64,000 nucleotides of DNA, taken from Deltaproteobacteria bacterium. GTDB lineage: Bacteria > Desulfobacterota > Dissulfuribacteria > Dissulfuribacterales > JALVPX01. Of this stretch, positions 1-64,000 are shown in pieces. Position 1 is the first letter of the stretch. Every line of letters begins with the position of its first letter. The position numbers were made by a program, and so were the translations under genes. Location: NCBI GenBank assembly GCA_027023445.1, contig JALVVK010000012.1, positions 1,139 to 65,138 of the forward strand, written 5' to 3'. The notes under the pieces are model-generated. The model had not been told where the DNA came from and made no database searches. It saw nothing but the letters and a program-made list of their open reading frames with translations.

Positions 1-1
1 T

Positions 2-730
2 CAGGAACAGGGCATCAGGGACGTAGCCGGGCATGCAAGGCAGCCGGTATCCGTTTCCCCCGGGCATGCGGAAGGAAAATCTGATTCGATTGTGCAGAGG
101 TCCGGCGCATCAACTTCTGAAAAGGTCACGGTGGAAAGACCTGTAAATGCCCCTGCCATGCCTGCAGGAATAAAAAAAGAGGCGGGAATCCGTGTGTCCC
201 ACCGGGCGGAACCAATTGCCCCCGGAGAATTTTCCCATGAGCCTGCATCCCGTTCACCTGGTGCGCTTGAAGGCCTGAAGGTGATTTCTTCTCACCTGGA
301 AGCGGTTCAGCAATACCATCCGCCTATCATACCCCGGGATGCGCCTTTTCTGTTGATTCCCCTATGGTTCGACCGGGGGGAAGGGGCCGGACACTGGATG
401 TGGTGGCAGGAGCAACATGAGGAAAGTGGTGAGGGGTTTCATCATTCAGAGCATCTTTTTTTCGATCTCGACCTCAAGTCTCTGGGTCCGGTCAAGATAC
501 ATATTCTTTCCGGCAGGCCTGGTCTCTCTATCAGCCTGTGGGCAAGGGAGTCCGTGCTGAGCCGTTTCCGTTCCCGGCTGGAGGGCCTTATGGCCTCACT
601 CAAAAGGCTTGGACTCAGGATGGATACGGTGGAGCTTTTTCCTCTTGAGGCGATGGGGCCGGATGTGGCGGATTTCAGTTCGTCTGATAGCGGATCTGAT
701 TCCAGGACCGGTTTTCACAAGGTGACATAA
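2..730 (+). CDS. FliK-like flagellar hook-length control protein, C-terminal part (5' end lies upstream of the window)
   Basis: Frame 2 is open from nt 2, with no stop before the GTG at 92 used by the ORF track, so the gene is cut by the window edge. 'LFFDLDLKSLGPVKIHILSGRPGLSISLWARESV..LEGLMASLKRLGLRMDTVEL' resembles the FliK C-terminal (Flg_hook) domain pattern. The stop overlaps the ATG of the FlhB-C-like gene (TAATG). The gene heads a flagellar operon. Confidence 0.5.
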   Translation, partial: QEQGIRDVAGHARQPVSVSPGHAEGKSDSIVQRSGASTSEKVTVERPVNAPAMPAGIKKEAGIRVSHRAEPIAPGEFSHEPASRSPGALEGLKVISSHLEAVQQYHPPIIPRDAPFLLIPLWFDRGEGAGHWMWWQEQHEESGEGFHHSEHLFFDLDLKSLGPVKIHILSGRPGLSISLWARESVLSRFRSRLEGLMASLKRLGLRMDTVELFPLEAMGPDVADFSSSDSGSDSRTGFHKVT

Positions 731-1005
731 TGGGAAAAAGCAAGGGGAAAAAGGCCGTAGCCCTCCGGTATAATGAAAAAAAGGATAAGGCGCCAAGAAT
801 AACGGCAAAGGGAGAGGGGCATCTTGCTGAAAAGATACTGGAACTGGCAAAAGAGGCCGGAATACCGGTAAAAGAAGACCACGATTTAGTGGAGATTCTG
901 GCAAGACTGGATCTGAACGCGGAGATTCCTCCTGAAACCTACGTTGTCGTTGCTGAGATCCTGGCCTGGGTTTATCAGGTCAACATGGAGGCCGGCAGGG
1001 ATTAA
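730..1005 (+). CDS. Free-standing FlhB C-terminal-domain paralogue (EscU/YscU/HrcU-type export-switch domain, YlqH-like)
   Basis: 91 aa. 'AVALRYNEKKDKAPRITAKGEGHLAEKILELAKEAGIPVKEDHDLVEILARL..IPPETYVVVAEILAWVY' matches the FlhB segment that follows the NPTH autocleavage site. There are no TM helices. Confidence 0.8.
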   Translation: MGKSKGKKAVALRYNEKKDKAPRITAKGEGHLAEKILELAKEAGIPVKEDHDLVEILARLDLNAEIPPETYVVVAEILAWVYQVNMEAGRD

Positions 1006-1116
1006 CCTGTCCGGTAGGCAAAAACTGCTTGTCCCTTTAAGTGCCTGTCCCCGTTTTTTGTTTTATCTGCCTGAATTAACAGGAATAGTCCCTTCTTGAA
1101 AAATTTCTCTCCTTTA

Positions 1117-1133
1117 AGGCATGCGCATTGCTC
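1117..1133 (+). promoter_or_regulatory. Candidate sigma-54 (-24/-12) promoter upstream of flgF
   Basis: aGGCATGcgcaTTGCTc. GG (1118-1119) and GC (1130-1131) are separated by 10 nt, as in the consensus TGGCACG-N4-TTGCW. It lies about 100 nt upstream of the flgF ATG at 1234. Confidence 0.6.
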
Positions 1134-1233
1134 AGGTACGGGTAACAGAGATAGAAATTTTCCTGACGCAACGGGTGAAATTACAGGCTGTGCTCAGGAC
1201 CGAATCAAAGATAGCGCGGAGAGAGAACCAGGC

Positions 1234-2010
1234 ATGGTATTGAGCGGAAGTCAGATGCAGATCGGTACAGTGGGTATACACCCCTTTACGCGTCTTGGCC
1301 AGATGGAAAGCCTGGAGGGCGCCAGAATGCTGGAGAGACGCCTGGATGTTCTTTCCAACGACATGGCCAATTCCAATACCACGGGTTTCAAAAGGCAGGA
1401 AATAACCTTTGAGGAATACCTGCTTCCACAGGTGGATAAAACCGAAAGGACCGCAAAGGGAGAGGTCATAAAGACAGACTTCAGCCAGGGAACCCTGCAT
1501 AAAACGGGAAATCCCTTTGATTTTGCCATTAACGGGAAAGGTTTTTTTGTGGTGGATACCCCTGCGGGCAGACGTTACACCAGGGCGGGTAACTTTACCC
1601 TGAACACAAAGAACCAGCTTGTGACCCAGGAGGGGTATCCGGTCCTTGGAAATGGCGCGCCGATCACGCTCGAGGATACAACCGGCAAGGGCGTGTGGAT
1701 GAGCAGCGACGGTAATTTCTATGTGGATGAAACCAATGTAGGAAAAATTGACATAGTCAGTTTTGAAAACCCGCAGGCTCTAAAGCGGATTGGCAGAAAC
1801 CTTTATCAGGCCACACCTGCGGCGGGTATGGAGAAACCGGAAAAGTCCCTGGTAAGCCAGGGTTATCTTGAGGATTCCAATGTGAATCCCCTGGAGACAA
1901 TGGTGGCCCTGATAGACCTTTACAGGGCGTATGAGGCCGAACAAAAGGCCCTTCAGTCCGCCGATCAGATGGATAACAGGGCTGTTAACAATCTGGGTAA
2001 GTCAAGGTAA
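1234..2010 (+). CDS. flgF: Flagellar basal-body rod protein FlgF
   Basis: N-terminal rod motif 'LSNDMANSNTTGFKRQ' and C-terminal 'GYLEDSNVNPLETMVALIDLYRAYEAEQKAL'. Start moved from TTG 1096 to ATG 1234, which has GGAGAGAG upstream, because aa 1-46 of the listed ORF have no rod-protein counterpart. Confidence 0.9.
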   Translation: MVLSGSQMQIGTVGIHPFTRLGQMESLEGARMLERRLDVLSNDMANSNTTGFKRQEITFEEYLLPQVDKTERTAKGEVIKTDFSQGTLHKTGNPFDFAINGKGFFVVDTPAGRRYTRAGNFTLNTKNQLVTQEGYPVLGNGAPITLEDTTGKGVWMSSDGNFYVDETNVGKIDIVSFENPQALKRIGRNLYQATPAAGMEKPEKSLVSQGYLEDSNVNPLETMVALIDLYRAYEAEQKALQSADQMDNRAVNNLGKSR

Positions 2011-2028
2011 GCGAGGCAGGAGGAAAAA

Positions 2029-2811
2029 ATGCTTAGAGGACTATGGGCTGCCGCGTCAGGCATGAACAGCATGCAGCTTAACTTGGATGTAATTTCAAAT
2101 AACCTGGCCAACGTGAACACGGTAGGCTACAAGCGGAGCCGGGCTGATTTTGAGGATCTGCTTTATCAGACCGTACGGATGGCAGGCACGGAGAACGCTG
2201 ACGGGACCCAGGTGCCGACGGGTATGCAGATTGGAATGGGATCAAGGCCCACGGCGGTCCAGAAGATTTTTACCCAGGGAGATTATGAAAGCACGGGTAA
2301 CGACCTGGACTGGGCCATAGAGGGCAGAGGATTTTTCAAGGTAATAAGCAATGGAGAGGAGTTTTATACGCGTTCAGGCGCCTTTAAGCTGGATAAGGAT
2401 GGCTATATTGTAACCTCCAACGGGGACAGGCTTCAGCCTGAATTCTCTGTGCCCCAGGGCACCAGCAAGATTACCATCGATTCATATGGCCTTCTGGTGG
2501 CCTCCGATCCGGCGGGCAATCCGCTGGCATCTGTCCAGCTCACAATTTACGATTTTGTGAATCCTGCCGGCCTTTACAGCGTTGGCAGAAACTATTACCG
2601 GCCCACCCAGGCGTCAGGCGATCCCATAGAAGGAAATCCTGGAACGGATAACATAGGCACCATAAGCCAGGGTTTCCTGGAACAGTCCAATGTGGACGTG
2701 GTCAAGGAAATGGTAGACATGATCGTGACCCAAAGGGCCTATGAGCTTAATTCCAAGACGGTTCAGACAGCGGACGCAATGCTTGGATTGGCCAATAATC
2801 TCAAGAGATAG
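2029..2811 (+). CDS. flgG: Flagellar basal-body distal rod protein FlgG
   Basis: 'ISNNLANVNTVGYKRSR' at the N-terminus and 'GFLEQSNVDVVKEMVDMIVTQRAYELNSK' at the C-terminus. 260 aa, the canonical FlgG size. GGAGGA lies upstream. Confidence 0.95.
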   Translation: MLRGLWAAASGMNSMQLNLDVISNNLANVNTVGYKRSRADFEDLLYQTVRMAGTENADGTQVPTGMQIGMGSRPTAVQKIFTQGDYESTGNDLDWAIEGRGFFKVISNGEEFYTRSGAFKLDKDGYIVTSNGDRLQPEFSVPQGTSKITIDSYGLLVASDPAGNPLASVQLTIYDFVNPAGLYSVGRNYYRPTQASGDPIEGNPGTDNIGTISQGFLEQSNVDVVKEMVDMIVTQRAYELNSKTVQTADAMLGLANNLKR

Positions 2812-2823
2812 GGAGAAGTACGG

Positions 2824-3555
2824 ATGAATTATAAAAAAATCCTGACGCTTTTGTTCCCGTTCTTCCTGATGGTTTTCTGGAGTACCCTGGCAATTGGTTC
2901 AGAGAGGAATGTCAGGCAGATAACGCTGAAGGATCTAAGGCCAGTTTTCATGAAGACACTTTTCCGTCTGTCTCCGTGGCCTTCAAAGGAACTTGAGGTG
3001 TCCACCCTGCAGGCCTATCCGTCCAGGGTATGGGTGCCAGAGGGCAAGGTGAGTTTTCATGTGGAACCTCCTTCAAACAGTTCATTTCTGGGACGGGTAT
3101 CCTTTCTCGTTGAGATAAAGGTAAACGGCCGGATCACCAGAAGTGTAAGGGTGTGTGGCAGGGTGGAGATTTACAAACAGGTTCTCAGCTTTGCCCTCCC
3201 CCTTAAAAGGGGTCACGTTATCAGGAAAGATGACCTTGTAAGTACCAGAAGAGCGCTGTCCCGGCTGGGCGGCCAGGTGATGAGTGATGCCGGAAAGGTG
3301 GTGGGCAAGGCCCTGAAAAGATCGGTGCGGGCAGGCCAGGCGGTCACTCCTGGGATGCTTGAGCCTCCTATTATCGTCAAAAAAGGTGACAGGGTCACTA
3401 TAATTGCGCAGGATTCCAGCCTGCTTGTTACGGTTCCGGGAGAAGTGAAGCAGGATGGAGCAAGGGGTGGTTTTGTAAGGGTCAGGAATGTTATGAGCCA
3501 CAGGGAGGTTGTGGCCCGGGTCCTGGACAGCAAGACCGTCAAGGTAATATTTTAA
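2824..3555 (+). CDS. flgA: Flagellar P-ring assembly chaperone FlgA
   Basis: Signal peptide, then a C-terminal SAF/FlgA-type segment 'GQAVTPGMLEPPIIVKKGDRVTIIAQDSSLLVTVPGEVKQDGARGGFVRVRN'. It sits between flgG and flgH. Confidence 0.85.
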   Translation: MNYKKILTLLFPFFLMVFWSTLAIGSERNVRQITLKDLRPVFMKTLFRLSPWPSKELEVSTLQAYPSRVWVPEGKVSFHVEPPSNSSFLGRVSFLVEIKVNGRITRSVRVCGRVEIYKQVLSFALPLKRGHVIRKDDLVSTRRALSRLGGQVMSDAGKVVGKALKRSVRAGQAVTPGMLEPPIIVKKGDRVTIIAQDSSLLVTVPGEVKQDGARGGFVRVRNVMSHREVVARVLDSKTVKVIF

Positions 3556-3566
3556 GGAGATAGGCC

Positions 3567-4271
3567 ATGAAATCCGTCTGCTGGATTATGCTTGTCTTGG
3601 CAATCCTTTCAGCGGGCTGCGCTCAGAATATGCAGCCTCCACCTCCTACCATGGCAATGACAAAGTTTCCAACGCCACCCCCGGTTCATAGACAGGAGCA
3701 GCATGAGGGCTCGCTTTATACTTCGGAGAGGGGTGCGAGCCTTATATCGGACTTCAGGGCCAGATACGTGGGTGATGTTATTACCATTGTGATTGCTGAG
3801 AATCTCAAGGGATCAAAAGACGTGAACACCCAGACCCAGAGGCAGTCCGAAATGAACGTGGGGCTTACCGGCATTCTCGGGCTTGACTTTAAAAAACGCA
3901 TGGAACCCAAATACAATACCACAATTGACGCTACCAAGGCCATAGGGGGATCTACCACGGACAAGTTCCTGGGTACAGGCAAAACGTCCCGAAATGCCTC
4001 ATTGACCGGAACGATTTCCGCGAGGATTCTGGAGGTGCTTCCCGGGGGTAATCTCGTGGTCCGGGGTACCAGGTCCCTTCGAATCAACAATGAGACGCAG
4101 TATCTGACCCTGACAGGAGTGGTCCGTCCCCAGGATATCGCTCCGGATAACACGGTTTCTTCCACGAAAATCGCCGATGCCCAGATTGAATATACCGGAG
4201 GGGGAGTGTTGAGCGAAAAACAGCGTCCTGCCTGGTTCGCAAGGCTCCTGGGACTGATAACGTTGTTCTGA
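3567..4271 (+). CDS. flgH: Flagellar L-ring lipoprotein FlgH
   Basis: Lipobox 'LAILSAGC', plus 'GDVITIVIAENLKGSKD' and 'LTGTISARILEVLPGGNLVVRGTR..TLTGVVRPQDI', all typical of FlgH. Confidence 0.9.
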   Translation: MKSVCWIMLVLAILSAGCAQNMQPPPPTMAMTKFPTPPPVHRQEQHEGSLYTSERGASLISDFRARYVGDVITIVIAENLKGSKDVNTQTQRQSEMNVGLTGILGLDFKKRMEPKYNTTIDATKAIGGSTTDKFLGTGKTSRNASLTGTISARILEVLPGGNLVVRGTRSLRINNETQYLTLTGVVRPQDIAPDNTVSSTKIADAQIEYTGGGVLSEKQRPAWFARLLGLITLF

Positions 4272-4301
4272 GCAGGTTTTCAATCATCCGGGATCATAAA
4301 C

Positions 4302-4317
4302 TGGCCTGGAGCTTGCT
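4302..4317 (+). promoter_or_regulatory. Candidate sigma-54 promoter upstream of flgI
   Basis: TGGCCTggagcTTGCT. GG (4303-4304) and GC (4315-4316) are 10 nt apart, and both TGGC and TTGC cores are intact. It lies about 110 nt upstream of the flgI ATG at 4426, in the 154-nt flgH-flgI gap. Confidence 0.6.
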
Positions 4318-4425
4318 TTGTAAAAACAGCGCGAGGGGACGCCGTGTTATGGACGATTTTCATGATTCGGTTTTCCCCGGGACCCCAAAAAACAGGCAGA
4401 GAGCCGGTTTGAAGGAGCACAGGTC

Positions 4426-5604
4426 ATGTCGGAATATCGATTTTTCATCTTTTCCACATTGGACAGCACATGCTTCAGTCCTGTCAAGCAGGGAAAAAAA
4501 TGCCTTATGCTATTGGGCATGGCGGTATTATTTGCCCTGTTTCCCCTTTTTGTCATCCGTCCGTCCCATGCGGCAAGGCTCAAGGATCTGGCAGACATTC
4601 AGGGTGTAAGGTCCAATCAGCTCGTCGGCTATGGCCTTGTGGTAGGGCTTAACGGTTCGGGCGATGGTACTCAGGCGCAATTCACCACCCAGTCCATCGT
4701 AAACATGATGGAGCGAATGGGTATTAATGTGGATCCCAAGAAGGTCAAGGTGAAAAATGTTGCCGGTGTTATGGTGACGGCCATGATGCCCCCCTTTGCC
4801 AAGGTGGGGCAGAAGCTGGACGTGGTGGTCTCATCCATGGGGGATGCCAAGAGCCTGCAGGGAGGCACTCTGCTGCTTACCCCACTCAAGGGTGTGAACG
4901 GGAAGGTCTATGCCCTTGCCCAGGGACCGCTGAGCATAGGAGGTTTTGCCGCAGGAGGCGCCGGGGCATCAATCCAGAAAAATCATCCTACTGCGGGCAG
5001 GATCCCGAACGGCGCCACCATCGAGAGGGAGATTCCTGTAAACCTGAATAACAAGGACGCAATCAGGATCAGCCTGTTTGAACCGGATTTTACTACTATA
5101 ACAAGGGCGGTGGAGGCGGTAAACGACACCCTTGGAGCCGACTTCGCAAAGGCGGTGGACGCGGAAACCATGACCGTCAGGATTCCGCCGGAATACCATG
5201 GAAATACCGTTGGGCTCCTGGCGGCCATTGAGGGGGTGGATATCCAGCCTGATAACCGGGCAAAGGTCGTTCTGGATGAGCGGACCGGAACCGTTGTCAT
5301 GGGAGAGAATGTCAAGATATCAGAGGTGGCGGTTGCCCACGGGAATCTCAGCATACAGATCAAGGAAAATCCCCAGGTATCCCAGCCCTCTCCTTTCAGC
5401 CAGGGCCAGACGGTGGTAACGCCAAAGACAAATGTCAAGGCCACAGAGGAAGGGGGAAGGTTGATTGTTTTGAAAAAAAGCGCCAGCATTGGCGATCTTG
5501 TAAGGGCACTCAACGCGGTGGGCGTTACCCCCAGGGATCTCATAGCCATTCTCCATTCAGTTAAGGCCGCTGGCGCCCTTCAGGCGGATCTTGAGGTAAT
5601 TTAA
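4426..5604 (+). CDS. flgI: Flagellar P-ring protein FlgI
   Basis: 'RLKDLADIQGVRSNQLVGYGLVVGLNGSGD' and C-terminal 'LVRALNAVGVTPRDLIAILHSVKAAGALQADLEVI'. GAAGGAG lies 8 nt upstream of ATG 4426. ATG 4507 ('MLLGMAVLF..') is an alternative start. Confidence 0.93.
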   Translation: MSEYRFFIFSTLDSTCFSPVKQGKKCLMLLGMAVLFALFPLFVIRPSHAARLKDLADIQGVRSNQLVGYGLVVGLNGSGDGTQAQFTTQSIVNMMERMGINVDPKKVKVKNVAGVMVTAMMPPFAKVGQKLDVVVSSMGDAKSLQGGTLLLTPLKGVNGKVYALAQGPLSIGGFAAGGAGASIQKNHPTAGRIPNGATIEREIPVNLNNKDAIRISLFEPDFTTITRAVEAVNDTLGADFAKAVDAETMTVRIPPEYHGNTVGLLAAIEGVDIQPDNRAKVVLDERTGTVVMGENVKISEVAVAHGNLSIQIKENPQVSQPSPFSQGQTVVTPKTNVKATEEGGRLIVLKKSASIGDLVRALNAVGVTPRDLIAILHSVKAAGALQADLEVI

Positions 5605-5615
5605 AGGAGTTTTTC

Positions 5616-5936
5616 ATGAAACCATTGTCACCTGTACCCATTTCCATTTTTACGGACGTTTCGCCCAGGAATTTTCTTGCCGGCCACGACAGGAATCTTA
5701 AAGAGACCTGTAAGGATTTTGAGTCGATTTTCATAAAGCAGATGATAAAGGGTATGAGACGTACCGTGATAAAAAGCGGCCTTTTTGAGGAAAGCAACCA
5801 GAAGGACATCTATCAGGACATGTTTGACCAGCAGGTGGCAAGAGAAATAGCCAGGGGCAAGGGCATAGGACTTGGCGACAAGCTCTATAAAAGCCTTTCC
5901 AAAAAACAGAATACGGGTGGAGGAACAACAAAATGA
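5616..5936 (+). CDS. flgJ: FlgJ-like rod-binding protein (Rod_binding domain only, no glycoside hydrolase domain)
   Basis: 106 aa. 'CKDFESIFIKQMIKGMR' and 'DMFDQQVAREIARGKGIGLGD' match the FlgJ N-terminal rod-binding domain. AAAGGAG RBS upstream. Confidence 0.8.
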   Translation: MKPLSPVPISIFTDVSPRNFLAGHDRNLKETCKDFESIFIKQMIKGMRRTVIKSGLFEESNQKDIYQDMFDQQVAREIARGKGIGLGDKLYKSLSKKQNTGGGTTK

Positions 5937-6466
5937 GCGGCAGCAACAACGAATCATTGCAACTTCCCAGACTACCCGCAGCCTTCTGGACCCTGGGAGA
6001 ACAGATTTCTCAGTCCTGGCAGGGGCTTTTGCAGATCCTTGATCAGGAGTGGAAGGCGCTTGAGAATGTTGATCTTGCGGCATTGTGGCAGATTTCCGAG
6101 GCCAAAAACCGGCAGGCTGAGAAGATAGAGGCACTGGAAAAAAGGCTTAATGCCGCTGTGGACAGCATTCTTGCCCGATGCGGCTCTACCCCGGGTGCTG
6201 AAAGATGGGGCAGAATCCTGACCATGCTTCAGCATGATGACGTGGGCCGGCTTCAGTCCTGGATGGCCCGGGTCAGGGATATGAAATGTGAAGTCAGGGA
6301 GATCAACAGCAGGCATACAAGGTGGCTGGCTGGCCAGTTGAGGCTTATAGACCAGTTGACCGGTATTCTTACCGGAAAATCACAGGAGAAATCCCCTGTT
6401 TACAGCCCGAAGGGACGGCCATGCAAGCCTGGCTGTCTGGTTTATCAGGGGACAGAGGTGGCGTAA
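5933..6466 (+). CDS. Putative FlgN-like flagellar export chaperone
   Basis: 177 aa and helical. 'LLQILDQEWKALENVDLAALWQISEAKNRQAEKIEALE' fits a FlgN-family pattern. ATGA overlap with flgJ, and TAATG overlap with flgK. Located immediately upstream of flgK-flgL. Confidence 0.45.
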   Translation: MSGSNNESLQLPRLPAAFWTLGEQISQSWQGLLQILDQEWKALENVDLAALWQISEAKNRQAEKIEALEKRLNAAVDSILARCGSTPGAERWGRILTMLQHDDVGRLQSWMARVRDMKCEVREINSRHTRWLAGQLRLIDQLTGILTGKSQEKSPVYSPKGRPCKPGCLVYQGTEVA

Positions 6467-9400
6467 TGTCCGGACTTACCAGCCTTCTGAATGTCGCAAA
6501 GGTGGGTCTTATGGCCCATCAGTTGAATCTGCAGACAACGGGTCACAACGTGGCTAATGTGAATACAGAGGGCTATTCCAGGCAGAATGTCACACTTTCA
6601 GCGGCCACTCCCACCCCCTCAGCCATTGGTCCCATTGGAAACGGCGTAAAGGCAACCGAGATAACAAGGGATTACGACAAGTTTATCACCACCACGCTCA
6701 TGGGAAAGACCTCGACCACTGCGGGCCTTGATACCAGACAGTCCAGCATGAAGCTTATAGAGCAGACCCTTAACGAGGTGGATGAGAACGGGTTGAACTC
6801 GCTTCTGTCCGATTTCTGGAACTCATGGGATGACCTTGCAAATAACGCGGAAGGCATGTCCGAACGCACAACCCTTCTCCAGAAAAGCAAACTTCTCGTC
6901 CAGGGGTTGAGGGACAGATACAACAGCCTGCTGAAGCTTTCCCAGGATATTGATCTTAATATTCAGTCCTCCATAGACGATATAAACCAGCTTGCCGACC
7001 AGATCGCCGAGTTGAATGTGCAGATCGTATCCTCAGAATCGTCTTCCTATACTGCCAATGATCTGAGGGATAAAAGGGACGAATTGCTCAAGAAGCTGTG
7101 TAAGCTCACGGATGTCCATTATTTCGAAACCAACAGGGGAACATACACGGTGCTGATAGGTCAGGGAAATCCCCTTGTGGACGCGGATCAGTCATGGCAC
7201 CTGGAAATGCGGGGAGATACCATAAACTGGCTTGGCAGCAACGGCCAGGCCGTTGAGCTCACGACCGATGATGTGGGCAATGGCCAGCTGGGCGGTTATA
7301 TGGATATCAAGGACCGTATATCTCCAAAGGATCCCTCCACTCTTACCTCGTCCCAGGTGAATACCAGCAGCGGGCGCGCCATTAAAGGTTCAACCAGGTG
7401 GGACGCCATTGACGGGGTGAGCGTTACAGGAGATTTTACCATCCGGTTTTCAGGGACAGACCAGGACGGATTGCCGGTAAGCAGCACGTTTCAGTACACC
7501 TATCCGGGAAACCCGCCTCCGCCAAACGAGTCAAACGCAACGGTTCAGGATTTTCTGGATGCCATAGAATCCGCTTATCAGGATACATCAGTGGTGCCTC
7601 CTGTGGACAGGGTCAGCGCAAGCATAACCGATGACGGCAGGATCCAGATAAAGGACCTGGTTTCAGGCGAACAGAACATAACCTTTCAGATAGACAAGAT
7701 TGAAGGCGGTATTCATGGACTTAACCTTGGTAAGTTTGATGGTTCGTATCCGCTCAATTACCTGGGAAAACTGAATCTTATAGGACAGGAGCTGATAAAG
7801 ACCGTCAATGCTCAGCACGCACAGGGCGTGGGGCTTGAGCCAATGCAGGAAACCACCGGAACCAATTACGTGCCCAATCTTTCAGAGCCCATAGGACGCC
7901 GTTCCTCCGGACTTAAATTCGCGTCCGACATACAAAATGGACAGTTTGAACTGTGGTTGTACGACGCCAACGGAAACATCATTGACGCCGATCCTTCCAC
8001 CTCCAGCGTGAATGACCCTCTCGTGGTGCCTATTCAGGCCGAACATACCACCCTTTATGATATTCGGGATGCCATAAATAATGCCACAATGCCTCTTACG
8101 GGAAGCTCTGCCGGATTGAAGGCAAGAATCCTGGACGGCAGGTTGGTCATACAGGCATCAGGGGATACAAGCACTGCCGGATTTGCCTTTGGCAGGGATA
8201 CCTCAGGCGCCCTGATGGCCCTCGGGCTTAATTCTTTTTTTACTGGCTACGACGCCTCTACAATAGGGATCAATCCCAAACTCCAGGAGAACCAGAGGCT
8301 GGTGGCGGCGGCGCAGGTGGAACCAAGGGGGGCCTCAGAGGCCATGAGCACCAGCGTGCTTCAGGACGAAACCAGGCCACTTGGAATTAAGCTTGAATCA
8401 GGGAATATATCCATCTGGGCATATGATCAGAACGGTAACCTGGTGGATGGTGACAGCGACCAGGACGGCATAAATCCTTACGTGATAAAAGTGGACCCCA
8501 CGACCATGTCTCTTCAGGATGTGGTTGATTCCCTGAATAAGATAGACGGGATTGAGGCGGAAATCAGCAATCAGAAGGTCAATATCCGTGTTACCAATGA
8601 TAAGTGGAAGGGAATAAGTTTTGGGCCTGATACCACGGGAGTGCTTAAGTATATGGGTATTGACGCGGTTTATCCTGCCAGCGTCACTCCAGGTGCCACC
8701 TATGAGATGGTCGCCAGAAACGCGGTTACGGATCCTTCAAAGGCTCTTAATACATCAGGATCTGGTCTTTCGGGATACGGTTCGGTGACAAGCGGAAGTT
8801 TTGACCTGTATGTGTATGACAGCACCGGAAATCCCGTGAACCTGGGGGCGTCTTCCTTTCCTCCAAGCGCCACCATAACCGTGGACAGCACGCCTACCCT
8901 TGGTGAAATTGTAAGTGCGATCAACGGGCTTCCAGGGGGTGTTGTCAGCGCCTCTATAGGGAGTGACGGCCGTCTGGTGATAGCCTCGAGCGCGGGAAAC
9001 AGGGTAATGCTTGGCAATGATTCAAGCGGTATTGTGGATGCGTTGGGGCTGCCCAGTATCTCCAGTGACATCTCCGGACTTTATTCGGTTGACCGTGTCA
9101 CCGAATCCCTTAACCATTTTGATTCAGGCATAACGGACGGACACTTTTATCTATACAATTTTGATGACCAGGGGAACTATCTTTCCGAGGTCGCCAGGTT
9201 CTCCAGCGCCAATCAGGATACGTCAACCGGGGCGGCCATAACCGAGTCCAGTCTCTGGAACAATATCAGCGGTGTTACCAACGAGGACGGCACAGGGGCC
9301 CCTGGAGAATTTACTATTTATTATTCCGGCACAAGGCAGGATGGCACTACCTTCTCCGGCGAATATACGGGAAACAGCACTACTTCGCCGGCAAATACGG

Positions 9401-10545
9401 ATGTGGCAAGCCTGTTGACAGGTATTGAAGATTCATTCAAGCTCGATTCCACTGACCCGACAAGTCCGGTTGACGCCATTATTGATGACAGTGGCCGTCT
9501 TGCGTTGATCAGTAAGGACGGCAGGCCCATATCCTTCCGGATAGATGCCATAAACGGGGATATCTCCGGACTGGATTTTGGCGTTCCCAACGCCGCGCCC
9601 GCCCAGATCAGCCATACGAACTTCACCACGGCAGCCGGCCCTCCTCCCACCTACGCGGATGGCACTACCCAGTGGGACGACATACTGGAACTGCCCCAGG
9701 GTGGTGCTGGTAATCCTGATTTTTCAGCCCAGTTCACTGTCAATTTTTCCGGAATAAATCAGGACGGGACGGCTTTCAGTGCGTCGTATGTTGGGAACAG
9801 CGGCGGGGTTGCCAATGATGTAAACAGCTTTCTCACGGCTATCGAAAGTGCCTTTGGAACGGATGCATCGGGTAACAATAGGGTGGACGCCACCATTGAC
9901 GATTCCGGTCGCATTTCGGTGGTCAGTAACGACGGAAGGCCTGTAAGTTTTAATATCGAGTCCATAGAACAGGGCGGCACGTCCTATTACGATTACTGGT
10001 TTGGTCCGTACCAGGGGCTTTATACCGTTAAGGTCGACGCGGATCATGACAGTCTGGCCGACATAGCCGGGCGTATTGACAGCATGTACAATCTTACCTC
10101 TTCGGCAGAAAATGGAAAAATAGTCGTCCAGACAGAGGGTAACAGCAAGAGGTTTGTTGCGGGAAGCGATACCTCATCTTTACTTTCCACCACGGACTTC
10201 AATACACCATCAGGCGGCCTTATGTCTCCTGCAAACAACCTGAATGCCCTTGCTTTAAGGGATGTCAACCGGAAGACGGTGGAGGATCTGGATGATGCGA
10301 CCATCAGCGAGGCCTACCAGGGCCTGGTGGGAACCGTTGGTATCCATTCGAGAGGCTTTAAGCTTGATTACGAGTTCAGCAAGAAGGCACTGGACGAACT
10401 TCAGGCACGGAGGGACGAGGTCTCCGGGGTGTCCCTGGATGAAGAGATGGCAAACCTGATCAAGTTTCAGCATGCCTACTCAGCCGCGGCCAAGCTTATA
10501 AAAACGGCTGATGATATGTTCAAGACCCTGTTAGAAACCAGGTAG
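6466..10545 (+). CDS. flgK: Flagellar hook-associated protein 1 (FlgK), giant 1359-aa form with repeated central domains
   Basis: The start is set at ATG 6466, giving 'MSGLTSLLNVAKVGLMAHQLNLQTTGHNVANVNTEGYSRQ'. The listed ORF start at 6322 lies inside flgN. The C-terminus 'LDEEMANLIKFQHAYSAAAKLIKTADDMFKTLLETR' is canonical. The central ~900 aa consist of repeated modules (see findings). Confidence 0.9.
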   Translation: MSGLTSLLNVAKVGLMAHQLNLQTTGHNVANVNTEGYSRQNVTLSAATPTPSAIGPIGNGVKATEITRDYDKFITTTLMGKTSTTAGLDTRQSSMKLIEQTLNEVDENGLNSLLSDFWNSWDDLANNAEGMSERTTLLQKSKLLVQGLRDRYNSLLKLSQDIDLNIQSSIDDINQLADQIAELNVQIVSSESSSYTANDLRDKRDELLKKLCKLTDVHYFETNRGTYTVLIGQGNPLVDADQSWHLEMRGDTINWLGSNGQAVELTTDDVGNGQLGGYMDIKDRISPKDPSTLTSSQVNTSSGRAIKGSTRWDAIDGVSVTGDFTIRFSGTDQDGLPVSSTFQYTYPGNPPPPNESNATVQDFLDAIESAYQDTSVVPPVDRVSASITDDGRIQIKDLVSGEQNITFQIDKIEGGIHGLNLGKFDGSYPLNYLGKLNLIGQELIKTVNAQHAQGVGLEPMQETTGTNYVPNLSEPIGRRSSGLKFASDIQNGQFELWLYDANGNIIDADPSTSSVNDPLVVPIQAEHTTLYDIRDAINNATMPLTGSSAGLKARILDGRLVIQASGDTSTAGFAFGRDTSGALMALGLNSFFTGYDASTIGINPKLQENQRLVAAAQVEPRGASEAMSTSVLQDETRPLGIKLESGNISIWAYDQNGNLVDGDSDQDGINPYVIKVDPTTMSLQDVVDSLNKIDGIEAEISNQKVNIRVTNDKWKGISFGPDTTGVLKYMGIDAVYPASVTPGATYEMVARNAVTDPSKALNTSGSGLSGYGSVTSGSFDLYVYDSTGNPVNLGASSFPPSATITVDSTPTLGEIVSAINGLPGGVVSASIGSDGRLVIASSAGNRVMLGNDSSGIVDALGLPSISSDISGLYSVDRVTESLNHFDSGITDGHFYLYNFDDQGNYLSEVARFSSANQDTSTGAAITESSLWNNISGVTNEDGTGAPGEFTIYYSGTRQDGTTFSGEYTGNSTTSPANTDVASLLTGIEDSFKLDSTDPTSPVDAIIDDSGRLALISKDGRPISFRIDAINGDISGLDFGVPNAAPAQISHTNFTTAAGPPPTYADGTTQWDDILELPQGGAGNPDFSAQFTVNFSGINQDGTAFSASYVGNSGGVANDVNSFLTAIESAFGTDASGNNRVDATIDDSGRISVVSNDGRPVSFNIESIEQGGTSYYDYWFGPYQGLYTVKVDADHDSLADIAGRIDSMYNLTSSAENGKIVVQTEGNSKRFVAGSDTSSLLSTTDFNTPSGGLMSPANNLNALALRDVNRKTVEDLDDATISEAYQGLVGTVGIHSRGFKLDYEFSKKALDELQARRDEVSGVSLDEEMANLIKFQHAYSAAAKLIKTADDMFKTLLETR

Positions 10546-10583
10546 TGTGGGCTCCTGTAATTCTTGATATATGGAGGTAAGAC

Positions 10584-11483
10584 ATGCGTATTACCATGAA
10601 CAGTATGTATAACCAGATAAATACGGACCTGTCCCGCCTTGTGGAAAAACAGGCGGAGACCAACGCCTCCATTTCCTCAGGTAAGATATACCGCCGCCCG
10701 TCTGACGAGCCCGTGGCGTTGACCCACGCGCTTAATGTGAGGGATTCCATTTCAGAAACGGATCAGTTTCAGAGAAACATCAAATATGGTCAGGGTTGGG
10801 TCAGGGCAACCGAAAGCGCCATGACGCAGATTCAGGACCGGATCATGAAGGCCAAGTCGTTGGCAGTAGAGGCGGCCAATGACAGCCAGAACGCCCAGAG
10901 CAGGGATGCGATAGCCTCGGAGATAGAGGCCATACAGAAGGAGATAGTGGCTTTGGGCAACACCAAGATGGGAAACAGGTATGTTTTTGGCGGCACAAGG
11001 ACCAGGGATTACGGGGATGGAGAGGCGCCCTTTGTGCTGAACGGGGATGGTTCTGTCACGTACAACGGGAACCGGGAAGATCTGGAAATTTCCGTGGCCT
11101 CCGGCATCAGGCAGAAAATAAACCTGGACGGCCATACCGCCATGGTCCAGAGTGGCGTTTTCGAGGCACTGGATCTTTTGCGTGACAGCCTTCGGTCCAA
11201 CAGCCAGCAGGATATTGAGACCGCCCTGGGAGACATAGACCAGAGTCTTGATTATGTTAACCAGCAGGTGTCCCAGCTTGGAGCTCTGGCCAATTCCATG
11301 GATACCAAGGACCAGATGGCCCAGTCCCTTAACCTTACCAACAAGGAACGTCTTTCTGATATTGAGGATACGGACATCATTGAGGCCGTAAACAATCTCA
11401 AGGCCCAGGAAACCAGTTACCAGGCAGCCCTCGCATCGGCATCCAAGGTCATGAATTTGAGTCTCGTGGATTATATCCGATAG
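10584..11483 (+). CDS. flgL: Flagellar hook-associated protein 3 (FlgL)
   Basis: Flagellin-type N-terminus 'MRITMNSMYNQINTDLSRL..SSGKIYRRPSDEPV' and C-terminus 'DTDIIEAVNNLKAQETSYQAALASASKVMNLSLVDYI'. GGAGG RBS upstream. Confidence 0.9.
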   Translation: MRITMNSMYNQINTDLSRLVEKQAETNASISSGKIYRRPSDEPVALTHALNVRDSISETDQFQRNIKYGQGWVRATESAMTQIQDRIMKAKSLAVEAANDSQNAQSRDAIASEIEAIQKEIVALGNTKMGNRYVFGGTRTRDYGDGEAPFVLNGDGSVTYNGNREDLEISVASGIRQKINLDGHTAMVQSGVFEALDLLRDSLRSNSQQDIETALGDIDQSLDYVNQQVSQLGALANSMDTKDQMAQSLNLTNKERLSDIEDTDIIEAVNNLKAQETSYQAALASASKVMNLSLVDYIR

Positions 11484-11513
11484 GAATAAAAAGGCAGCCA
11501 TGGAGGGCACAAC

Positions 11514-11735
11514 ATGCTTATTCTTACCAGGAAGGTAGGGGAAAAAATCCGCATTGGTGAAGAAATCGAAATCTCCGTGCTGGAGATAAAGGGCCGCCAG
11601 GCCAGGATAGGGATCAAGGCCCCCTCCGGCCTTCCCGTACACAGGGAAGAGGTTTTTAAAAAAATTCAGGAGCAGAACCTGAAGGCCGCCAGGGGAACTG
11701 GCACGGAGATCGATCTGGACATCATTCCTTTGTAG
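11514..11735 (+). CDS. csrA: Carbon storage regulator CsrA (flagellar-type)
   Basis: 'MLILTRKVGEKIRIGEEIEISVLEIKGRQARIGIKAPSGLPVHREEV' is the canonical CsrA sequence. Confidence 0.95.
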   Translation: MLILTRKVGEKIRIGEEIEISVLEIKGRQARIGIKAPSGLPVHREEVFKKIQEQNLKAARGTGTEIDLDIIPL

Positions 11736-11775
11736 GAATCCTGGACGATATTTGTTATCAACGAGGCGTTTTTTT

Positions 11776-12264
11776 ATGGAAATTACCACCACCCGATTCG
11801 GCAAGATTCACATAGAGGATGACAGAATCCTCAATTTCGTGCATGAAATTCTGGGCTTTCCTGAATCCAGGCGATTTGTGCTGCTGCCTCATAAAGAGGC
11901 GTCTCCTCTCTACTGGCTTCAGAGCCTGGATCAGCCGGATCTGGCGTTCGTGGTGGTGCGGCCGGAGACCTTTCTGTCCGACTATTCATTTGATCTGCCG
12001 GAAGACATTCAGTCAGAACTGAAGATTGAGCGGGCTGAAGACGCTGTCGTGCTGGTGTTGCTCACCATAGAAAGACGCAATGATTCAACGAATGTCACGG
12101 CTAACCTGCTGGGACCGGTGGTAATAAATGAGAGGCATCGGCTGGCCTCCCAGGTGGTTCTGAATCCCAACAAATACCCGGTACAGTTTCCGGTTACCTC
12201 CTCAACAGGGCGTTCTTCCCGTAAGAGACAGGGGGGGCAGGTTCAGAAGGCCGCCGGTGCTTAA
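11776..12264 (+). CDS. fliW: Flagellar assembly factor FliW (CsrA antagonist)
   Basis: 'ITTTRFGKIHIEDDRILNFVHEILGFPESRRFVLLPH..SPLYWLQSLD' is a typical FliW sequence. Start set at ATG 11776 rather than TTG 11752. Confidence 0.9.
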   Translation: MEITTTRFGKIHIEDDRILNFVHEILGFPESRRFVLLPHKEASPLYWLQSLDQPDLAFVVVRPETFLSDYSFDLPEDIQSELKIERAEDAVVLVLLTIERRNDSTNVTANLLGPVVINERHRLASQVVLNPNKYPVQFPVTSSTGRSSRKRQGGQVQKAAGA

Positions 12265-14909
12265 TGCAGGATTCTTTCTTCCCCTGGAGGATTTCCCGTG
12301 CCGTCGAATGAAATTCTGTCCATGAACCGGGCTTGGCGGTCCGCAAAGGATCTGGCGCGGTCAAGCACTGCGGCCACGTCCACGATCAGCGCCACGGATC
12401 CGTCTCCCAGCACGGTTGAGCCGGAGAAGCCCGGCTGGTTAGTCAGATATTCTGCCAGGGGTTTTATGACCACCTCCTGCTGGCCCAGCAGCCTGTCCAC
12501 GCCAAGACCCGCCTCAGTGCCTCCGTGATTGACTATGACCACAAAGACCTTTTCTTTGTTCACGTCGGCGCCCGTTCCCCTGAATATCTTGCCCAGTCGT
12601 ATGAGCGGCATGGTTTTTTGCCGCACCGAGATAACCTCAAAGCCTTCTACAGAGCCAATGTCATCGGAGGTGAGTCTCACCGCCTCCTGAACCCCTGATA
12701 GCGGGATAGCCATGTTCTGCTTCCCTACCCGTACCAGAAGGGCCTGGATGATTGCCAGGGTAAGCGGTACCCGCAGCTCCATGGTTGTGCCGTGTCCCGT
12801 TTCGGAAAAGATCTTTATTACTCCTCCGAGGCGCTGGATGTTTTTCTTTACCACATCCATTCCAACACCCCTGCCGGATGTCTCTGAAACCGTCTCGGAG
12901 GTGCTTATTCCAGGATAAAAGATGAGTTCCCAGATTTTTTCTTCACTGAGTGATTGAGCCTCTTCCCTGCTCATCAACCCGAGGGATACGGCTTTTTGTG
13001 TCAGTGCTTCTCGGTTTAGGCCACGGCCGTCATCAGTAACACGGATAAGCACAAAGTTGCCCTCCTGGGAGGCTGAAATTTCCAGCCGTCCGATTTCGTT
13101 TTTCCCCATGCGTGCTCGTATTTCAGGGGGTTCAATCCCATGATCAACGGCATTTCTGACTATGTGAAGCAGGGGATCGGCAACCTGTTCCATCATGCGC
13201 TTGTCCAGGCTTGTATCTGTGCCTGCCATTACAAGCTCAACTTTTCTGCCCAGTTTCCTGGAAAGATCCCTGACTATCCTGGGATAGCGGTTGAACAGGT
13301 GGCTTACAGGCAGCATGCGCATGTTCATGACCCGGTCCTGAAGGTCCCTGACCGTCCTTTCAAGAGCGTCCACCTGTTCCCCCATTCGTATGAAGAGGTT
13401 TTTCAACGGTTTTAGTTTCCTTGCCCCCATTATGCGCTGGTCCATCCATTCCCTGTATAACAGCCTGGTTTCTTCTGCCATTTTTGTAAGGGAGGATTTG
13501 ATTACTACAAGATCTCCCACGTCACCCAGAAGATCTTCCAGTTTGTCCAGGTCAATGCGTACGGTCTGCGCCTGGAATATTTCCGGGGCCGTCGTCTTCC
13601 CCGGCGCTGTTTCCGTCTCCGGTCTCTTCATGCCAGGTGATTCATCGCCTGGATCTTTGGCCCGGGGTATTTCTTCGGGAACTTCTCCAAAAAAGTTGTC
13701 GATGGCATTATCAAGATCATCAATAATGGTAGACGCCTGGTCAGGCTTCTCCTCAGCAGGCATGCCCACATCAGGACCGGATTCAAGTCCTGGCAGGATG
13801 GCCTGCAGGCCAGACCACATTTTTTTGAGCGGTGCCGGATCAAAGCCACCTCCCTTGCCCTCAGAGGACAGTGCCTCGGTGAGTCGTTCCTCCCATTCAT
13901 TCAACAGGCTGACCACGTCATCATAGTCCATGTAATGGGCAGAGCTTTTCAGCTTTTCAATGGCATCCTGACATCTGATGGCCCAGTCCCGTTGAAAATT
14001 TTCAGGAATGTTCGCAAGGGGACCGGAGATTTCCCTGGCAAAATCAAGAAAAATTTCATAAAGTTCCCTGTCTTCTTCCCTGAGTTCCCCTGGCGCGGGC
14101 TGGTCGGCTTTTCCTGGTTCCTCTTTTACCTGTACAGGTTCAATTATTCCCTTGAGAAGGCCGTTCAACCTGTTCAGAAAGTCCGACGGTACAGGTGCTT
14201 GAGGGCTTGATTCCAGTTGCTGTCTCAATCCGGCAAGCCCTTTTAACAGTTCTTCTATGCCCACGTAATGGGTTACCCTTTCCATGTCCCTTACGGTTGC
14301 GACCAGTGCTTCAGCCTTCACCTCCGGCTCTCGTATGATCTGGAGAACCCTGGAATACAGGGCGTTCATCTCCTCCGTGTATATGGAATAGAGTTCCTGG
14401 TCCTCATCGGGTTCCTCGGCCGGAGAATATGCGGCAGGGTCTTCAGGCTTCCCGGGCGTGTTGTCAGTTTTGACCGCAGTGGCTTTTTCGCTGTCTTCAG
14501 GCATGTTCCCGGATGGTTTTTCCTGTGTCCCTGTTAATGCGGCAAGGGCGTCTGTCAGGGCGGTTATATCTGTGTTTTCATCTTTAGTGGAGGCTATTTC
14601 CCCTAAGAGCTGCTTCAGCAGGTCAACTCCCTGGAATATCATGTCCATGATTTCAGGAGTAAGCTCCATGTCTCCGGACCGTATTTTGTGGAAAAGGTTT
14701 TCCATTGCGTGGGAGAGTGTGGCAGTTCGGTCAAGCCCCATGTATCCGGCGGCGCCCTTTATGCTGTGCAGGTTCCGGAAACAGTCGTTAAGAAGGTTCG
14801 TGTTGTCCGGGGTCTGCTCAAGCAGCAGGAGATTTGGTTCCAGTTCCTCCAGGTTTTCCCTGGTTTCCACAACGAAGTCTTGCCACATTTCCTGGTCAAA
14901 GTCGCTCAT
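12261..14909 (-). CDS. cheA: Chemotaxis histidine kinase CheA (882 aa, extended N-terminal region)
   Basis: Hpt motif 'FRNLHSIKGAAGYMGL'. Dimerisation segment 'TVRIDLDKLEDLLGDVGDLVV'. HATPase motifs 'HIVRNAVDHGIE', 'DDGRGL', 'GRGVGMDVV'. C-terminal CheW-like domain '..VLGDGSVALIVDVAAVL'. Confidence 0.95.
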   Translation of the reverse strand: MSDFDQEMWQDFVVETRENLEELEPNLLLLEQTPDNTNLLNDCFRNLHSIKGAAGYMGLDRTATLSHAMENLFHKIRSGDMELTPEIMDMIFQGVDLLKQLLGEIASTKDENTDITALTDALAALTGTQEKPSGNMPEDSEKATAVKTDNTPGKPEDPAAYSPAEEPDEDQELYSIYTEEMNALYSRVLQIIREPEVKAEALVATVRDMERVTHYVGIEELLKGLAGLRQQLESSPQAPVPSDFLNRLNGLLKGIIEPVQVKEEPGKADQPAPGELREEDRELYEIFLDFAREISGPLANIPENFQRDWAIRCQDAIEKLKSSAHYMDYDDVVSLLNEWEERLTEALSSEGKGGGFDPAPLKKMWSGLQAILPGLESGPDVGMPAEEKPDQASTIIDDLDNAIDNFFGEVPEEIPRAKDPGDESPGMKRPETETAPGKTTAPEIFQAQTVRIDLDKLEDLLGDVGDLVVIKSSLTKMAEETRLLYREWMDQRIMGARKLKPLKNLFIRMGEQVDALERTVRDLQDRVMNMRMLPVSHLFNRYPRIVRDLSRKLGRKVELVMAGTDTSLDKRMMEQVADPLLHIVRNAVDHGIEPPEIRARMGKNEIGRLEISASQEGNFVLIRVTDDGRGLNREALTQKAVSLGLMSREEAQSLSEEKIWELIFYPGISTSETVSETSGRGVGMDVVKKNIQRLGGVIKIFSETGHGTTMELRVPLTLAIIQALLVRVGKQNMAIPLSGVQEAVRLTSDDIGSVEGFEVISVRQKTMPLIRLGKIFRGTGADVNKEKVFVVIVNHGGTEAGLGVDRLLGQQEVVIKPLAEYLTNQPGFSGSTVLGDGSVALIVDVAAVLDRARSFADRQARFMDRISFDGTGNPPGEERILH

Positions 14910-14913
14910 GTTT

Positions 14914-15300
14914 TTATCCTTGTATCAGATTCAACAGGCCATTGTGTTCATTTTTCCTTATGAAGCCAAGGGCATTCAGTTCCTTGACCTGCCGGACAAT
15001 TTCAGGGTCGGTCATGAGACTCATGAAAATTATCCTTGCCCCCGGGTCCCATGCCTTGATAAGCCTGGCCCCGGTTATGCCGTCTGTGCCCCGCATGGTA
15101 ATATCCATGATTACATAATCCGGATGACATTTTTTATAGAGTTCATAGCCTTCGGACCCATCCGCGGCCTGTCCGGCGACCAGGTGTCCGGCTTTTTCAA
15201 GGACGCTTATGATCCTTTTCCTCATAAAACTGGAATCATCTACCACCAATACCCTTGACACGGTTCCATCCTTTAAAATTTTTGTCAGGAGGTGTTTCAC
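14914..15300 (-). CDS. cheY: CheY-like single-domain response regulator
   Basis: 128 aa. 'VLVVDDSSFMRK' and 'DYVIMDITMRGTDG' are receiver-domain motifs with the acceptor Asp in place. There is a 4-nt overlap with the upstream gene and a 4-nt gap to cheA. Confidence 0.85.
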   Translation of the reverse strand: MKHLLTKILKDGTVSRVLVVDDSSFMRKRIISVLEKAGHLVAGQAADGSEGYELYKKCHPDYVIMDITMRGTDGITGARLIKAWDPGARIIFMSLMTDPEIVRQVKELNALGFIRKNEHNGLLNLIQG

Positions 15301-16751
15301 ACCATAAAATGAAGGCCATTTAAAAGTTCTGTCCTCAGAATTTCCTCGTAAGAGTCGATTTCCGGCAAAATATCCTCGACTTTTCCCGGTTCCAGGAATC
15401 CGTCCGAAAGGCCGGATTCCAGCACAGCTTCAAGAGGCGCCGGATGGAGACATGTTTCCGGTTTCTGCACATAGACCCTGCCCCGTTTCTTCCTTACCGC
15501 AGCAAGGCCTTCCCGCGCGACATCTGCTCCGGACAGCAATATTACATAAAGGCCCGGGCCAAAAAAATCGGCCGCTCCGGACAGCAGGTTTTCAATGTCC
15601 AGAGGACTTTTTCCACCCGGAGTCTGCTGGATCACGCATTCTCCAGGGGTTCCGGTCAACTCGAAACAACGGTCCATCCCGGCCAGCCAGCATACACCCT
15701 GGGCCAGAAGACCCGGGTCCTTTATTTCAGCCACGGTTCCCCTGCAAACGCTGTTCAGGTATTCTGCCACCGGGGATGTCAGGTCTGTGTCCATGTCCTG
15801 TATCATCAGGCAGGCGTAATTTCCTTTGCTGAACACCCTTGGAAGAAGTTTCTGTATTTCCAGCAGCCCCCCTGCCCCTCCGATTATAATCAACAGGTGT
15901 CGGGATGGCGGTCCGGGAGAGGATTTTCGGGAGACCGGCCTGAGGGTTCTGGCCCTGCGGATATTTTTTATTTTAAGCTCTTTTGTCAGAGTCGCGTATT
16001 TTGCGATTCTTTTTGAGGTCTTTTCCCACGCGGCATCGTCCCGGGGCTTGGGAACGAAATCAACGGCTCCAAGACGCATGAAATCCATTATTAACGGCAG
16101 GTTGCTTTCAGACAGGCCGCTTATAAGCAGGACAGGAGCGGGTGACCTTATCATGATGTGTTTCAGTGTGAGGTCCCCTGCCATGACCGGCATGTTTATG
16201 TCCAGGGTGACAAGATCAGGGACATCATCCTGGATCAGCACAAGGGCCTCCTGTCCGTTTGATGCCTGGCCTATGACCTCTATGTGGTCCATGGATTCAA
16301 AGGTGCGACGGAGAGTCTTGCAGAAAAATGGGGAGTCATCCACTATCAGCACCCTGACCGGAGGCCGCCCTGTGTACCCGGTTTCCTGCTCGTTGTTCCC
16401 TTCATCCATGCGCCTCAGGGCCTCCATGACCAGAAAATTCCACGGCATTTCTATGGTCTGACTGTCTGTCCCTTCCTGGTTAAGGATAAAGGTGCCAGAG
16501 TTCCATTTCATGATGGAAAAAAAGGCCTCTGTCCCCGTATCCTCAGGAGAAACCGCGTGAACTACCTGACCGTTACTGAAATAGATTTTGCCCTGTTTTC
16601 TCCCATGTCGGATCAGGAGCCTCCTGTCTCTTCCTTCAAGGCATATGAACTGGATGAGTTCGGCCAGGGGTACCTGCTCCAAGACCCCGCTGAAACCATG
16701 CTCCGGTTCTTTAATGGAGTTTAAGCTCGGTTTAAGGGGGAACGAGGCCAT
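15297..16751 (-). CDS. DUF4388 (PATAN-like) + receiver + CheB-like domain protein (CheB-like 1, catalytic motifs degenerate)
   Basis: The N-terminus 'LAELIQFICLEGRDRRLLIRHGRKQGKIYFSNGQVVHAVS..GTEAFFSIMKWNSGTFIL' fits the DUF4388 pattern. REC motifs are 'VLIVDDSPF' and 'VTLDINMPVMAG'. The C-terminal domain is CheB-like, but it carries 'IGGAGGL', 'IQDMDTD' and 'LSGADVA' where CheB has GASTGG, QHMP and GMGxDG. Confidence 0.8.
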   Translation of the reverse strand: MASFPLKPSLNSIKEPEHGFSGVLEQVPLAELIQFICLEGRDRRLLIRHGRKQGKIYFSNGQVVHAVSPEDTGTEAFFSIMKWNSGTFILNQEGTDSQTIEMPWNFLVMEALRRMDEGNNEQETGYTGRPPVRVLIVDDSPFFCKTLRRTFESMDHIEVIGQASNGQEALVLIQDDVPDLVTLDINMPVMAGDLTLKHIMIRSPAPVLLISGLSESNLPLIMDFMRLGAVDFVPKPRDDAAWEKTSKRIAKYATLTKELKIKNIRRARTLRPVSRKSSPGPPSRHLLIIIGGAGGLLEIQKLLPRVFSKGNYACLMIQDMDTDLTSPVAEYLNSVCRGTVAEIKDPGLLAQGVCWLAGMDRCFELTGTPGECVIQQTPGGKSPLDIENLLSGAADFFGPGLYVILLSGADVAREGLAAVRKKRGRVYVQKPETCLHPAPLEAVLESGLSDGFLEPGKVEDILPEIDSYEEILRTELLNGLHFMV

Positions 16752-16755
16752 GGAA

Positions 16756-17856
16756 TTATTCCTTTCCCGTGCAGCGCCACAGCGATATGTGTTTTGATAA
16801 TTCTGAGGGGCTGTATGCCTTCACTCCAAGGTTTTCAATAATAAATCTGGGTAGTTCAGGTGACAGGCAGGTCTCCGGGGTCTGGGCCAGGATACAACCC
16901 TCATTTCTGATGACTTCTCTGGCCCCCGTCAGCCCTTTGTGTCCATCTCCCGAAAGGAAAATTGTCAGGGCGTCGTTACCCAGTACCTCGCTTGCGGAGA
17001 GCAGTAGAAGATCTATGGCGCCCTCTTCCTTCGAAAGATCGGTTCTTGGGGTCAGGTGCATGTAAAGGCTGTCTCCCTCTCTTTCTATGTGGGCGGCCTC
17101 ATCCTCACTTTTAAGGTAGATATGGCCTGCCTTCAGCCTTTGCCTGTTTCTTGCCCTCAGTGTCTTGAGCGGCGCGTAGCCTTTCAGGTATTCCGTGAAG
17201 GCATCCAGGTATCTGCCCTGAATCCCCATGGATATGATCAGGCTGGGCCTGAGATCCGGGGAAAGATTGGGAACCAGAGAAAGCAGAGCTGCGTATCCAC
17301 CAACAGAGGCATATATGATTACGGCGCACCGGGCGTCTTCCGCCTGTGCCTCAGATTCCACCTTCAATGTGTCCGTACCGGGTTTCAGGCGAAGATATCT
17401 TGCGGCTTCCAGGTGGACACGAGCGGCACGTTTCGCCTTTATCCTGAGAATGTCTGCCTGTTTCTCCAGGTCTTCACCTTCCTGATGGGAAGGCTTTTTG
17501 AAAAAATCCACCGCGCCGTAACGCAAGGCCTCAAATGTGACTTTTGACCCATCTGCGGTAAAGGCGCTTACCATGAGAGTTGGTATGGGATGCCGGATCA
17601 TTATGTGTTTTAATACCGTAAGCCCATTCATTCCGGGCATGTGCACATCCAGCGTGCACAGATCGCAGTGATTTGATGACAGGAAGGAAAGCGCCTCCCT
17701 GCCACTGAGCGCATAACCCAGGACCTCAATATCCGGGTCGTTGCCAAGAATTTTTTTCATGATTCTGCACATCATCGGGGAATCGTCCACGATAAAGGCC
17801 TTTATCCTGGATTTGCCTTCTCCTGGATGAGTGGAGTTAATTTGCTGGCTTGTCAT
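16756..17856 (-). CDS. Receiver + CheB-like domain protein (CheB-like 2)
   Basis: REC motifs 'AFIVDDSPMMCR' and 'CTLDVHMPGMNG'. The CheB-like domain has 'YASVGGY' (Ser kept), 'ISMGIQGR' (His position not conserved) and 'LSGDGHKG'. Confidence 0.8.
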   Translation of the reverse strand: MTSQQINSTHPGEGKSRIKAFIVDDSPMMCRIMKKILGNDPDIEVLGYALSGREALSFLSSNHCDLCTLDVHMPGMNGLTVLKHIMIRHPIPTLMVSAFTADGSKVTFEALRYGAVDFFKKPSHQEGEDLEKQADILRIKAKRAARVHLEAARYLRLKPGTDTLKVESEAQAEDARCAVIIYASVGGYAALLSLVPNLSPDLRPSLIISMGIQGRYLDAFTEYLKGYAPLKTLRARNRQRLKAGHIYLKSEDEAAHIEREGDSLYMHLTPRTDLSKEEGAIDLLLLSASEVLGNDALTIFLSGDGHKGLTGAREVIRNEGCILAQTPETCLSPELPRFIIENLGVKAYSPSELSKHISLWRCTGKE

Positions 17857-17901
17857 ATATTCACCCTTGATGTCCCTGGAAAAGTCTTCTTCACGTAAAG
17901 G

Positions 17902-17967
17902 CGCAAAGCTCGCAAAGACAATCTGTTGTTATTAAAGCAAAAAACCTTGCGTCTTGGCGACTTTGCG
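17902..17967. repeat. Imperfect long hairpin in the CheB-like 3 / CheB-like 2 intergenic gap
   Basis: The left arm is cgcaaagctcgcaaagac (17902-17919). The right arm is gtcttggcgactttgcg (17951-17967), whose reverse complement is cgcaaagtcgccaagac. The loop is about 31 nt and A-rich. Confidence 0.5.
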
Positions 17968-17994
17968 TGATGTTTTGGATTTTTTACGAAACCA

Positions 17995-19071
17995 TCACCC
18001 TTTTTTGTTTGTCATCTGGTCCTCGATTCCTGCAGTCTCGGCATGTTTTTTCCCGAATGTCTCTATTTGAGTCCACAGGAGATGCTCTGATACCGGCTTG
18101 GCCACGCCGGCATCAAGGGCCAGACGGGCCGTCTGATCACAAACGCAATAACGGGGTTCAAGCACCAGGCTGAGTCCGTCCTTGTCCCTTATCGCCTTCA
18201 TTCCCCTGATGCCGTTTTCAGTCGTGCCGCCCAGGACTACCGCAGCCGCCCTGGATCCGTACACCATGGCAATTTCTTCGAGCATCTGGTCAAGATCCTG
18301 GTCTGGCCCCACTCTTACCCGGACTTTTTTGGACTGTTCACTTATCTGCAGGCTCCAGGGTTCCTTGATCCATGTGAGAAGACAGTTTCCTCTGTTCAAT
18401 GTAACAGGACTTGAGCATGAAACCTGCCATGGCAGTACCAGGTCCATTTCAGAAGTGTACGAGCGGAGGGCGTCTCCTGATAATCCCTGGCAGCAGAGGA
18501 AGGAGAGGGGCAGAGACGGGTTTATGTTGGCCAGCATGCGGATCAGGCAGGCGGATGCACCTATGTCAGCCACAACCGCCACGACCGCTCCTGGTTCAAT
18601 GTTTTCCTGATCGACCTTTAATGGTTCAACAGGGCGCTTGGCGCGTTTAATGGCCCGGCAATTAACCTTGGCCGCCTGTTTTACCAGCTGGGTTAATTCC
18701 CTTGCCTGGTTGCGGATATCATATGAAACCGTGCCGGAGGGCTTGGGGAAGAAATCTACCGCTCCCAGCCTGAGTGCCTCCAGGGTAATTTCACCCTGGT
18801 TGGCAAGAGCGCTTATCATTACAACCGGTCTCGGATCGCGTATCATAATGTGTTTGATGGTGGTGAGGCCATCCATAACGGGCATGTCCACATCCAGCGT
18901 GATGACATCAGGATTAAGCTCATCTATTATCCGGAGCGCTTCTTCCCCGTGTTTCGCAACCCCGATCACCTCTATTTCCCTGTCCCGGGACAGCATTTCC
19001 ACCAGGGCCTTGCGCATAAAGGCGGCATCATCCACGACCAGGGCCTTTATTTTTGATGTTCGGTCACCCAA
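17995..19071 (-). CDS. Receiver + CheB-like domain protein (CheB-like 3)
   Basis: REC motifs 'ALVVDDAAFMRK' and 'ITLDVDMPVMDG'. The CheB-like domain has 'IGASACL', 'CCQGLSGD' (no His) and 'LGGTTENG' (no Asp at the aligned position). Confidence 0.8.
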   Translation of the reverse strand: MGDRTSKIKALVVDDAAFMRKALVEMLSRDREIEVIGVAKHGEEALRIIDELNPDVITLDVDMPVMDGLTTIKHIMIRDPRPVVMISALANQGEITLEALRLGAVDFFPKPSGTVSYDIRNQARELTQLVKQAAKVNCRAIKRAKRPVEPLKVDQENIEPGAVVAVVADIGASACLIRMLANINPSLPLSFLCCQGLSGDALRSYTSEMDLVLPWQVSCSSPVTLNRGNCLLTWIKEPWSLQISEQSKKVRVRVGPDQDLDQMLEEIAMVYGSRAAAVVLGGTTENGIRGMKAIRDKDGLSLVLEPRYCVCDQTARLALDAGVAKPVSEHLLWTQIETFGKKHAETAGIEDQMTNKKG

Positions 19072-19089
19072 TAATATTTCCTCCTGGTC

Positions 19090-19944
19090 CTATGAAGCCA
19101 CAACGGCCCCCCAGCTCTGCTCTATTTCATCCCTTCTGGCCTTTAACTTGGCTGCCACTCGCTTGATCTGCGCCGGTTCAAGCCCAAGCCTTTTGGGAAC
19201 AAGCAGCTTTCCGTTGACCCCAAGTGATCCTCCATGCCCGATTTGAAGCTTATGGCACAATCCGTCTGCCAGAAACACAGCGGCCGCGGCCCTGGCATAT
19301 GGGCCCGCTCCTTGGGGGTGATGATGGTAGCGGACGACATTTATGAGCAGGTCGCTCAGCCCCCATCGGGCAACCAGATATCCGCCCACCTCTCCATGTG
19401 TCAGTCCGTATTGCATTTCCGCTTCCCAGAGAGGAATTTCCTTTTCCTTCTGAATGTTGAGAATCTCCCGGAATTCTTCGGTGAAGTAGAGACACATGAG
19501 AAAAATACCCAGGTCATGGAGCATACCGGCGGTGAAAAGTTCATCCTGATCCAGTTCTGGCAGGAGTTCGGCGAGCATTTTAGAGGTGGTGGCCACACCA
19601 ACTGAATGGATCCAGAGATCGGAGGTTTTAAATTCCTCAAAGCCAAGATCCCCTGAAAATGTTCCTGTCAGAGAAAGGCTGACCACGAGGTTGCGTACCT
19701 CCTCAAAGCCGAGAATCACTATTGCCCTTGCGAGACTGCTGACTTCTCCTTTAAGGCCGTAAAACGGGGAATTGGCCACCTTTAGAATCTTGGCGGTGAC
19801 CACAGGATCTTCCCGGATGATCCTGTCAAGGTCCTGTGCTGACGTGCTGACACTGTTAAGGCCGTCAAGTACCCGTTGCAGGGTGTGCGGTATGGTGGGC
19901 AGATCCTCTATTTTTTCAAGACGTTTTACAACGGAGATGGCCAT
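19090..19944 (-). CDS. HDOD domain protein (first gene of the che operon)
   Basis: 'LPTIPHTLQRVLDGLNSVSTSAQDLDRIIREDPVVTAKILKVANSPFYGL' and 'MLHDLGIFL..HGEVGGYLVARWGL' fit the HDOD pattern. Confidence 0.85.
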   Translation of the reverse strand: MAISVVKRLEKIEDLPTIPHTLQRVLDGLNSVSTSAQDLDRIIREDPVVTAKILKVANSPFYGLKGEVSSLARAIVILGFEEVRNLVVSLSLTGTFSGDLGFEEFKTSDLWIHSVGVATTSKMLAELLPELDQDELFTAGMLHDLGIFLMCLYFTEEFREILNIQKEKEIPLWEAEMQYGLTHGEVGGYLVARWGLSDLLINVVRYHHHPQGAGPYARAAAAVFLADGLCHKLQIGHGGSLGVNGKLLVPKRLGLEPAQIKRVAAKLKARRDEIEQSWGAVVAS

Positions 19945-20049
19945 TGGGTTATTCCTTGATTGATATGCGCAAAAACCAGGGATTCAATCTCTTTTTCTAT
20001 ATCGACGGTTCAGGGAAGTGACTTAAGCGGTAAAGGATATTCTGCTCCT

Positions 20050-20076
20050 TAAACTTCCAGTCCGCGGGGTCGATAA
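20050..20076 (+). promoter_or_regulatory. Candidate sigma-28 (FliA) promoter upstream of mglB
   Basis: TAAACTTC-N11-GTCGATAA compared with the consensus TAAAGTTT-N11-GCCGATAA gives 6/8 and 7/8 matches. It ends 73 nt upstream of the mglB ATG at 20150. Confidence 0.5.
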
Positions 20077-20149
20077 GGGATTAGAGAACAATAAAAAATC
20101 GTGGGAATGAAACACGTAAAGAGAAACATTAATTGAGAGGGCACCGCCC

Positions 20150-20551
20150 ATGTCAGACTTAGTATTGACTGCCCCGGTACTTGAGGAGGCCAGAAGCCAG
20201 ATTGAAAATGCGCTGATCAAGGCCGGGGTCCATACAGTACTTCTCATAGACGAAGCGGGCAACATTGTAGCGAGTTGCGGAGCGGAATCGGAACGGCTGG
20301 ACACAACGTCCCTTGCCGCTCTGGCCGCGGCAAATTTTGGTGCCACTTCCCAGATGGCAAAACTCATTGGAGAGGATGATTTTTCCCTGCTGTTTCATAA
20401 GGGCAAGAAGGACAGCATCCATTTCGCCAGGGTCGGGGGCAATCTGATACTTATTACCATATTCGGAGACGATGTCTCCCTTGGGCTGGTAAGGTTAAGG
20501 GTGGCTCAGTTGGCCGAGACCATCAGAGGAGTTTTTGGATTCGAAAGTTGA
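20150..20551 (+). CDS. mglB: Roadblock/LC7 domain protein, MglB-like GTPase-activating partner
   Basis: 133 aa. 'LEEARSQIENALIKAGVHTVLLIDEAGNIVASCG' fits the Roadblock/LC7 pattern. It lies 3 nt upstream of an MglA-type GTPase, the same order as Myxococcus mglBA. Confidence 0.8.
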   Translation: MSDLVLTAPVLEEARSQIENALIKAGVHTVLLIDEAGNIVASCGAESERLDTTSLAALAAANFGATSQMAKLIGEDDFSLLFHKGKKDSIHFARVGGNLILITIFGDDVSLGLVRLRVAQLAETIRGVFGFES

Positions 20552-20554
20552 GCT

Positions 20555-21175
20555 ATGGCACTTATTGATCTCAGTAAAAAAGAGGTGCACTGTAAGATTG
20601 TTTACTATGGTCCTGGCCGCTGCGGGAAAACCACCAATCTGCTCTATATCTATAATGCCATGAACAGCGCGGCCAGGGGAAAGATGCTTACCATAGAGAC
20701 CAAGGGAGACAGAACGCTTTTTTTTGATCTGCTTCCTCTTAATCTGGGCAAGGTGAATGGTTTTGACATTCGCATACAATTATACACCGTGCCCGGTCAA
20801 ACCATATACGAGGCCACACGCAAGCTGGTGCTTAAAGGCGTTGACGGGCTGGTGTTTGTGGCAGACTCCCTTAAGGTAAGGCAGAACAAAAACATCGAAA
20901 GCATGGATGATCTCAGAAGAAACCTCAGGGAACACAACCTGGGGATGAACGAGATACCCATAATACTTCAATATAACAAGCGTGATCTTGCCACTACCCC
21001 CATTCCCACCCTGACGGTGGAAGAGCTGGAACACGATCTTAATCAGGAATTGAAAACCAGGGGTTTTGAGGCTGCAGCAACAAAGGGAATCGGGGTGTTT
21101 GAAACCCTGAAGGAAATCAGCAAACGCACGGTCAGGTATGTGGTAAGCAAGCATCTGATGCCTGGAAGTCGTTAG
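20555..21175 (+). CDS. mglA: MglA-type Ras-superfamily small GTPase
   Basis: The sequence 'EVHCKIVYYGPGRCGKTTNLLYIYN', 'GDRTLFFDLLPL', 'LYTVPGQTIYEATRKLVLKGVDGLVFVADS' and 'QYNKRDL' is close to M. xanthus MglA as recalled. This includes the MglA-specific TVPGQ in place of DxxGQ. Confidence 0.9.
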   Translation: MALIDLSKKEVHCKIVYYGPGRCGKTTNLLYIYNAMNSAARGKMLTIETKGDRTLFFDLLPLNLGKVNGFDIRIQLYTVPGQTIYEATRKLVLKGVDGLVFVADSLKVRQNKNIESMDDLRRNLREHNLGMNEIPIILQYNKRDLATTPIPTLTVEELEHDLNQELKTRGFEAAATKGIGVFETLKEISKRTVRYVVSKHLMPGSR

Positions 21176-21203
21176 GCAGCGTCCTTCATAAAGGAGAACG
21201 GTT

Positions 21204-22967
21204 ATGGGCCAGTCGGACAAGCTCCCTGATACAGAAAATTTCACCAGAGAGGTGGAAGACGTAATAGATGATCTTTTCGCCCCTTCAAAGACCATTGAAA
21301 TTGATCCCCTTACTAATGAAATAAAGGAAGTGGACAGGGCTCCCGAGCGATCTCCGGACGAATTGTCTCTGGAGCCGGACACTGCCGTGGAAAAAGGGGA
21401 GGATGTTCATCCGTCTGAAAATGAGGCGCCGGCAGTGGAGGAAGAAACAGCATCTTCTACCTCCGGGCCGGTTGAGTTTGACCTGGATCTGGAACTTGAG
21501 CTTGAACCCGAGCCCGAATCAGGGCCGGAGTCCTCTGTTCAGCAGGCATCGGGCAGTGAGGCGGCGGAAAAGGATTCAGACGGCCTTTTGAACCAGATAC
21601 AGCAGGCAATATGGACTCTTGAATGGGAGGTCACGGAAGAAAGTGTACGAAATCTGAAGGACATGCTCAAAGGCCTTGATGGCAGCGCCACATCCTCTGA
21701 TCCCGGGTTTGGCCAGGTGGTCAGTGAAATGATCCAGGTGCTGAGCGATATGGAGCGGGACGCGGAAAATGTCCCCACCTCGGCTCCCGTGGCCCTTAAG
21801 AAGGGGGTTGAATATCTTATGGCCTCGGCTGCCGGTGAGTCGGGTCCGGACAAGTTGCGCGAGCTTTTTGATCACGCGGTTTCCGAGCTGAGCGCCGCTT
21901 TTGCGAGCCAAGAAGAAATATGTGAAAGCCCTGCCTCTGGCCCTGACACAGGCGAACAAATGGAAACCCTGGATCTGGAAATCGAGATGGAACCGGAGTC
22001 CGAATCAGAGCCGGAAACGAAACCGGAACATGAATCCACCGGGCCTCAAGTGAGCGGAAAGGCTCAGGCGGAAACGATGGCACCGGTTCCTGCCGGCTCG
22101 GGGAGATTATCACAGGCGCAACAAAGGTCTTCAGCTGGTCTGTCTGTTGAGACGCCAGACGAGCCTGAGCAAATACCTGTCAGGGAAGAAAAGGAATCAT
22201 CAAAGATACTTAATGAACATCTAAATACGTTGCGTGACTGCGTACGCCGTATTCGTCCTGTGGAAGACCTGCTGGCCAGAACCAGGGGGATGGCAAAACT
22301 TCAGGTTTTTCTTGGAGATCTCAGGACTCGTCTTGAAAGACAGATTGAGCTACTTGAGCATGGGCCGGCCAGAGGAGTCCCTGTGGCGCAGGTTCCATCA
22401 GGGGGGAATGAAACCGTAGAGGTCGTTCCGGGTGAGGCTCAGGAGGTAAAACGGGCGGAAACGAACCGGCCCGGTTCTGAATCCAGGGGGCAGGAGGAGG
22501 GAAAATGTCCCTGGAGGGAGCTGTTCCTTGCCAGGAGAGGGCGCATTACAGTTGGGCTCATCATGGAGGAGGTTGCCTTTCATGGAACCGTTCCCTTTTG
22601 GGCCGGCTCCGGCCTTCTGAATCAGGAAAAAGTCATTCTCAAACAGCTGAAACCATGGCCCTGGTCAAAATTGAGCTCCATGGTTCAGGGAAGCCTTCTG
22701 GCTGTAAAGGAGGAAGACCTGGCACAAATGGAGGTGCCGGTACTGAATTTAAACGATCCTGCCTCAAAAGCGGAGAGAGGCCGTAACGTGGTAATCCTGA
22801 GTCAGGGGGAAAAAACCGCGGCTATCTTCCTGGATTCCGAACCGGATTATTTCAGCCTGAAGGCAGAGCACACCTATAAAGCCGCGGATGCGGAAGGTTT
22901 TCTGGAAGGGGTGTTAAAAGTGGATGGCAATACTATCCACATCATATCCGTGGCCGGGATGAAATGA
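21204..22967 (+). CDS. Highly acidic 587-aa protein of unknown function with a divergent C-terminal CheW-like domain
   Basis: AAAGGAG RBS. There are two E/P/L-rich acidic tracts, 'FDLDLELELEPEPESGPES' and 'LDLEIEMEPESESEPETKPEHES'. The C-terminus 'ELFLARRGRITVGLIMEEVAFHGTVP..VPVLNLND..NVVILSQGEKTAAIFLDSEP..FLEGVLKVDGNTIHIISV' follows the CheW strand pattern. That domain call is by-eye only. Confidence 0.6.
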   Translation: MGQSDKLPDTENFTREVEDVIDDLFAPSKTIEIDPLTNEIKEVDRAPERSPDELSLEPDTAVEKGEDVHPSENEAPAVEEETASSTSGPVEFDLDLELELEPEPESGPESSVQQASGSEAAEKDSDGLLNQIQQAIWTLEWEVTEESVRNLKDMLKGLDGSATSSDPGFGQVVSEMIQVLSDMERDAENVPTSAPVALKKGVEYLMASAAGESGPDKLRELFDHAVSELSAAFASQEEICESPASGPDTGEQMETLDLEIEMEPESESEPETKPEHESTGPQVSGKAQAETMAPVPAGSGRLSQAQQRSSAGLSVETPDEPEQIPVREEKESSKILNEHLNTLRDCVRRIRPVEDLLARTRGMAKLQVFLGDLRTRLERQIELLEHGPARGVPVAQVPSGGNETVEVVPGEAQEVKRAETNRPGSESRGQEEGKCPWRELFLARRGRITVGLIMEEVAFHGTVPFWAGSGLLNQEKVILKQLKPWPWSKLSSMVQGSLLAVKEEDLAQMEVPVLNLNDPASKAERGRNVVILSQGEKTAAIFLDSEPDYFSLKAEHTYKAADAEGFLEGVLKVDGNTIHIISVAGMK

Positions 22968-22996
22968 ACAAAGCCTAAGGTTTAAGGAGTTTGCAA

Positions 22997-25318
22997 GTGC
23001 AAGAAGCCGATATACAAAACAGGCTTTTAGAGGCCGATCTTTATCTCAACCAGGGGCTGGCTGAGGAGGCCAGGGCCGTGTACAAAAAGATTTTGGCCGA
23101 GCTTGGGGATAAGGATGAGAAACTCAGTGAAGAATTGAGAGACCGAATCGGGAAATTGAAAGAGCAGGGTAATGCTGAATCCCCTGGCAAAGATTCAACC
23201 GAGGAATCAGATTCCCATATTGAGGAACAAAAGAGATTTGAAAGCTGCCTTGGCCTGATAGAAGCCGGGTTTCATAATGAGGCCATAGATGAATTAAAGG
23301 CCCTGCTGGACACGGGGTTTAATCCCGGTCTCGTAAACACCAAGATAGCGGAGTGTTATCTACGGCTGGACATGCCCTTTGACGCGCTTGATCATTTTGA
23401 GGATGCCCTTAACGCCCCGGATCTTTCTGTTCATGACCGGTTGGAATTATTATATCAGGTTGCCCTCTGTCATGAGAAAACCGGTGCGGTTGCCCTGGCA
23501 ATCGAGGCGCTGAACGAGATCAAACGCCTGGACCCCTCATACAGGAATGTGTCTCAGCGCCTGGAGCAGCTAACGCAGACCGCTCAAAAGTATGGACGGT
23601 TTTACTATCTTATCAGAAATGGGTTTTTGTCGGATGAACAGCTTGAAAGAGCCAAGGAAATGGCCAAGCAGAGCAAAAAATCCATTGAGAGTACCCTGCT
23701 GAACCAGTTTGGTATAGACAAGGCCGATCTTGGTAGATCGCTCAGCGAATATTATAAGTGTCCCTTTGTTGAATTTAACGAGATGGAGCTTTCTTCCACT
23801 CCCTCTTGTATCCACGGGATAAAGGAACATTTTTTCCGCAGTAACTGCTGCGCTCCAATCAGGGAGAAGGCCGGCGCCCTTCTCGTTGCGGTGGATAACC
23901 CTCAGGACCTGGTAAAGATAGATAATATAAGGCGGGTCCTCAAGGCAAAAAGCTTTGAATTCGCCGTGGCACTCAAGGAAGACATAGACAAGTTTACGGA
24001 TTATTTCTATGGAAAGTATTCCATCGGGGGTGAGGAAGACGATGTCTTTGAACATCTCGAGCTGGTGGAAGAAGAGGAAGATACGTTCGAAGAAGAGGAA
24101 GAGGTCGTATCTGACGCGGATAGCGTAGTTGTGCAGATGGCCAACAAAATTATCGAGGACGCCTATGTCCGTCAGGCATCGGACATACACATGGAGTCCA
24201 TGAGTGGCAAAAGGGGAGTCCTCATCAGGTTCCGCATTGACGGCGACTGCGTGCGATATCAGACAATTCCATATAATTACAAAAAGGCCCTTATTTCAAG
24301 AATCAAGATTATGTCCAACCTTGATATAGCCGAGAAACGGTTGCCCCAGGATGGAAAAATCAAATTCAGAATACGCTCTGGAAAGGTGATCGAGCTTCGT
24401 GTGGCAACCCTGCCCACAACCGAGGGAAACGAAGACGTGGTTCTGAGGATCCTGGCGTCTTCCGAGGCCATGCCACTTGACAGAATAGGGCTTCTGGATG
24501 AGAGCCTTGCCACCTTAAAAGGTCTTCTTGAAATGCCTTATGGCCTTATGCTCGTGGTGGGGCCTACTGGATCTGGTAAAACCACCACGCTTCACGCGGC
24601 CCTTGGATATATCAACAGGCCCAACAAAAAGATCTGGACGGCCGAGGATCCTGTTGAAATCATGCAGGACGGCCTGAGGCAGGTTCAGGTCCGTCCAAAC
24701 ATAGATCTGACCTTTGCCCGTGTGTTGAGGGCGTTTCTGAGGGCGGACCCCGACGTGATAATGGTTGGTGAGACCCGCGACGAGGAAACGGCAAACACAG
24801 TGATAGAGGCCTCTCTTACGGGCCACCTGGTATTTTCAACCCTTCATACCAATTCTGCTCCGGAAACAGTGACAAGACTTCTTGGCATGGGCATGGATCC
24901 CTTTAATTTCGCGGACGCCCTGTTGGGTGTTCTTGCCCAGAGGCTTGTAAAGCGTCTTTGTTTCAAGTGCAAGGAGGCCTATGAGCCGGATGAAGAGGAA
25001 AAGGCGCTTCTGATAGAACAGTTCGGGCATCATCCCTCAAATCCCCTGACAATGGAACAGCTGAATGGGATAACCCTTTACCGGCCCAAGGGATGTTCTG
25101 TATGCAACCAGACCGGATATAAGGGAAGGCTTGCCATCCATGAACTCCTGGTTGCTGATGACGGACTGAGAAAGCTCATCCAGAAAAGGAGACCTGTGGG
25201 AGAGATAAGGGATCATGCCCTGGCGAATGGAATGTTGACCCTTAAACAGGATGGTATCATCAAGGTCCTTAAAGGAGATACTGACCTCAAGCAGGTCAGG
25301 GCGGCCTGCATAAAGTAA
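22997..25318 (+). CDS. PilB/GspE-family secretion/pilus-extension ATPase with N-terminal TPR array
   Basis: Walker A 'GPTGSGKTTTLHAAL', Asp box and Walker B 'IMVGETRDEETA', His box 'GHLVFSTLHTN'. Tetracysteine motif 'CFKCKE..CSVCNQTGYKGR'. A T2SSE_N-like segment is 'LSDEQLERAKEMAKQSKKSIESTLLNQFGI'. The N-terminal ~200 aa are TPR-like ('EADLYLNQGLAEEARAVYKKIL', 'AECYLRLDMPFDALDHFEDAL'). GTG 22997 lies 7 nt after AAGGAG and is preferred over TTG 22991. Confidence 0.9.
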   Translation: MQEADIQNRLLEADLYLNQGLAEEARAVYKKILAELGDKDEKLSEELRDRIGKLKEQGNAESPGKDSTEESDSHIEEQKRFESCLGLIEAGFHNEAIDELKALLDTGFNPGLVNTKIAECYLRLDMPFDALDHFEDALNAPDLSVHDRLELLYQVALCHEKTGAVALAIEALNEIKRLDPSYRNVSQRLEQLTQTAQKYGRFYYLIRNGFLSDEQLERAKEMAKQSKKSIESTLLNQFGIDKADLGRSLSEYYKCPFVEFNEMELSSTPSCIHGIKEHFFRSNCCAPIREKAGALLVAVDNPQDLVKIDNIRRVLKAKSFEFAVALKEDIDKFTDYFYGKYSIGGEEDDVFEHLELVEEEEDTFEEEEEVVSDADSVVVQMANKIIEDAYVRQASDIHMESMSGKRGVLIRFRIDGDCVRYQTIPYNYKKALISRIKIMSNLDIAEKRLPQDGKIKFRIRSGKVIELRVATLPTTEGNEDVVLRILASSEAMPLDRIGLLDESLATLKGLLEMPYGLMLVVGPTGSGKTTTLHAALGYINRPNKKIWTAEDPVEIMQDGLRQVQVRPNIDLTFARVLRAFLRADPDVIMVGETRDEETANTVIEASLTGHLVFSTLHTNSAPETVTRLLGMGMDPFNFADALLGVLAQRLVKRLCFKCKEAYEPDEEEKALLIEQFGHHPSNPLTMEQLNGITLYRPKGCSVCNQTGYKGRLAIHELLVADDGLRKLIQKRRPVGEIRDHALANGMLTLKQDGIIKVLKGDTDLKQVRAACIK

Positions 25319-25384
25319 GGTGCGAAGCACCTACTTAGAATAAAGGTTTGGTTAACCGTTGAGGCGGGCTTGCACGGTAATTCT

Positions 25385-27772
25385 TTACTCTATGACCGAG
25401 ACCTTAAAGCGTTTGATCTCCTTCTCCATTTCGCGGGCCTTGGACAGCATGTCTTCCATCGAGGTCAGCGCTCCCTGCGCGCCTTCAGCATTTTGAGCCG
25501 CTACTTCCGCCATTTCCGCCATAAGCTGCTGGAGTTTTGAGCTGCGTTCCCTCTGCATGGATGTCCTGTTTGTAATTTCAGAAGAGTTATCCACGACCTT
25601 GGCGATTGTTTCAACTGCGGTTTTGGTAGTAAGGCTGCTGGAATTTGCGGCGCCCGTGATCTGTTCACTGAGTTCCATGAGCTTTTTAATGGATTTCTCG
25701 GCCTCTGAACGCCTTACCGCCTGTTCTTCCGTCATATCCACGATGCTGCTGGCAAGGGCCTTGAGTTCATCCGTGGATTGCAGGAGGCCCTGGGTATCCG
25801 ATGCCTGCTTGGCCGATACCTCGGACATGCGGGTGGTAACCTCTGCTCCGGTCTGCACGGCCTGAAGAATTTTTCCCAGGGCATTAGCGCTTTCCCTGGT
25901 AAACTGCATTCCCTTTTCAACATTCCTGGCGCTTTCTTCAATAAGAGCCTCGATTTCCTTGGTGGATTCAGTGGTTCTTTCGGCCAGTTTCCGGATTTCC
26001 TCTGCGACCACTGCGAATCCTCTGCCGTGCTCACCCGCCCTGGCCGCCTCTATGGACGCGTTAAGCGCCAGCAGGTTTGTCTGCTCCGCAATGTCCGAAA
26101 TAAGATCCACGATTTCCTTGACCTGTTCAGAGCTTTGTGCAATTGCCTCCATGCCCTTGACCGTCTGTTCCATGGCCTTGCCACCTTCCCTGGCGCTGGA
26201 CATTGCGGCCTGTGCCTGCTCTGCGGCCTCCCTGGACTGGTCCGCCACGTCCTGGAGCTCGGCTGCCATCCTGTGAAGGGATTCTGTCGTCTTGGTGGCG
26301 GCCTCTGACTGGGCCACGGCCCTGGCCTGGACCTCTTTGGCCGTGTTTCCCATGGCTGCCACGGTCTCAGCCGTTCTGTGCGCGCTTTCTTTGTTGTCGT
26401 TGGATATTTCAGTGATTCTTTTGCTGGTTTTTGCCATTTCCTCGATGACCTGGGCGGCTTCCTGGGCCAGACGGGCCGAAGACTCGGCGTGCACCGCTAC
26501 CTCAGAGGCAGTTTTCCCCATGACGGCAACCCGTTGCATGACATCTTTCGCCGCTTCTGCCTGGGATGTCGCGTCTTTTCCTATTCGGGTCGCGACATCA
26601 TGCACTTCCTGGCTGGCGGCGGCAAAATTTCCTGTTGCCTGGATCATGTTTCTGAAGGTGGCCTGGAGTTTGTCCAGGAATTTATTCACCGTTTCGCACA
26701 TCTGCCCGATCTCATCACCGCTTTTCACCTTGAGGCGTTTTGTGAGATCCAGTTCCTGGGCCGTGCGGCTCAAAAGTGTGGCGGCCTCCACCACGGGGTT
26801 GGCCACGCTCTTGTCCATGAGATAGGCAACCACTAACAGGAACAGAAAAATTAATGAATCGGCAATGAATACATGTCTGGACAGGCCTTTCAGGGCGCTG
26901 AATAAAGCTGATCTGGGTACCTCAACCACGGCTGTGAGCCCGGGAAGCCTGAGGCCGTTTCCGGGAGTAATCTCCATCTTTGAGGCAATAAATTCCTTTT
27001 CCGGCCCCACCGGTATAAACCTGCCTTCTGGCTTTAAAAGCCCTTCCCGCGCGTTGGCGGCCAGCGATTCGCCAATATGGCGCGATTCGGGATGCAGAAA
27101 ATAGCGTCCGGAACCGTCTATAATATAGGCTGTGCCGGCCATGTTTCTCAGCCCCTGTATGGTGGTTTCAAGTATCCCGTTAAGGTATTTCCAGGACAGA
27201 AAGGCTGTTATCGTCCCGGTAACCCGGCCCAGCTTGTTAAGCGGGGCCTGCATGACGATGGCCCACTCTGAATCAGAGCCTTTTCCCTGACTTTTGAGCC
27301 CGGTCCACCTGACAGGGCCAAGGAGTCTTACACTGCCATTTTCAGGTATGCCGAACCAGTTTGTTTTACTGAGATCCAGTCCTGTGTATCCATTGCTGCT
27401 GGCAGAAAGGATTTTGCCCTCCCGGTTTGTAATAAAAAGTGCCTGATAATATGGATACTGGTCCACCAGATCCCTTAACAGCCTGCCTGAGGCGGGCTGG
27501 GGCATGCCAGTTTCAACGGTCTGCCTTACCGCCTCCATGGTGCCGTATGTCCTTAAATCATTTGCCCGGTCGTTCAGAAAAATCGAAATTTTGTCGGCAA
27601 GCGCCCTGGAATTTTCTTCAAGGGTCTGTTCCCCCTGGCTGCGCAGGAGGTCACGCTGAACAAAATACAGATACCCCTGGGCGGCAATAGTAACTACCAT
27701 GACCATGAAGATTATTGCCAGGGCCTTGGTTTGAATGGGCCAACTGCCAGTACTCTTAAACCTGCCTTTCAT
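25385..27772 (-). CDS. Methyl-accepting chemotaxis protein (two TM helices, Cache-like periplasmic domain, HAMP, long signalling domain)
   Basis: The hairpin-tip motif '[33 protein letters not shown]' is present. TM1 is '[15 protein letters not shown]' and TM2 is '[17 protein letters not shown]'. There is an ATGA overlap with cheW. Confidence 0.95.
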
Positions 27773-28236
27773 CAGGTTGCCTCCTTGACAAGATGGTTCT
27801 CCGGCACTGTTTCAGGGATGGTTTTGCCAGTGGCGGCAAGGCTCTGAAAAAGTCCGTGGATATCGAGAACATTGATTTTGGTGCCTGTATCAATTGTGCA
27901 GACACCCTGTACATATGGGCCTGGCTCGATGGATTCATCATCACCGAGAAAAACCCCCTGAACAACTTTCATGATGCTGTCCACCATGAGACCAAGGCTG
28001 TCCCCCTTGTATGAAAGCAGCAGGATCCTGGGCGATTTGTTTATGCTGTCGTTCGAAAGAAGCAGCTCTGCTCCCCTGATGACAGGCACAATGTTTCCCC
28101 GCACGTTTATCAACCCGGCCACCAGGGGATGGGCATTGGGAAGGAAGCCTATATCTTTTGAGGTAATTACATGATCGACCCATTTAAGGCGCACCCCCCA
28201 GGTTGTGCCTTGAATTTCAAACAGGACCAGATTCAT
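27772..28236 (-). CDS. cheW: Chemotaxis coupling protein CheW
   Basis: 154 aa. '[21 protein letters not shown]', '[15 protein letters not shown]' and '[22 protein letters not shown]' fit the CheW pattern. Confidence 0.9.
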
Positions 28237-28342
28237 TGTTGTTTTCCATTGTGAAGGTTTCCGAAATCATAACCCGCCCGTGGCGTGACCATTTGTTTTG
28301 AGCGTTGCAAACGGGGTTAAACCCGGATATTTACTTTTTTGA

Positions 28343-28369
28343 TTATCGGAAACCGGTAGAAAAACTTTA
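28343..28369 (-). promoter_or_regulatory. Near-consensus sigma-28 (FliA) promoter for cheW-MCP
   Basis: The minus strand reads TAAAGTTT-ttctaccggtt-TCCGATAA, giving 8/8 and 7/8 against TAAAGTTT-N11-GCCGATAA. The -35 element overlaps the thpR stop codon. The promoter ends about 105 nt upstream of the cheW ATG at 28236. Confidence 0.75.
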
Positions 28370-28936
28370 GTGGTCGGACATTGGGACAAGGGGGCACCTG
28401 GCAAGGGGGATATATTCAGCACCGGCAGGGGAAAGCCGGCTTTGAAATACGGTGACCGCTGTCACTTCAACCGGGCCAAGGGATATCCCTGCCCTCAAAA
28501 ATTCCCTGATAAAATCCCGTGAAGACGTGCCCTTTATCCTGGCAAGGGTGAGGTGGGGCCTGAACTCCCTGGTTTCACGGGCAAAACCCGCCTCTTCCAT
28601 CACGGATTCCATGTCCGCGTGAAGATTTCTGATGGCATACAGGTCACCGGCAACCCCTATCCATAAAACCCTTGGGCGCCGGGGTGTGGGGAAAACACCC
28701 GTGCCCTTAAAATTTAAAACAAAGGTATGATGCCTTGAACAGCACGCCCTGGCCGCGGTAATTACCTGCCGGACGCGTTGCCTTGGAATTTCTCCCAGGA
28801 ATTTCAGGGTAAGGTGTATCCCGTCGGGACGGACCCATTTTATTTTTGGGGCCAGCGGCTTCCATCCGGTCTGTTCCCTTCCCAGGTTTTCAGTGATCTT
28901 ACCGGGCAGTTCTATAGCCAGGAACGTACGAATCAT
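28367..28936 (-). CDS. thpR: RNA 2',3'-cyclic phosphodiesterase (2H phosphoesterase, ThpR/LigT)
   Basis: Two HxT motifs, 'HLTLKFLG' and 'HLTLARI'. The N-terminus 'MIRTFLAIELP' is typical of LigT. Confidence 0.85.
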   Translation of the reverse strand: MIRTFLAIELPGKITENLGREQTGWKPLAPKIKWVRPDGIHLTLKFLGEIPRQRVRQVITAARACCSRHHTFVLNFKGTGVFPTPRRPRVLWIGVAGDLYAIRNLHADMESVMEEAGFARETREFRPHLTLARIKGTSSRDFIREFLRAGISLGPVEVTAVTVFQSRLSPAGAEYIPLARCPLVPMSDH

Positions 28937-30167
28937 AACGAAGATACCTTCTCAGCCAGTCCAGGGCGGTCTCCGCGGCAAGGTCCTGGACCATGTGCCT
29001 GCGTCCGGGGAAGAAGAAGCGTTCCGCCACGGTTTTTTCCGGGGTGCTCAGTGCGATGTATACCGTTCCAACCGGTTTGTCCGGCGTGCCCCCTTCTGGG
29101 CCCGCTATGCCTGTGACCGCCAGGCCGAAATCAACTCCTGACCGCTCTCTTACTCCCTGCGCCATGGCTATGGCCGTGGGCCGGCTGACCGCACCGTGGC
29201 GCCTGATGGTTGCGGCAGGCACGCCCAGCAGGTACTCTTTTGACCTGTTGCTGTATGTGACCACTCCGTGCTCAAACCAGTGCGAACTGCCGGGTACCCT
29301 GGTAACCCGGTGACCTATCAGTCCCCCGGTGCATGATTCCGCCAGGGCCAGCATGCTTCCCCGCTCTGTCAGCAGCCTTCCGAGCACGTCCTCAAGGGTT
29401 TCGTCGTCAAGGGCGATCACATAATCTCCAAGCAGGGCCTCCACCTTTTCACACATCCCGAAAAATGCCTGGTTTACATCGGGACCGTGTTCTCCTTTAA
29501 GTGTTACGGTGATATGCACCTCCGGAAAGTTGGGATAGTAGCCGATGCTGAACCCTTTTGCGTCCGCCTCCAGTGATTCAAGCATCTCGTTTACCTCGGT
29601 CTCCTGAAGGCCGAACACCTTGAAGGTGCGCTGCCTGATGGTAAGGCCGTGGTCAAGCATCTGGCTTAATCTTGGTATTACCTGGTTTATCATGTGGTCT
29701 TCAAGCTGTTTTGGCACGCCTGGCAGGAAAAACAGGGGTACTTTTTCATGCACAATGAGATATCCCGCAGCGTGTCCCCTGGGGTTGAGGAATTCAGCCC
29801 CCTGGGGAAGCATTGCCAGTTTTCTCTTGAACCTGGGTGAACTCAGGCCGCAATGGCATTCAGGAGATTCGAGCCTGTCCATTATGGCCTGGTTGACCAC
29901 CAGGGGGCGGCCCAGCACCCTTGAAACCACCTCGTTTGTGATATCGTCCTCTGTGGGGCCAAGTCCTCCCGTGATGATTACAAAGCCGGATCTTTTGATG
30001 GCCGCGAGCAGACAATCCTCGATGTTTTCAGGATCGTCACCAACAGCCGTGATCCGGCTCACGGGATAACCGGCTGAAAAGAACTGTTTCGCCGCAAAGG
30101 TGCTGGTGGTGTTGAGTACCTTGCCCGAAATGAGCTCGTCACCGATGGCTATGATTTCACCAAACAT
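28899..30167 (-). CDS. cinA: CinA-family protein (MoCF-biosynthesis-like domain + nicotinamide-nucleotide amidohydrolase PncC domain)
   Basis: 'MFGEIIAIGDELISGKVLNTTS' and 'ITGGLGPTEDDIT' at the N-terminus, and 'LALAESCTGGLIGHRVT' in the PncC domain. Start set at the internal ATG at 30167. Confidence 0.9.
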   Translation of the reverse strand: MFGEIIAIGDELISGKVLNTTSTFAAKQFFSAGYPVSRITAVGDDPENIEDCLLAAIKRSGFVIITGGLGPTEDDITNEVVSRVLGRPLVVNQAIMDRLESPECHCGLSSPRFKRKLAMLPQGAEFLNPRGHAAGYLIVHEKVPLFFLPGVPKQLEDHMINQVIPRLSQMLDHGLTIRQRTFKVFGLQETEVNEMLESLEADAKGFSIGYYPNFPEVHITVTLKGEHGPDVNQAFFGMCEKVEALLGDYVIALDDETLEDVLGRLLTERGSMLALAESCTGGLIGHRVTRVPGSSHWFEHGVVTYSNRSKEYLLGVPAATIRRHGAVSRPTAIAMAQGVRERSGVDFGLAVTGIAGPEGGTPDKPVGTVYIALSTPEKTVAERFFFPGRRHMVQDLAAETALDWLRRYLRYDSYVPGYRTAR

Positions 30168-30624
30168 GAAGGCCCTCCAGTATCCTCCAGGATAGATTGC
30201 ACATAACACCGGCGGCCACATCGTCCATGACCACTCCCAGGCCCGTCGGCCTGACCCTTTCTAACTGTCTTACCGGAAAGGGCTTGAATATGTCAAAGAA
30301 TCTGAACAGAAAAAAGGCGGCCACAAGCGGTATGCCCCCCCCGGATATTCCCGCAAGGCCAATGGACATGCCGGCTATCTCGTCAATTACCACCTGGGAA
30401 GGGTCCTCGTCGCCCAGGAGTTCGCAGGCCCTTTGCGACGAGAAAACCGCCAGCGCCACAAGGGCCAGCAGGGCGGCAAGCTGGTATGGCCAGAGAAGGG
30501 GCCTGATGGCCAGATACACGGCAAAACCCCACAGGCTGCCCCATGTGCCCGGCGCCCACGGTATGCGGCCTACCATGGCCCCTGTTGCCAGAAAAAGCGC
30601 TGTACGGTCATAAATGGTGGACAT
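30157..30624 (-). CDS. pgpA: Phosphatidylglycerophosphatase A
   Basis: 'GRIPWAPGTWGSLWGF', 'DPSQVVIDEIAGM' and 'FRFFDIFKPFP' are PgpA motifs. Confidence 0.85.
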   Translation of the reverse strand: MSTIYDRTALFLATGAMVGRIPWAPGTWGSLWGFAVYLAIRPLLWPYQLAALLALVALAVFSSQRACELLGDEDPSQVVIDEIAGMSIGLAGISGGGIPLVAAFFLFRFFDIFKPFPVRQLERVRPTGLGVVMDDVAAGVMCNLSWRILEGLHVW

Positions 30625-31808
30625 CAGCCTTTCTCCCCGGGTTCAAATGTCTGTTTTCCGGCCTTTGTCACCTCTGAAAACACCAGCTCAATGGGCAGTT
30701 TTTCCCGTTTTGCCACGAGCAGGCAGTCATCATATTCCGGGGCAAGTACTTCCCTTCCGCCAGGTCTCGTGATGAGTTTGGCCCTTACCTTTCCCCATTT
30801 TGTCCTGACAGTTCCTTCCTGCCTGGGGATCTTGAACCTCATGCATTTCGTTATCCTTACCCCGGTAGAGGTGGAATGTTCCAGTATCAGGCGGCTTATC
30901 TCCTGTTCCATTCCCCATTTCGCTATCACGGTCAATTCAACCCCGGGCCGGCCTTTTTTCATCTGGATGGGGCATATGGCAACGTCCAGCGCGCCGGTCT
31001 CAAAAAGGCGCTGAACCAGGGGCTGGTACCACTGCGGATTCATGTCGTCGATATGGGTCCGTATCTCCATTATTCCCTGTTCGGCCGGCAGGCTGGATTC
31101 CCCGGTCCAGACGCGAAGCAGGTTTGGGCCTGTTTCAAGATCCCGTGCGCCCGCCCCGTAACCCGCGGCTTTTATGGTCATCTCGGGAAACGAATCGAAC
31201 CGGCCTGCCAGGATCTTTACAAGGGCAAGGCCTGTGGGGGTTACAAGCTCCCTGTCAACGTCCACTCCGTAGGCGGGCACGCCCCTTAAAAGTTCGGCAC
31301 AGGCAGGTGCAGGAAGCGGAATGGGGCCATGGGCGCTTCCGATCCAGCCCCTCGGTACGGGAAGCGGGGAGCAGGCCACCTCATCGACCCCCAGGAAATC
31401 AAGCCCTGATATGACGCCCGTAATATCCACAATGGTATCCACCGCTCCTATTTCGTGAAAATGCACCTTTTCCGGGGCCACCCCGTGCGCCCTGGCTTCA
31501 GCTTCTGCAAGCACGGTAAAGACATCCAGGGTCTTTCTTTTTAAATCGGGAGAGATCCCCGCTTTTTCGATGATAGGGGTTATGTGTCTGATGGTTCTAA
31601 GCGGTTGGGCCTGTCCGGAAATGATCTTTACCTGTATGCCGCGAAGGCCCTTTCTCCGGACCTCGGAGGCCCGGACTTCTACGCCTTCAAGGCCGAGCCT
31701 GCGCGGGAGTGATTCAAGTTCCCCGATGGGCCAGCCCAGGTCAAGCAGGGCCCCAAGAAGCATGTCTCCGCTTATACCTGAGAAGCAGTCAATGTATGCA
31801 GTCAACAT
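30624..31808 (-). CDS. larC: LarC-family nickel-pincer cofactor biosynthesis / nickel insertion protein (DUF111)
   Basis: 'MLTAYIDCFSGISGDMLLGALLDLG' and 'HFHEIGAVDTIVDITG'. Start set at ATG 31808, which avoids overlap with the upstream gene. Confidence 0.88.
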   Translation of the reverse strand: MLTAYIDCFSGISGDMLLGALLDLGWPIGELESLPRRLGLEGVEVRASEVRRKGLRGIQVKIISGQAQPLRTIRHITPIIEKAGISPDLKRKTLDVFTVLAEAEARAHGVAPEKVHFHEIGAVDTIVDITGVISGLDFLGVDEVACSPLPVPRGWIGSAHGPIPLPAPACAELLRGVPAYGVDVDRELVTPTGLALVKILAGRFDSFPEMTIKAAGYGAGARDLETGPNLLRVWTGESSLPAEQGIMEIRTHIDDMNPQWYQPLVQRLFETGALDVAICPIQMKKGRPGVELTVIAKWGMEQEISRLILEHSTSTGVRITKCMRFKIPRQEGTVRTKWGKVRAKLITRPGGREVLAPEYDDCLLVAKREKLPIELVFSEVTKAGKQTFEPGEKG

Positions 31809-31813
31809 GTTTT

Positions 31814-32575
31814 TTACTCCTGGATAGCGCGTTGCTCCACCCACGCGTAGATCTTTTCACGGTAATACCAGGCGGGGCCGCCTATTAAAAGGGTGAAGAG
31901 CAGCAGCATGAATACCCCCAGGAAATTTCCCTCAAAGACCTGTGCGCCCTGCAGGGTGAGCATAAAGGTGCCGGGCATGCGTCCAAGAACCATGATAATA
32001 AAGAATGCCTGCCATGGCATGCGGCTCAGGCCCAGGAGATAGCATAGAAAATCCTTGGGAAAGCCTGGCAGGAGAAACAGCATGAAACACAGGAATATTC
32101 CCTGATGTTCCATGAGGTTCTCGAATTTTTTATAGTAACTGGAGCGCTTCAGCCAGTTTCTTATCAGTCGCCTGAATTGCCTGGCAATCCAGAAGGCGCC
32201 AAGGGACCCAAGGGTGAGTCCCGCGGTGGCGTAAAAAAAGCCCATCCATTCCCCGAAAAAAAAACCTCCAAGGAGGCCCGTGGCCTCGCCTGGAATTGGG
32301 GATACAATCACCTGTAGCGCCTGGAGCAATATGTAGGCAACGGGGGCAAGTGGGCCAAAGGAGAGGATAAAATCCCTGATGGCCTCACGGTGCTCAAAAA
32401 GCGATATGATGCTGTAGAACAGGAGAGAGAGCTGGTCCCTTGATATCCAGGCCAGGTATGCCAGGAGGCCCATTGACAGAAACAGGTATGGCCACAGGCG
32501 GAGAACGCGGCTCTTTATCAGGTTTCCGGGCAGTTCCCGTTCCAGCTTCTTTGAATGATGTTGTCCTTTCTCCAT
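31814..32575 (-). CDS. TVP38/TMEM64 (DedA/SNARE-associated-like) membrane protein
   Basis: Multi-TM protein. 'VSPIPGEATGLLGGFFFG' and 'FLLPGFPKDFLCYLLGLSRM' fit the family pattern. The start is uncertain because it overlaps the 3' end of nadB. Confidence 0.7.
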   Translation of the reverse strand: MEKGQHHSKKLERELPGNLIKSRVLRLWPYLFLSMGLLAYLAWISRDQLSLLFYSIISLFEHREAIRDFILSFGPLAPVAYILLQALQVIVSPIPGEATGLLGGFFFGEWMGFFYATAGLTLGSLGAFWIARQFRRLIRNWLKRSSYYKKFENLMEHQGIFLCFMLFLLPGFPKDFLCYLLGLSRMPWQAFFIIMVLGRMPGTFMLTLQGAQVFEGNFLGVFMLLLFTLLIGGPAWYYREKIYAWVEQRAIQE

Positions 32576-34164
32576 CTCCAGTCATCCTTGGAGGGGTAGT
32601 CAAGGTTAAAATGTCCCCCTCTGCTTTCCTTGCGCCTGCTGGCGGCAATAATTATGAGTTCCGCTACCTGGGCCAGGTTTCTCAGTTCAATAAAGTCCCT
32701 GGTAAGAATATAGTCCCAGTAATGCTGATTAATCTCTTCCAGGATAGGAATGAGCCGTTTCCTGGCAAGGCCAAGCCTCTTTTGCCCCCTGACTATTCCC
32801 ACGTAGTCCCACATGAGTCGTCTTATAACGTCCCAGTTATGTGATATGAGCACCCCCTCTTCCAGGTCCACCGCGCCTCCTGATTCCCAGGGAGGCGCTG
32901 ATATCTTTGGCAGGGCCTTAAGGTCCATAAGTAGCTGTTCTATTTTTAAATAGGCCTGGTGGGCCATAACCAGGCCCTCCAGCAGGGAGTTGGACGCCAG
33001 CCTGTTTGCCCCGTGAAGGCCTGTACAGGCCGTCTCTCCAACTGCGAACAGGCCGGTCATGTCTGTATGGGCGAACTGGTCCGTGACCACGCCTCCGCAC
33101 ATATAATGGGCCGCCGGGACAACGGGTATGGGTTCTTTTGTAATGTCAAAGCCGTAATTCAGGCATGTCCTGTAGATGTTGGGAAAGCGTTTTTTTACGA
33201 AGTCGTCCGGCCGGTGGCTGATGTCCAGGTACACGTATTCCTTGCCGCTTCTTTTCAGCTCTCTGTCAATGGCCTTGGCCACAAGATCCCTGCATGCCAG
33301 TTCCTTTCTGACAGGATCGTATTTTTCCATAAACGGCTTGCCGTCAAAGTCATACAGCCTGGCTCCCTCTCCCCTGAGGGCCTCGGAGATGAGAAAATTT
33401 TTGGCCTTGGGGTGGTACAGACAGGTAGGATGAAATTGAACGAATTCCAGGTTGGCGATCCGCACTCCTGCCCTGTAGGCCATAGCGATTCCGTCGCCTG
33501 TTGCTACATCAGGGTTGCTGGTGTAGAGATAAATTTTTCCCGCCCCGCCTGTTGCCAGTATGGTCACCAGGGAGCGGAAAGTGTGTACGGCTCCCGTGGA
33601 TACTTCAAGCACATAGGCCCCCAGGCATCTTTCCTTTTCCCTTGATTCAGACCAGTCCCTTATGATCTTGCACTGGGTAATGAGGTCAACGGCGATATAG
33701 TCCTCCAGCACCTCTATCCGGGGATTGTCCATCACCCTTTCAACGAGAACCTTCTGGATGTTCTGCCCTGTGAAATCTCCTGCATGCACTATACGGCGGC
33801 GGCAGTGCCCTCCTTCCCTGCCAAGATCAAGCTGGTCCGGGTCGGACGCGCTTTTTGTGAACTGTACTCCCAGCTCCTGCAGTTCCCTGACCCTCTCAGG
33901 TGCCTGAGTAACTATAAGTTTTACTATATCTTCATGACACAGCCCGTCGCCTGCCCTAAGGGTGTCAAATTCGTGAAGTTCAAAGCTGTCATCCGAAGAC
34001 ATTACGCAGGCTATGCCTCCCTGGGCGAGGTTGGTGGCAGTCTGTGTCCGCCCTTTCTTGGTAAGGACCGTGACCTTGCCAAGCCTGCTCAATTTAAGGG
34101 CAAGGCTCAAACCGGCAATGCCGCTTCCTATTATGAGAAAATCCGTTGACAGTTCCATGGGCAT
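32518..34164 (-). CDS. nadB: L-aspartate oxidase
   Basis: 'DFLIIGSGIAGLSLAL', 'FHPTCL', 'EALRGEGARL' and 'GLHGANRLASNSLLEG'. Start set at ATG 34164, which overlaps the thyX stop (TGATG). Confidence 0.93.
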   Translation of the reverse strand: MPMELSTDFLIIGSGIAGLSLALKLSRLGKVTVLTKKGRTQTATNLAQGGIACVMSSDDSFELHEFDTLRAGDGLCHEDIVKLIVTQAPERVRELQELGVQFTKSASDPDQLDLGREGGHCRRRIVHAGDFTGQNIQKVLVERVMDNPRIEVLEDYIAVDLITQCKIIRDWSESREKERCLGAYVLEVSTGAVHTFRSLVTILATGGAGKIYLYTSNPDVATGDGIAMAYRAGVRIANLEFVQFHPTCLYHPKAKNFLISEALRGEGARLYDFDGKPFMEKYDPVRKELACRDLVAKAIDRELKRSGKEYVYLDISHRPDDFVKKRFPNIYRTCLNYGFDITKEPIPVVPAAHYMCGGVVTDQFAHTDMTGLFAVGETACTGLHGANRLASNSLLEGLVMAHQAYLKIEQLLMDLKALPKISAPPWESGGAVDLEEGVLISHNWDVIRRLMWDYVGIVRGQKRLGLARKRLIPILEEINQHYWDYILTRDFIELRNLAQVAELIIIAASRRKESRGGHFNLDYPSKDDWRWRKDNIIQRSWNGNCPET

Positions 34165-35135
34165 CAGGCCTCGTTTTCCGAAAGAATCCGGGATATAGGC
34201 CCGAATATATCCGGGAAACGCAGTTCCATTTCCGGCAGAAGAAGGAGCATGATCTCCCTCATGGATGGATCCGCCGCGCGGGACGCCCTGAGCCGCAGGA
34301 TGTGCATCCATTCTCCGAGGGTGGCATGCACCATTATCTCGGTTTTGCAGGAGTTGGGCAGCACGGTTCTTGCCGCCTGTGGAGAGCCTGTTTCAAGCAG
34401 CCTCAGGTAGATTTTTTCAGCCAGTATCATGGCCTCTTCCCAGAGGTTGTATTCGGGCGTTTCCTTCTTGTAGAAACAGGGCTTAACAAAGCTTACTCCG
34501 CCTCCAAACCTGGGTTCCCCGTACCTGCAGTATCTCTGGGATTCCTGAAGATAAGAGGCCACCCTGTGCCGGACAAGCTCATGGGTAACCGCACGGTTTA
34601 CCGTGAAGTGTATCAGAAGCGTCCTGTGTTTGATCAGCTGATCCAGGGGGAGAGAGTTTATTTCGTCAGGGGATAATATCCCCACATTGACGCCATCCTG
34701 GGGGATCCAGCCCCTTTTCGGCGTAAGATCCTGGAAAAGGGGTGGAAGCCACTCTGTAAGGACGGGCATCACGGCCTTGACCAGCTTGAGGTCCCTGCTG
34801 TTCCTGGCAAGATCCCTGAATGAACGGGGATTGCCCGAGAGGATATAACGTTTCCTGTCTATCCGGTCCGCCTGGCAGAAACGTGGAATCCGCTCGAAAA
34901 ATTTGTGCATGATGGTTTCGCTTTCCACCTCAACCCTGAGGACAATCTGGGCCATTTCCAGGACCGATTCATGGCCCCGCTTGATGATGCCGCTGATAAA
35001 GGGCACTGCGGATTCCGGTGTTATTTTGTCTTCGCTCTTGTAGCAGACCCTGCCGCACCTTTCTATCTGTTCCAGCACACGCCCCTGCTGAAAGTATTCA
35101 TCCAGGATTTCAAAATCGGGATTAATGACTTTCAT
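34164..35135 (-). CDS. thyX: FAD-dependent thymidylate synthase ThyX
   Basis: The ThyX signature RHRxxSxxxxSxR is present as 'RHRVASYLQESQRY'. Confidence 0.9.
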   Translation of the reverse strand: MKVINPDFEILDEYFQQGRVLEQIERCGRVCYKSEDKITPESAVPFISGIIKRGHESVLEMAQIVLRVEVESETIMHKFFERIPRFCQADRIDRKRYILSGNPRSFRDLARNSRDLKLVKAVMPVLTEWLPPLFQDLTPKRGWIPQDGVNVGILSPDEINSLPLDQLIKHRTLLIHFTVNRAVTHELVRHRVASYLQESQRYCRYGEPRFGGGVSFVKPCFYKKETPEYNLWEEAMILAEKIYLRLLETGSPQAARTVLPNSCKTEIMVHATLGEWMHILRLRASRAADPSMREIMLLLLPEMELRFPDIFGPISRILSENEA

Positions 35136-35167
35136 TTGATTTCTCCTGTAAGGTTAAATGGTTACTG

Positions 35168-35210
35168 TGAAAATACAATGTTAAATGGTAAATTCTGAAT
35201 GTTAAATTAA
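35168..35210. repeat. 43-nt element S, copy 1 (exact inverted copy of 54329-54371)
   Basis: tgaaaatacaatgttaaatggtaaattctgaatgttaaattaa is the exact reverse complement of 54329-54371. It lies 33 nt upstream of the thyX ATG. Confidence 0.9.
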
Positions 35211-35286
35211 GGTGCCAGGTTATTATGTCTTTCTGAATTTAATGAAAATTTGTTTGCCGCAATCTACAATTCGCCATTTATCATTT

Positions 35287-35333
35287 AGCATTTTCATGCT
35301 CTGGGGTGCAAAGCACCATTTGGCATGAAGGTT
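35287..35333 (+). repeat. Hairpin repeat family H, copy 1
   Basis: agcattttcatgctctggggtgcaaagcaccatttggcatgaaggtt. The outer stem is TTCATGC/GCATGAA and the inner stem is GGTGC/GCACC. It is homologous to 52450-52496, 54365-54407 and, inverted, 54189-54233. Confidence 0.85.
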
Positions 35334-35444
35334 CATATTCATGGCTGAAAAGTATACAGAATCCGTGATGCTAATGCATCAGGTTTATCGCGGAGGACGT
35401 ATTCCCGTTTGCCCCGCTCGCCACAAAACGCAAGTTTTCCCCCG

Positions 35445-35506
35445 ATTCACCATTCACAATTCACCATTCACAATTAAAAATTAAAAATTCACAATTAAAA
35501 ATTCAC
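35445..35506. repeat. AT-rich heptamer-periodic tandem repeat
   Basis: It contains (attcaccattcaca) x2 in perfect tandem, followed by attaaaa attaaaa attcaca attaaaa attcac. That makes nine ATTNNNN units. The repeat abuts the PHP gene stop codon. Confidence 0.85.
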
Positions 35507-36210
35507 TAATTCCCATTTCCCCTCCTTCCCGAAGGATGCAGCCTTATTATGGTGTTCCGCCATGACATCTTCAGGTTGATTTTAAGCAGTACCGGGAGGG
35601 GAAGTGGGCGGGTGACCACCTCCACCCTGCCGTTCTTGATGGCCTGGATGACGGCCTCAGGATGAGGCTCGGCATCGATCAGGGAGTAGGTGGTGTGAAA
35701 CTGGAGACGCTGATGGGCGTCAGAGGTGCCAACCATGGGAAGGCCATATTGCCTGGCCACCCGTATTGCCTTTTTGTTAAAGTCAATGAAGCGGCTGTAG
35801 AAGTGGCAGTGTTCAATGGCGTCAAAGAGCTGTATGTGTTTTATCAGCTCGTTTCCGAGTGCGAGATGGCTGGGATAAAAGGGGTGCGGGGCAATGACCA
35901 GGCTGTTCCGGGTCCTGACCCTGGCAAGGCTTTTCATATCCGAGCGCGAGATGTCTTCAAAGGCGAGGTTGTACAGGAGGACGTGCCGTTTGCGTATGGA
36001 GGCCTCCATGCCGGGAATCAGCACGATTCCCCGTTCCGCGGCGTAATCCCGCAGGTATTTACTGTAGCAAACCTGGTTGTGGTTGGTGATGGCAAGGACC
36101 GAGTAGCCCAGTTCATGCGCCCTGTCTATGAGTTCTTTGGCGGTGTAAAGAATCAGGTCTTCAGGGTCTTCCGCCGTATGGATATGTAGATCAGCCTTGA
36201 GTCTTTTCAT
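35506..36210 (-). CDS. PHP-family metal-dependent phosphoesterase
   Basis: 'ADLHIHTAEDPED', 'AITNHN' and 'GTSDAHQ' are PHP-domain His/Asp motifs. Confidence 0.8.
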   Translation of the reverse strand: MKRLKADLHIHTAEDPEDLILYTAKELIDRAHELGYSVLAITNHNQVCYSKYLRDYAAERGIVLIPGMEASIRKRHVLLYNLAFEDISRSDMKSLARVRTRNSLVIAPHPFYPSHLALGNELIKHIQLFDAIEHCHFYSRFIDFNKKAIRVARQYGLPMVGTSDAHQRLQFHTTYSLIDAEPHPEAVIQAIKNGRVEVVTRPLPLPVLLKINLKMSWRNTIIRLHPSGRRGNGN

Positions 36211-36255
36211 GTCTGTCCTGCCGGTTCCCCGGGTATCCGGGACGCCCGGGCCGGA

Positions 36256-36750
36256 TCAATGCGGGTTTCTCCTGATACGGATCCGGTAGAGTATTGGAGA
36301 CAGGATAAGTTCCAGGAGGGTGAACACAATCACGATGCCCAGCACCTCTTCCATGGAAATATACAGCTCTTCCCTGAGAAGATACAGGGGTAAGCTCGAT
36401 TCGAGTCCCTGATCGAGCCCGATTGCCTTCTGCCCGCTCCTTTTACCGAGCCGTCGTTTTATGAAGCTGGATATGAGGTCCCCTGCCATGGACCAGCACG
36501 CAAGTTTTGCCCCGAGGATCGGTCCGGCATATGTAAGGGATGCCGCGGCCGAGGTGCCCGCCACGGCAAAGACAAGACCTCTCCATGTCTTGTGCGGGCC
36601 AAAGACGGGTTTGCGGTCAGGCCAGATGAAACCGAGATCAATGGGGGCGGCGAACCGATCCTTTAAGGCAAGCCTGCCCAGGATGGGTAAAAAATTGCAC
36701 CAGCCAAGAAGCGCTAAAAGGATAATGTCCCTGGTCAGGATAGGCCACAT
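36256..36750 (-). CDS. DUF46 / CDP-archaeol synthase (CarS)-like small membrane protein
   Basis: 'FGPHKTWRGLVFAVAG' and 'AGDLISSFIKRRLGKRSGQKAIGLDQ' resemble CarS/CdsA-type cytidylyltransferase motifs. This is a by-eye family assignment. Its start lies 1 nt from the RND gene stop. Confidence 0.5.
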   Translation of the reverse strand: MWPILTRDIILLALLGWCNFLPILGRLALKDRFAAPIDLGFIWPDRKPVFGPHKTWRGLVFAVAGTSAAASLTYAGPILGAKLACWSMAGDLISSFIKRRLGKRSGQKAIGLDQGLESSLPLYLLREELYISMEEVLGIVIVFTLLELILSPILYRIRIRRNPH

Positions 36751-36751
36751 C

Positions 36752-39700
36752 TCAGAGAACCAGCCTTTTTTCCTCCTTCATCCGGTGGTCAAGGTAGAAG
36801 AGAATGGGCACCACCATCCTGGAAAACAGCGTGGCCGCGACCTCGCCTGCCATGAGCGAGATGGCAAGGCCCTGGAATATGGGGTCAAAGAGTATCACAA
36901 TGGAACCCACTATCACTGCCGAGGATGTTAGAAGCATGGGCCTGAATCTTACTGCGCCCGCGTCGATCACTGCCTCTTCAAGGGGCATTCCTTCCCCGAG
37001 CCTGAGTTCGATGAAGTCCACCAGTATTATGGAGTTCCTGACCACGATTCCAGCGCCGGCTATGAATCCGATCATGGATGTGGCGGTAAAGAAGGCGCCC
37101 ATCATGGCATGGGCCGGGATAATGCCAATAAGGGACAGCGGAATGGGGGAGAGGATGATAAGGGGCACGGAGTATGACCGGAACCACCCCACCACCAGAA
37201 TAAATATGAGGACTATCACCACGGCAAAGGCCCCTCCCATGTCGCGGAATACCTCGTAGGTGACATGCCATTCCCCGTCCCATTTCATGGACCAGTGCGT
37301 GGTGCTGAATGGCTGATGGGTATAGAAGATCTCAAGATGGCCTCCATCGGGGGTCCTGAGTTTTTCAATCTTTTTGTCCATGTTGAGTATGGCGTATATG
37401 GGGCTTTCCTCCACCCCTGCCACATCTCCCGTGACATATACCACTGGCTTTAGGTTTTTATGGTAAATCGGGTGGTCTATCACGGTCTTTTTTATTTTGG
37501 TCAGTTCCGCCAGGCTGACAAGCATGCCACGGGACGAACGCACTCTTATGTTTTTGAGGTCGGGCAGGGAGGATCGTTCCTGCAGGGGAAGCCGGACGAT
37601 TATGGGCACAGCTTCTTTTTCCTCTGGCAGATGCAGAAGCCCCACCCTGCTGCCCGCTACCGTGGCTTTGAGTACCTGAAGGACCCGTGCCGGATCAATC
37701 CCCAGGGCAAGGGCCCTGTCCCTGTCCACGGTGAACCGGTACTCGGTCTGCGGATCATTCATGTACCAGTCCACATCGACCACGCCGTTTGTGTTCTCAA
37801 AGATTTTTTTGACATTCCTGGCAAGCTGTATCTGTTTTTCATAGTCCGGGCCATAGATTTCTGCCACAAGTGTCTGTAACACGGGAGGACCCGGAGGGAT
37901 TTCCGCCACCTTTATTCTGGCCCCGTATTTTTCCGCCACCCGGTCCAGCAGGGGCCTTACCCTTTTTGCTATGGGATGGCTCTGTTCATTTCTCATGTCT
38001 TTTGGCAGGAGATTGACCTGGATATCCGCCACGTTTGGCCCCCGCCTGAGGTAGTAGTGCCTTACCAGACCGTTAAAGTTGAACGGGGCCGAGGTTCCCA
38101 CGTACAGTTCATAATCAGTGACTTCGGGCTGACCGGCAAGGACCTGTCCCAGTTCTTCCGCCACCCTGGCGGTCTGCTCCAGGGCCGTGCCCTCGGGCAT
38201 GTCAATGATAACCTGGAATTCGCTTTTGTTGTCAAAGGGAAGCATTTTTACAAGGACCATCTTGCTGTAGATCATGGAGCAGGCCAGGACAAAACACAGA
38301 AACACAAATCCCAGGAATCCCCAGCGCCAGGCAGTGCTTTTGATAAGGTGGCCCATAATCTCGCGGTAGATCCGGTTCAGCCATCCCTCGGTCTCTTCCT
38401 TGTGAGTCGTTTCCCTGCCCAGTATGTGATATGCGGTCCATGGAGTTATCAGGAAGGATATGATCATGGAGATGAACATGGCAACCGATGCCCCCACCGG
38501 CATGGGTCGCATGTAGGGTCCCATGAGTCCCCGGACAAAGGCAAGTGGCAGTATGGCCACGATAACCGTGAAGGTGGCAAGTATAAGGGGGCTTCCGACC
38601 TCAACCACGGCCTCGGAGATTACGTCTTTCAGCCGGCGTCCCTTGTTTTTGGGAAGGCGCAGGTGGCGGACGATGTTTTCCACCCCGACTATAGGGTCAT
38701 CCACCAGGATTCCTATGCAGAATATAAGGGCGAACAGGGTTACCCTGTTCAGTGTGTAGCCGTGGAAATAGTAGATAAAAAGAGTGAAGGCCAGGGTGAC
38801 CGGTATGGCCACGAGGACCACCAGGCTCGCTCGCACGCCAAGGAGCAGGGACATGAGAATGGCCACGGAGATGGTGGCTATGGCCAGGTGCTCCAGGAGT
38901 TCGTTGGATTTTTCCTTGGCGGTTTCTCCGTAATTCCTGGTGACCACGATGTGCATGTCATCTGGTATGAGGTGGCCCCTGAGACCTTCAACCTTGGCCA
39001 GGATCTTGCGGGCAAGTTCAGTGGCGTTCAGTCCCTTTCTCTTGGACACCGCTATGGTTACCGCGGGCCGCATCTGTCCCGGCCTCAGGCCGATTCCCTT
39101 GATACGGGCGCCGGGTCCTGCCCCTAACATTACGTATGAGGACGGTTCCGCCGGCCCGTCCAGGACCTTGGCGATCTGCCCGAGAAACACGGGTCTTCCG
39201 TCTACCACCTTTATGATCGTATTTTCCACGTCCTTTTTGCTGGAGAAAAAATTGTCAAGACGGATGGAAAATGCCTGATTGTCCGAGGTGATGTCGGATA
39301 TCCATGAGGCCTGGTTCTGGGAAGACAGGGCATGGATCACGTCCGCCGCGTCCAGATGCAGGCTGGCCAGGCGTTCGGGCAACAGGTTCACCCTCAACTG
39401 TCTTTTGAGGCCTCCCTTGATGTATACCTCGCTTATTCCGTCTATGGAGCGTATCTGGTCCTGGAGTTGGTCCGCGATTTCTCTCAGGGTAAGGCTGTCA
39501 TACCCATTTCCCCACAGCGTAAGCGCGACTATGGGGACATCATTTATGGAGTGGGATTTGATCAGCGGCCTGCTGCAGCAGCCGGGTATTACGCCGTTCA
39601 GATGGGAAAAGAGCTTGTCATATACCTTTACCAGGCTGCGTTCCGTGTCTTCCCCTACCCGGAAACGAACAACGGTAAGGGCGCGGCCCGGCATCGCGGT

Positions 39701-39985
39701 GGAATAGACGTATTTAACCCCTGGAATTTCCCATGCGAGCCGTTCCACAGGGGCGACTACCCGGTTTTCCACCTCCTTTGCCGAGGCGCCTGGCATGTTT
39801 ATCATGATATCCACCATGGGCACAAGAATCTGAGGTTCCTCTTCGCTCGGGGTAAAGAGGATGGCAAAGAGGCCCAGGAGAAGACTTGCGATAATAATTA
39901 TCGGTGTCAGCTTCGAATCTACAAAGGCCTCTACAATACCGGTCAGAAAGTGGGGCCTGTGCGGCGGGCATGCCTGTTTATTCAA
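36752..39985 (-). CDS. RND efflux transporter permease (AcrB/AcrD/AcrF family)
   Basis: 1077 aa with a 12-TM architecture and two large periplasmic loops. 'ALIFCIGILVDDPIVGVENIVRH' is present. There is an 8-nt overlap with the adaptor gene. Confidence 0.93.
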   Translation of the reverse strand: MNKQACPPHRPHFLTGIVEAFVDSKLTPIIIIASLLLGLFAILFTPSEEEPQILVPMVDIMINMPGASAKEVENRVVAPVERLAWEIPGVKYVYSTAMPGRALTVVRFRVGEDTERSLVKVYDKLFSHLNGVIPGCCSRPLIKSHSINDVPIVALTLWGNGYDSLTLREIADQLQDQIRSIDGISEVYIKGGLKRQLRVNLLPERLASLHLDAADVIHALSSQNQASWISDITSDNQAFSIRLDNFFSSKKDVENTIIKVVDGRPVFLGQIAKVLDGPAEPSSYVMLGAGPGARIKGIGLRPGQMRPAVTIAVSKRKGLNATELARKILAKVEGLRGHLIPDDMHIVVTRNYGETAKEKSNELLEHLAIATISVAILMSLLLGVRASLVVLVAIPVTLAFTLFIYYFHGYTLNRVTLFALIFCIGILVDDPIVGVENIVRHLRLPKNKGRRLKDVISEAVVEVGSPLILATFTVIVAILPLAFVRGLMGPYMRPMPVGASVAMFISMIISFLITPWTAYHILGRETTHKEETEGWLNRIYREIMGHLIKSTAWRWGFLGFVFLCFVLACSMIYSKMVLVKMLPFDNKSEFQVIIDMPEGTALEQTARVAEELGQVLAGQPEVTDYELYVGTSAPFNFNGLVRHYYLRRGPNVADIQVNLLPKDMRNEQSHPIAKRVRPLLDRVAEKYGARIKVAEIPPGPPVLQTLVAEIYGPDYEKQIQLARNVKKIFENTNGVVDVDWYMNDPQTEYRFTVDRDRALALGIDPARVLQVLKATVAGSRVGLLHLPEEKEAVPIIVRLPLQERSSLPDLKNIRVRSSRGMLVSLAELTKIKKTVIDHPIYHKNLKPVVYVTGDVAGVEESPIYAILNMDKKIEKLRTPDGGHLEIFYTHQPFSTTHWSMKWDGEWHVTYEVFRDMGGAFAVVIVLIFILVVGWFRSYSVPLIILSPIPLSLIGIIPAHAMMGAFFTATSMIGFIAGAGIVVRNSIILVDFIELRLGEGMPLEEAVIDAGAVRFRPMLLTSSAVIVGSIVILFDPIFQGLAISLMAGEVAATLFSRMVVPILFYLDHRMKEEKRLVL

Positions 39986-41174
39986 GGCGGAGACCCTCCC
40001 TGAGCTCGTTCAGGCTGGATGTGGCTATCTCCTCATCAGGGCTGAGGCCGCTCAGGACCTGGACAAAGGCAGCCGTATCCGTGCCGGAGGCGGGCGTGAA
40101 GGTTCCTGCCTTGTCCCGTATCCAGGCGGAGCCGGTTTTTATCACCCTCCAGTGGAGGCTCCTGTTGGCATCCACGGTAAACACACCCTCAATGGCACCC
40201 CTTTTTACCACTGAGGAGGCGGGTATGAGCATGGCGTTCATGGTCCCGGTCTGTATTCGCATTCTGCCGAAAAGCCCGCTTCTGCTCACGGATTCCGGCA
40301 GGGCTACCTTGGCCAGAAATGTATGGGAGGCGGGATCCACGTGGGGGATTACCCTGGATATGCGGGTTTTAAGGTAAAGGCCCATGGCCGGTATCGTAAC
40401 CTGAACAGGAGTACCCGCGTGGACTACCTTTAACAGAGATTCATCTATGCCTGCCGTGAGCCATACACCCTTGTCCCTGGAGTCTATCTTTATGAAGGGA
40501 ACTCCTGGGTTGACAAAGGTCCCCGGATCGGCCAGCCGACTTGTGATCCATCCGTTTACAGGGGAGGTTATTCTGACGTATGAGAGTTGGTTCCGGGCCT
40601 CTGATATCCGGGCATCGATTTCCCTTACCCTGGATGAATAGGCCCGGACCTGGTCCCTGAGAGCGAGATACGTTGCCCTTGAGCGGTCATATTCAGCCTG
40701 TGTTGCCGCATCTTCCCTGAGCAAGGTTTCAAACCGTCTGAAGTCGGCCCGGGCATAGGCAAGGCGGGCCTGAAGGGCCGATTTCTGGTCAAGGGCGGCG
40801 TTTCTCGATGCCTTCAGCGCCGCCAGCCTTGCCCGAACATCTTTTTCGTCCAGAACTACAAGAAGCTGCCCTTTTTTTACCCTGGTTCCCTCTTCCACCA
40901 GCACCTGTTTCACATAACCGGGCATCTTGGCTGAAAGGCTGACCGCGACCATTGCCTCTGTGCGGGCCGGGAATGTCCTCAGCACCGGAAGGCTCGCGTA
41001 TATGACCCTGGCTGTGGCGGCCTTCACGCCTGCCTTGGGGCCATTCTGTCCGTTGGCCGAATCGCTTCCGCCGTGGCAGGCGCAGACAAGAAACAGAAGG
41101 GTTGATAAAAGGGATATCAGAGAGGCTCGGGCGGATATCATTACCGATGCTCCTTTTGCGGGTGAAGGGTTCAC
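39978..41174 (-). CDS. RND periplasmic adaptor (membrane-fusion protein, HlyD family)
   Basis: Lipoprotein-type signal 'LLFLVCAC', lipoyl-like 'YVKQVLVEEGTRVKKGQLLVVLD', and a coiled-coil hairpin. Confidence 0.9.
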   Translation of the reverse strand: MNPSPAKGASVMISARASLISLLSTLLFLVCACHGGSDSANGQNGPKAGVKAATARVIYASLPVLRTFPARTEAMVAVSLSAKMPGYVKQVLVEEGTRVKKGQLLVVLDEKDVRARLAALKASRNAALDQKSALQARLAYARADFRRFETLLREDAATQAEYDRSRATYLALRDQVRAYSSRVREIDARISEARNQLSYVRITSPVNGWITSRLADPGTFVNPGVPFIKIDSRDKGVWLTAGIDESLLKVVHAGTPVQVTIPAMGLYLKTRISRVIPHVDPASHTFLAKVALPESVSRSGLFGRMRIQTGTMNAMLIPASSVVKRGAIEGVFTVDANRSLHWRVIKTGSAWIRDKAGTFTPASGTDTAAFVQVLSGLSPDEEIATSSLNELREGLRLE

Positions 41175-42553
41175 ATGTTTTCCTGGTTAAGAAGTACCCC
41201 TGCCTTGTGTTCCAGACGGGCCAGCGCTGTTTTAACGTCGAATTTCGCCTGGGCCTGCCTGACCTCTGCCTCCTTGAGAAAGGTATCGGCAGAGAGTAAT
41301 TCAACCATCAGGGCCAGGCCGTTTTCATATCGGCTTTTAAGTATCCGGAGTGTTTCTTTGGCCTTGTCCACGGCCCTGGCTGTTACATCCAGTTGTTTCC
41401 TGGCGGTAAGAAGGTCAAAATAAGCCTTGCGTACCTGGAGATCCACCTGGCTGCGTATCTCGGCGGCCCTGGCCTCTGCCTTTTTTTCTTCCGCTTCCGC
41501 TGCCCTCAGTCTGGCCCTGTCTCCAAGACCGTTGAAAAGGTTGATTGAGGCAATGGCCATGAGACTCCATGAATCGCCATCCGCGCTGCCTATGTCTTGC
41601 GCGTCAGATTCATATGTGCCCTGGAGGTTGACAGAGGGCAGGAAACGCCATCTGGCGCCCCTGGATTTAAGTCTGGCCATCTCAAGGCCCTGTTCCGCCC
41701 GGTGTATTTCCGGCCTGTGGGCATGGGCCATCTGGATCCAGTAGGCAATATCCCTTTTCTGGAGTTCCGTGTCAGGCACGGGCTGAAGATCCCAGCGAAT
41801 ATCCTGGTCTTCACCCATGGCCTGGTTGAGCCCCGCCATGGCTATATCAAGATTGCCCTCGGCCCTTAAAAGCTGTCTTTCAATGTCGATTCTCTGCACC
41901 TCTGCGGCCAGCACGTCGGATTTAAGGGCCAGGCCGGCCCTGTGCCTTTTTGCCGCCAGGTCTTCGTGCGCTTGCGCGGTTTTCAGGGCATTTTTAAGCA
42001 CGTTTACCGATTCTTTGGCCAGCAACACCTTGTAATAGGCGTTTTCCACGGCAAAGGCCACGGCCTGGGAAACCGTGCTCCTGTCAAGAACGGCAATGTT
42101 TTCGGCTACCCTGGAAAGCCTGTAGCCAATGTATTCCCTCCCCTGGTTGAACAGGGGCTGGGTCAATACAATCCTGGTCTGGAGGTTGCTTCTTGGCCCC
42201 GGATCATTAAGCCTGTTAATGGCAAAGTCCTGTTGGGTAAACATCTCCTGGGAAAGCTTGTAGGTAAAGACCATGGGTGGGCTGTTCGTTCTTGAGAGCG
42301 TTTCAAAAAGATCCAGCCTTGGGAAAAAGGCGCTCCTGGCGATGGCCGTGTCAGCCCTGGCTGCGCTGCGGGAGGCATCTGCCCCCTGGACGGACGGGTT
42401 TTTGGAAAGGGCCGTCCGGAGCGCCTTTTCAAGGGTTAACTTTGGCGCCTTGCTCTGAGCGTTCGCAAAGGGGCAGACAATCAGGGCAAGGAGCAGGACC
42501 AGGATGGATAAGGGCGTGCGTAGAGGATATCGGAAACAGGAAATCATTTTCAT
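41171..42553 (-). CDS. TolC-family outer membrane efflux protein
   Basis: Signal peptide followed by two OEP repeats, 'LTLEKALRTALSKNPSVQ' and 'DIAYWIQMAHAHRPEI'. There is a 4-nt overlap with the adaptor gene. Confidence 0.9.
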   Translation of the reverse strand: MKMISCFRYPLRTPLSILVLLLALIVCPFANAQSKAPKLTLEKALRTALSKNPSVQGADASRSAARADTAIARSAFFPRLDLFETLSRTNSPPMVFTYKLSQEMFTQQDFAINRLNDPGPRSNLQTRIVLTQPLFNQGREYIGYRLSRVAENIAVLDRSTVSQAVAFAVENAYYKVLLAKESVNVLKNALKTAQAHEDLAAKRHRAGLALKSDVLAAEVQRIDIERQLLRAEGNLDIAMAGLNQAMGEDQDIRWDLQPVPDTELQKRDIAYWIQMAHAHRPEIHRAEQGLEMARLKSRGARWRFLPSVNLQGTYESDAQDIGSADGDSWSLMAIASINLFNGLGDRARLRAAEAEEKKAEARAAEIRSQVDLQVRKAYFDLLTARKQLDVTARAVDKAKETLRILKSRYENGLALMVELLSADTFLKEAEVRQAQAKFDVKTALARLEHKAGVLLNQENM

Positions 42554-43154
42554 GCATTACGACCTTTCATAACCCTTTGTCATGACGGATTATCTGGACA
42601 GCGGCCAGAAGATAAGTCCACGGCAAAAGGTTAGGATGCTTATTATTTTGATTTTATTAAAATTTTTTAAATAGCTGTATTATATCAGCAGCAGGGCGCG
42701 AGATCAAATCCGGTAATCGAACACGGGTTTCGATAACAGGGCCCGTATTATCAGTACCGGTTATTGGACGATAATTGGGCCTTACCCTGCCCTCCTTTTC
42801 GGTACGGATCCTGCGGATCAACATGACGCCTCCCGGATTCTTGACATATGCCGTATCCATATGTTATTCTTACATATCTATGTATCGTTCCCGTATCCTG
42901 AGGGGATAGGGTACAGGATTTCTCTCGCCGTCTTATATCTCCATTGGATTTGCAAGCCCTGAGATCTCTTCATCCATGGTTTGGCGCAAGGGTCTTTTAT
43001 TCATGTCATGTTCCAAGCAAAAATAACGATATAAATGGTAAGGGACTACAGTGGGTTTTAGCAGACAATATCGTGAGGAATAACGGCAAGGTCACCTCGT
43101 TCATTGCGGATTTCCAGAGGCGGGTAAAGGATCATCCCGGATGATACACCTCAA

Positions 43155-45905
43155 GTGTCTAAGGAGGGTAATTTTATTGAATTTCAAATGAAGATCTCAG
43201 GCCATGTTTCATGGCACAGCATGTCAGCAGATGAAATCCCTGCCCGGCTGGAAACGGATCCGGAAAAGGGGCTCTCTCAAGACGAAGTCCTGCGGCGACA
43301 GGGGCGCCTTGGCCTCAACATACTGACGTTCAAGGGTGGCAAGCCTGCATGGCTGCGTTTCCTGCTCCAGTTTCACCAGCCACTGATCTACATCCTCGTC
43401 GCCTCAGGCATCATCACCGCGGGGTTGCAGGAGTGGGTCGATTCGGGCGTGATCTTCGGGGTGGTGCTGGTCAACGCCATAGTTGGTTACCTCCAAGAGA
43501 CAAGGGCGGAGAATGCCCTGGCCGCCCTGGCCGACACCATGGTGGCCGAGGCCACGGTGTTGCGTGAGGGTGAGAGGCGGCGTGTCCCATCCACAGATCT
43601 GGTGCCCGGCGACATCGTTCTGCTCCAGGCCGGTGACAAGGTGCCGGCTGACCTGCGGCTTTTGCGGTGCCGCGAGCTGCAGGTGGCGGAATCGGCTCTC
43701 ACCGGTGAGTCGATTCCCGTTGAAAAAGACGTCGGGCCCCTGGAGTCCGAAACCTTGTTAGCCGAACGGCGCAACATGGCCTATGGCTCAACCATGGTCA
43801 CACATGGCAGGGCCACCGGCATCGTGGTCGCCACGGGCGACCACACCGAGGTGGGCCGGATCTCCCGCCTGATCTCCTCGGTCCAGGGGCTGGAGACACC
43901 GCTGACCAGGAAGATCACCCGGTTCAGCCACGTGCTGCTCTGGGCCATACTGAGCCTGGCCGCCCTCACGGTGGGAGTCGGCCTGCTGCGCGGCCAGTCG
44001 TTCTTCGATATGTTCCTGGCTGCCGTGGCCCTGGCCGTGGGCGCCATCCCAGAGGGGCTGCCTGCCGCAGTCACCATCACCCTGGCGATAGGCGTGGCCC
44101 GCATGGCTCGTCGCCGGGCCATCGTCCGCAGGCTGTCCGCCGTGGAGACCCTGGGCAGCACCACGGTGATCTGTTCCGACAAGACCGGCACGCTCACCAA
44201 GAACCAGATGACGGTCCAGGCCATAGCGGCCGGTTTTGTCCACTACGAGGTAAGCGGTGCCGGTTATGCGCCGCTGGGCCGTATCGTCCGGCAGGACGGG
44301 ATTGACGACGCCGTGTCACCGGCCCTGGCCGAATGCCTGCGCGCAGGCGTGCTCTGCAACGACTCCAGGCTGTATGAAAAGGATGGCCTCTGGCAGGTAC
44401 AGGGCGATCCAACCGAGGGCGCCCTGCTGGCCGCTGCGGCCAAGGCCGGGATCGAAGCGGATGAAGGTGAAGGGTCGCCTCGCCTGGATACCATCCCCTT
44501 TGAATCCCGGCACCAGTACATGGCTACCCTGCATGACGCAGGCGCGGGTAAGCCGCGGCTGGTATATGTCAAGGGAGCAGTGGAGCAGATTCTGGCCCGG
44601 AGCGATACGGCGCTCGATTCCTCCGGCGCGATCGCGTCTCTGGATCGCGAGGCCGTCCAGCAGCAGGTCACCCGGATGGCGGCCCGGGGGCTGCGGGTGC
44701 TGGCCTTTGCCCGCATGGAACTGCCTCCGGGCACCAGGGAGATCCACCATGAAGACGTGGCCGCCGGGCTGACCTTCCTCGGCCTGCAGGGCATGATCGA
44801 CCCTCCCAGGCCCGAGGCGGTGGCGGCCGTCAAGGTCTGCCGCGCCGCAGGGATCAAGGTGAAGATGATCACCGGCGACCACCCGGCCACTGCCGCGGCC
44901 ATTGCCGGTCAAATGGGCCTCTACAGTGGTCCTGTTGACGCCATAGGTCCGGGCGGCGTGCTTACCGGGCGGGAGTTGGAAGAGATCCCGGACGATGCGC
45001 TGCCGTATGCGGCCGAGAAAACCAATGTCTTTGCCAGGGCCACCCCGAAGCAAAAGATTCGGCTGGTACGAGCCCTGCAGTCCCGGGGCCACGTAGTGGC
45101 CATGACCGGTGACGGCGTCAACGATGCGCCGGCACTCAAGCAGGCTGATATCGGGGTGGCCATGGGCATCACCGGTACGGACGTCGCCAAGGAGGCCGCG
45201 GACATGGTGCTCACCGACGACAACTTCAGTTCCATAGAGGCGGCGGTGGAGGAAGGCCGCGGCGTGTTCGACAACCTGACCAAGTTCATCGTATGGACCC
45301 TGCCCACCAACCTGGGAGAGGGACTGGTCATCTTGACGGCCATCTTCTTAGGCATCACCCTGCCCATCCTTCCGGTCCAGATCCTGTGGATCAACATGAC
45401 GACCGCCGGCTTCCTGGGCCTGATGCTGGCCTTTGAGCCCAAGGAACCGGGAATCATGCAGCGGCCACCACGCGATCCCGGCACCCCGATTCTCACCAGG
45501 GAACTGCTCATCCGGATCCTGCTGGTGGGCGTCCTGCTGCTCGCCGGGGCATTCGGTCTTTTCAAATGGGAGAGGATGCAGGGAAGCAGCCTTGAAGAGG
45601 CGCGCACCGTGGCGGTCAACGCCTTTGTGATCATGGAACTCTTCTACCTGTTCAACTGCCGTTCGCTCACCAAGTCGGTCTTCCAGCTGGGGTTCTTCTC
45701 CAACGCCCGGCTTTTTGCCGGGGTCAGTGCCATGCTCCTGCTGCAGCTCGCTTACACCTACTTGCCGCTGATGAACCACCTGTTCCAGTCCAGCGCCATC
45801 GGCATCGACTCGTGGGCCTGGATCCTGGCGGCAGGGATGGCGACCTCCCTGGTGGTGGAGGCGGAAAAGAGGCTGCGGAGCAAACGTCATGCCGGCTCTG
45901 CCTGA
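43155..45905 (+). CDS. P-type cation-transporting ATPase (P2 type, Ca2+/SERCA-PMCA-like)
   Basis: Motifs 'TGES', 'IPEGLPA', 'CSDKTGTLT', 'KGAVE', 'MITGDH' and 'TGDGVNDAPALKQADIGVAMG'. ATG 43188 is an alternative start. The gene is markedly GC-rich compared with its neighbours. Confidence 0.93.
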   Translation: MSKEGNFIEFQMKISGHVSWHSMSADEIPARLETDPEKGLSQDEVLRRQGRLGLNILTFKGGKPAWLRFLLQFHQPLIYILVASGIITAGLQEWVDSGVIFGVVLVNAIVGYLQETRAENALAALADTMVAEATVLREGERRRVPSTDLVPGDIVLLQAGDKVPADLRLLRCRELQVAESALTGESIPVEKDVGPLESETLLAERRNMAYGSTMVTHGRATGIVVATGDHTEVGRISRLISSVQGLETPLTRKITRFSHVLLWAILSLAALTVGVGLLRGQSFFDMFLAAVALAVGAIPEGLPAAVTITLAIGVARMARRRAIVRRLSAVETLGSTTVICSDKTGTLTKNQMTVQAIAAGFVHYEVSGAGYAPLGRIVRQDGIDDAVSPALAECLRAGVLCNDSRLYEKDGLWQVQGDPTEGALLAAAAKAGIEADEGEGSPRLDTIPFESRHQYMATLHDAGAGKPRLVYVKGAVEQILARSDTALDSSGAIASLDREAVQQQVTRMAARGLRVLAFARMELPPGTREIHHEDVAAGLTFLGLQGMIDPPRPEAVAAVKVCRAAGIKVKMITGDHPATAAAIAGQMGLYSGPVDAIGPGGVLTGRELEEIPDDALPYAAEKTNVFARATPKQKIRLVRALQSRGHVVAMTGDGVNDAPALKQADIGVAMGITGTDVAKEAADMVLTDDNFSSIEAAVEEGRGVFDNLTKFIVWTLPTNLGEGLVILTAIFLGITLPILPVQILWINMTTAGFLGLMLAFEPKEPGIMQRPPRDPGTPILTRELLIRILLVGVLLLAGAFGLFKWERMQGSSLEEARTVAVNAFVIMELFYLFNCRSLTKSVFQLGFFSNARLFAGVSAMLLLQLAYTYLPLMNHLFQSSAIGIDSWAWILAAGMATSLVVEAEKRLRSKRHAGSA

Positions 45906-46140
45906 GTTAGATCCGGTTCCATGCCTGTCAATAGGGGTAAGTCTTGAATCCGAGGGCTCTCCGGCCCTGCCTTGCCCTCGTTTGATTCGTTGACTTTTAT
46001 CCCATCCTCAGAAATAGGCTTTTAGACAAAATTAAGTCATAATTATTGGAAATTATGCCATTATAGATTCCCTGACCCTGAAGTGCAAAATTCGGGATTA
46101 GCTATTTCACTTATGATCGTTTTCCCTGGTAAGCTACCAA

Positions 46141-46187
46141 TGGAAAAACGCTTCCATTAACGGAAACAGTTTTCCATTTTCATGGAA
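46141..46187. promoter_or_regulatory. Cluster of three TGGAA/TTCCA palindromes (candidate enhancer-binding-protein sites)
   Basis: tggaaaaacgcttcca (46141-46156), ggaaacagttttcc (46162-46175) and ttccattttcatggaa (46172-46187). They lie 80-130 nt upstream of the sigma-54-like element. Confidence 0.35.
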
Positions 46188-46268
46188 TTTCTTTTCCCTC
46201 ACTTGCCGCAACATAACAAAAATTCCCACAAACCTGCCTGATTCACCCACAAAACCAGGCAAAAAAGT

Positions 46269-46284
46269 TGGCATTGAGCGTGCA
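46269..46284 (+). promoter_or_regulatory. Candidate sigma-54 promoter upstream of the PEP-CTERM gene
   Basis: TGGCATtgagcGTGCA. GG (46270-46271) and GC (46282-46283) are 10 nt apart. It lies about 145 nt upstream of ATG 46429. Confidence 0.55.
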
Positions 46285-46428
46285 TTATTGAGATGCACGT
46301 AGGTTTGGTTGGGGGGTGAGATAAGTTAGGTAAGGAGGCAGCAAAAATAGATAAGCCAATAAGTCTGGAAGATGATTAATTTTTTAGCTTGGGATTAAAA
46401 TTTGTATTAGGAAATTAGGAGGTTAGCG

Positions 46429-47142
46429 ATGAAAAAATCAAGATTTAAAATAAAACGGCCTTTAACCATAATTAGCATGCTGATAGTGGTTGCAGTTATG
46501 TCTTTTGCGATAACTGCCAATGCGTTACAGATCAAGCTTACAGATGGGGTCAATACAGAGATTATTACTGACGGAGGATTAGGAGATTTAAATTTATCAG
46601 TTGGAGCGGTTACCTGGAGCGGTCAGCTGGGGGTTTTTAATATTAATGTAACTACTGGGGTATCCAAACCTTTAATCGGCAGTGTTGCGGTGCCAGAGTT
46701 AGATCTTAATTCAATCCAGGTTAGTGGTTCTGCTGGCAGTATTGATGTTTATGTTACAGATACAGATTTTGGCCCAATGGAAGCCGGTTTGTCGGGTTTC
46801 TTGACAGGTATCGGTGGTACTACTGATGGCAGGATAACGTGTGATACATATTTTGATGCGTCAAACACGGCATTTGGTATGGCTACACAGCTTGCCAGCC
46901 TTGGACCTTTCTCCGGAGGAGCTTTTAGTGGCAGTCAGATTTATGCAGGCATTCCAGGCGCCAATCCCTTTTCAATGACCATTCATACCCATATTGTTCA
47001 TACAGGTCCTTATGATACTACAAGCTTTGATGCAAATGTTTCTCCCATCCCCGAACCTGCGACCATAATGCTTCTTGGTGCAGGTCTTGTGGGGCTTGGC
47101 GGTTGGGCAAGGAAGGGCAGAAAGTCAGCCAAGAACGCCTAA
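46429..47142 (+). CDS. PEP-CTERM sorting-domain secreted protein
   Basis: Signal peptide 'LTIISMLIVVAVMSFAITANA'. The C-terminus 'PIPEPATIMLLGAGLVGLGGWARKGRK' has the PEP motif, a TM helix and a basic tail. AGGAGG RBS upstream. Confidence 0.85.
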   Translation: MKKSRFKIKRPLTIISMLIVVAVMSFAITANALQIKLTDGVNTEIITDGGLGDLNLSVGAVTWSGQLGVFNINVTTGVSKPLIGSVAVPELDLNSIQVSGSAGSIDVYVTDTDFGPMEAGLSGFLTGIGGTTDGRITCDTYFDASNTAFGMATQLASLGPFSGGAFSGSQIYAGIPGANPFSMTIHTHIVHTGPYDTTSFDANVSPIPEPATIMLLGAGLVGLGGWARKGRKSAKNA

Positions 47143-47189
47143 CTAGCCTAAGCAAAATAGAAATAACTACATAGAGTAGTTCTAAAAAG

Positions 47190-47211
47190 CGGGCCATTCG
47201 GCCCGTTTTTT
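47190..47211 (+). terminator. Rho-independent terminator after the PEP-CTERM gene
   Basis: cgggcc-attc-ggcccg followed by tttttt. Confidence 0.8.
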
Positions 47212-47260
47212 ATTACCGTGAAAAACTACATTGAACGGATGGAACTCATCCTTTCTGCAA

Positions 47261-47289
47261 ATAGGGGGTCAAATCTTTATTCTTGACAA
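47261..47289 (+). repeat. 29-nt direct repeat, copy 1
   Basis: atagggggtcaaatctttattcttgacaa. It contains the inverted pair GTCAA-N10-TTGAC. Copy 2 is at 47402-47429. Confidence 0.85.
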
Positions 47290-47401
47290 TTGAGACAGCC
47301 TTCCCTGCCGGCATGGGGCATACGGTATGTGGTGTACGGTATAAGGTACACGGTAGACGGACGGGAACGGACGCCTCTTTCCTTGCACCTCACACCGTCT
47401 T

Positions 47402-47429
47402 ATAGGGGGCAAATCTTTATTCTTGACAA
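47402..47429 (+). repeat. 29-nt direct repeat, copy 2 (1-nt deletion)
   Basis: atagggggcaaatctttattcttgacaa. It is flanked by a 9-bp inverted repeat, cctcacacc (47388-47396) and ggtgtgagg (47441-47449). Confidence 0.85.
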
Positions 47430-47464
47430 ATAGGAATCAGGGTGTGAGGGGACGTTGTTGTGGG

Positions 47465-47504
47465 ATAGCTCATAGGTGATGGGTCATGGCTCATAGGTGA
47501 TGGG
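47465..47504. repeat. P-family ('gctcatagg') repeat, partial copy
   Basis: atagctcataggtgatgggtcatggctcataggtgatggg. This is gctcataggtgatggg x2, and it shares the arm sequence of the 54234-54317 and 63106-63195 elements. Confidence 0.7.
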
Positions 47505-47758
47505 ATGGGGATTATTTCTCTGCGGTCTCTGCGCCTTGAGCGAAGCGGGCGTGAGAAAAGTGTCTACGTTGACTTGCTGATCAACGATCGCTGAATGGCT
47601 GAATAGACTTCCAAGATAAAATCATATCCAAGCCCATGCCCCCTCCTTGCACCGCTGATTATTCTTGCGTCTTTAGCGGCATCCTGCTATGCATTTATAG
47701 ATGATGCGGGCAACAGATACAGGCCACCCTCGTAAATCCTTTAATATGGGAGGTCGTC

Positions 47759-50700
47759 ATGTCTTCAGAAGGATCCGCGACATTGTTCTACGGGTTGGAT
47801 GTAGGCTCTACAACTGCCAAGCTGGTCATCCTGAACAGCAGCCTTTCAATACTCCACGTTTCAGATATCCGCACCCATGGCCGTTCCCTTGAAGGGGCCC
47901 GGACGCTTCTGGCCGGGATTCCCGGTTCCATGCTTCCCGGTCCGGGCGCTTTCTTTGCGTTTACCGGCACGGGCGGAAGGCTGCTTGCGGATATTCTCGG
48001 GGGACATTTTGTAAACGAGATCATTGCCCACAAGGAGGCGGCCACCTTTTTTCATCCACAGGCAAGGACCATCCTTGATATGGGAGGTCAGGACACCAAG
48101 CTTGTCCTGCTGAGTCATAACCGGGAGGGCAGGCAGCAGGTGGAGGATTTCAGCCTCAACACGCTGTGTGCCGCGGGCACAGGTTCCTTTCTGGATCAGC
48201 AGGCAGGCAGGCTTGGGCTTACCATTGAAGAGTTAAGCAACCTGGCCCTCGCCTCACAGAAACCCGCAAGGCTTGCCGGCCGATGCGCCGTGTTTGCCAA
48301 GAGTGACATGATCCACCTTCAGCAGGCAGCCGTGCCTGAGCAGGATATCGTTGCCGGGCTCTGCCTGGCCCTGGTAAGAAATCTCAAGGCAACCGTGGCC
48401 AGGGGCAAGAAAATACGTGCTCCAATGGTGTTTCAGGGCGGGGTTGCGGCCAACGCCGGGGTCAGGCAGGCGTTAAAGACAGTCTTCCACCTCGGTGACG
48501 GGGATCTGATAATACCGGAACACTTCCGCACCATAGGCGCCATAGGCGCCGTGCTTTACAGCCGCCGCACCGGCAGGCTTGAGGGCCGTTTCAGGGGCCT
48601 TTCGGCTTTTGACCGGTATCTCAAGGAAAAAAGGCCTACGGTAAGGAGGTTTCCCAGGTTGTCCGTCGCGGCCACGGGGCGGAGAGTCGTTTACGCAAAA
48701 GGCCCTGAGACGGGCAAAATGGCCTCGCTTCATGGTGCCGGGATAAGCCTGGGCATTGATATAGGTTCGGTAAGCACAAAGATGGTGGCATCCGATCCCG
48801 ATGGCAGAATAATAGCCCATTACTACGGCCGGACAGCGGGTAATCCGCTCAAGGCCCTTCAAAAAGGCCTGGATGTCCTCTTTGGGAAACTTGACCACAG
48901 GGCAGAGATAATATCAGTGGGGACAACCGGTTCGGGCAGATACCTGGCCGGGGATTTTGTTGGGGCCGATCTGGTTGTCAACGAGATCACCGCCCAGGCC
49001 AGGGCCGCCGTGTCCCTGGATCCCCATGTGGATACGATCTTTGAGATCGGAGGCCAGGATTCAAAATATATCAGCATAAACAACGGAACGGTAAGGGATT
49101 TCATGATGAACCGGGCCTGTGCTGCCGGAACCGGTTCCTTTCTTGAGGAACAGGCGGTCCGTCTGGGCGTTCGCCTGGACGAATTCGGCAAAATGGCCCT
49201 GGATGCTGAAAACCCGGTCAGGATGGGCGAAAGATGCACCGTGTTCATGGAATCCGACCTGATTCACTACCAGCAGCAGGGGGTAAACACCCCTGACTTG
49301 GTGGCGGGCCTCTGTTACTCCATTGTCCGGAACTATCTCAACAAGGTGGTTGAAAACAGGGTGATAGGTAAACGCATCTTTTACCAGGGGGCCACGGCGC
49401 TTAACCCCGGAATTGTTGCCGCCTTTGAGGCCATCCTGGGCCGGCGGATCACTGTGCCCGAACATTGCGAGCTTACCGGCGCAAGGGGCGCTGCCATGCT
49501 GGCCATGGAACGGACAAAAGGACCCACGAAGTTCAGGGGAACTGATGTATCACAGGTACCTTACGAGATACGTTCCTTTGAATGCAGGGCTTGCCCCAAC
49601 CGGTGTTCCATCAGCAAGGTGAATGTCAAGGGATGTCCTCCATTGTTTTACGGGGGGAGGTGCGAGCGGTACGAGACCCGTCTCCAGGCAAAAGATTCCG
49701 GTACCCCGGACCTGGTGGGTGAGCGCCACAAGAGGCTGTTAGAGTACGGGGTCGCCAGCCTGGAAGAGGCGGAACGGGCTCCGAGGGGGCCTGTCGGCAT
49801 TCCCGCCTGCCTGATATTGCAGGAATGGATGCCTTTTTTTGCCACCCTCCTGAAAGAACTTGGCTTTGGCCCGGTACTCTCCGGGGAGACGGGCAAGCTC
49901 CTGATACACAAAGGCATTGAGACCATGGTTACAGAGCCTTGCTTCCCGGTGAAGGTGGCGCACGGTCATGTAAAAAGCCTTCTGGATGCGGGGTTGCGGA
50001 AAATCTTTTTCCCGGCGATTATCGAGCTTCCCGTACCCAAGGGGATAAGAACCGGCCAGGTCTGTCCCTATGTGCAAAGCATTCCCTACACCCTGCCGGC
50101 GGCCATTGATTTCGAGAGTTACGGCGCGGAACTCATCAATCCTCCCCTCAGGCTTAACGGATGCCAGGGGCTGGAAGGCGAGACGAAATCAAGACTTGCG
50201 GCCGCGCTTGAAACGGGCGGGAAGGAGTTTGGCAGGGCCTGGGATGCCGCTGTAGAGGCCCAGAGATCCTTCCAGCGTGATCTGCTTGAACGTGGCAGAA
50301 AGGCTATAGATGGTCTTGAAACCGGGCAGCGCGCCGTTGTGCTCGTGGGCCGTCCATATAATGCCCTTGATCCGGGCGCTAACCTGGGTGTGCACGAGAA
50401 ATTCCGCCGCATGGGCGTGCTCGTACTGCCGCTGGATCACCTGCCGCTGGATGATTACATCCGTGAGGTTCCGGCCCACGAATCCATGTACTGGCACTAT
50501 GGCCAGAAAATTCTTTCCGCAGGCCTCCTGATAGCCCGGGATCCCCGTTTAAAAGGGGTGTATATCACCAATTTCGGTTGCGGCCCGGATTCTTTTCTTT
50601 TGCATTATTTCAAGGATATATCCCAGGGAAAACCCTTCCTGGAGCTGGAGATCGACGAACACAGCGCGGACGCGGGAATCCTCACCAGGATCGAGGCCTT

Positions 50701-52015
50701 CTGGGATACCGCGGACGCGGCCTCGTCAGCGGCGCTGGAAAATGGAAAGGATCAGGACAGGACCTTGAGGCCCTTGCCTTCCGGGAGAAGGCATACCGGA
50801 GGGAAACGCCGAACCATTTACATCCCGCCCATGTCAGACCATGCCCATGTTTTGGCGGCCTCCCTTAACGCCTGCGGCGTAAAAGCCGTGGTTCTCCCGC
50901 CCACAGACGATGAAAGCATTGCCCTTGGACTGCAGCACACAAGCGGCAAGGAATGTTTTCCTGCTATCCTGACCACGGGCGACATGCTGAAAATGACAAG
51001 GCAGCCGGATTTTTCCCCGGAAAACGCCGCCTTTTTAATGCCCGGAGGCGCCGGGCCCTGCCGGTTCGGACAGTACCAGAGGCTGCACCGCAAGATCCTG
51101 GACCGCATCGGGCTGGAGGAGGTCCCACTGTTTACTCCCAACCAGGATATACGTTTCTATGACGAGGTTGACTCTCTCGGAAAAGGTTTCAGCCGCCTGG
51201 CCTGGAACGGTATTGTGGCGGTGGACCTGCTGGACAGCATGTGCCGCCACGTCCGTCCGTACGTGGATGATCCTTCCAGGGTGGACAAGGTCTACGAAAA
51301 CGCCCTTGGACAGCTTTGCTCAGGCATCATGACGCGCAGCCCGCTGACACATATCCTGGAACAGACCCGGCGAGAGCTTGACAGGATGCCTGTGAACAGG
51401 CCGGAGGACAGGGTGGTGATCGGCGTTGTGGGTGAAATCTACACCAGGGCCAATCCAAAGGCCAATGCCGCCCTAATCAGGCACCTTGAAGGGCTGGGGG
51501 CGGAGGTATGGCTTCCGTCGGTAAGCGAATGGATACTCTATACCAATTTTACGGCCATACGCCGGGCCCGCCGCGAAAAGGCATGGAAGGAGTACTTCAA
51601 GCTGACCCTTAAAAACAGGGTGCAGGTAAAGGACATGAAACGCCTGGAGGCGGCAGCAGGCCCCATGCCCTCGGGCAGAGAACCCCTGACCAGAGAAATT
51701 CTCAGGTGGGCGGCCCCATTTGTAAGTGACGAATTCGAGGGGGAATCCATACTGAGCGTGGGCAAGGCTGTTTCCTATCTGCGTTCGGGAATCTCCGGCA
51801 TCATAAACGTGATGCCTCTTACATGCATGCCAGGGACCATTGTAAACGCCCTGCTGTCCCGCGTAAGAAACACCATGGGCGCGCGGCCGTTCCTCGCCCT
51901 TGCCTGTGACGGCCAGCAGGAAACCGGCCGCATGCTTCGCCTTGAGGCCTTTGTCAGCCAGGCAAGGGAGAGCCGGGGCGATTTCTTGTCGGTTACATCA
52001 AACGAGATGCGTTAG
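47759..52015 (+). CDS. Fused acyl-CoA dehydratase activase-related protein (2x BcrAD/BadFG ATPase domains + Cys cluster + DUF2229-type domain)
   Basis: There are two actin-fold ATPase N-termini, 'LFYGLDVGSTTAKLVIL' and 'LGIDIGSVSTKMVA', each followed by 'NxxCAAGTGSFL'. A Cys cluster 'CRACPNRCSISKVNVKGCPPLFYGGRCERYE' follows. The long C-terminal region is typical of about 1400-aa 'CoA-substrate-specific enzyme activase' fusions. GGGAGG RBS upstream. Confidence 0.88.
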   Translation: MSSEGSATLFYGLDVGSTTAKLVILNSSLSILHVSDIRTHGRSLEGARTLLAGIPGSMLPGPGAFFAFTGTGGRLLADILGGHFVNEIIAHKEAATFFHPQARTILDMGGQDTKLVLLSHNREGRQQVEDFSLNTLCAAGTGSFLDQQAGRLGLTIEELSNLALASQKPARLAGRCAVFAKSDMIHLQQAAVPEQDIVAGLCLALVRNLKATVARGKKIRAPMVFQGGVAANAGVRQALKTVFHLGDGDLIIPEHFRTIGAIGAVLYSRRTGRLEGRFRGLSAFDRYLKEKRPTVRRFPRLSVAATGRRVVYAKGPETGKMASLHGAGISLGIDIGSVSTKMVASDPDGRIIAHYYGRTAGNPLKALQKGLDVLFGKLDHRAEIISVGTTGSGRYLAGDFVGADLVVNEITAQARAAVSLDPHVDTIFEIGGQDSKYISINNGTVRDFMMNRACAAGTGSFLEEQAVRLGVRLDEFGKMALDAENPVRMGERCTVFMESDLIHYQQQGVNTPDLVAGLCYSIVRNYLNKVVENRVIGKRIFYQGATALNPGIVAAFEAILGRRITVPEHCELTGARGAAMLAMERTKGPTKFRGTDVSQVPYEIRSFECRACPNRCSISKVNVKGCPPLFYGGRCERYETRLQAKDSGTPDLVGERHKRLLEYGVASLEEAERAPRGPVGIPACLILQEWMPFFATLLKELGFGPVLSGETGKLLIHKGIETMVTEPCFPVKVAHGHVKSLLDAGLRKIFFPAIIELPVPKGIRTGQVCPYVQSIPYTLPAAIDFESYGAELINPPLRLNGCQGLEGETKSRLAAALETGGKEFGRAWDAAVEAQRSFQRDLLERGRKAIDGLETGQRAVVLVGRPYNALDPGANLGVHEKFRRMGVLVLPLDHLPLDDYIREVPAHESMYWHYGQKILSAGLLIARDPRLKGVYITNFGCGPDSFLLHYFKDISQGKPFLELEIDEHSADAGILTRIEAFWDTADAASSAALENGKDQDRTLRPLPSGRRHTGGKRRTIYIPPMSDHAHVLAASLNACGVKAVVLPPTDDESIALGLQHTSGKECFPAILTTGDMLKMTRQPDFSPENAAFLMPGGAGPCRFGQYQRLHRKILDRIGLEEVPLFTPNQDIRFYDEVDSLGKGFSRLAWNGIVAVDLLDSMCRHVRPYVDDPSRVDKVYENALGQLCSGIMTRSPLTHILEQTRRELDRMPVNRPEDRVVIGVVGEIYTRANPKANAALIRHLEGLGAEVWLPSVSEWILYTNFTAIRRARREKAWKEYFKLTLKNRVQVKDMKRLEAAAGPMPSGREPLTREILRWAAPFVSDEFEGESILSVGKAVSYLRSGISGIINVMPLTCMPGTIVNALLSRVRNTMGARPFLALACDGQQETGRMLRLEAFVSQARESRGDFLSVTSNEMR

Positions 52016-52449
52016 TATGCCTCGAATTCTCCGCTGATTTGTGTCATGACAGGAAAACCTTTTGATGAGCCCAACCGGCAGACGCGGGAAAACGGTCGAT
52101 GATATAACAGTTTTATGGTATTAAGAATGCCTGGATAAAATAGATGCGCGCAGACGATCCTGAGGCTGAGCGTGCATTGCGGGTCAGGGCCGTGATTCTG
52201 CTGCATTATTCAGATAAAATTTTTCCCCATGTATTTTAGAATGCGTAACCTGGGATAATAAAAACATATGAGGTAATCCGTTTGCTGTAGTTTAGTGGTC
52301 ATGTCCTGAATATCCAGTCAGTTAAAAGAGAATTCCAGTCTCCAATCACCAGGATTTTGAAGCGATTGTTTTTGTCCGAAAACACGCGCGGGAATGCGTT
52401 GTTTCGCGCCTTCGGAGGTGAGGCATGGCCGCTCCCGAGTTTACAATTC

Positions 52450-52496
52450 AGCATTTTCATGCTCTGGGATGCGAATCGCCACTTGGCATGAAAGCT
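52450..52496 (+). repeat. Hairpin repeat family H, copy 2
   Basis: agcattttcatgctctgggatgcgaatcgccacttggcatgaaagct. It ends 20 nt upstream of the prfC start. Confidence 0.85.
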
Positions 52497-52515
52497 CGCA
52501 GGAAAGGTTAAAAAA

Positions 52516-54102
<1,587 letters not shown>

Positions 54103-54188
54103 CAGTATAGGAATGACGGGACACAGATGAACACAGATCACACGGATCTTTTTTATCTGTGTGCGTAGCCCGTGTTTATCCGTGTCCA

Positions 54189-54233
54189 AACTTTCATGCA
54201 ACGTGATGCCTTGCACCCCTGAGCATGAAAGTT
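54189..54233 (-). repeat. Hairpin repeat family H, copy 4 (inverted)
   Basis: aactttcatgcaacgtgatgccttgcacccctgagcatgaaagtt. Its reverse complement is ..ttcatgctcaggggtgcaaggca..gcatgaaag. Confidence 0.8.
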
Positions 54234-54317
54234 GGCTCATGGCTCATAGGTGATAGTCACAAAAATCACCTTGTTTCTTAAACCATGAGCTATGACCCAT
54301 GAGCTATGAGCTATTTT
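54234..54317. repeat. P-family palindromic element (about 80 nt), full copy
   Basis: ggctcatggctcataggtgatagtcacaaaaatcaccttgtttcttaaaccatgagctatgacccatgagctatgagctatttt. It is nearly identical to the reverse complement of 63106-63195. The internal stem is GGTGAT/ATCACC, and the terminal arms are gctcatag / ctatgagc. Confidence 0.88.
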
Positions 54318-54328
54318 CACGGTAAACT

Positions 54329-54371
54329 TTAATTTAACATTCAGAATTTACCATTTAACATTGTATTTTCA
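54329..54371. repeat. 43-nt element S, copy 2
   Basis: ttaatttaacattcagaatttaccatttaacattgtattttca is the exact reverse complement of 35168-35210. Its 3' end merges into H copy 3. Confidence 0.9.
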
Positions 54372-54407
54372 TGACCTGGGGCGGCAACAGTTTTTGTCAT
54401 GAAGGTT
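54365..54407 (+). repeat. Hairpin repeat family H, copy 3
   Basis: attttcatgacctggggcggcaacagtttttgtcatgaaggtt. It ends 5 nt before the -35 of the tRNA-Phe promoter. Confidence 0.8.
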
Positions 54408-54412
54408 TAAGC

Positions 54413-54441
54413 TTGACAAATGAACGGGCAATAATAATAAT
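54413..54441 (+). promoter_or_regulatory. Candidate sigma-70 promoter of tRNA-Phe with GC-rich discriminator
   Basis: TTGACA (54413-54418), a 17-nt spacer, then AATAAT (54436-54441). The GC-rich 'gccccgc' follows, and the tRNA starts at 54456. Confidence 0.55.
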
Positions 54442-54455
54442 GCCCCGCAGTTAAA

Positions 54456-54531
54456 GCCGAGATAGCTCAGATGGTAGAGCAGTGGACTGAAAATCCACGT
54501 GTCCCCAGTTCGATTCTGGGTCTCGGCACCA
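54456..54531 (+). tRNA. tRNA-Phe (anticodon GAA), CCA encoded
   Basis: The cloverleaf was folded by hand. Acceptor stem GCCGAGA/TCTCGGC, D stem GCTC/GAGC, anticodon stem GTGGA/TCCAC with loop CTGAAAA, T stem CCCAG/CTGGG with loop TTCGATT, and discriminator A followed by CCA. Confidence 0.95.
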
Positions 54532-54541
54532 GATGAACTGA

Positions 54542-54577
54542 AAGGGTTAGCTCACGCCAGGCTAACCCTTTTTTTAT
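54542..54577 (+). terminator. Rho-independent terminator after tRNA-Phe
   Basis: aagggttagc-tcacgccag-gctaaccctt followed by tttttat. This is a 10-bp perfect stem. Confidence 0.85.
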
Positions 54578-54606
54578 TGCTGTGCCCTGGCACCCCGGAG
54601 CCTTTC

Positions 54607-55317
54607 ATGACAGGCAACCGCCCCTTCAGGCAAAAACGCCTTATTCCCTCCTATGTTGATCTCAAATTTTTATTAGAGAGGAACTATCCAAAGGCCGGCG
54701 CGCTGAGATTTGTGGGAGATCACTATCAACTGAGGCAGGAGGAACGGGACGCCCTTTACCGGGCCGCATTCCCAGACGATGTCTGCGCGGAAAGAAGGCG
54801 GAAAAGGCTTACCCTGAGCGCCCTCAGGTACAAAAGCCTGGTCATGGATGGCCACAATGTACTTATAACCCTTGAAAGCGCCCTCGCCTCAAAACCGCTG
54901 GTGCTCTCTGATGACGGATTCGTCCGGGACGTGAGCCGCGTCTTCCGCAGCTTCAGACCCACGGCACGTACCAGGGATGCGTGGATGCTTGTGCAGAAAC
55001 TCCTGATTGACTACTCTCCCGGGTCCGTCACGGTTATCCTGGACGCGCCACTTTCCAGGAGCGGGGAACTTGCGGGAAGGATAAGGCGCTGGATGACGGA
55101 CGCGCCATGGCCAGGAGAGGTGCGCCTGGAAAAGATGCCCGAGGCGGCGGTATTGAACACACCCGGCGTCAAGGCCTCCGCGGATTCAATGGTGCTTGAC
55201 AGGGCGGATGAAATAATAGACCTCGCGGGCCATATTATCAGGCGCCGCATGGGCATAAGGCCCTTTGTTTTCCACCGGAAACGCACGGACGGTCCGAACA
55301 CCGGGTTCAGGTGTTGA
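54607..55317 (+). CDS. DUF434-like protein with possible NYN/PIN-like C-terminal domain
   Basis: Start set at ATG 54607, because the listed ORF start at 54499 lies inside the tRNA. 'DLKFLLERNYPKAGALRFVGDHYQLRQEERDALYRA' resembles DUF434 as recalled. 'LVMDGHNVLITLESAL' resembles the 'DGYNV' start of NYN-type domains. Confidence 0.55.
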   Translation: MTGNRPFRQKRLIPSYVDLKFLLERNYPKAGALRFVGDHYQLRQEERDALYRAAFPDDVCAERRRKRLTLSALRYKSLVMDGHNVLITLESALASKPLVLSDDGFVRDVSRVFRSFRPTARTRDAWMLVQKLLIDYSPGSVTVILDAPLSRSGELAGRIRRWMTDAPWPGEVRLEKMPEAAVLNTPGVKASADSMVLDRADEIIDLAGHIIRRRMGIRPFVFHRKRTDGPNTGFRC

Positions 55318-56096
55318 CGACGTGTCTGATTGACTCTAAAAATGCCTCTATGTTTTCTATTATAACTCCGTTTATTGTTGCGATTTCCTATGTGCCCTTC
55401 GCAACCTGCGCGATAATTGCCAGCATTTTAACCGGCAGGGGGGACATCGCCCATGTCCTGGGACGCATGTGGGCAAAATTCAGCCTGGCGGTCTCCGGGG
55501 TGAAGGTGGAAATCACGGGTTCAGAGAACATCCCCATGGATACACCTGTCATCTATGCGTCCAATCACGCGAGCCAGTTTGATATCCTTGCGCTTTACAG
55601 GACGCTTCCGGTTCAATTCCGCTTTGTGGTAAAAAAAGAGTTGTTTCGCATACCTCTTTTCGGATACGCTATGAAAAGGGCCGGATACATCTCCATTGAC
55701 CGCTCAGGGGGCAAGGCGGCCGTCAGGAGCCTTATCAAGGCGGGGGAAGCCATACGCTCCGGCACCTCGGTGGTGGTTTTTCCCGAGGGGACCAGAAGCC
55801 CGGACGGAAGACTGAGGCCCATAAAGCCTGGGGCTGTGGTGCTTGCCATCAAATCAGGCTGTCCCATAGTGCCAGTGGCAATAAGCGGCAGCCACAGGGT
55901 ACTGCCAAAAGGGCGGATACGCATTCGCCCGGGGCGCATAAGGGTCGCCATAGGTCCTGCCATCCAGACCACGGAGGGAGGGAGGCCGAGGTCAAGGGAG
56001 CAGGTCTCAGAGGAGTTGTACCGAGCCATTTATTCCATGTTGTCACCGGAAAACCGTCCGGAAGATCCTGGAGCCGGTGTTCAGGACAATAATTAG
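55311..56096 (+). CDS. plsC: 1-acyl-sn-glycerol-3-phosphate acyltransferase
   Basis: HX4D motif 'NHASQFD' and 'VVVFPEGTRSPDG'. There is one N-terminal TM helix. The GTG 55311 start overlaps the upstream gene, and ATG 55350 is an alternative. Confidence 0.85.
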   Translation: MLTTCLIDSKNASMFSIITPFIVAISYVPFATCAIIASILTGRGDIAHVLGRMWAKFSLAVSGVKVEITGSENIPMDTPVIYASNHASQFDILALYRTLPVQFRFVVKKELFRIPLFGYAMKRAGYISIDRSGGKAAVRSLIKAGEAIRSGTSVVVFPEGTRSPDGRLRPIKPGAVVLAIKSGCPIVPVAISGSHRVLPKGRIRIRPGRIRVAIGPAIQTTEGGRPRSREQVSEELYRAIYSMLSPENRPEDPGAGVQDNN

Positions 56097-56107
56097 AGGA
56101 GGAGAAA

Positions 56108-57325
56108 ATGGGGAAAAGGATTGCAGTAGTTTTGTCATTTTTTATCGCGTGTTACGCCTTTGTGGGGCAGCAGTTCGTGAAAAGGGCCTCTGCCGCCGGA
56201 TTCCAGCTCTTTAACGAGATATCGGCAAGGGGTACCGGAATGGGTGCCGCCATGACCGCCGTGGGCGACTCGGCGGATACCGCCTGGTTCAACCCGGCCG
56301 CCACCGCCTTTCTGGACCGTTCGATGGTGCAGGCAGGCACGGCCTTTGTGGTGCCTTCCATCAAGCTGGAAGACTCCGGCAACAAGTACGAGATGAAAAA
56401 CATGGTCTATCCCCTGCCCAATTTTTACGCGGTTATGCCCACATCAGGTCGCGTTGGATTTTCCTTTGCAGTCAATGTGCCCTATGGCCTTACAACAGAA
56501 TGGCACAAGGGATGGATAGGCGATACCAAGGCCAGGAAAACCGAGCTCAGGTGCATGTTTTTCACGCCGTCCATGTCGATCAAACTGACAGACTGGCTCT
56601 CCCTGGGCGTGGGCGCGCAGGTGGCCAAGGTAAACGCCGATATGACAAAGGCTATAAACGCGCTCATAAGCACGAGAATAAAGGGAAAGGATATTGGCAA
56701 GGGATATGTTGTCTCCCTGTACGCAAGGCCTTCCAAGGACTGGAACCTGGGCATGGTGTTCCGTTCGCATGTGAAATTTCATATATACGGTTCCGCGGAT
56801 TATGACTCCCCATCTCTGCCGGTTTCAGCCGTAAACCTTCCCCTTACCCTGCCGGCAAGCCTTTCAGTGGGGGTAAGTACTACATCTGTGGAAAACTGGT
56901 TACTGTCCTGTGATTTCCTGTGGACATGGTGGTCCTACTACAAGTCCCTGGATTTTCATTACGAAAAATTGCCCACCACAGGACTGCCCGGAGAGAGTAT
57001 TTATCCGAAAAACTGGAAAAATTGCATGGCCCTCAGGTTTGGCGCGGAATACAGGCTTAACCGGAACTGGCGCCTCAGGGGGTCCTACGTGTTTGACCAG
57101 TCTCCAATACAAGACAACTACAGGGACCCGAGCCTTCCCACCAATGACAGGCATCTTTTCAGCGTGGGAGCAGGCTATTATTTCAAAAACCTGACCATTG
57201 ACGGGGCATATACCTGCCTGTTGATGAAGGACAGCCATCCGGGTGACCTGGTCACTCCCTCATTGAGCGGCACCTATAAGGGATACGCCAATATCTTCAA
57301 TCTGTCCGTCACCTGGGTATTTTAG
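56108..57325 (+). CDS. FadL/OmpP1/TodX-family outer membrane hydrophobic-compound transporter
   Basis: Signal peptide, then 'GFQLFNEISARGTGMGAAMTAVGDSADTAWFNPAA', and a C-terminal beta-barrel ending 'NIFNLSVTWVF'. Confidence 0.8.
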   Translation: MGKRIAVVLSFFIACYAFVGQQFVKRASAAGFQLFNEISARGTGMGAAMTAVGDSADTAWFNPAATAFLDRSMVQAGTAFVVPSIKLEDSGNKYEMKNMVYPLPNFYAVMPTSGRVGFSFAVNVPYGLTTEWHKGWIGDTKARKTELRCMFFTPSMSIKLTDWLSLGVGAQVAKVNADMTKAINALISTRIKGKDIGKGYVVSLYARPSKDWNLGMVFRSHVKFHIYGSADYDSPSLPVSAVNLPLTLPASLSVGVSTTSVENWLLSCDFLWTWWSYYKSLDFHYEKLPTTGLPGESIYPKNWKNCMALRFGAEYRLNRNWRLRGSYVFDQSPIQDNYRDPSLPTNDRHLFSVGAGYYFKNLTIDGAYTCLLMKDSHPGDLVTPSLSGTYKGYANIFNLSVTWVF

Positions 57326-57333
57326 ACCGCATT

Positions 57334-59040
57334 ATGGCGCGTAGAGATCACAGGGGAATAATGCCCCTGCCGGATATGGTGGCAGGGGTCTCCAGAGATT
57401 TCGCCAGCCGGGTTGCCATGGTTGCCAGGGATCCTGGTGGTGACAGGGTGTTTACCTATGAGGAGATGGGGGCAAGGGTCAGGGCAATGGCCCGTGGACT
57501 GGTGAAAATCGGGGTCAAGACGGGCGACAGGTGTGTCATCCTCGGGCCCAATTCCCCTGAGTGGGCGCTGGCCTACCTGTCGATTACCACGGCAGGCGGG
57601 GTCTGCGTACCCATTGATTCGCTCCTCAGCGCCAATGAAATGCGAAGGCTCATAGCGGATTCCAGGGTAAAGGCGGCCTTTGTGGCCCCGAGGTTCCTGG
57701 ACTGTGTCCTGGATACCGGAAGGGGGTTCCCCGTACCGGGCCATGTAATCGCCATGACCGCAGAGGCTGTTTCCCTGCCGGATAATGTAATGAGCATAAA
57801 AACGCTCGAATCCAAGGGTACCTCCAAGGTAAAATTACCTGAGTGCAGGTTGGAGGACCTGGCCGCTATAATATACACATCCGGTACTACAGGCAGCCCC
57901 AAGGGTGTAATGCTCACCCATAAAAATATCGTGTCCGACGTGGCCGCTTCTTATCAGGCCGTCATGTTCGATCAGGAAATGTTTCTGTCCGTCCTGCCCA
58001 TGCATCATACCTTTGAGTGTACGGCGGGCTTCCTTTTGCCAATATACAGCGGGAGTGCCATAACCTTTGCGCGGAGTCTCAAGTCAAAATCCATCCTGGA
58101 GGATCTCAGGGCCAGCAGGGCAACTATAATGTTTGGCGTTCCGCTGCTTTTTCAAAAGATGATAGAGGGGATTCATCGGGCCGTATCCAGAAAATCCGCC
58201 GTGCAGCGGGCGGCCTTCAGGTCGATCATGGCCATGGTCAAGGCGGGGGAGCGTGCCGGCAGGCCAGGCCTTGGCGTAAGGCTTTTCAGGGGACTCAGGG
58301 AAAAGGCCGGGCTTGGGCATCTAAAGTTTTTAGTGTCAGGGGGCGCGCCTCTCATGCCCTGGATACCCAGGGAGTTCAGGAGGCTGGGGCTGACCATGAT
58401 TCAGGGCTATGGTCTCACAGAAGCCAGCCCGGTGCTTACCATCAACCCCCAGGACGCGCCGCTGGACAACAGCATAGGCAAGGCGTTGCCCGGTGTAGGG
58501 GTTCGGGTCATGGATCCGGATTCATCCGGGGTCGGTGAGCTGGCCTTCAGAGGGCCAATGATTATGAAGGGTTACTACAGGGATAAAGAGGCAACCGCTG
58601 GGGTCCTTGACCGGGAAGGATGGCTCAGGACCGGCGACCTGGGGTATGTGGATGAATCGGGATACATTTACATATGTGGCAGGGCCAAGGACCTCATTGT
58701 CACGCCGGCCGGAAAAAATGTCTATCCCGAGGAGATAGAGGCCCGGATCAACAGGAGCCCTTTTATCCTGGAGTCCATGGTTTACGGCAAAAAAACCAGG
58801 ACCGGGGGCGAGGATGTTCACGCACTACTGGTGCCTGACTTTGAGGTAATAGGCGAGCAGTGCGGGGGGAAAAAACTTAAAGATGAATACATAAGATCGC
58901 TTCTGACAAAAGAGATAAAAAGGATCAACCAGCAACTTGCATCCTACAAGCGGATCAAAAAATTTGTCATCAGGGAGGAGGAACTTCCCAAGACCTCCAC
59001 CAGAAAGATCAAGCGTCATCTGGTAAAGAGCAGCCTTTGA
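57334..59040 (+). CDS. Long-chain fatty acid--CoA ligase (AMP-forming, ANL superfamily)
   Basis: 'YTSGTTGSPKGVMLTHKN', 'QGYGLTE', 'LRTGDLGYVDESGYIYICGRAKD' and 'KIKR'. Confidence 0.9.
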   Translation: MARRDHRGIMPLPDMVAGVSRDFASRVAMVARDPGGDRVFTYEEMGARVRAMARGLVKIGVKTGDRCVILGPNSPEWALAYLSITTAGGVCVPIDSLLSANEMRRLIADSRVKAAFVAPRFLDCVLDTGRGFPVPGHVIAMTAEAVSLPDNVMSIKTLESKGTSKVKLPECRLEDLAAIIYTSGTTGSPKGVMLTHKNIVSDVAASYQAVMFDQEMFLSVLPMHHTFECTAGFLLPIYSGSAITFARSLKSKSILEDLRASRATIMFGVPLLFQKMIEGIHRAVSRKSAVQRAAFRSIMAMVKAGERAGRPGLGVRLFRGLREKAGLGHLKFLVSGGAPLMPWIPREFRRLGLTMIQGYGLTEASPVLTINPQDAPLDNSIGKALPGVGVRVMDPDSSGVGELAFRGPMIMKGYYRDKEATAGVLDREGWLRTGDLGYVDESGYIYICGRAKDLIVTPAGKNVYPEEIEARINRSPFILESMVYGKKTRTGGEDVHALLVPDFEVIGEQCGGKKLKDEYIRSLLTKEIKRINQQLASYKRIKKFVIREEELPKTSTRKIKRHLVKSSL

Positions 59041-60836
59041 TGGACGCCCCGCGTGGAATACCTGCCATGGAAAAGTTTGATGAACTGATGAACGGACTGG
59101 ATGCCCGGCAGCGCCAGGCGGTTACCCACAAGGGCGGTCCACTGGCGGTAATCGCGGGCCCAGGCACCGGGAAAACCAGGGTCCTTACCATGCGTGTCTG
59201 TTATCTTGTATGCTTCCGGGGGGTGGATCCTTCCCGTGTCCTGGCAATTACCTTTACCAATCAGGCCGCCGGAGAAATCCGGGAGCGTCTCCGGTCTCTG
59301 CTTCCGCGAGATACCTCCCCTCCCAGGGTTACGACCTTTCACCAGTGGGCGCTTGACTTCCTCAAGGGCCTGCCAGGACGCGAGGACTTCAACCCGGTGG
59401 ACGAGGCAGGCGCCAGGGACCTGCTCAGGCAGGCCGCATCCCGCACGAACATGGACCCCAGGGCCTTTTACAGGATGGCCGAAGAAATTTCCCTGGCAAG
59501 GCAGCACTGGCCGCTGTCAGCCCTCGAGGAAGACGCGGAACGGGTGCTTGATGAATACGTCTCTCTTTTGAGAAAATACCATCTGTGGGACTATGACGAT
59601 CTCATTCTTGAGGCGGCCGAAGTCCTCACCGGGGATAAGGACCTGAGGGATCAGGTGCGCGGTTCCCTGCCCCATGTCCTGGTGGACGAGTTTCAGGATG
59701 TCAGTCCGGCCCAGTACCGCCTGGTCCGCTGCCTTGCCCAGGCTGCATCGGAAATCACGGTCATAGGGGATCCGGACCAGGCAATATATGGATTCAGGGG
59801 GGCAAGCCCTGAGTTTCTCCGGGAATTTCAAAGGGATTTTCATCCGGTCACAACACTCAGGCTCAAGTCCTGTTACCGCTGCCCGCAGGTGGTGTTAGAC
59901 GCTGCCCAGGGCGTGCTTAACAGGGACAAGGGGCTTGAATCGCGGGTGGGCCAAGGGAAAAAGATAGTCTTCCGCAGCTTCAGGCATCCCTCAGCAGAGG
60001 CAGGGTGGGTGGCGGACACCATTGAGAAGACAGCCGGAGGCCTGAGCTTTGACGCCATAAATTTCGGCAGGGCCGGGATGGATGAAACCATGCCCCTTGA
60101 TTCCATTGCCGTACTTTTCAGGGCCAGGGTTTTGGGAAACGAGGTCTCTGATGCCCTCGCAAGGCGCGGCATCCCCTTCCAGCGGGCGGATCGCAGGGAT
60201 CCCCTCGCAGAGCTCGGGCTCCTGCCAGCCCATCATCTCCTTGAGGCGGCCAGGGACAGGAACAGGGACTACCATCTCGGCAGGCTGTCCAGGCTGTTAG
60301 ACAAGGCGAAACATGAACGGATCTGGTTCTTCCTTCAGAGGGTCTCCGGCCTTAACGGTGCGGATCTCCTGGAGGAAACAGCCACCTTCCTTGGCCTGGA
60401 GCGGGATTCCGCGCAGATGATGATTTTGAAGCGGTTCGCCTCCGAAGCGGGTGAAGCCGCCTCCCTTGCCCTTTTCTGCCGTAACGAGGCCGATCTTCTG
60501 GATATAAAGGTGGAGGCAGTCCGTCTCATGTCCCTGCATGCCGCCAAGGGGCTGGAATTCCCCGTGGTGTTTCTGATCGGGTGTGACCAGGGAATATTGC
60601 CATGGGAAGGGGTGCCTGTGGACGAGGAGCAGAGGCTGTTTTACGTCGGGCTTACAAGGGCGGCACGCAGGCTGTATCTCAGCGCCTCGGGCAGGAAGTC
60701 TCTTTTGGGCAGGCGCCTTGCCGGCGGATTCAGCCCATTTCTGAGGGCGATCCCCTCACATCTGCTTGAGGAAAAAGAACAAAAGGCTTCAAAATACAGG
60801 AAACCGAACAAACCCAGGCAGAGGAGTCTTTTTTGA
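59037..60836 (+). CDS. UvrD/Rep/PcrA-family SF1 DNA helicase (short, about 599 aa)
   Basis: 'LDARQRQAVTHKGGPLAVIAGPGTGKTRVL', 'ITFTNQAAGEIRERL', 'VLVDEFQDVSPAQY', 'VIGDPDQAIYGFRGA', 'MSLHAAKGLEFPVVFL' and 'RLFYVGLTRA'. The start overlaps the fadD-like stop (TGATG; ATG 59037-59039, TGA 59038-59040). Confidence 0.85.
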   Translation: MMDAPRGIPAMEKFDELMNGLDARQRQAVTHKGGPLAVIAGPGTGKTRVLTMRVCYLVCFRGVDPSRVLAITFTNQAAGEIRERLRSLLPRDTSPPRVTTFHQWALDFLKGLPGREDFNPVDEAGARDLLRQAASRTNMDPRAFYRMAEEISLARQHWPLSALEEDAERVLDEYVSLLRKYHLWDYDDLILEAAEVLTGDKDLRDQVRGSLPHVLVDEFQDVSPAQYRLVRCLAQAASEITVIGDPDQAIYGFRGASPEFLREFQRDFHPVTTLRLKSCYRCPQVVLDAAQGVLNRDKGLESRVGQGKKIVFRSFRHPSAEAGWVADTIEKTAGGLSFDAINFGRAGMDETMPLDSIAVLFRARVLGNEVSDALARRGIPFQRADRRDPLAELGLLPAHHLLEAARDRNRDYHLGRLSRLLDKAKHERIWFFLQRVSGLNGADLLEETATFLGLERDSAQMMILKRFASEAGEAASLALFCRNEADLLDIKVEAVRLMSLHAAKGLEFPVVFLIGCDQGILPWEGVPVDEEQRLFYVGLTRAARRLYLSASGRKSLLGRRLAGGFSPFLRAIPSHLLEEKEQKASKYRKPNKPRQRSLF

Positions 60837-61001
60837 AAAGCGGTCAGGACCATCGGAGATGTTGAATGTTCACAGGTAAATGGTACATTGCACACAGCCA
60901 GTCCGGATAGCTTTTATCTTTATTGCGTATTACGGCCCTGGTCGAGTTGTGTCCGGCTTTCAGCCCGGGAGGCCAGGTTAGGTTATAAAAAGGGGGATAA
61001 A

Positions 61002-61286
61002 ATGAAAATAACCCATTCAGAGGTGGAACATGTAGCGGATCTTGCAAGGCTTACCTTTTCCCCGGAGGAGATGGACAGCATTACCGGCCAGCTCAACGAC
61101 ATACTGACATATGTGGCGCAGCTTGAGAAGGTCGAGGCATCCGGCGTGGAGCCGACAACTCATGCCCTGGAAGTGGAAAACGCCTTCAGGGAGGACGAGA
61201 CCGGGAAGTCCCTGTCCGCGGACGAGGCACTTTCAAACGCACCTGAACGGGAAGACGACACCTTCGTGGTGCCAAGGATCATCTGA
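61002..61286 (+). CDS. gatC: Asp/Glu-tRNA(Asn/Gln) amidotransferase subunit C
   Basis: '[44 protein letters not shown]'. Start set at ATG 61002, after AAAGGGGGA. Confidence 0.93.
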
Positions 61287-61297
61287 GAGGAATATAC

Positions 61298-62764
61298 ATG
61301 GCAACGCAACACCTTACAGATTTATCCATCCATGAACTGCACGGGCTTTTAACCGGGGGAGAAGTATCCTCTGAGGAGGTTACCAGGGCGTACCTCGCAA
61401 GGATTGCCCAGGTGGACCCCAGGGTAAAGGCCTATATCACCGTGACCGAAGAACAGGCCCTGGAACAGGCGAGGGAGGCCGACAGGCGTCTCAGGGAAGG
61501 AAGGGACATCACCCCCCTTACAGGGATTCCTCTTGGCATCAAGGACAATATGTGCACCAGGGGAGTGCGCACCACCTGCGCCTCCAGGATACTGGAAAAT
61601 TTTGTTTCTCCCTATACGGCAACGGTCCTGGAAAAGATAAAAAGGCAGGGGGCGGTCATTCTGGGCAAACTCAACCTGGATGAGTTTGCCATGGGGTCCT
61701 CCACGGAGAACTCGGCCTTTTTCCCCACGCATAACCCCTGGGATCTTGAACGGATCCCCGGAGGGTCCAGCGGGGGCTCGGCCGCGGCTACCGCGGCAAG
61801 GCTGTGCGCCGGCGCTCTTGGTTCGGACACGGGTGGCTCCATCCGGCAGCCCGCCTCTCACTGCGGCGTTGTGGGAATGAAGCCGACCTATGGCAGGGTT
61901 TCCAGATTCGGGCTGGTGGCATTCGCGTCTTCCCTGGATCAGATAGGTCCCCTGGCAAGGGACGTGACAGACTGCGCCATACTTCTGAACGCGGTGTCCG
62001 GTTATGATCCCAAGGACTCCACTTCGGTGGACCGTGAGGTTCCCGACTATACTCGCTTCCTGGAAAAGGGTCTTGACGGGTATACCGTGGGGCTTCCGGA
62101 GGAATATTTTGTGGAGGGCCTGGACCCTGAGGTGGAGGCCCTTGTCAGGGAAGCCATATCTCAACTGGAAAAACAGGGTGCCAGGGTGGTAAAGGTGAGC
62201 GTGCCCCACATGAAATACGCGGTGGCCTGTTATTATATTATTGCCCCGGCCGAGGCAAGCTCCAACCTTGCCAGGTATGACGGGGTCAAATACGGCTTCA
62301 GGGCCAGGGGGTACAAGGACCTCATGGAGATGTACAAAAAAACACGGTCCGAGGGGTTCGGCGCGGAGGTAAAGCGCAGGATCATGATCGGGACCTACGC
62401 CCTTTCCGCGGGCTATTACGACGCCTACTACAAAAAGGCTTCCCGGGTCCGCACCCTGATCACCAGGGATTTCATGAAGGCGTTTGAAAAATGCGACGTC
62501 CTTGCCACCCCGGTGGCCCCGACCGCCGCGTTCAGGATCGGGGAGAAGACGGAGGATCCTCTCCAGATGTATTTGTCTGATATCTTTACTATTGCTACCA
62601 ATCTCGCGGGCATCCCCGGCATTTCCGTACCCTGCGGTCTGACAGGAGAAGGCCTTCCCGTGGGTCTCCAGCTTATGGCCGGCCATTTTGAGGAACATAA
62701 GGCCCTGAGGGCTGCCTACAATCTGGAACAGGCCCTGGGTGCCAGGACATGGCCCGAGGTTTGA
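61298..62764 (+). CDS. gatA: Asp/Glu-tRNA(Asn/Gln) amidotransferase subunit A
   Basis: Amidase signature '[13 protein letters not shown]', plus '[13 protein letters not shown]' and 'GIPLGIKDN'. Confidence 0.95.
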
Positions 62765-62775
62765 GGTAAAAGCCA

Positions 62776-63099
62776 TTGCAGCGCATCCCGCTTAAACTGG
62801 CCGCTCCCGGCATGGTAACCGCCAGGGATGTATCCACAGAAGAGGGCCAGGTGCTATGCGGCGCCGGCGTGGAGCTTACACAGGAATTTATTGACCGCCT
62901 GGGCCGCATGGGCGTTGCCTCCATTACGGTAGAAGGGCACCCCGTCTGTCTTCCAGGGGAAAAGGGCCTCGGGGAGAGGATCAGGGATCTGGATTACAGG
63001 TTTTCAAGGGTCAAAAAAGATCCGGTTCTTCGCGCTCTCATGAAGCTTATTGCCGAATACTGGATAGAAAAGGAACGGGGGCCGCAGCCCCGGGCATAA
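62776..63099 (+). CDS. Small conserved-looking hypothetical protein
   Basis: 107 aa with a TTG start. 'LAAPGMVTARDVSTEEGQVLCGAGVELTQEFIDRLGRMGVASITVEG' looks like a short domain I associate with the N-termini of signalling proteins. I cannot name a family. Confidence 0.45.
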   Translation: MQRIPLKLAAPGMVTARDVSTEEGQVLCGAGVELTQEFIDRLGRMGVASITVEGHPVCLPGEKGLGERIRDLDYRFSRVKKDPVLRALMKLIAEYWIEKERGPQPRA

Positions 63100-63105
63100 A
63101 AGTTA

Positions 63106-63195
63106 GCTCATAGGTCATGGGTCATAGCTCATGGTTTAAGAAACAAGGTGATTTTTTGTGACTTCACCTATGAGCCATGAACTATGAACTATTTT
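63106..63195. repeat. P-family palindromic element, full copy (inverted relative to 54234-54317)
   Basis: gctcataggtcatgggtcatagctcatggtttaagaaacaaggtgattttttgtgacttcacctatgagccatgaactatgaactatttt. Its reverse complement matches 54239-54311 with only a few differences. Confidence 0.88.
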
Positions 63196-63214
63196 CCGAG
63201 TAAGTTATTGACAG

Positions 63215-64000
63215 ATGGAACCTGAAGAGGCCAGAAGAGAAGAAATCCGGCAGAAGCTGAAAGATGTCCAGTCCCTGCCTACCCTTCCCCCCATAGTGTC
63301 CAAACTGAACGGGATGGTGGAGAAAGAAGACGTCACGGCCGTACAGCTTGGCAGGATCATCGACAAGGACCAGGTGCTCACCAGTAAGCTTCTCAAGATG
63401 GTCAATTCCTCCTTTTTCGGGTTCCCGCAGCGGATAAGCACGGTTTCCAGCGCCATCGTGCTCCTGGGCTTCAATGTCATCAAAACCCTTATTGTTACAT
63501 CGTCCATCTTCGAAACCATGCAGTCTGCCGACATCGGCCTGTGGGAACATTCTCTGGGATGCGCCACAGCCGCGGCCATCCTGGCAAAGAGGCGCCGGGT
63601 AAAAAACCCGGAGGAGATATCCACGGCGGGCCTTATCCACGATCTGGGCAAGATTGTGATCCGCGCGGAACTTCCCGAGGAATACGCCCGGATCAAGGAG
63701 GTGGTGGAAAGGCAGGAAACATCCACCATGGATGCCGAGATACAGGTGTTGGGGATTGCACATGCCGAGATCGGCTCCTGGCTGGCCCGCAGGTGGAATC
63801 TCCCGGCACGCCTGGTTACCCCCATAGAATTTCATCACGATCCATGCAGGGCCAGGGAGTACAGGGATCTTGCGGCTATCGTGCATTTTTCAGACATCCT
63901 TGTCCGTGCCATTGGTTTTGGCTCAGGCGGTGATCCATGGGTGCCGCCTCTGGACCATGACGCATGGGAGATTATCAAATTTTCCAGGACGGACATGAGG
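63215..64000 (+). CDS. HDOD domain protein (3' end beyond the window; absent from the supplied ORF track)
   Basis: Hand translation from ATG 63215 is open to nt 64000 (262 codons). It reads 'MEPEEARREEIRQKLKDVQSLPTLPPIVSKLNGMVEKEDVTAVQLGRIIDKDQVLTSKLLKMVNSSFFGFPQRISTVSSAIVLLGFN..GLIHDLGKIV..HAEIGSWLARRWNLP..FHHDP', which is canonical HDOD. The minus-strand ORFs listed here are antisense artefacts. Confidence 0.85.
   Translation, partial: MEPEEARREEIRQKLKDVQSLPTLPPIVSKLNGMVEKEDVTAVQLGRIIDKDQVLTSKLLKMVNSSFFGFPQRISTVSSAIVLLGFNVIKTLIVTSSIFETMQSADIGLWEHSLGCATAAAILAKRRRVKNPEEISTAGLIHDLGKIVIRAELPEEYARIKEVVERQETSTMDAEIQVLGIAHAEIGSWLARRWNLPARLVTPIEFHHDPCRAREYRDLAAIVHFSDILVRAIGFGSGGDPWVPPLDHDAWEIIKFSRTDMR

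What the first reader, a model, noticed from the sequence alone, without database searches (positions are those of the whole stretch)
15297..19071. Three tandem REC-CheB-like paralogues whose methylesterase catalytic motifs look degenerate, with no CheR in the window
Three consecutive genes each encode an apparently intact receiver domain: a DD pair plus 'TLD(I/V)xMP(V/G)M(A/N/D)G'. Each is fused to a CheB-type domain.

I compared them by eye with Salmonella/E. coli CheB, whose catalytic residues are Ser164 in GASTGG, His190 in QHMP, and Asp286 in GMGxDG.
- Copy 1 has IGGAGGL / IQDMDTD / LSGADVA.
- Copy 2 has YASVGGY / ISMGIQGR / LSGDGHKG.
- Copy 3 has IGASACL / CCQGLSGD / LGGTTENG.

The His position is lost in all three. 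The Ser is lost in copy 1. The Asp is doubtful in copies 2 and 3.

I recognise no CheR in the 64 kb, and the adjacent MCP lacks a C-terminal NWETF-type pentapeptide. This looks like a set of phosphorylatable pseudo-methylesterases, perhaps receptor or array binders or phosphate sinks, rather than an adaptation system.
Basis: partly seen in the sequence, partly recalled or inferred. Interest (0 to 1): 0.65.

Follow-up and report, generated by a model that had tools for sequence, protein, structure and literature searches.

The report
Three catalytically dead CheB-like response regulators
Three neighbouring genes in a hydrothermal-vent sulfur bacterium encode ancient copies of the chemotaxis enzyme CheB that keep their phosphorylation switch and fold but have lost the catalytic site, so a chemotaxis-like pathway here appears to work without receptor methylation.

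Summary
Genes at 19071-17995, 17856-16756 and 16751-15297 (minus strand) each encode an intact receiver domain plus a CheB-fold domain.

**Catalytic triad.** In an alignment to a profile of 58 canonical CheBs, all with Ser164/His190/Asp286, the three copies carry:
- copy 1: G292/D319/D410 (the Asp is ambiguous)
- copy 2: S184/G211/K307
- copy 3: D169/G196/N286

That serine is the first residue of the following helix.

**Age and constraint.**
- The copies are not recent duplicates. Their C-terminal domains are 19-24% identical to each other.
- Each copy has its own orthologue family across Thermodesulfobacteriota. One of 339 sampled family members has a full triad.
- The C-domains appear to be under purifying selection.

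- The operon is HDOD, three pseudo-CheBs, CheY, CheA. It faces MglB, MglA, an unknown protein and a PilB/GspE-type ATPase.
- This block is conserved as far as the isolate Dissulfurirhabdus thermomarina.

**No sign of methylation.**
- No CheR occurs in the window or in eight related loci checked.
- The receptors of these clusters lack methylation-site motifs.

**Reading.** These are most likely phosphorylation-gated, non-catalytic adaptor or output proteins. Their partners are unknown, and I found no prior description.

The parts
17995..19071 (-). Copy 3: REC plus CheB-fold pseudo-enzyme, 358 aa. REC spans 18736-19041 and the CheB-like domain 18097-18582. Phospho-acceptor D60 is at 18892-18894. 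Triad positions: D169 (18565-18567), G196 (18484-18486), N286 (18214-18216).
   Evidence: Pfam. Profile alignment. AlphaFold pLDDT 92.8 and pTM 0.90. Foldseek best matches are CheB 6YMZ/1A2O with TM 0.78-0.85. Own orthologue family.
16756..17856 (-). Copy 2: REC plus CheB-fold pseudo-enzyme, 366 aa. REC spans 17479-17796 and the CheB-like domain 16792-17322. Phospho-acceptor D70 is at 17647-17649. Triad positions: S184 (17305-17307), G211 (17224-17226), K307 (16936-16938).
   Evidence: Pfam. phmmer against 1A2O. Profile alignment. Orthologue family with Ser in 68 of 101 members and His in 0 of 101.
15297..16751 (-). Copy 1: PATAN(DUF4388) plus REC plus CheB-fold pseudo-enzyme, 484 aa. PATAN spans 16401-16691, REC 16035-16352 and the CheB-like domain 15378-15890. 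Phospho-acceptor D184 is at 16200-16202. Triad positions: G292 (15876-15878), D319 (15795-15797), D410 (15522-15524, ambiguous).
   Evidence: Pfam. Profile alignment. Family of 119 members with Gly at the Ser position in 116. AlphaFold pLDDT 88.7. Foldseek best matches are CheB 1A2O/6YMZ with target-normalised TM 0.78-0.83.
19090..19944 (-). HDOD-domain protein, first gene of the operon.
   Evidence: Pfam HDOD E=1.6e-54. Conserved in this position in L002, L081, L083, L086 and L087.
14914..15300 (-). Single-domain CheY-like response regulator. Its start overlaps the stop codon of copy 1.
   Evidence: Pfam Response_reg. Best NCBIfam hit is CheY, below the cut-off.
12261..14909 (-). CheA histidine kinase (Hpt, dimerisation, HATPase_c and CheW-like domains) with a 340-aa unannotated linker.
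   Evidence: Pfam. Sub-threshold second Hpt-like stretch.
20150..20551 (+). MglB-like Roadblock/LC7 protein, divergently transcribed from the operon.
   Evidence: Pfam Robl_LC7. Best NCBIfam hit is MglB, below the cut-off.
20555..21175 (+). MglA-like small Ras-family GTPase.
   Evidence: Pfam Ras/Arf. Conserved next to the MglB-like gene in five related loci.
21204..22967 (+). Conserved 587-aa acidic protein with no family assignment. Its C-terminus gives a weak CheW-like hit.
   Evidence: No Pfam hit at E<=0.001. CheW E=0.0027, 17.8 bits, below the cut-off. Syntenic orthologues.
22991..25318 (+). PilB/GspE-family ATPase with an N-terminal TPR and an MshEN domain.
   Evidence: Pfam T2SSE E=6e-120 and MshEN. 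Best NCBIfam hit is PilB at 503 bits, below the 676-bit cut-off.
25385..27772 (-). Chemoreceptor (dCache, HAMP, MCP signalling domain). It has no methylation-site consensus and no C-terminal pentapeptide.
   Evidence: Pfam. Motif scan. Comparison with MCPs of canonical loci.
27772..28236 (-). CheW coupling protein.
   Evidence: Pfam CheW E=1.6e-18.

Best explanation
The three genes encode three old, distinct descendants of CheB. Each is still a phosphorylatable response regulator with the CheB two-domain fold, but none is an enzyme any longer.

**The module.** They belong to a conserved chemosensory block of Thermodesulfobacteriota:
- on one side: MCP, CheW, and the operon HDOD, three pseudo-CheBs, CheY, CheA
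- divergently: MglB, MglA, a 587-aa protein and a PilB/GspE-type ATPase

The block has no CheR, and its receptor has no recognisable methylation sites.

**Proposed mechanism.**
1. The receptor controls CheA.
2. CheA~P passes phosphate to four receiver domains: CheY and the three pseudo-CheBs.
3. As in CheB, the unphosphorylated receiver packs on the former active-site face of the C-terminal domain, and phosphorylation releases it.
4. The freed C-terminal domain, remodelled differently in each paralogue, binds a partner instead of hydrolysing a methyl ester.
5. Copy 1 also carries a PATAN domain. In cyanobacteria this domain binds the N-terminal part of PilB, so copy 1 probably couples the kinase to the neighbouring PilB-type ATPase and the MglA/MglB switch.
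6. Copies 2 and 3 probably act on other conserved members of the block or on the receptor array.

**Shown:**
- domain make-up
- intact receiver residues
- loss of the triad and of most other invariant CheB active-site residues
- retained fold
- family-wide conservation of these states
- apparent purifying selection
- conserved synteny
- lack of CheR and of methylation motifs

**Inferred:** phosphotransfer from this CheA, domain opening on phosphorylation, binding as the function, and the identity of every partner.
For: **Architecture.** All three hit Pfam REC and CheB_methylest above threshold, but they score 155-211 bits against NCBIfam CheB models whose cut-offs are 293-342.

**Triad.** It is lost in the profile alignment to 58 canonical CheBs. 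Canonical CheBs score 298-518 bits on that profile and 66 of 67 have S-H-D. The window copies score 170-212 bits.

**Family survey:**

| Family | Full triad | Ser position |
|---|---|---|
| 1 | 0 of 119 | Gly in 116 |
| 2 | 0 of 101 | Ser in only 68 |
| 3 | 1 of 119 (a canonical CheB) | variable |

**Wider remodelling.** Other residues that are conserved in 90-100% of canonical CheBs are also replaced: T165, P192, F195, H233, P258, S266, M283, G284, E306 and G313-M314-P315. Each family has its own conserved signature instead.

**Fold.** AlphaFold models are confident. Their best PDB matches are full-length CheB 1A2O/6YMZ with target-normalised TM 0.78-0.85, including the closed two-domain arrangement.

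**Constraint.** dN/dS of the CheB-like domains against the 70%-identical relative is about 0.10, the same as CheA. This was computable for copies 2 and 3 only.

**Age.** C-domains are 19-24% identical between copies. Orthologues of each copy are 40-76% identical across taxa.

**Synteny.** The block is conserved in L081, L083, L002, L086 (Dissulfurirhabdus thermomarina) and L087.

**No CheR.**
- None in the window.
- None among the called genes of L081, L083, L086, L087 and L088.
- None among the previously unassigned ORFs I scanned in L006, L010 and L027.

**Receptors.** MCPs of pseudo-CheB clusters carry a mean of 0.25 strict methylation motifs, against 2.27 for MCPs next to canonical CheBs (n=8 and n=51, Mann-Whitney p=5e-4).

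**Literature.**
- PATAN domains bind the PilB1 N-terminus in Synechocystis (bioRxiv 10.1101/2021.06.11.447907).
- PATAN genes are often found near mglA/mglB (PMC4316618).
- Phosphorylation opens CheB (PMC8609364 abstract).
Against: - No experiment or expression data exist. Only DNA metagenome runs hold this sequence.
- dS is near saturation, so the dN/dS values are rough.
- The closed conformation in the models may be learned from 1A2O.
- Copy 2 keeps a Ser in a GxSxGG-like loop, and copy 1 may keep an Asp, so residual or altered chemistry is not strictly excluded.
- No pilus genes other than the ATPase lie in the window, so the PilB link rests on gene adjacency and on an analogy with cyanobacteria.
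- The rest of the genome was not searchable. A CheR acting in trans cannot be excluded.
Confidence: 0.6

Rival explanations
1. Methylation-independent feedback on the receptor array, in the manner of CheV. The dead CheB domains keep the ancestral ability to dock on the chemoreceptor. When phosphorylated they bind the receptor and damp or tune CheA, replacing covalent adaptation.
For: - CheB's only known partner is the receptor, and the fold and two-domain arrangement are retained.
- The system has no CheR and no methylation motifs, yet may still need adaptation.
- The genes sit in one operon with CheA and CheY.
Against: - Nearly all residues lining the canonical substrate cleft are replaced, and differently in each of the three families. 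This argues against one shared ancestral docking mode.
- The receptor's E/Q-pair sites, which CheB recognises, are absent.
- Three separately conserved paralogues suggest three different partners.
Confidence: 0.25
2. Phosphate sinks. Only the receiver domains matter. They drain phosphate from CheA and so shape CheY~P kinetics, and the C-terminal domains are structural baggage.
For: - Four receiver domains are encoded next to one CheA, all with intact phospho-acceptor residues.
- No CheZ, CheX or CheC phosphatase family was found in the window.
- Sink response regulators are known in other multi-CheY systems (my background knowledge).
Against: - The C-terminal domains have been kept for a long time with family-specific conserved residues, and dN/dS is about 0.1.
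- Copy 1 has in addition kept a PATAN domain.
- A sink needs only about 120 residues.
Confidence: 0.12
3. Still enzymes, with a non-canonical catalytic apparatus or a new substrate. One example would be copy 2 using Ser184 with another base.
For: - Copy 2 keeps Ser in a YASVGG loop with high alignment confidence.
- The copy 2 family has a conserved Asp at CheB position 283 ('SGD', 85%).
- Copy 1 may keep an Asp at position 286.
Against: - His190 is absent in 0 of 101 members of family 2, and no alternative conserved His or Lys emerged.
- The Ser itself is replaced by Ala, Gly or Thr in a third of family 2.
- Family 1 has an invariant Gly, and family 3 a highly variable residue, at the nucleophile position.
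Confidence: 0.07
4. Artefact or decay: mis-assembly, pseudogenes, or a recent tandem duplication now degenerating.
For: Tandem arrangement and degenerate motifs are what decaying duplicates would look like at first sight.
Against: - The ORFs are intact, and the identical gene is found in an independent assembly record and in several metagenome runs.
- Each copy has orthologues with the same architecture and order across Thermodesulfobacteriota.
- The paralogues are only 19-24% identical in the C-domain.
- The domains appear to be under purifying selection.
Confidence: 0.02

Closest known systems
CheB protein-glutamate methylesterase/deamidase (Salmonella 1A2O, P. atrosepticum 6YMZ)
   Same: - N-terminal receiver with the same phospho-acceptor residues.
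- C-terminal alpha/beta domain of the same fold.
- The same predicted closed two-domain packing.
- Encoded with CheA, CheY, CheW and an MCP.
   Different: - No Ser-His-Asp triad, and most other invariant cleft residues are replaced.
- Scores below the NCBIfam CheB cut-offs.
- No CheR partner in the cluster, and a receptor without methylation motifs.
- Three paralogues in tandem, one with an extra PATAN domain.
[quoted passage not shown]
   Same: - PATAN domain directly N-terminal to a receiver.
- Encoded in a Che-like cluster that lacks methylation enzymes, together with a plain CheY.
- A PilB-type ATPase is the experimentally shown PATAN partner there and a conserved neighbour here.
   Different: - Copy 1 has a third domain, the dead CheB domain.
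- The organism is a sulfur-metabolising Thermodesulfobacteriota.
- The ATPase here has TPR and MshEN domains and no pilus genes around it.
Frz chemosensory system with MglA/MglB polarity switch (Myxococcus xanthus)
   Same: A Che-type pathway linked with a small Ras-like GTPase and its Roadblock-type partner. The link is by gene adjacency here and by genetics there.
   Different: - Frz has an active CheR (FrzF) and CheB (FrzG) and a methylated receptor.
- In Myxococcus the mglBA genes are not encoded next to the interaction partners named in PMC4316618.
CheV (CheW-REC) and phosphate-sink CheY proteins
   Same: Extra CheA-phosphorylated receiver proteins that tune signalling without methylation. 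This is a functional analogy only.
   Different: The output domain is unrelated: a CheW fold in CheV, or none at all in sink CheYs.
Degenerate GGDEF/EAL proteins such as FimX and LapD (my background knowledge)
   Same: Signalling enzymes turned into non-catalytic binding or receptor modules while keeping their fold.
   Different: A different fold and ligand. No ligand is known for the dead CheB domain.

Membership tests
CheB methylesterase/deamidase | N-terminal receiver domain with the acidic pocket, phospho-acceptor Asp, Ser/Thr and Lys | tested here: met
   Counterparts of D10, D11, D56, S83 and K107 are present in all three copies. Pfam Response_reg E=1e-20 to 1e-22.
CheB methylesterase/deamidase | C-terminal CheB_methylest alpha/beta fold | tested here: met
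   Pfam PF01339 at 52.8-88.9 bits against a cut-off of 24. Models of copies 1 and 3 match 3SFT/1CHD with target-normalised TM 0.78-0.83. Copy 2 was not modelled.
CheB methylesterase/deamidase | Catalytic triad Ser164-His190-Asp286 (S165-H191-D287 in 6YMZ, PMC7698151) | tested here: not met
   Copy 1 has G/D/D?, copy 2 S/G/K and copy 3 D/G/N in the alignment to a profile of 58 canonical CheBs.
CheB methylesterase/deamidase | Score above the curated NCBIfam CheB model cut-offs | tested here: not met
   NF001965 scores are 155, 211 and 183 bits against a cut-off of 293. NF009206 scores are 136, 179 and 143 bits against 342.
CheB methylesterase/deamidase | Works with a CheR methyltransferase on a methyl-accepting receptor | tested here: inconclusive
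   No CheR in the 64-kb window or in eight related loci. The cluster MCP has 0 strict methylation motifs. The rest of the genome could not be searched.
CheB methylesterase/deamidase | Methylesterase or deamidase activity stimulated by phosphorylation | not testable with these tools
   Needs biochemistry.
PatA-type (PATAN-REC) response regulators | PATAN/DUF4388 domain directly N-terminal to a receiver domain | tested here: met
   Copy 1 only: PF14332 E=1.9e-21 over residues 21-117, followed by REC over 134-239. The same architecture is seen in nearly all of the 119 listed family members.
PatA-type (PATAN-REC) response regulators | Two-domain protein in which PATAN is the output domain | tested here: not met
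   Copy 1 has a further conserved C-terminal CheB-like domain of about 175 aa.
PatA-type (PATAN-REC) response regulators | PATAN binds the N-terminal region of a PilB-type ATPase | not testable with these tools
   Only conserved adjacency to a TPR-MshEN-T2SSE ATPase was observed.
Frz-like Che system coupled to MglA/MglB | Che core plus MglA/MglB module, with active CheR and CheB adaptation enzymes | tested here: not met
   MglA-like and MglB-like genes are adjacent and syntenic. There is no CheR, and the CheB homologues lack the triad.
Phosphate-sink response regulators | The receiver domain alone suffices, and any other domain is unconstrained | tested here: not met
   The C-terminal domains have family-specific conserved residues and dN/dS of about 0.10.

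The most novel reading that the evidence does not exclude
This would be a previously undescribed class of chemosensory pathway that has given up receptor methylation altogether. CheB was triplicated and each copy converted into a phosphorylation-gated adaptor. Through these adaptors a single CheA would drive a small-GTPase polarity switch (MglA/MglB) and a PilB-type ATPase, and possibly feed back on its own receptor array by binding instead of by covalent modification.
Probability: 0.3. Interest if true: 0.8.

Novelty: new variant of a known kind. Interest (0 to 1): 0.62.

Why it matters
**For chemotaxis biology.** CheB/CheR methylation is the textbook adaptation mechanism of bacterial chemotaxis, and CheB is the textbook response regulator with an enzyme as output. 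Here a conserved lineage kept CheB's switch and fold but discarded its chemistry three times over, in a cluster with no CheR and a receptor without methylation sites.

This raises two testable questions:
- How does such a pathway adapt?
- What does a CheB fold bind once it no longer hydrolyses anything?

It also ties a Che kinase physically to PATAN, MglA/MglB and a PilB-type ATPase outside cyanobacteria and myxobacteria.

**For annotation.** Public sources name these proteins 'protein-glutamate methylesterase' or 'chemotaxis response regulator CheB'. That would wrongly credit these organisms with methylation-based adaptation.

**For follow-up.** Two cultured relatives carry orthologues: Dissulfurirhabdus thermomarina, which has the same gene block, and Dissulfurimicrobium hydrothermale. 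This makes experiments feasible.

Tried and rejected
- **Source genome.** It returned related loci but not the source genome, so I could not look for canonical cheB/cheR elsewhere in it.
- **Expression.** The search for sequencing runs found only DNA metagenomes from hydrothermal vents and no RNA.
- **Promoters and terminators.** The scan of 12000-20300 found no more sites than shuffled sequence gives, so the operon structure rests on gene spacing only.
- **Extra domains.** A relaxed Pfam search gave only sub-threshold hints: a second Hpt-like stretch in CheA and a CheW-like end on the 587-aa protein.
- **Literature.** Five searches found no description of catalytically dead CheB homologues or of PATAN-REC-CheB proteins. 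The Geobacter che-cluster paper does not mention them.
- **C-terminal receptor motif.** I considered that the conserved 'RFKVS' end of the cluster MCPs might be a docking motif. I rejected this because similar endings occur in MCPs of canonical loci and it is probably just the end of the helical bundle.
- **Alignment error.** I considered that the triad loss might be an alignment artefact. I rejected this because phmmer against PDB, MAFFT family alignments and hmmalign to a canonical profile agree for the Ser and His positions in all three copies and for the Asp position in copies 2 and 3, apart from a one-residue register difference at copy 3's Ser position (Ile in the ungapped phmmer reading), where none places a Ser; copy 1's Asp is the only ambiguous one. 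The secondary-structure register of the copy 1 and copy 3 models agrees as well.

Full report
**What is there**

The region holds a tightly packed minus-strand operon:

| Gene | Coordinates |
|---|---|
| HDOD protein | 19944-19090 |
| copy 3 (358 aa) | 19071-17995 |
| copy 2 (366 aa) | 17856-16756 |
| copy 1 (484 aa) | 16751-15297 |
| CheY-like protein | 15300-14914 |
| CheA | 14909-12261 |

- Gaps between genes are 18, 138, 4, -4 and 4 nt.
- All three copies hit Pfam Response_reg and CheB_methylest above the gathering thresholds.
- Against NCBI's curated CheB models the three score 155-211 bits where 293-342 are required.

**The catalytic residues**

- phmmer alignments to Salmonella CheB (1A2O) and P. 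atrosepticum CheB (6YMZ) already showed the losses.
- For a rigorous test I took 57 CheB ORFs from very diverse phyla, found in the loci, and aligned them with 1A2O. D56, S164, H190 and D286 were invariant in all 58.
- I built an HMM from that alignment and aligned the three copies and their families to it.

| Copy | Ser164 | His190 | Asp286 |
|---|---|---|---|
| 1 | G292 | D319 | D410 (low posterior; other aligners put V411 or Ala here) |
| 2 | S184 | G211 | K307 |
| 3 | D169 | G196 | N286 |

- Codon coordinates were verified.
- The receiver residues (two acidic Asp, the phospho-acceptor Asp, Ser, Lys) are intact in all three.
This is a register error. The family alignment conserves Ala163 and Gly166 around a variable residue 164.
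- In the AlphaFold model the strand ends at A168. D169 follows it, and S173 starts the helix, as T168 does in CheB.
- The triad numbering agrees with the literature: S165-H191-D287 and D56 in 6YMZ (PMC7698151).

**Not chance, not decay**

- Against the canonical profile, 67 CheB-type ORFs from other phyla score 298-518 bits. Sixty-six carry S-H-D and one has A-H-D.
- The window copies score 170-212 bits.
- Each copy has its own orthologue family in Thermodesulfobacteriota. Named members include Dissulfurirhabdus thermomarina, Dissulfurimicrobium, Thermodesulfatator, Desulfococcus and Desulfosarcina. The related loci add Desulfatitalea and a Candidatus Electrothrix MAG.

Triad status in the families:

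| Family | Full triad | Ser position | His position |
|---|---|---|---|
| 1 | 0 of 119 | Gly in 116 | lost |
| 2 | 0 of 101 | Ser in 68; otherwise Ala, Gly or Thr | Gly in 61 |
| 3 | 1 of 119 (a canonical CheB at the weak end of the list) | variable | lost in all but two |

- The damage goes beyond the triad. T165, P192, F195, H233, P258, S266, M283, G284, E306 and G313-M314-P315 are conserved in 90-100% of canonical CheBs and are replaced in all three families.
- Each family has its own conserved signature instead.
- The C-terminal domains are only 19-24% identical to one another and to CheB. The receivers are 40-52% identical.
- Against the 70%-identical relative, dN/dS of the CheB-like domains of copies 2 and 3 is about 0.10, the same as CheA. 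dS is close to saturation, so this is a rough figure.
- A phmmer search with copy 1's C-domain alone over 1.84 billion cluster representatives found only 336 hits at E<=0.001 and 34 at E<=1e-10.
- Its nearest hits carry Gly at the Ser position, and its weakest are canonical S-H-D CheBs.

**Fold**

- AlphaFold models are confident: copy 1 has pLDDT 88.7, and copy 3 has pLDDT 92.8 and pTM 0.90.
- Their best PDB matches are full-length CheB 6YMZ and 1A2O, with target-normalised TM 0.78-0.85 over about 340 columns. This includes the relative position of the two domains.
- The C-terminal domains match 3SFT and 1CHD at TM 0.78-0.83 with 16-22% identity.

**Context**

- Divergently from the operon lie an MglB-like Roadblock protein, an MglA-like small GTPase, a 587-aa acidic protein without family, and a PilB/GspE-family ATPase with TPR and MshEN domains.
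- Beyond these, on the minus strand, lie a dCache-HAMP MCP and CheW.
- Upstream on the other side are flagellar genes: flgF/G/A/H/I, a giant flgK, flgL, csrA and fliW.
- The block from the ATPase to CheA is conserved gene for gene in:
  - relatives at 70% and 56% identity (L081, L083)
  - an uncultured Desulfobacterales MAG at 40% (L002)
  - the isolate Dissulfurirhabdus thermomarina (L086)
  - L087
- In L086 and L087 the flagellar genes are not adjacent, so the flagellar linkage is not part of the conserved unit.
- A second, more distant cluster type occurs in L088, L010, L027 and L006. It again has three CheB-like genes, one of them with PATAN, together with MCP, CheW, CheY, a HAMP protein, CheA and a zinc-ribbon ParA-like ATPase.

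**No methylation system**

- None of the 48 non-overlapping ORFs of 90 aa or more in the window hits a CheR family.
- None of the called genes in L081, L083, L086, L087 or L088 does either.
- Nor do the previously unassigned ORFs I scanned in L006, L010 and L027.
- The window MCP has no match to the methylation-site consensus [ASTG][ASTG]xx[EQ][EQ]xx[ASTG][ASTG], one match to a loose version, and no C-terminal pentapeptide.
- MCPs encoded next to canonical CheBs carry a mean of 2.27 strict and 4.84 loose motifs (n=51).
- MCPs of pseudo-CheB clusters, including the window's, carry 0.25 strict and 1.1 loose (n=8). Mann-Whitney p is about 5e-4.
- The rest of the source genome could not be searched. 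It is a MAG from hydrothermal-vent metagenomes.

**Mechanism**

What is established:
- These are phosphorylatable, CheB-folded, non-catalytic proteins.
- They have been kept under constraint in a CheR-less chemosensory module.

What I infer:
1. CheA phosphorylates all four receivers.
2. Phosphorylation opens the receiver/C-domain interface as in CheB (PMC8609364 abstract).
3. The exposed, family-specifically remodelled surface binds a partner.

Partner candidates:
- For copy 1 the PATAN domain gives a concrete lead. In Synechocystis the PATAN domain of PatA-type regulators binds the N-terminal part of PilB1 and is sufficient for output (bioRxiv 10.1101/2021.06.11.447907).
- PATAN genes are recurrently found near mglA/mglB (PMC4316618).
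- Three differently remodelled surfaces and several conserved neighbours (HDOD, MglA, MglB, the 587-aa protein, the ATPase) fit three different partners better than one shared receptor-docking mode.

Rivals:
- Receptor feedback in the manner of CheV remains a serious rival.
- A pure phosphate-sink role is disfavoured by the constraint on the C-terminal domains.
- Residual catalysis is unlikely because even copy 2's Ser is replaced in a third of its family and no substitute base is conserved.

**Novelty**

- Five literature searches found no description of dead CheB homologues or of the PATAN-REC-CheB architecture.
- Public sources label these proteins 'response regulator', 'chemotaxis protein CheB' or 'protein-glutamate methylesterase'.
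- I therefore rate this a new variant of a known kind: a pseudo-enzyme lineage of CheB embedded in a distinctive, conserved gene block.
- It is of real interest to people who study chemosensory systems, but it rests on sequence inference only.

Noticed in passing
window 6322-10545 (+): A very large FlgK hook-associated protein of 1407 aa, about 2.5 times the usual size, with long Thr/Ser/Gly-rich insertions. Relatives have 1353-1359 aa versions.
   Followed up: partly
window 12261-14909 (-), CheA residues ~107-447: A 340-aa unannotated stretch lies between the Hpt and dimerisation domains. One segment (residues ~283-381, '...KLKSSAHYMDYDD...') gives a sub-threshold Hpt hit (E=0.0032, 18 bits). 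In D. thermomarina a separate 201-aa gene with a faint Hpt hit precedes CheA. Extra Hpt-like units might serve the four receivers.
   Followed up: partly
window 21204-22967 (+): A 587-aa acidic, Pro/Glu-rich protein with no family. Its position between the MglA-like gene and the ATPase is conserved in five related loci. Its last ~70 residues give a sub-threshold CheW-like hit (E=0.0027).
   Followed up: partly
window 22991-25318 (+): The PilB/GspE-family ATPase carries an N-terminal TPR region and an MshEN domain. The latter is a c-di-GMP-binding module in MshE (my background knowledge). No other pilus or secretion genes are in the window.
   Followed up: partly
L088, L010, L027, L006 (related loci): A second cluster type in Desulfobacterales also has three CheB-like genes and no CheR. 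Members of it carry 'T/S-E-D' in place of S-H-D, and a 'T-E-D' subgroup of at least 26 members is seen among copy 3's more distant relatives. A zinc-ribbon ParA/MinD-like ATPase and a HAMP-only protein are conserved neighbours.
   Followed up: partly
window 44001-48000: G+C jumps to 0.64 over the P-type cation ATPase gene (43155-45905), then drops to 0.46 around a PEP-CTERM protein gene (46429-47142). The window average is about 0.53. This may reflect foreign DNA.
   Followed up: no
window 11514-11735 (+) and 11752-12264 (+): A CsrA gene (73 aa) sits directly upstream of fliW and after flgL. This is the flagellin-linked CsrA-FliW regulatory pair, abutting the end of cheA on the opposite strand.
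   Followed up: no
L030 289-1317 (Nitrospinales MAG): One otherwise canonical-scoring CheB (330 bits) has Ala instead of the catalytic Ser while keeping His and Asp. This could be an isolated case of inactivation or a sequencing error.
   Followed up: no
window 47759-52015 (+): A 1418-aa fusion protein with two BcrAD_BadFG ATPase units and a DUF2229 CoA-enzyme-activase domain.
   Followed up: no

Follow-up and report, generated by a model that had tools for sequence, protein, structure and literature searches.

How does an MglA/MglB GTPase switch reach a pilus motor? This question is raised by four co-directional genes identified by ORF analysis on the forward strand (20150-25318) of the 64-kb stretch of DNA analyzed here, referred to below as the window: mglB, mglA, a gene for an unannotated protein that we call X, and tpr-pilB, which encodes a PilB-type ATPase. 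The operon suggests a route from switch to motor in which an unannotated scaffold protein and a motor-fused TPR domain are the connecting elements. The ORF coordinates agree with the original prediction of four same-strand genes with gaps of 3, 28, and 29 nt, given an ATPase start at GTG 22997. This start has an AAGGAG Shine-Dalgarno sequence 7 nt upstream and is also the one called in the twin assembly; the alternative start at TTG 22991 is less likely.

The first two genes had been predicted to encode an MglB-like Roadblock/LC7 protein and a true MglA-type GTPase, and both identifications held. mglB (20150..20551, +) encodes a 133-aa Roadblock/LC7 protein (Pfam Robl_LC7, 2.7e-13), the predicted GAP partner of MglA, which covers residues 26-130 of the 160 residues of Myxococcus xanthus MglB (6h5b_B; phmmer, E=4e-23) and also matches Thermus MglB (E=2e-11). 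With the NCBIfam Thermus-type MglB model, it scored 58 bits, short of the cut-off of 200, and hence does not count as an equivalog there. mglA (20555..21175, +; 206 aa) aligns over residues 1-192 to residues 1-187 of M. xanthus MglA (E=6.4e-63). Its diagnostic motifs, i.e., the P-loop GPGRCGKT, GDRTLFFD with the intrinsic Arg of switch 1, TVPGQ with Thr in place of Asp and the catalytic Gln, and NKRD, align with those of M. xanthus MglA and are conserved in 54 family members. Judged by sequence, MglA and MglB bear all hallmarks of the Myxococcus switch, and both can be considered bona fide.

The fourth gene, tpr-pilB (22997..25318, +), was expected to encode a PilB/GspE-type ATPase with an N-terminal TPR array, and its 773-aa product fits this description. 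It comprises a TPR domain (about aa 1-205, 22997 to 23611, +), an MshEN/GSPII-fold domain (about aa 206-340, 23612-24016, +), an acidic linker, and the core of a hexameric ATPase (aa 376-773). Pfam searches returned T2SSE (6.3e-120), MshEN (2.1e-13), and weak TPR matches, and aa 204-772 show a full-length alignment to the T4aP PilB structures 3jc8, 5tsg, and 6f8l (E=1e-107 to 1e-114). The core motifs (GPTGSGKTT, DPDVIMVGETRD, GHLVFSTLHTN, and CxxC...CxxC) form part of a set, namely Walker A/B, Asp box, His box, and tetracysteine zinc motif, that is conserved in 52 sequences. In the AlphaFold2 model (pLDDT 85.5), Foldseek recovered a TPR superhelix, for which generic TPR proteins were the only matches, and an MshEN-fold domain resembling PilF-GSPIIB (TM 0.64) and MshE-N (5htl; TM 0.68). 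The core is intact and PilB-like throughout, with the TPR domain as an N-terminal extra. Scores were below cut-off for both the PilB equivalog TIGR02538 (502.9 bits vs 675.65) and the GspE equivalog TIGR02533 (486.7 bits vs 630.25), and the ATPase represents a distinct subfamily. The c-di-GMP-binding motif of MshEN domains spans 24 residues, RLGxx(L/V/I)(L/V/I)xxG(L/V/I)(L/V/I)xxxxLxxxLxxQ in the MshE literature. Searched with a strict or relaxed pattern without a positive control, this canonical motif was found in 0/54 ATPase family members; the NCBIfam model for it gave 21.8 bits on the window ATPase against a cut-off of 38.

Between the GTPase and the ATPase lies the gene for X (21204..22967, +), a putative scaffold of 587 aa from an unannotated family, characterized here by alignment, AlphaFold2, and Foldseek. 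X is an acidic cytoplasmic protein (pI 4.43, 19.8% D+E, 0 transmembrane segments), with no Pfam match and no PDB sequence match, and an HMM search identified relatives in 83 cluster representatives at E<1e-30. Its N-terminal motif (aa 10-43) is followed by a five-helix bundle (aa 122-238), then by a long helical hairpin (aa 326-386), and finally by a beta domain predicted to be CheW/CheA-P5-like (aa 433-587); disordered acidic linkers connect these parts. The folded parts were modeled with pLDDT above 85, and the C-terminal domain with pLDDT of about 80-93. For this last domain, the top five Foldseek matches were all CheW or CheA-P5 (E=2.5e-5 to 5e-4, TM about 0.53), including CheW 8c5v_E (E=2.5e-5, TM 0.53), whereas X profiles aligned to CheW and CheA alignments with a probability of 10% or less (hhalign). 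The domain is thus best described as a predicted CheW-like fold: of the acidic protein with a CheW-like end that had been proposed, the acidity and the modeled fold stand, and a sequence-level CheW match does not (Pfam and hhalign both negative). The helix bundle resembles CheA P1 (3kyi_A/1i5n; TM 0.63) at a weak E of about 0.07-0.08, with generic four-helix bundles scoring alike. In the family alignment, W141 and E142 of the bundle are invariant, and no phospho-accepting His is conserved; an HATPase domain is likewise absent (Pfam, AlphaFold2 model), so that X has neither hallmark of a CheA histidine kinase.

Whether these four genes belong together was evaluated from related loci. The order mglB-mglA-X-tpr-pilB was kept on one strand in 26/26 independent loci, i.e., distinct relatives of X with enough DNA on both sides, so that the neighborhood check proposed with the original prediction came out in favor of co-conservation. 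Locus L011, flagged once as lacking MglA, was counted as complete since MglA is present by tblastn. Median gaps across related blocks were 2, 42, and 4 nt, and the mglB-mglA pair, 3 nt apart in the window, was adjacent in 57/57 loci that hold it. Identity reached 48-83% for mglB (57 related loci) and 67-85% for mglA (58 loci); MglA and TPR-PilB (50-71%) were both more conserved than the che genes. Block-bearing lineages include Desulfobulbia, Dissulfuribacterales, SEEP-SRB2, and Thermodesulfobacteria, among them the cultured Thermosulfurimonas marina, and synteny holds over several orders although both outer flanks vary. Taken together, the four genes are a strictly co-conserved unit, not a chance local arrangement, and form a conserved operon of the phylum Desulfobacterota, intact in many of its sulfur-cycling members.

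Farther afield, X relatives belong to MglB-MglA-X-TPR cassettes that differ in their TPR domain, which may stand free, be joined to PilB, or be joined to a Ser/Thr kinase. The free TPR protein matches aa 10-210 of the window ATPase (E=8e-20); TPR-PilB again follows MglB-MglA-X in L077-L086, a TPR-Ser/Thr kinase fusion does so in L090 and L094, and a PilB-type gene lies directly upstream of mglB in L103 and L105. A TPR domain that is free in some MglB-MglA-X cassettes and PilB-fused in others constitutes a Rosetta-stone type of support. A broader proposition, which we put forward tentatively and hold to be possible rather than probable, is that MglA/MglB switches in general use X together with the TPR domain as a so far unrecognized effector-adaptor pair with interchangeable outputs (PilB motor, Ser/Thr kinase, or free TPR). 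In Desulfobacterota, X would then be a CheA-like scaffold lacking a kinase, by which a chemosensory complex is physically linked to GTPase and motor. If true, the TPR-PilB fusion would reveal a direct contact missing from the Myxococcus MglA-SgmX-PilB model.

A candidate sensory input is encoded next to the block, where a divergent che operon with HDOD, three CheB-like, CheY, and CheA genes (19944-12261, -) is present as originally described and travels with the block in 16/23 loci. Its first gene encodes an HDOD-domain protein (19090..19944, -; Pfam HDOD 1.6e-54), found divergent from mglB in 34 related loci. The three CheB-like genes that follow do carry CheB-like domains, but without the Ser-His-Asp triad, and are hence pseudo-methylesterases with intact REC domains. 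The family consensus of number 1 (17995..19071, -; Response_reg 1e-21, CheB_methylest 5e-14) lacks the GASTGG and QHMP motifs next to an intact REC domain. Number 2 (16756..17856, -; REC + CheB-like), aligned to CheB 6ymz, retains Ser, with the catalytic His changed to Gly and Asp to Lys. Number 3 (15297..16751, -) combines a PATAN domain (DUF4388, 1.9e-21) with REC and CheB-like domains (Pfam Response_reg, CheB_methylest), and differs from CheB 1a2o at Ser164 (Gly), His190 (Asp), and Asp286 (Val). The operon ends with a CheY-like single-domain response regulator (14914..15300, -; Response_reg 5.7e-21) and a CheA histidine kinase with Hpt, dimerization, HATPase, and CheW-like P5 domains by Pfam (12261..14909, -), co-conserved with the block in 24-25 loci; CheR is absent from it. 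PATAN proteins are recurrent companions of the block, either inside the che operon (16/23 loci), directly after tpr-pilB as REC-PATAN or PilZ+PATAN genes (L027, L041, L055, L061, and L062), or nearby as a PATAN-REC protein in T. marina. Proximity of mglA/mglB genes to PATAN genes has been noted in some cases before (PMC4316618). X is also found in cassettes with no che genes nearby; for this reason, and because its CheW likeness is a predicted fold only, docking of X to a chemosensory array is uncertain.

Other features of the window proved less general. On the far side of the block lie a convergent MCP (dCache-HAMP-MCPsignal by Pfam; 25385-27772, -) and a convergent cheW (Pfam; 27772-28236, -). 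Apart from the twin contig (L008), an MCP(-cheW) after tpr-pilB was seen only in L007, L009, and L069: the MCP-cheW pair is a lineage-specific addition outside the conserved unit. Flagellar genes, including flgFGAHIK, csrA, and fliW, occupy 92-12264, and flank the block only in the window contig and its near-identical twin. The placement of the block between chemotaxis operons in a flagellar context, true in the window, is thus a local and not a defining trait, as neither flagellar genes nor MCP-cheW are conserved neighbors. A sigma-28 (FliA)-like promoter motif matching the consensus, TAAACTTCCAGTCCGCGGGGTCGATAA, does stand 73 nt upstream of mglB as predicted (20050..20076, +), where TAAA-N15-GTCGATAA is the only site in the 64 kb to fit TAAA-N15-GNCGATAA, with 0.01 such sites expected, but the motif recurs in only about 10/51 related intergenic regions, compared to 0.5% in shuffles. 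It precedes mglB in 4-5 relatives (100-117 nt upstream in L007, L030, L054, and L065) and faces the che operon on the opposite strand in L002, L018, L024, and L028. The sigma-28-like promoters and flagellar neighbors leave room for a link to swimming instead of pili.

Pilus genes are not part of the neighborhood either. The predicted lack of pilin, PilC, PilMNOPQ, and secretin was confirmed by a domain search of the large ORFs in the window, and neither there nor in about 60 related loci does a PilC, PilM-Q, pilin, or PilT gene adjoin the block, except in L032, where a second, MshE-like ATPase and a secretin are convergent to it. The notion of a “self-contained” module consequently overstates the case: with no platform protein, pilin, or secretin beside the ATPase outside of L032, the genes for the machine that it powers must lie elsewhere, and the link to pili derives from the ATPase family alone.

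Given these elements, we find it somewhat more probable than a coin toss that the block lets an MglA/MglB GTPase switch control an ATPase of the type IV pilus extension type. Our best reading is a compact module for MglAB-controlled pilus extension, which would correspond, in fused form, to the MglA-SgmX-PilB route of Myxococcus and receive a Che/PATAN input. Specifically, MglA-GTP would bind the TPR domain of the ATPase directly, by analogy to the MglA-binding TPR adaptors SgmX and Bd2492, the first of which recruits PilB to the active pole in Myxococcus, and MglB would turn MglA off, while X may act as a scaffold holding the GTPase and the TPR-ATPase together and, where the divergent operon is present, may dock them to a chemosensory complex via its CheW-like domain. 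Sensory input would come from a Che-like phosphorelay of CheA, CheY, and the three phosphorylatable REC proteins with catalytically dead CheB domains, and the PATAN-REC protein of the che operon could contact the ATPase in its N-terminal region, just as PilB1 of Synechocystis is contacted by PATAN regulators. As output, the module would set the timing and the pole of ATPase engagement with a pilus machine whose genes lie elsewhere in the genome. The missing pilus genes nearby, the sub-cut-off equivalog scores, the generic nature of the TPR matches, the sigma-28-like promoters and flagellar neighbors in the window, and an X-CheW likeness that is a predicted fold only all count against this reading and keep it uncertain.

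The ATPase could instead be the only, housekeeping PilB of the cell with an N-terminal TPR extension, mglBA being adjacent by vertical inheritance and X an unrelated conserved neighbor, so that no dedicated module exists. The end-to-end alignment of the core with housekeeping T4aP PilB proteins is compatible with this, as are the detection of a second PilB paralogue only in L032 and the single pilB listed for the related Dissulfurimicrobium hydrothermale, which is not adjacent to pilC/pilT (PMC8780430). Inheritance of a pilB neighborhood is, however, hard to reconcile with the reappearance of the mglB-mglA-X-TPR order in distant lineages that have a free or kinase-fused TPR, or with synteny spanning several orders despite changing flanks. 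We consider this explanation unlikely, and a sole PilB would still be compatible with MglAB control, at the cost of only the word “dedicated”.

The identity of the machine could also differ. An ATPase driving another type IV filament or a type II secretion-like machine (e.g., an MSHA-like pilus), or acting as a filament-less signaling ATPase, with MglAB and X gating secretion or adhesion rather than motility, would accommodate the MshE-N and PilF-GSPIIB matches of the MshEN-fold domain, a GspE score nearly equal to the PilB score (486.7 vs 502.9 bits), the MshE-like ATPase and secretin convergent to the block in L032, and the c-di-GMP-related genes (HDOD, HD-GYP, PilZ) that often neighbor the block; in the MSHA operon, the TPR protein MshN precedes MshE. 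The best full-length matches of the ATPase are nevertheless T4aP PilB and PilF, and the canonical c-di-GMP-binding motif occurs in none of the 54 family members, making this option quite improbable. Least probable of all, in our estimation, is a module of the FliA regulon serving flagellar motility or placement, or a swimming-surface switch, with the Che operon as the swimming chemotaxis pathway of the organism. To our knowledge, no flagellar system employs a PilB-type ATPase or MglAB, and the Che operon has neither CheR nor an active CheB. The flgFGAHIK, csrA, and fliW genes adjoining the block, which would suit such a role, do so only in the window contig and its twin, and most related intergenic regions lack the sigma-28-like motif, which precedes mglB in the window and 4-5 relatives and, in four further loci, the che operon.

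The reading of MglAB-controlled pilus extension can be set against known systems. Its closest parallel is the MglA/MglB-SgmX-PilB pathway of M. xanthus with its Frz input, which has the same GTPase/GAP pair (E=6e-63 and 4e-23), a TPR element between MglA and a PilB-type ATPase, and a Che-type phosphorelay associated with the switch. There, MglA-GTP binds the TPRs of SgmX and polar PilB requires SgmX (PMC7519303, PMC11580455), while no direct SgmX-PilB contact was detected (PMC11580455). The Myxococcus genes are scattered and SgmX is a separate 1,060-aa protein, whereas the genes described here form one operon with the TPR fused to the ATPase; X has no described counterpart. A protein kinase gene also lies beside mglBA in M. 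xanthus, in mglBA-masABK, and MasK interacts with MglA (PMC3546991), paralleling the MglB-MglA-X-TPR-kinase cassettes. In this case, however, masABK and mglBA are transcribed divergently, MasA and MasB differ from X in being membrane proteins, and the paper describing MasK mentions no TPR in it (PMC3546991). In Bdellovibrio bacteriovorus, MglA binds the cytoplasmic TPR protein Bd2492, needed for a pilus-dependent process (PMC3983030), yet Bd2492 is encoded with tamAB and not mglA, MglB is absent, and there is no ATPase fusion.

For the sensory side, the cyanobacterial Tax/Pix systems offer a Che-like operon with CheY and a PATAN-REC regulator, with PATAN acting on the N-terminus of the pilus extension ATPase; in Synechocystis, a PATAN domain binds the N-terminal domain of PilB1 (bioRxiv 10.1101/2021.06.11.447907). 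Unlike in the window, the cyanobacterial PATAN-REC lacks a CheB-like domain, and there is no MglAB, X, or TPR fusion. X itself is reminiscent of Rhodobacter sphaeroides CheA3 in its predicted P1-like bundle and P5/CheW-like domain with no ATPase domain, and the P1 of CheA3 (3kyi_A) is among its structural matches. CheA3 has a P1 and a P5 domain but no kinase core; the bundle of X differs in having no conserved phospho-accepting His, its P1 match is weak, and X shows no sequence homology to CheA or CheW. The suggestion that this architecture is unmatched by described systems therefore holds in part: a literature search found no description of the mglB-mglA-X-tpr-pilB arrangement, while its parts match known pairwise links. 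Because these parts map to MglA-TPR adaptor-PilB in Myxococcus and Bdellovibrio, and to the PATAN-PilB N-terminus pairing in Synechocystis, we regard the system as a new wiring of a known kind.

The mglB-mglA-X-tpr-pilB block consists of four co-directional genes. Gene 1, mglB (20150-20551), encodes a Roadblock/LC7 protein (Pfam, 2.7e-13) that matches Myxococcus xanthus MglB (E=4e-23), while the product of gene 2, mglA (20555-21175), aligns with M. xanthus MglA over its whole length (E=6.4e-63) and retains the P-loop, the intrinsic arginine, TVPGQ and NKRD in that alignment, supporting the original prediction of an MglB-like protein paired with an MglA-type GTPase. These are followed by the gene for the acidic protein X (21204-22967) and by tpr-pilB (22997-25318), whose product combines TPR, MshEN and T2SSE domains. 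The tpr-pilB start is most likely GTG 22997, which is preceded at a distance of 7 nt by an AAGGAG Shine-Dalgarno sequence and is the start called in a public assembly (GCA_054004815.1, 99-100% identical). With this start, the intergenic distances are 3, 28 and 29 nt, exactly as predicted. Terminator and sigma-70 promoter scans within the block remained at background level.

Next, we evaluated the conservation of this arrangement. Close relatives of X formed 35 clusters among 5.8 billion proteins, all without a name, and six neighbourhoods of X relatives plus 61 species-representative genome loci were compared by tblastn with the window proteins. The mglB-mglA-X-tpr-pilB order was found in every locus with enough flanking DNA, i.e., for 26/26 distinct X genes; the median gaps were 2, 42 and 4 nt (one locus, L011, was flagged as incomplete by the counting script, and its mglA was found by tblastn). 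The four genes are thus co-conserved. Identity to the window proteins ranged from 67-85% for MglA, 50-71% for TPR-PilB and 48-83% for MglB to only 22-31% for X. Judging from their titles, all species-representative records with the block were Desulfobacterota, the carriers being Desulfobulbia, Dissulfuribacterales, SEEP-SRB2, “Thermodesulfatator”-type MAGs and the isolate “Desulfobacterota bacterium M19”. Distant X relatives further led to the same block in Thermosulfurimonas marina SU872, whose genome is complete, and on a metagenome contig encoding the X protein of Thermosulfuriphilus ammonigenes. In T. marina (L112; CP042909.1, 1512073-1533380) and in the second thermophile locus (L113), the module directly adjoins dissimilatory sulfite reductase genes (two NIR_SIR proteins and DsrD).

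Beyond these close relatives, an X profile search against 1.84 billion representatives yielded 128 matches at E<1e-10, 83 of them at E<1e-30. Matches weaker than about E=1e-13 were heterogeneous, and two distant ones lack an informative mglAB context: P0138 has a cytochrome c3 gene and one for a binding protein as neighbours, and P0115 sits on a 2.6-kb contig. A 387-aa X relative (hhalign probability 97.9% to X) lies in the gene order PATAN, Roadblock, Roadblock, MglA, X and a free-standing TPR protein. The MglA there is 58% identical to that of the window, and the free 238-aa TPR protein matches aa 10-210 of the window ATPase (E=8e-20), with the match stopping exactly where the MshEN-like domain starts. 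Scanning metagenomes with four distant X relatives, followed by tblastn and Pfam, revealed a low-GC (0.33) operon (L081 61-10082, and L086) with two X paralogues, ordered Roadblock, MglA, X (362 aa), PATAN, PATAN-like, a 117-aa ORF, PATAN, a Cache-HAMP protein, a cytochrome c3-like protein, X (468 aa) and, last, TPR-PilB (783 aa). In 15 related contigs (L088-L102), MglB-MglA-X was followed by a TPR gene wherever the contig extended far enough, and in the two of these scanned by Pfam (L090 9942-12203, L094 9779-11701), as in L075 (2320-3954), the TPR was fused to a Ser/Thr kinase. The contigs with this TPR-kinase cassette, which recalls MasK beside mglBA in Myxococcus (PMC3546991), are metagenomic and non-Desulfobacterota-like (GC 0.44-0.62). 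In L103 and L105, a PilB-type gene lies immediately 5′ of mglB-mglA-X. An X plus TPR element thus occurs 3′ of mglBA in several lineages, and the enzyme joined to the TPR differs. This pattern provides the strongest argument for a joint function of MglA, X and the TPR domain, and it further indicates that a functional link underlies the TPR-PilB fusion.

The gene 4 product itself gave weak TPR matches, an MshEN domain and a T2SSE core (6e-120) in Pfam. End-to-end alignments with solved T4aP PilB and PilF proteins covered its residues 204-772, and the family conserves every catalytic motif as well as the zinc tetracysteine. The first 342 residues, modelled with AlphaFold2 (pLDDT 85.5), comprised a TPR superhelix (about aa 1-205) followed by a GSPII/MshEN fold (about aa 206-340) according to Foldseek. 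The TPR domain had only weak MamA-type TPR matches among PDB sequences, and Foldseek searches with the TPR model returned generic TPR structures and none resembling SgmX, the MglA-binding TPR protein of Myxococcus. The canonical c-di-GMP motif was found in the MshEN-like region of 0/54 members by a pattern search that had no positive control (the second ATPase of L032, a SEEP-SRB2 locus, is truncated at its N terminus), so that direct c-di-GMP sensing by this domain appears doubtful; HDOD, HD-GYP and PilZ neighbours suggest a second-messenger input. With the N-terminal 342 aa as query, a word-indexed protein search yielded just 8 proteins, mostly partial, and was not useful for judging distribution. 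One Thermosulfuriphilus sp. protein (P0038, 367 aa), named “GspE/PulE/PilB domain-containing protein” at its source, consists of just the TPR and MshEN-like regions, lacks an ATPase core and could represent a split gene or a frameshift.

Protein X (pI 4.4, no membrane segment) had no match in Pfam or NCBIfam, nor among PDB sequences in an HMM search with the X profile; a Pfam search with ten distant X relatives was likewise negative. An alignment of 30 homologues resolved four conserved blocks separated by variable acidic linkers, and AlphaFold2 folded the blocks with high confidence and left the linkers disordered. In the predicted structure, these are an N-terminal helix plus hairpin (aa 10-43; consensus FTxEIExTIDDLFxPxKxIEIDPLTxE), a five-helix bundle with an invariant W141-E142 (aa 122-238), a long helical hairpin (aa 326-386) and a beta-rich C-terminal domain (aa 433-587). 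The top five Foldseek matches of the latter were CheW and CheA-P5 (E=2.5e-5 to 5e-4, TM about 0.53). The bundle gave weaker CheA P1/Hpt matches (TM 0.63, E about 0.08), generic four-helix bundles scoring alike, and no conserved histidine was found in it across the 30 homologues. Profile-profile comparison of X, whole and as four sub-domains, with CheW/CheA alignments derived from the loci returned nothing significant. The “CheW-like” end of X that had been predicted is therefore valid as a predicted fold but not demonstrable as a sequence relationship, and X can tentatively be viewed as a kinase-less CheA-type scaffold. In the CheA of the window (12261-14909, minus strand), about 340 aa separate the Hpt domain (aa 7-106) from the dimerisation domain (aa 448-530), and part of this spacer (aa 175-258) shows a weak, non-significant profile match to the X helix bundle (E=0.025).

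The flanks of the block in the window match the predicted gene content: a divergent upstream operon encodes HDOD, three REC-CheB-like proteins, CheY and CheA, convergent downstream genes encode MCP and CheW, flagellar rod, ring and hook-associated genes occupy 92-12264, and unrelated housekeeping genes make up the rest. The predicted lack of pilus genes also held, with no pilus or secretion component found elsewhere in the 64 kb. Among the flagellar genes, a 91-aa protein (730-1005, plus strand) corresponds to the C-terminal part of FlhB only (Pfam Bac_export_2, positions 262-335 of 335); such a short EscU/YscU/HrcU-like protein was reported in all sulfur-disproportionator genomes compared in the Dissulfurimicrobium genome paper (PMC8780430). 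At 1407 aa, the FlgK-like hook-associated protein (6322-10545, plus strand) is unusually long, and a Flagellin_IN motif lies inside it. Farther away, GC content climbs to 0.639 at 44-46 kb and falls to 0.456 at 46-48 kb (surroundings about 0.52-0.57); a PEP-CTERM protein (46429-47142) lies within the low-GC stretch, and 44001-48000 may be an island or insertion.

Across loci, these surroundings vary. Flagellar genes adjoin the block only in the twin contig, a near-identical public assembly, and MCP(-cheW) lies 3′ of it in three other loci; the flagellar and MCP-cheW parts of the predicted setting are thus not conserved and were ruled out as part of the unit. The divergent HDOD/REC-CheB-like/CheY/CheA operon was present in 16/23 loci having ≥8 kb upstream, a divergent Hpt protein with an HD-GYP-type protein in 5 loci (two of them SEEP-SRB2 MAGs), PilZ and/or PATAN or REC-PATAN genes immediately 3′ of tpr-pilB in L027, L041, L055, L061 and L062, and a REC-CheB-like protein, a PATAN-REC and an Hpt-HATPase kinase in T. 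marina, while 4 loci had no recognisable accessory genes. Because flanking genes vary, the four genes represent the invariant core, and the accessory genes, although interchangeable, invariably have signalling roles (phosphorelay, PATAN, c-di-GMP-type domains). In the M19 isolate (L062) and its relatives L055 and L061, mglB is preceded by a divergent gene for a dynamin-family GTPase (L062 7079-8443, minus strand), and a FapA-like gene as well as PilZ and PATAN genes occur near the block. L032 is the sole locus with pilus or secretion machinery beside the block, namely a second MshEN-T2SSE ATPase (545 aa) and a secretin convergent to tpr-pilB (14173-17324, minus strand), then a transposase.

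Aligned with solved CheB, all three CheB-like domains of the window lack the Ser-His-Asp triad, their REC domains being intact, and no CheR was found alongside. Methylation-based adaptation by these proteins was ruled out on both grounds, and they are better read as phosphorylation-controlled interaction domains; the third (15297-16751) carries an N-terminal PATAN/DUF4388 domain (aa 1-125).

The predicted sigma-28-like promoter motif is present in the window, where TAAA-N15-GTCGATAA (20050-20076) is the sole match within 64 kb, but a relaxed motif was seen in only about 10/51 related mglB-upstream regions (versus 0.5% in shuffles). Six share the strand of mglB and precede its start by 100-117 nt in five cases; the sixth, a weaker match in L055, lies 43 nt upstream. 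Four are on the opposite strand, toward the che operon. This suggests that FliA control of the block is confined to some lineages. Through such FliA-like promoters, the module may be linked to swimming. The ATPase may also be the sole PilB of these cells (PMC8780430), in which case the label “dedicated” should be dropped, or may serve a different type IV filament or secretion system; its scores lie below both the PilB and GspE equivalog cut-offs, and an MshE-like ATPase and a secretin adjoin the block in L032.

The most economical model, whose every contact we infer, places the ATPase under MglA control, and builds on the observed gene content, conservation, domain identities and predicted folds. 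MglB would set the GTP state of MglA, and MglA-GTP would bind the TPR domain of the ATPase. X would scaffold the complex, possibly on a chemosensory array via its CheW-like domain, and phosphorylated PATAN-REC (perhaps other REC-pseudo-CheB proteins too) would modulate the ATPase at its N-terminal region, after which the ATPase would engage a pilus platform encoded elsewhere. In M. xanthus, MglA-GTP binds the C-terminal TPRs of SgmX, which is required for polar PilB and pilus formation, and both MglA and SgmX are needed for PilB at the leading pole; no SgmX-PilB or MglA-PilB contact was detected, and the mechanism was called unknown (PMC7519303, PMC11580455). In Bdellovibrio, too, MglA binds a TPR protein, Bd2492 (PMC3983030). 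Cyanobacterial response regulators contact the N-terminal half of PilB1 through their PATAN domains (bioRxiv 10.1101/2021.06.11.447907), and a survey of prokaryotic small GTPases noted variable neighbourhoods for this MglA group, with PATAN genes occasionally near mglA and mglB (PMC4316618).

The block juxtaposes these two known routes to PilB, i.e., MglA-TPR and PATAN, and a TPR fused to PilB in one operon with mglBA amounts to a natural experiment that predicts which surfaces touch. It also defines an unannotated X family whose genes lie 3′ of mglBA, both in many uncultured organisms and in at least two cultured, completely sequenced thermophiles. Moreover, it offers an initial entry point to how sulfur-disproportionating and methane-seep syntrophic Desulfobacterota behave on surfaces, a setting in which a role of pili has been proposed (PMC8780430). 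The literature searched contained no description of the operon, of an mglBA-linked TPR-PilB fusion or of X. The original claim that no described system matches therefore stands for the operon but not for its general type: pilus motors controlled by MglAB under chemosensory input are already known, and what is new is the compact architecture with its fusion, the family of X and the phosphorelay of pseudo-CheB and PATAN proteins.
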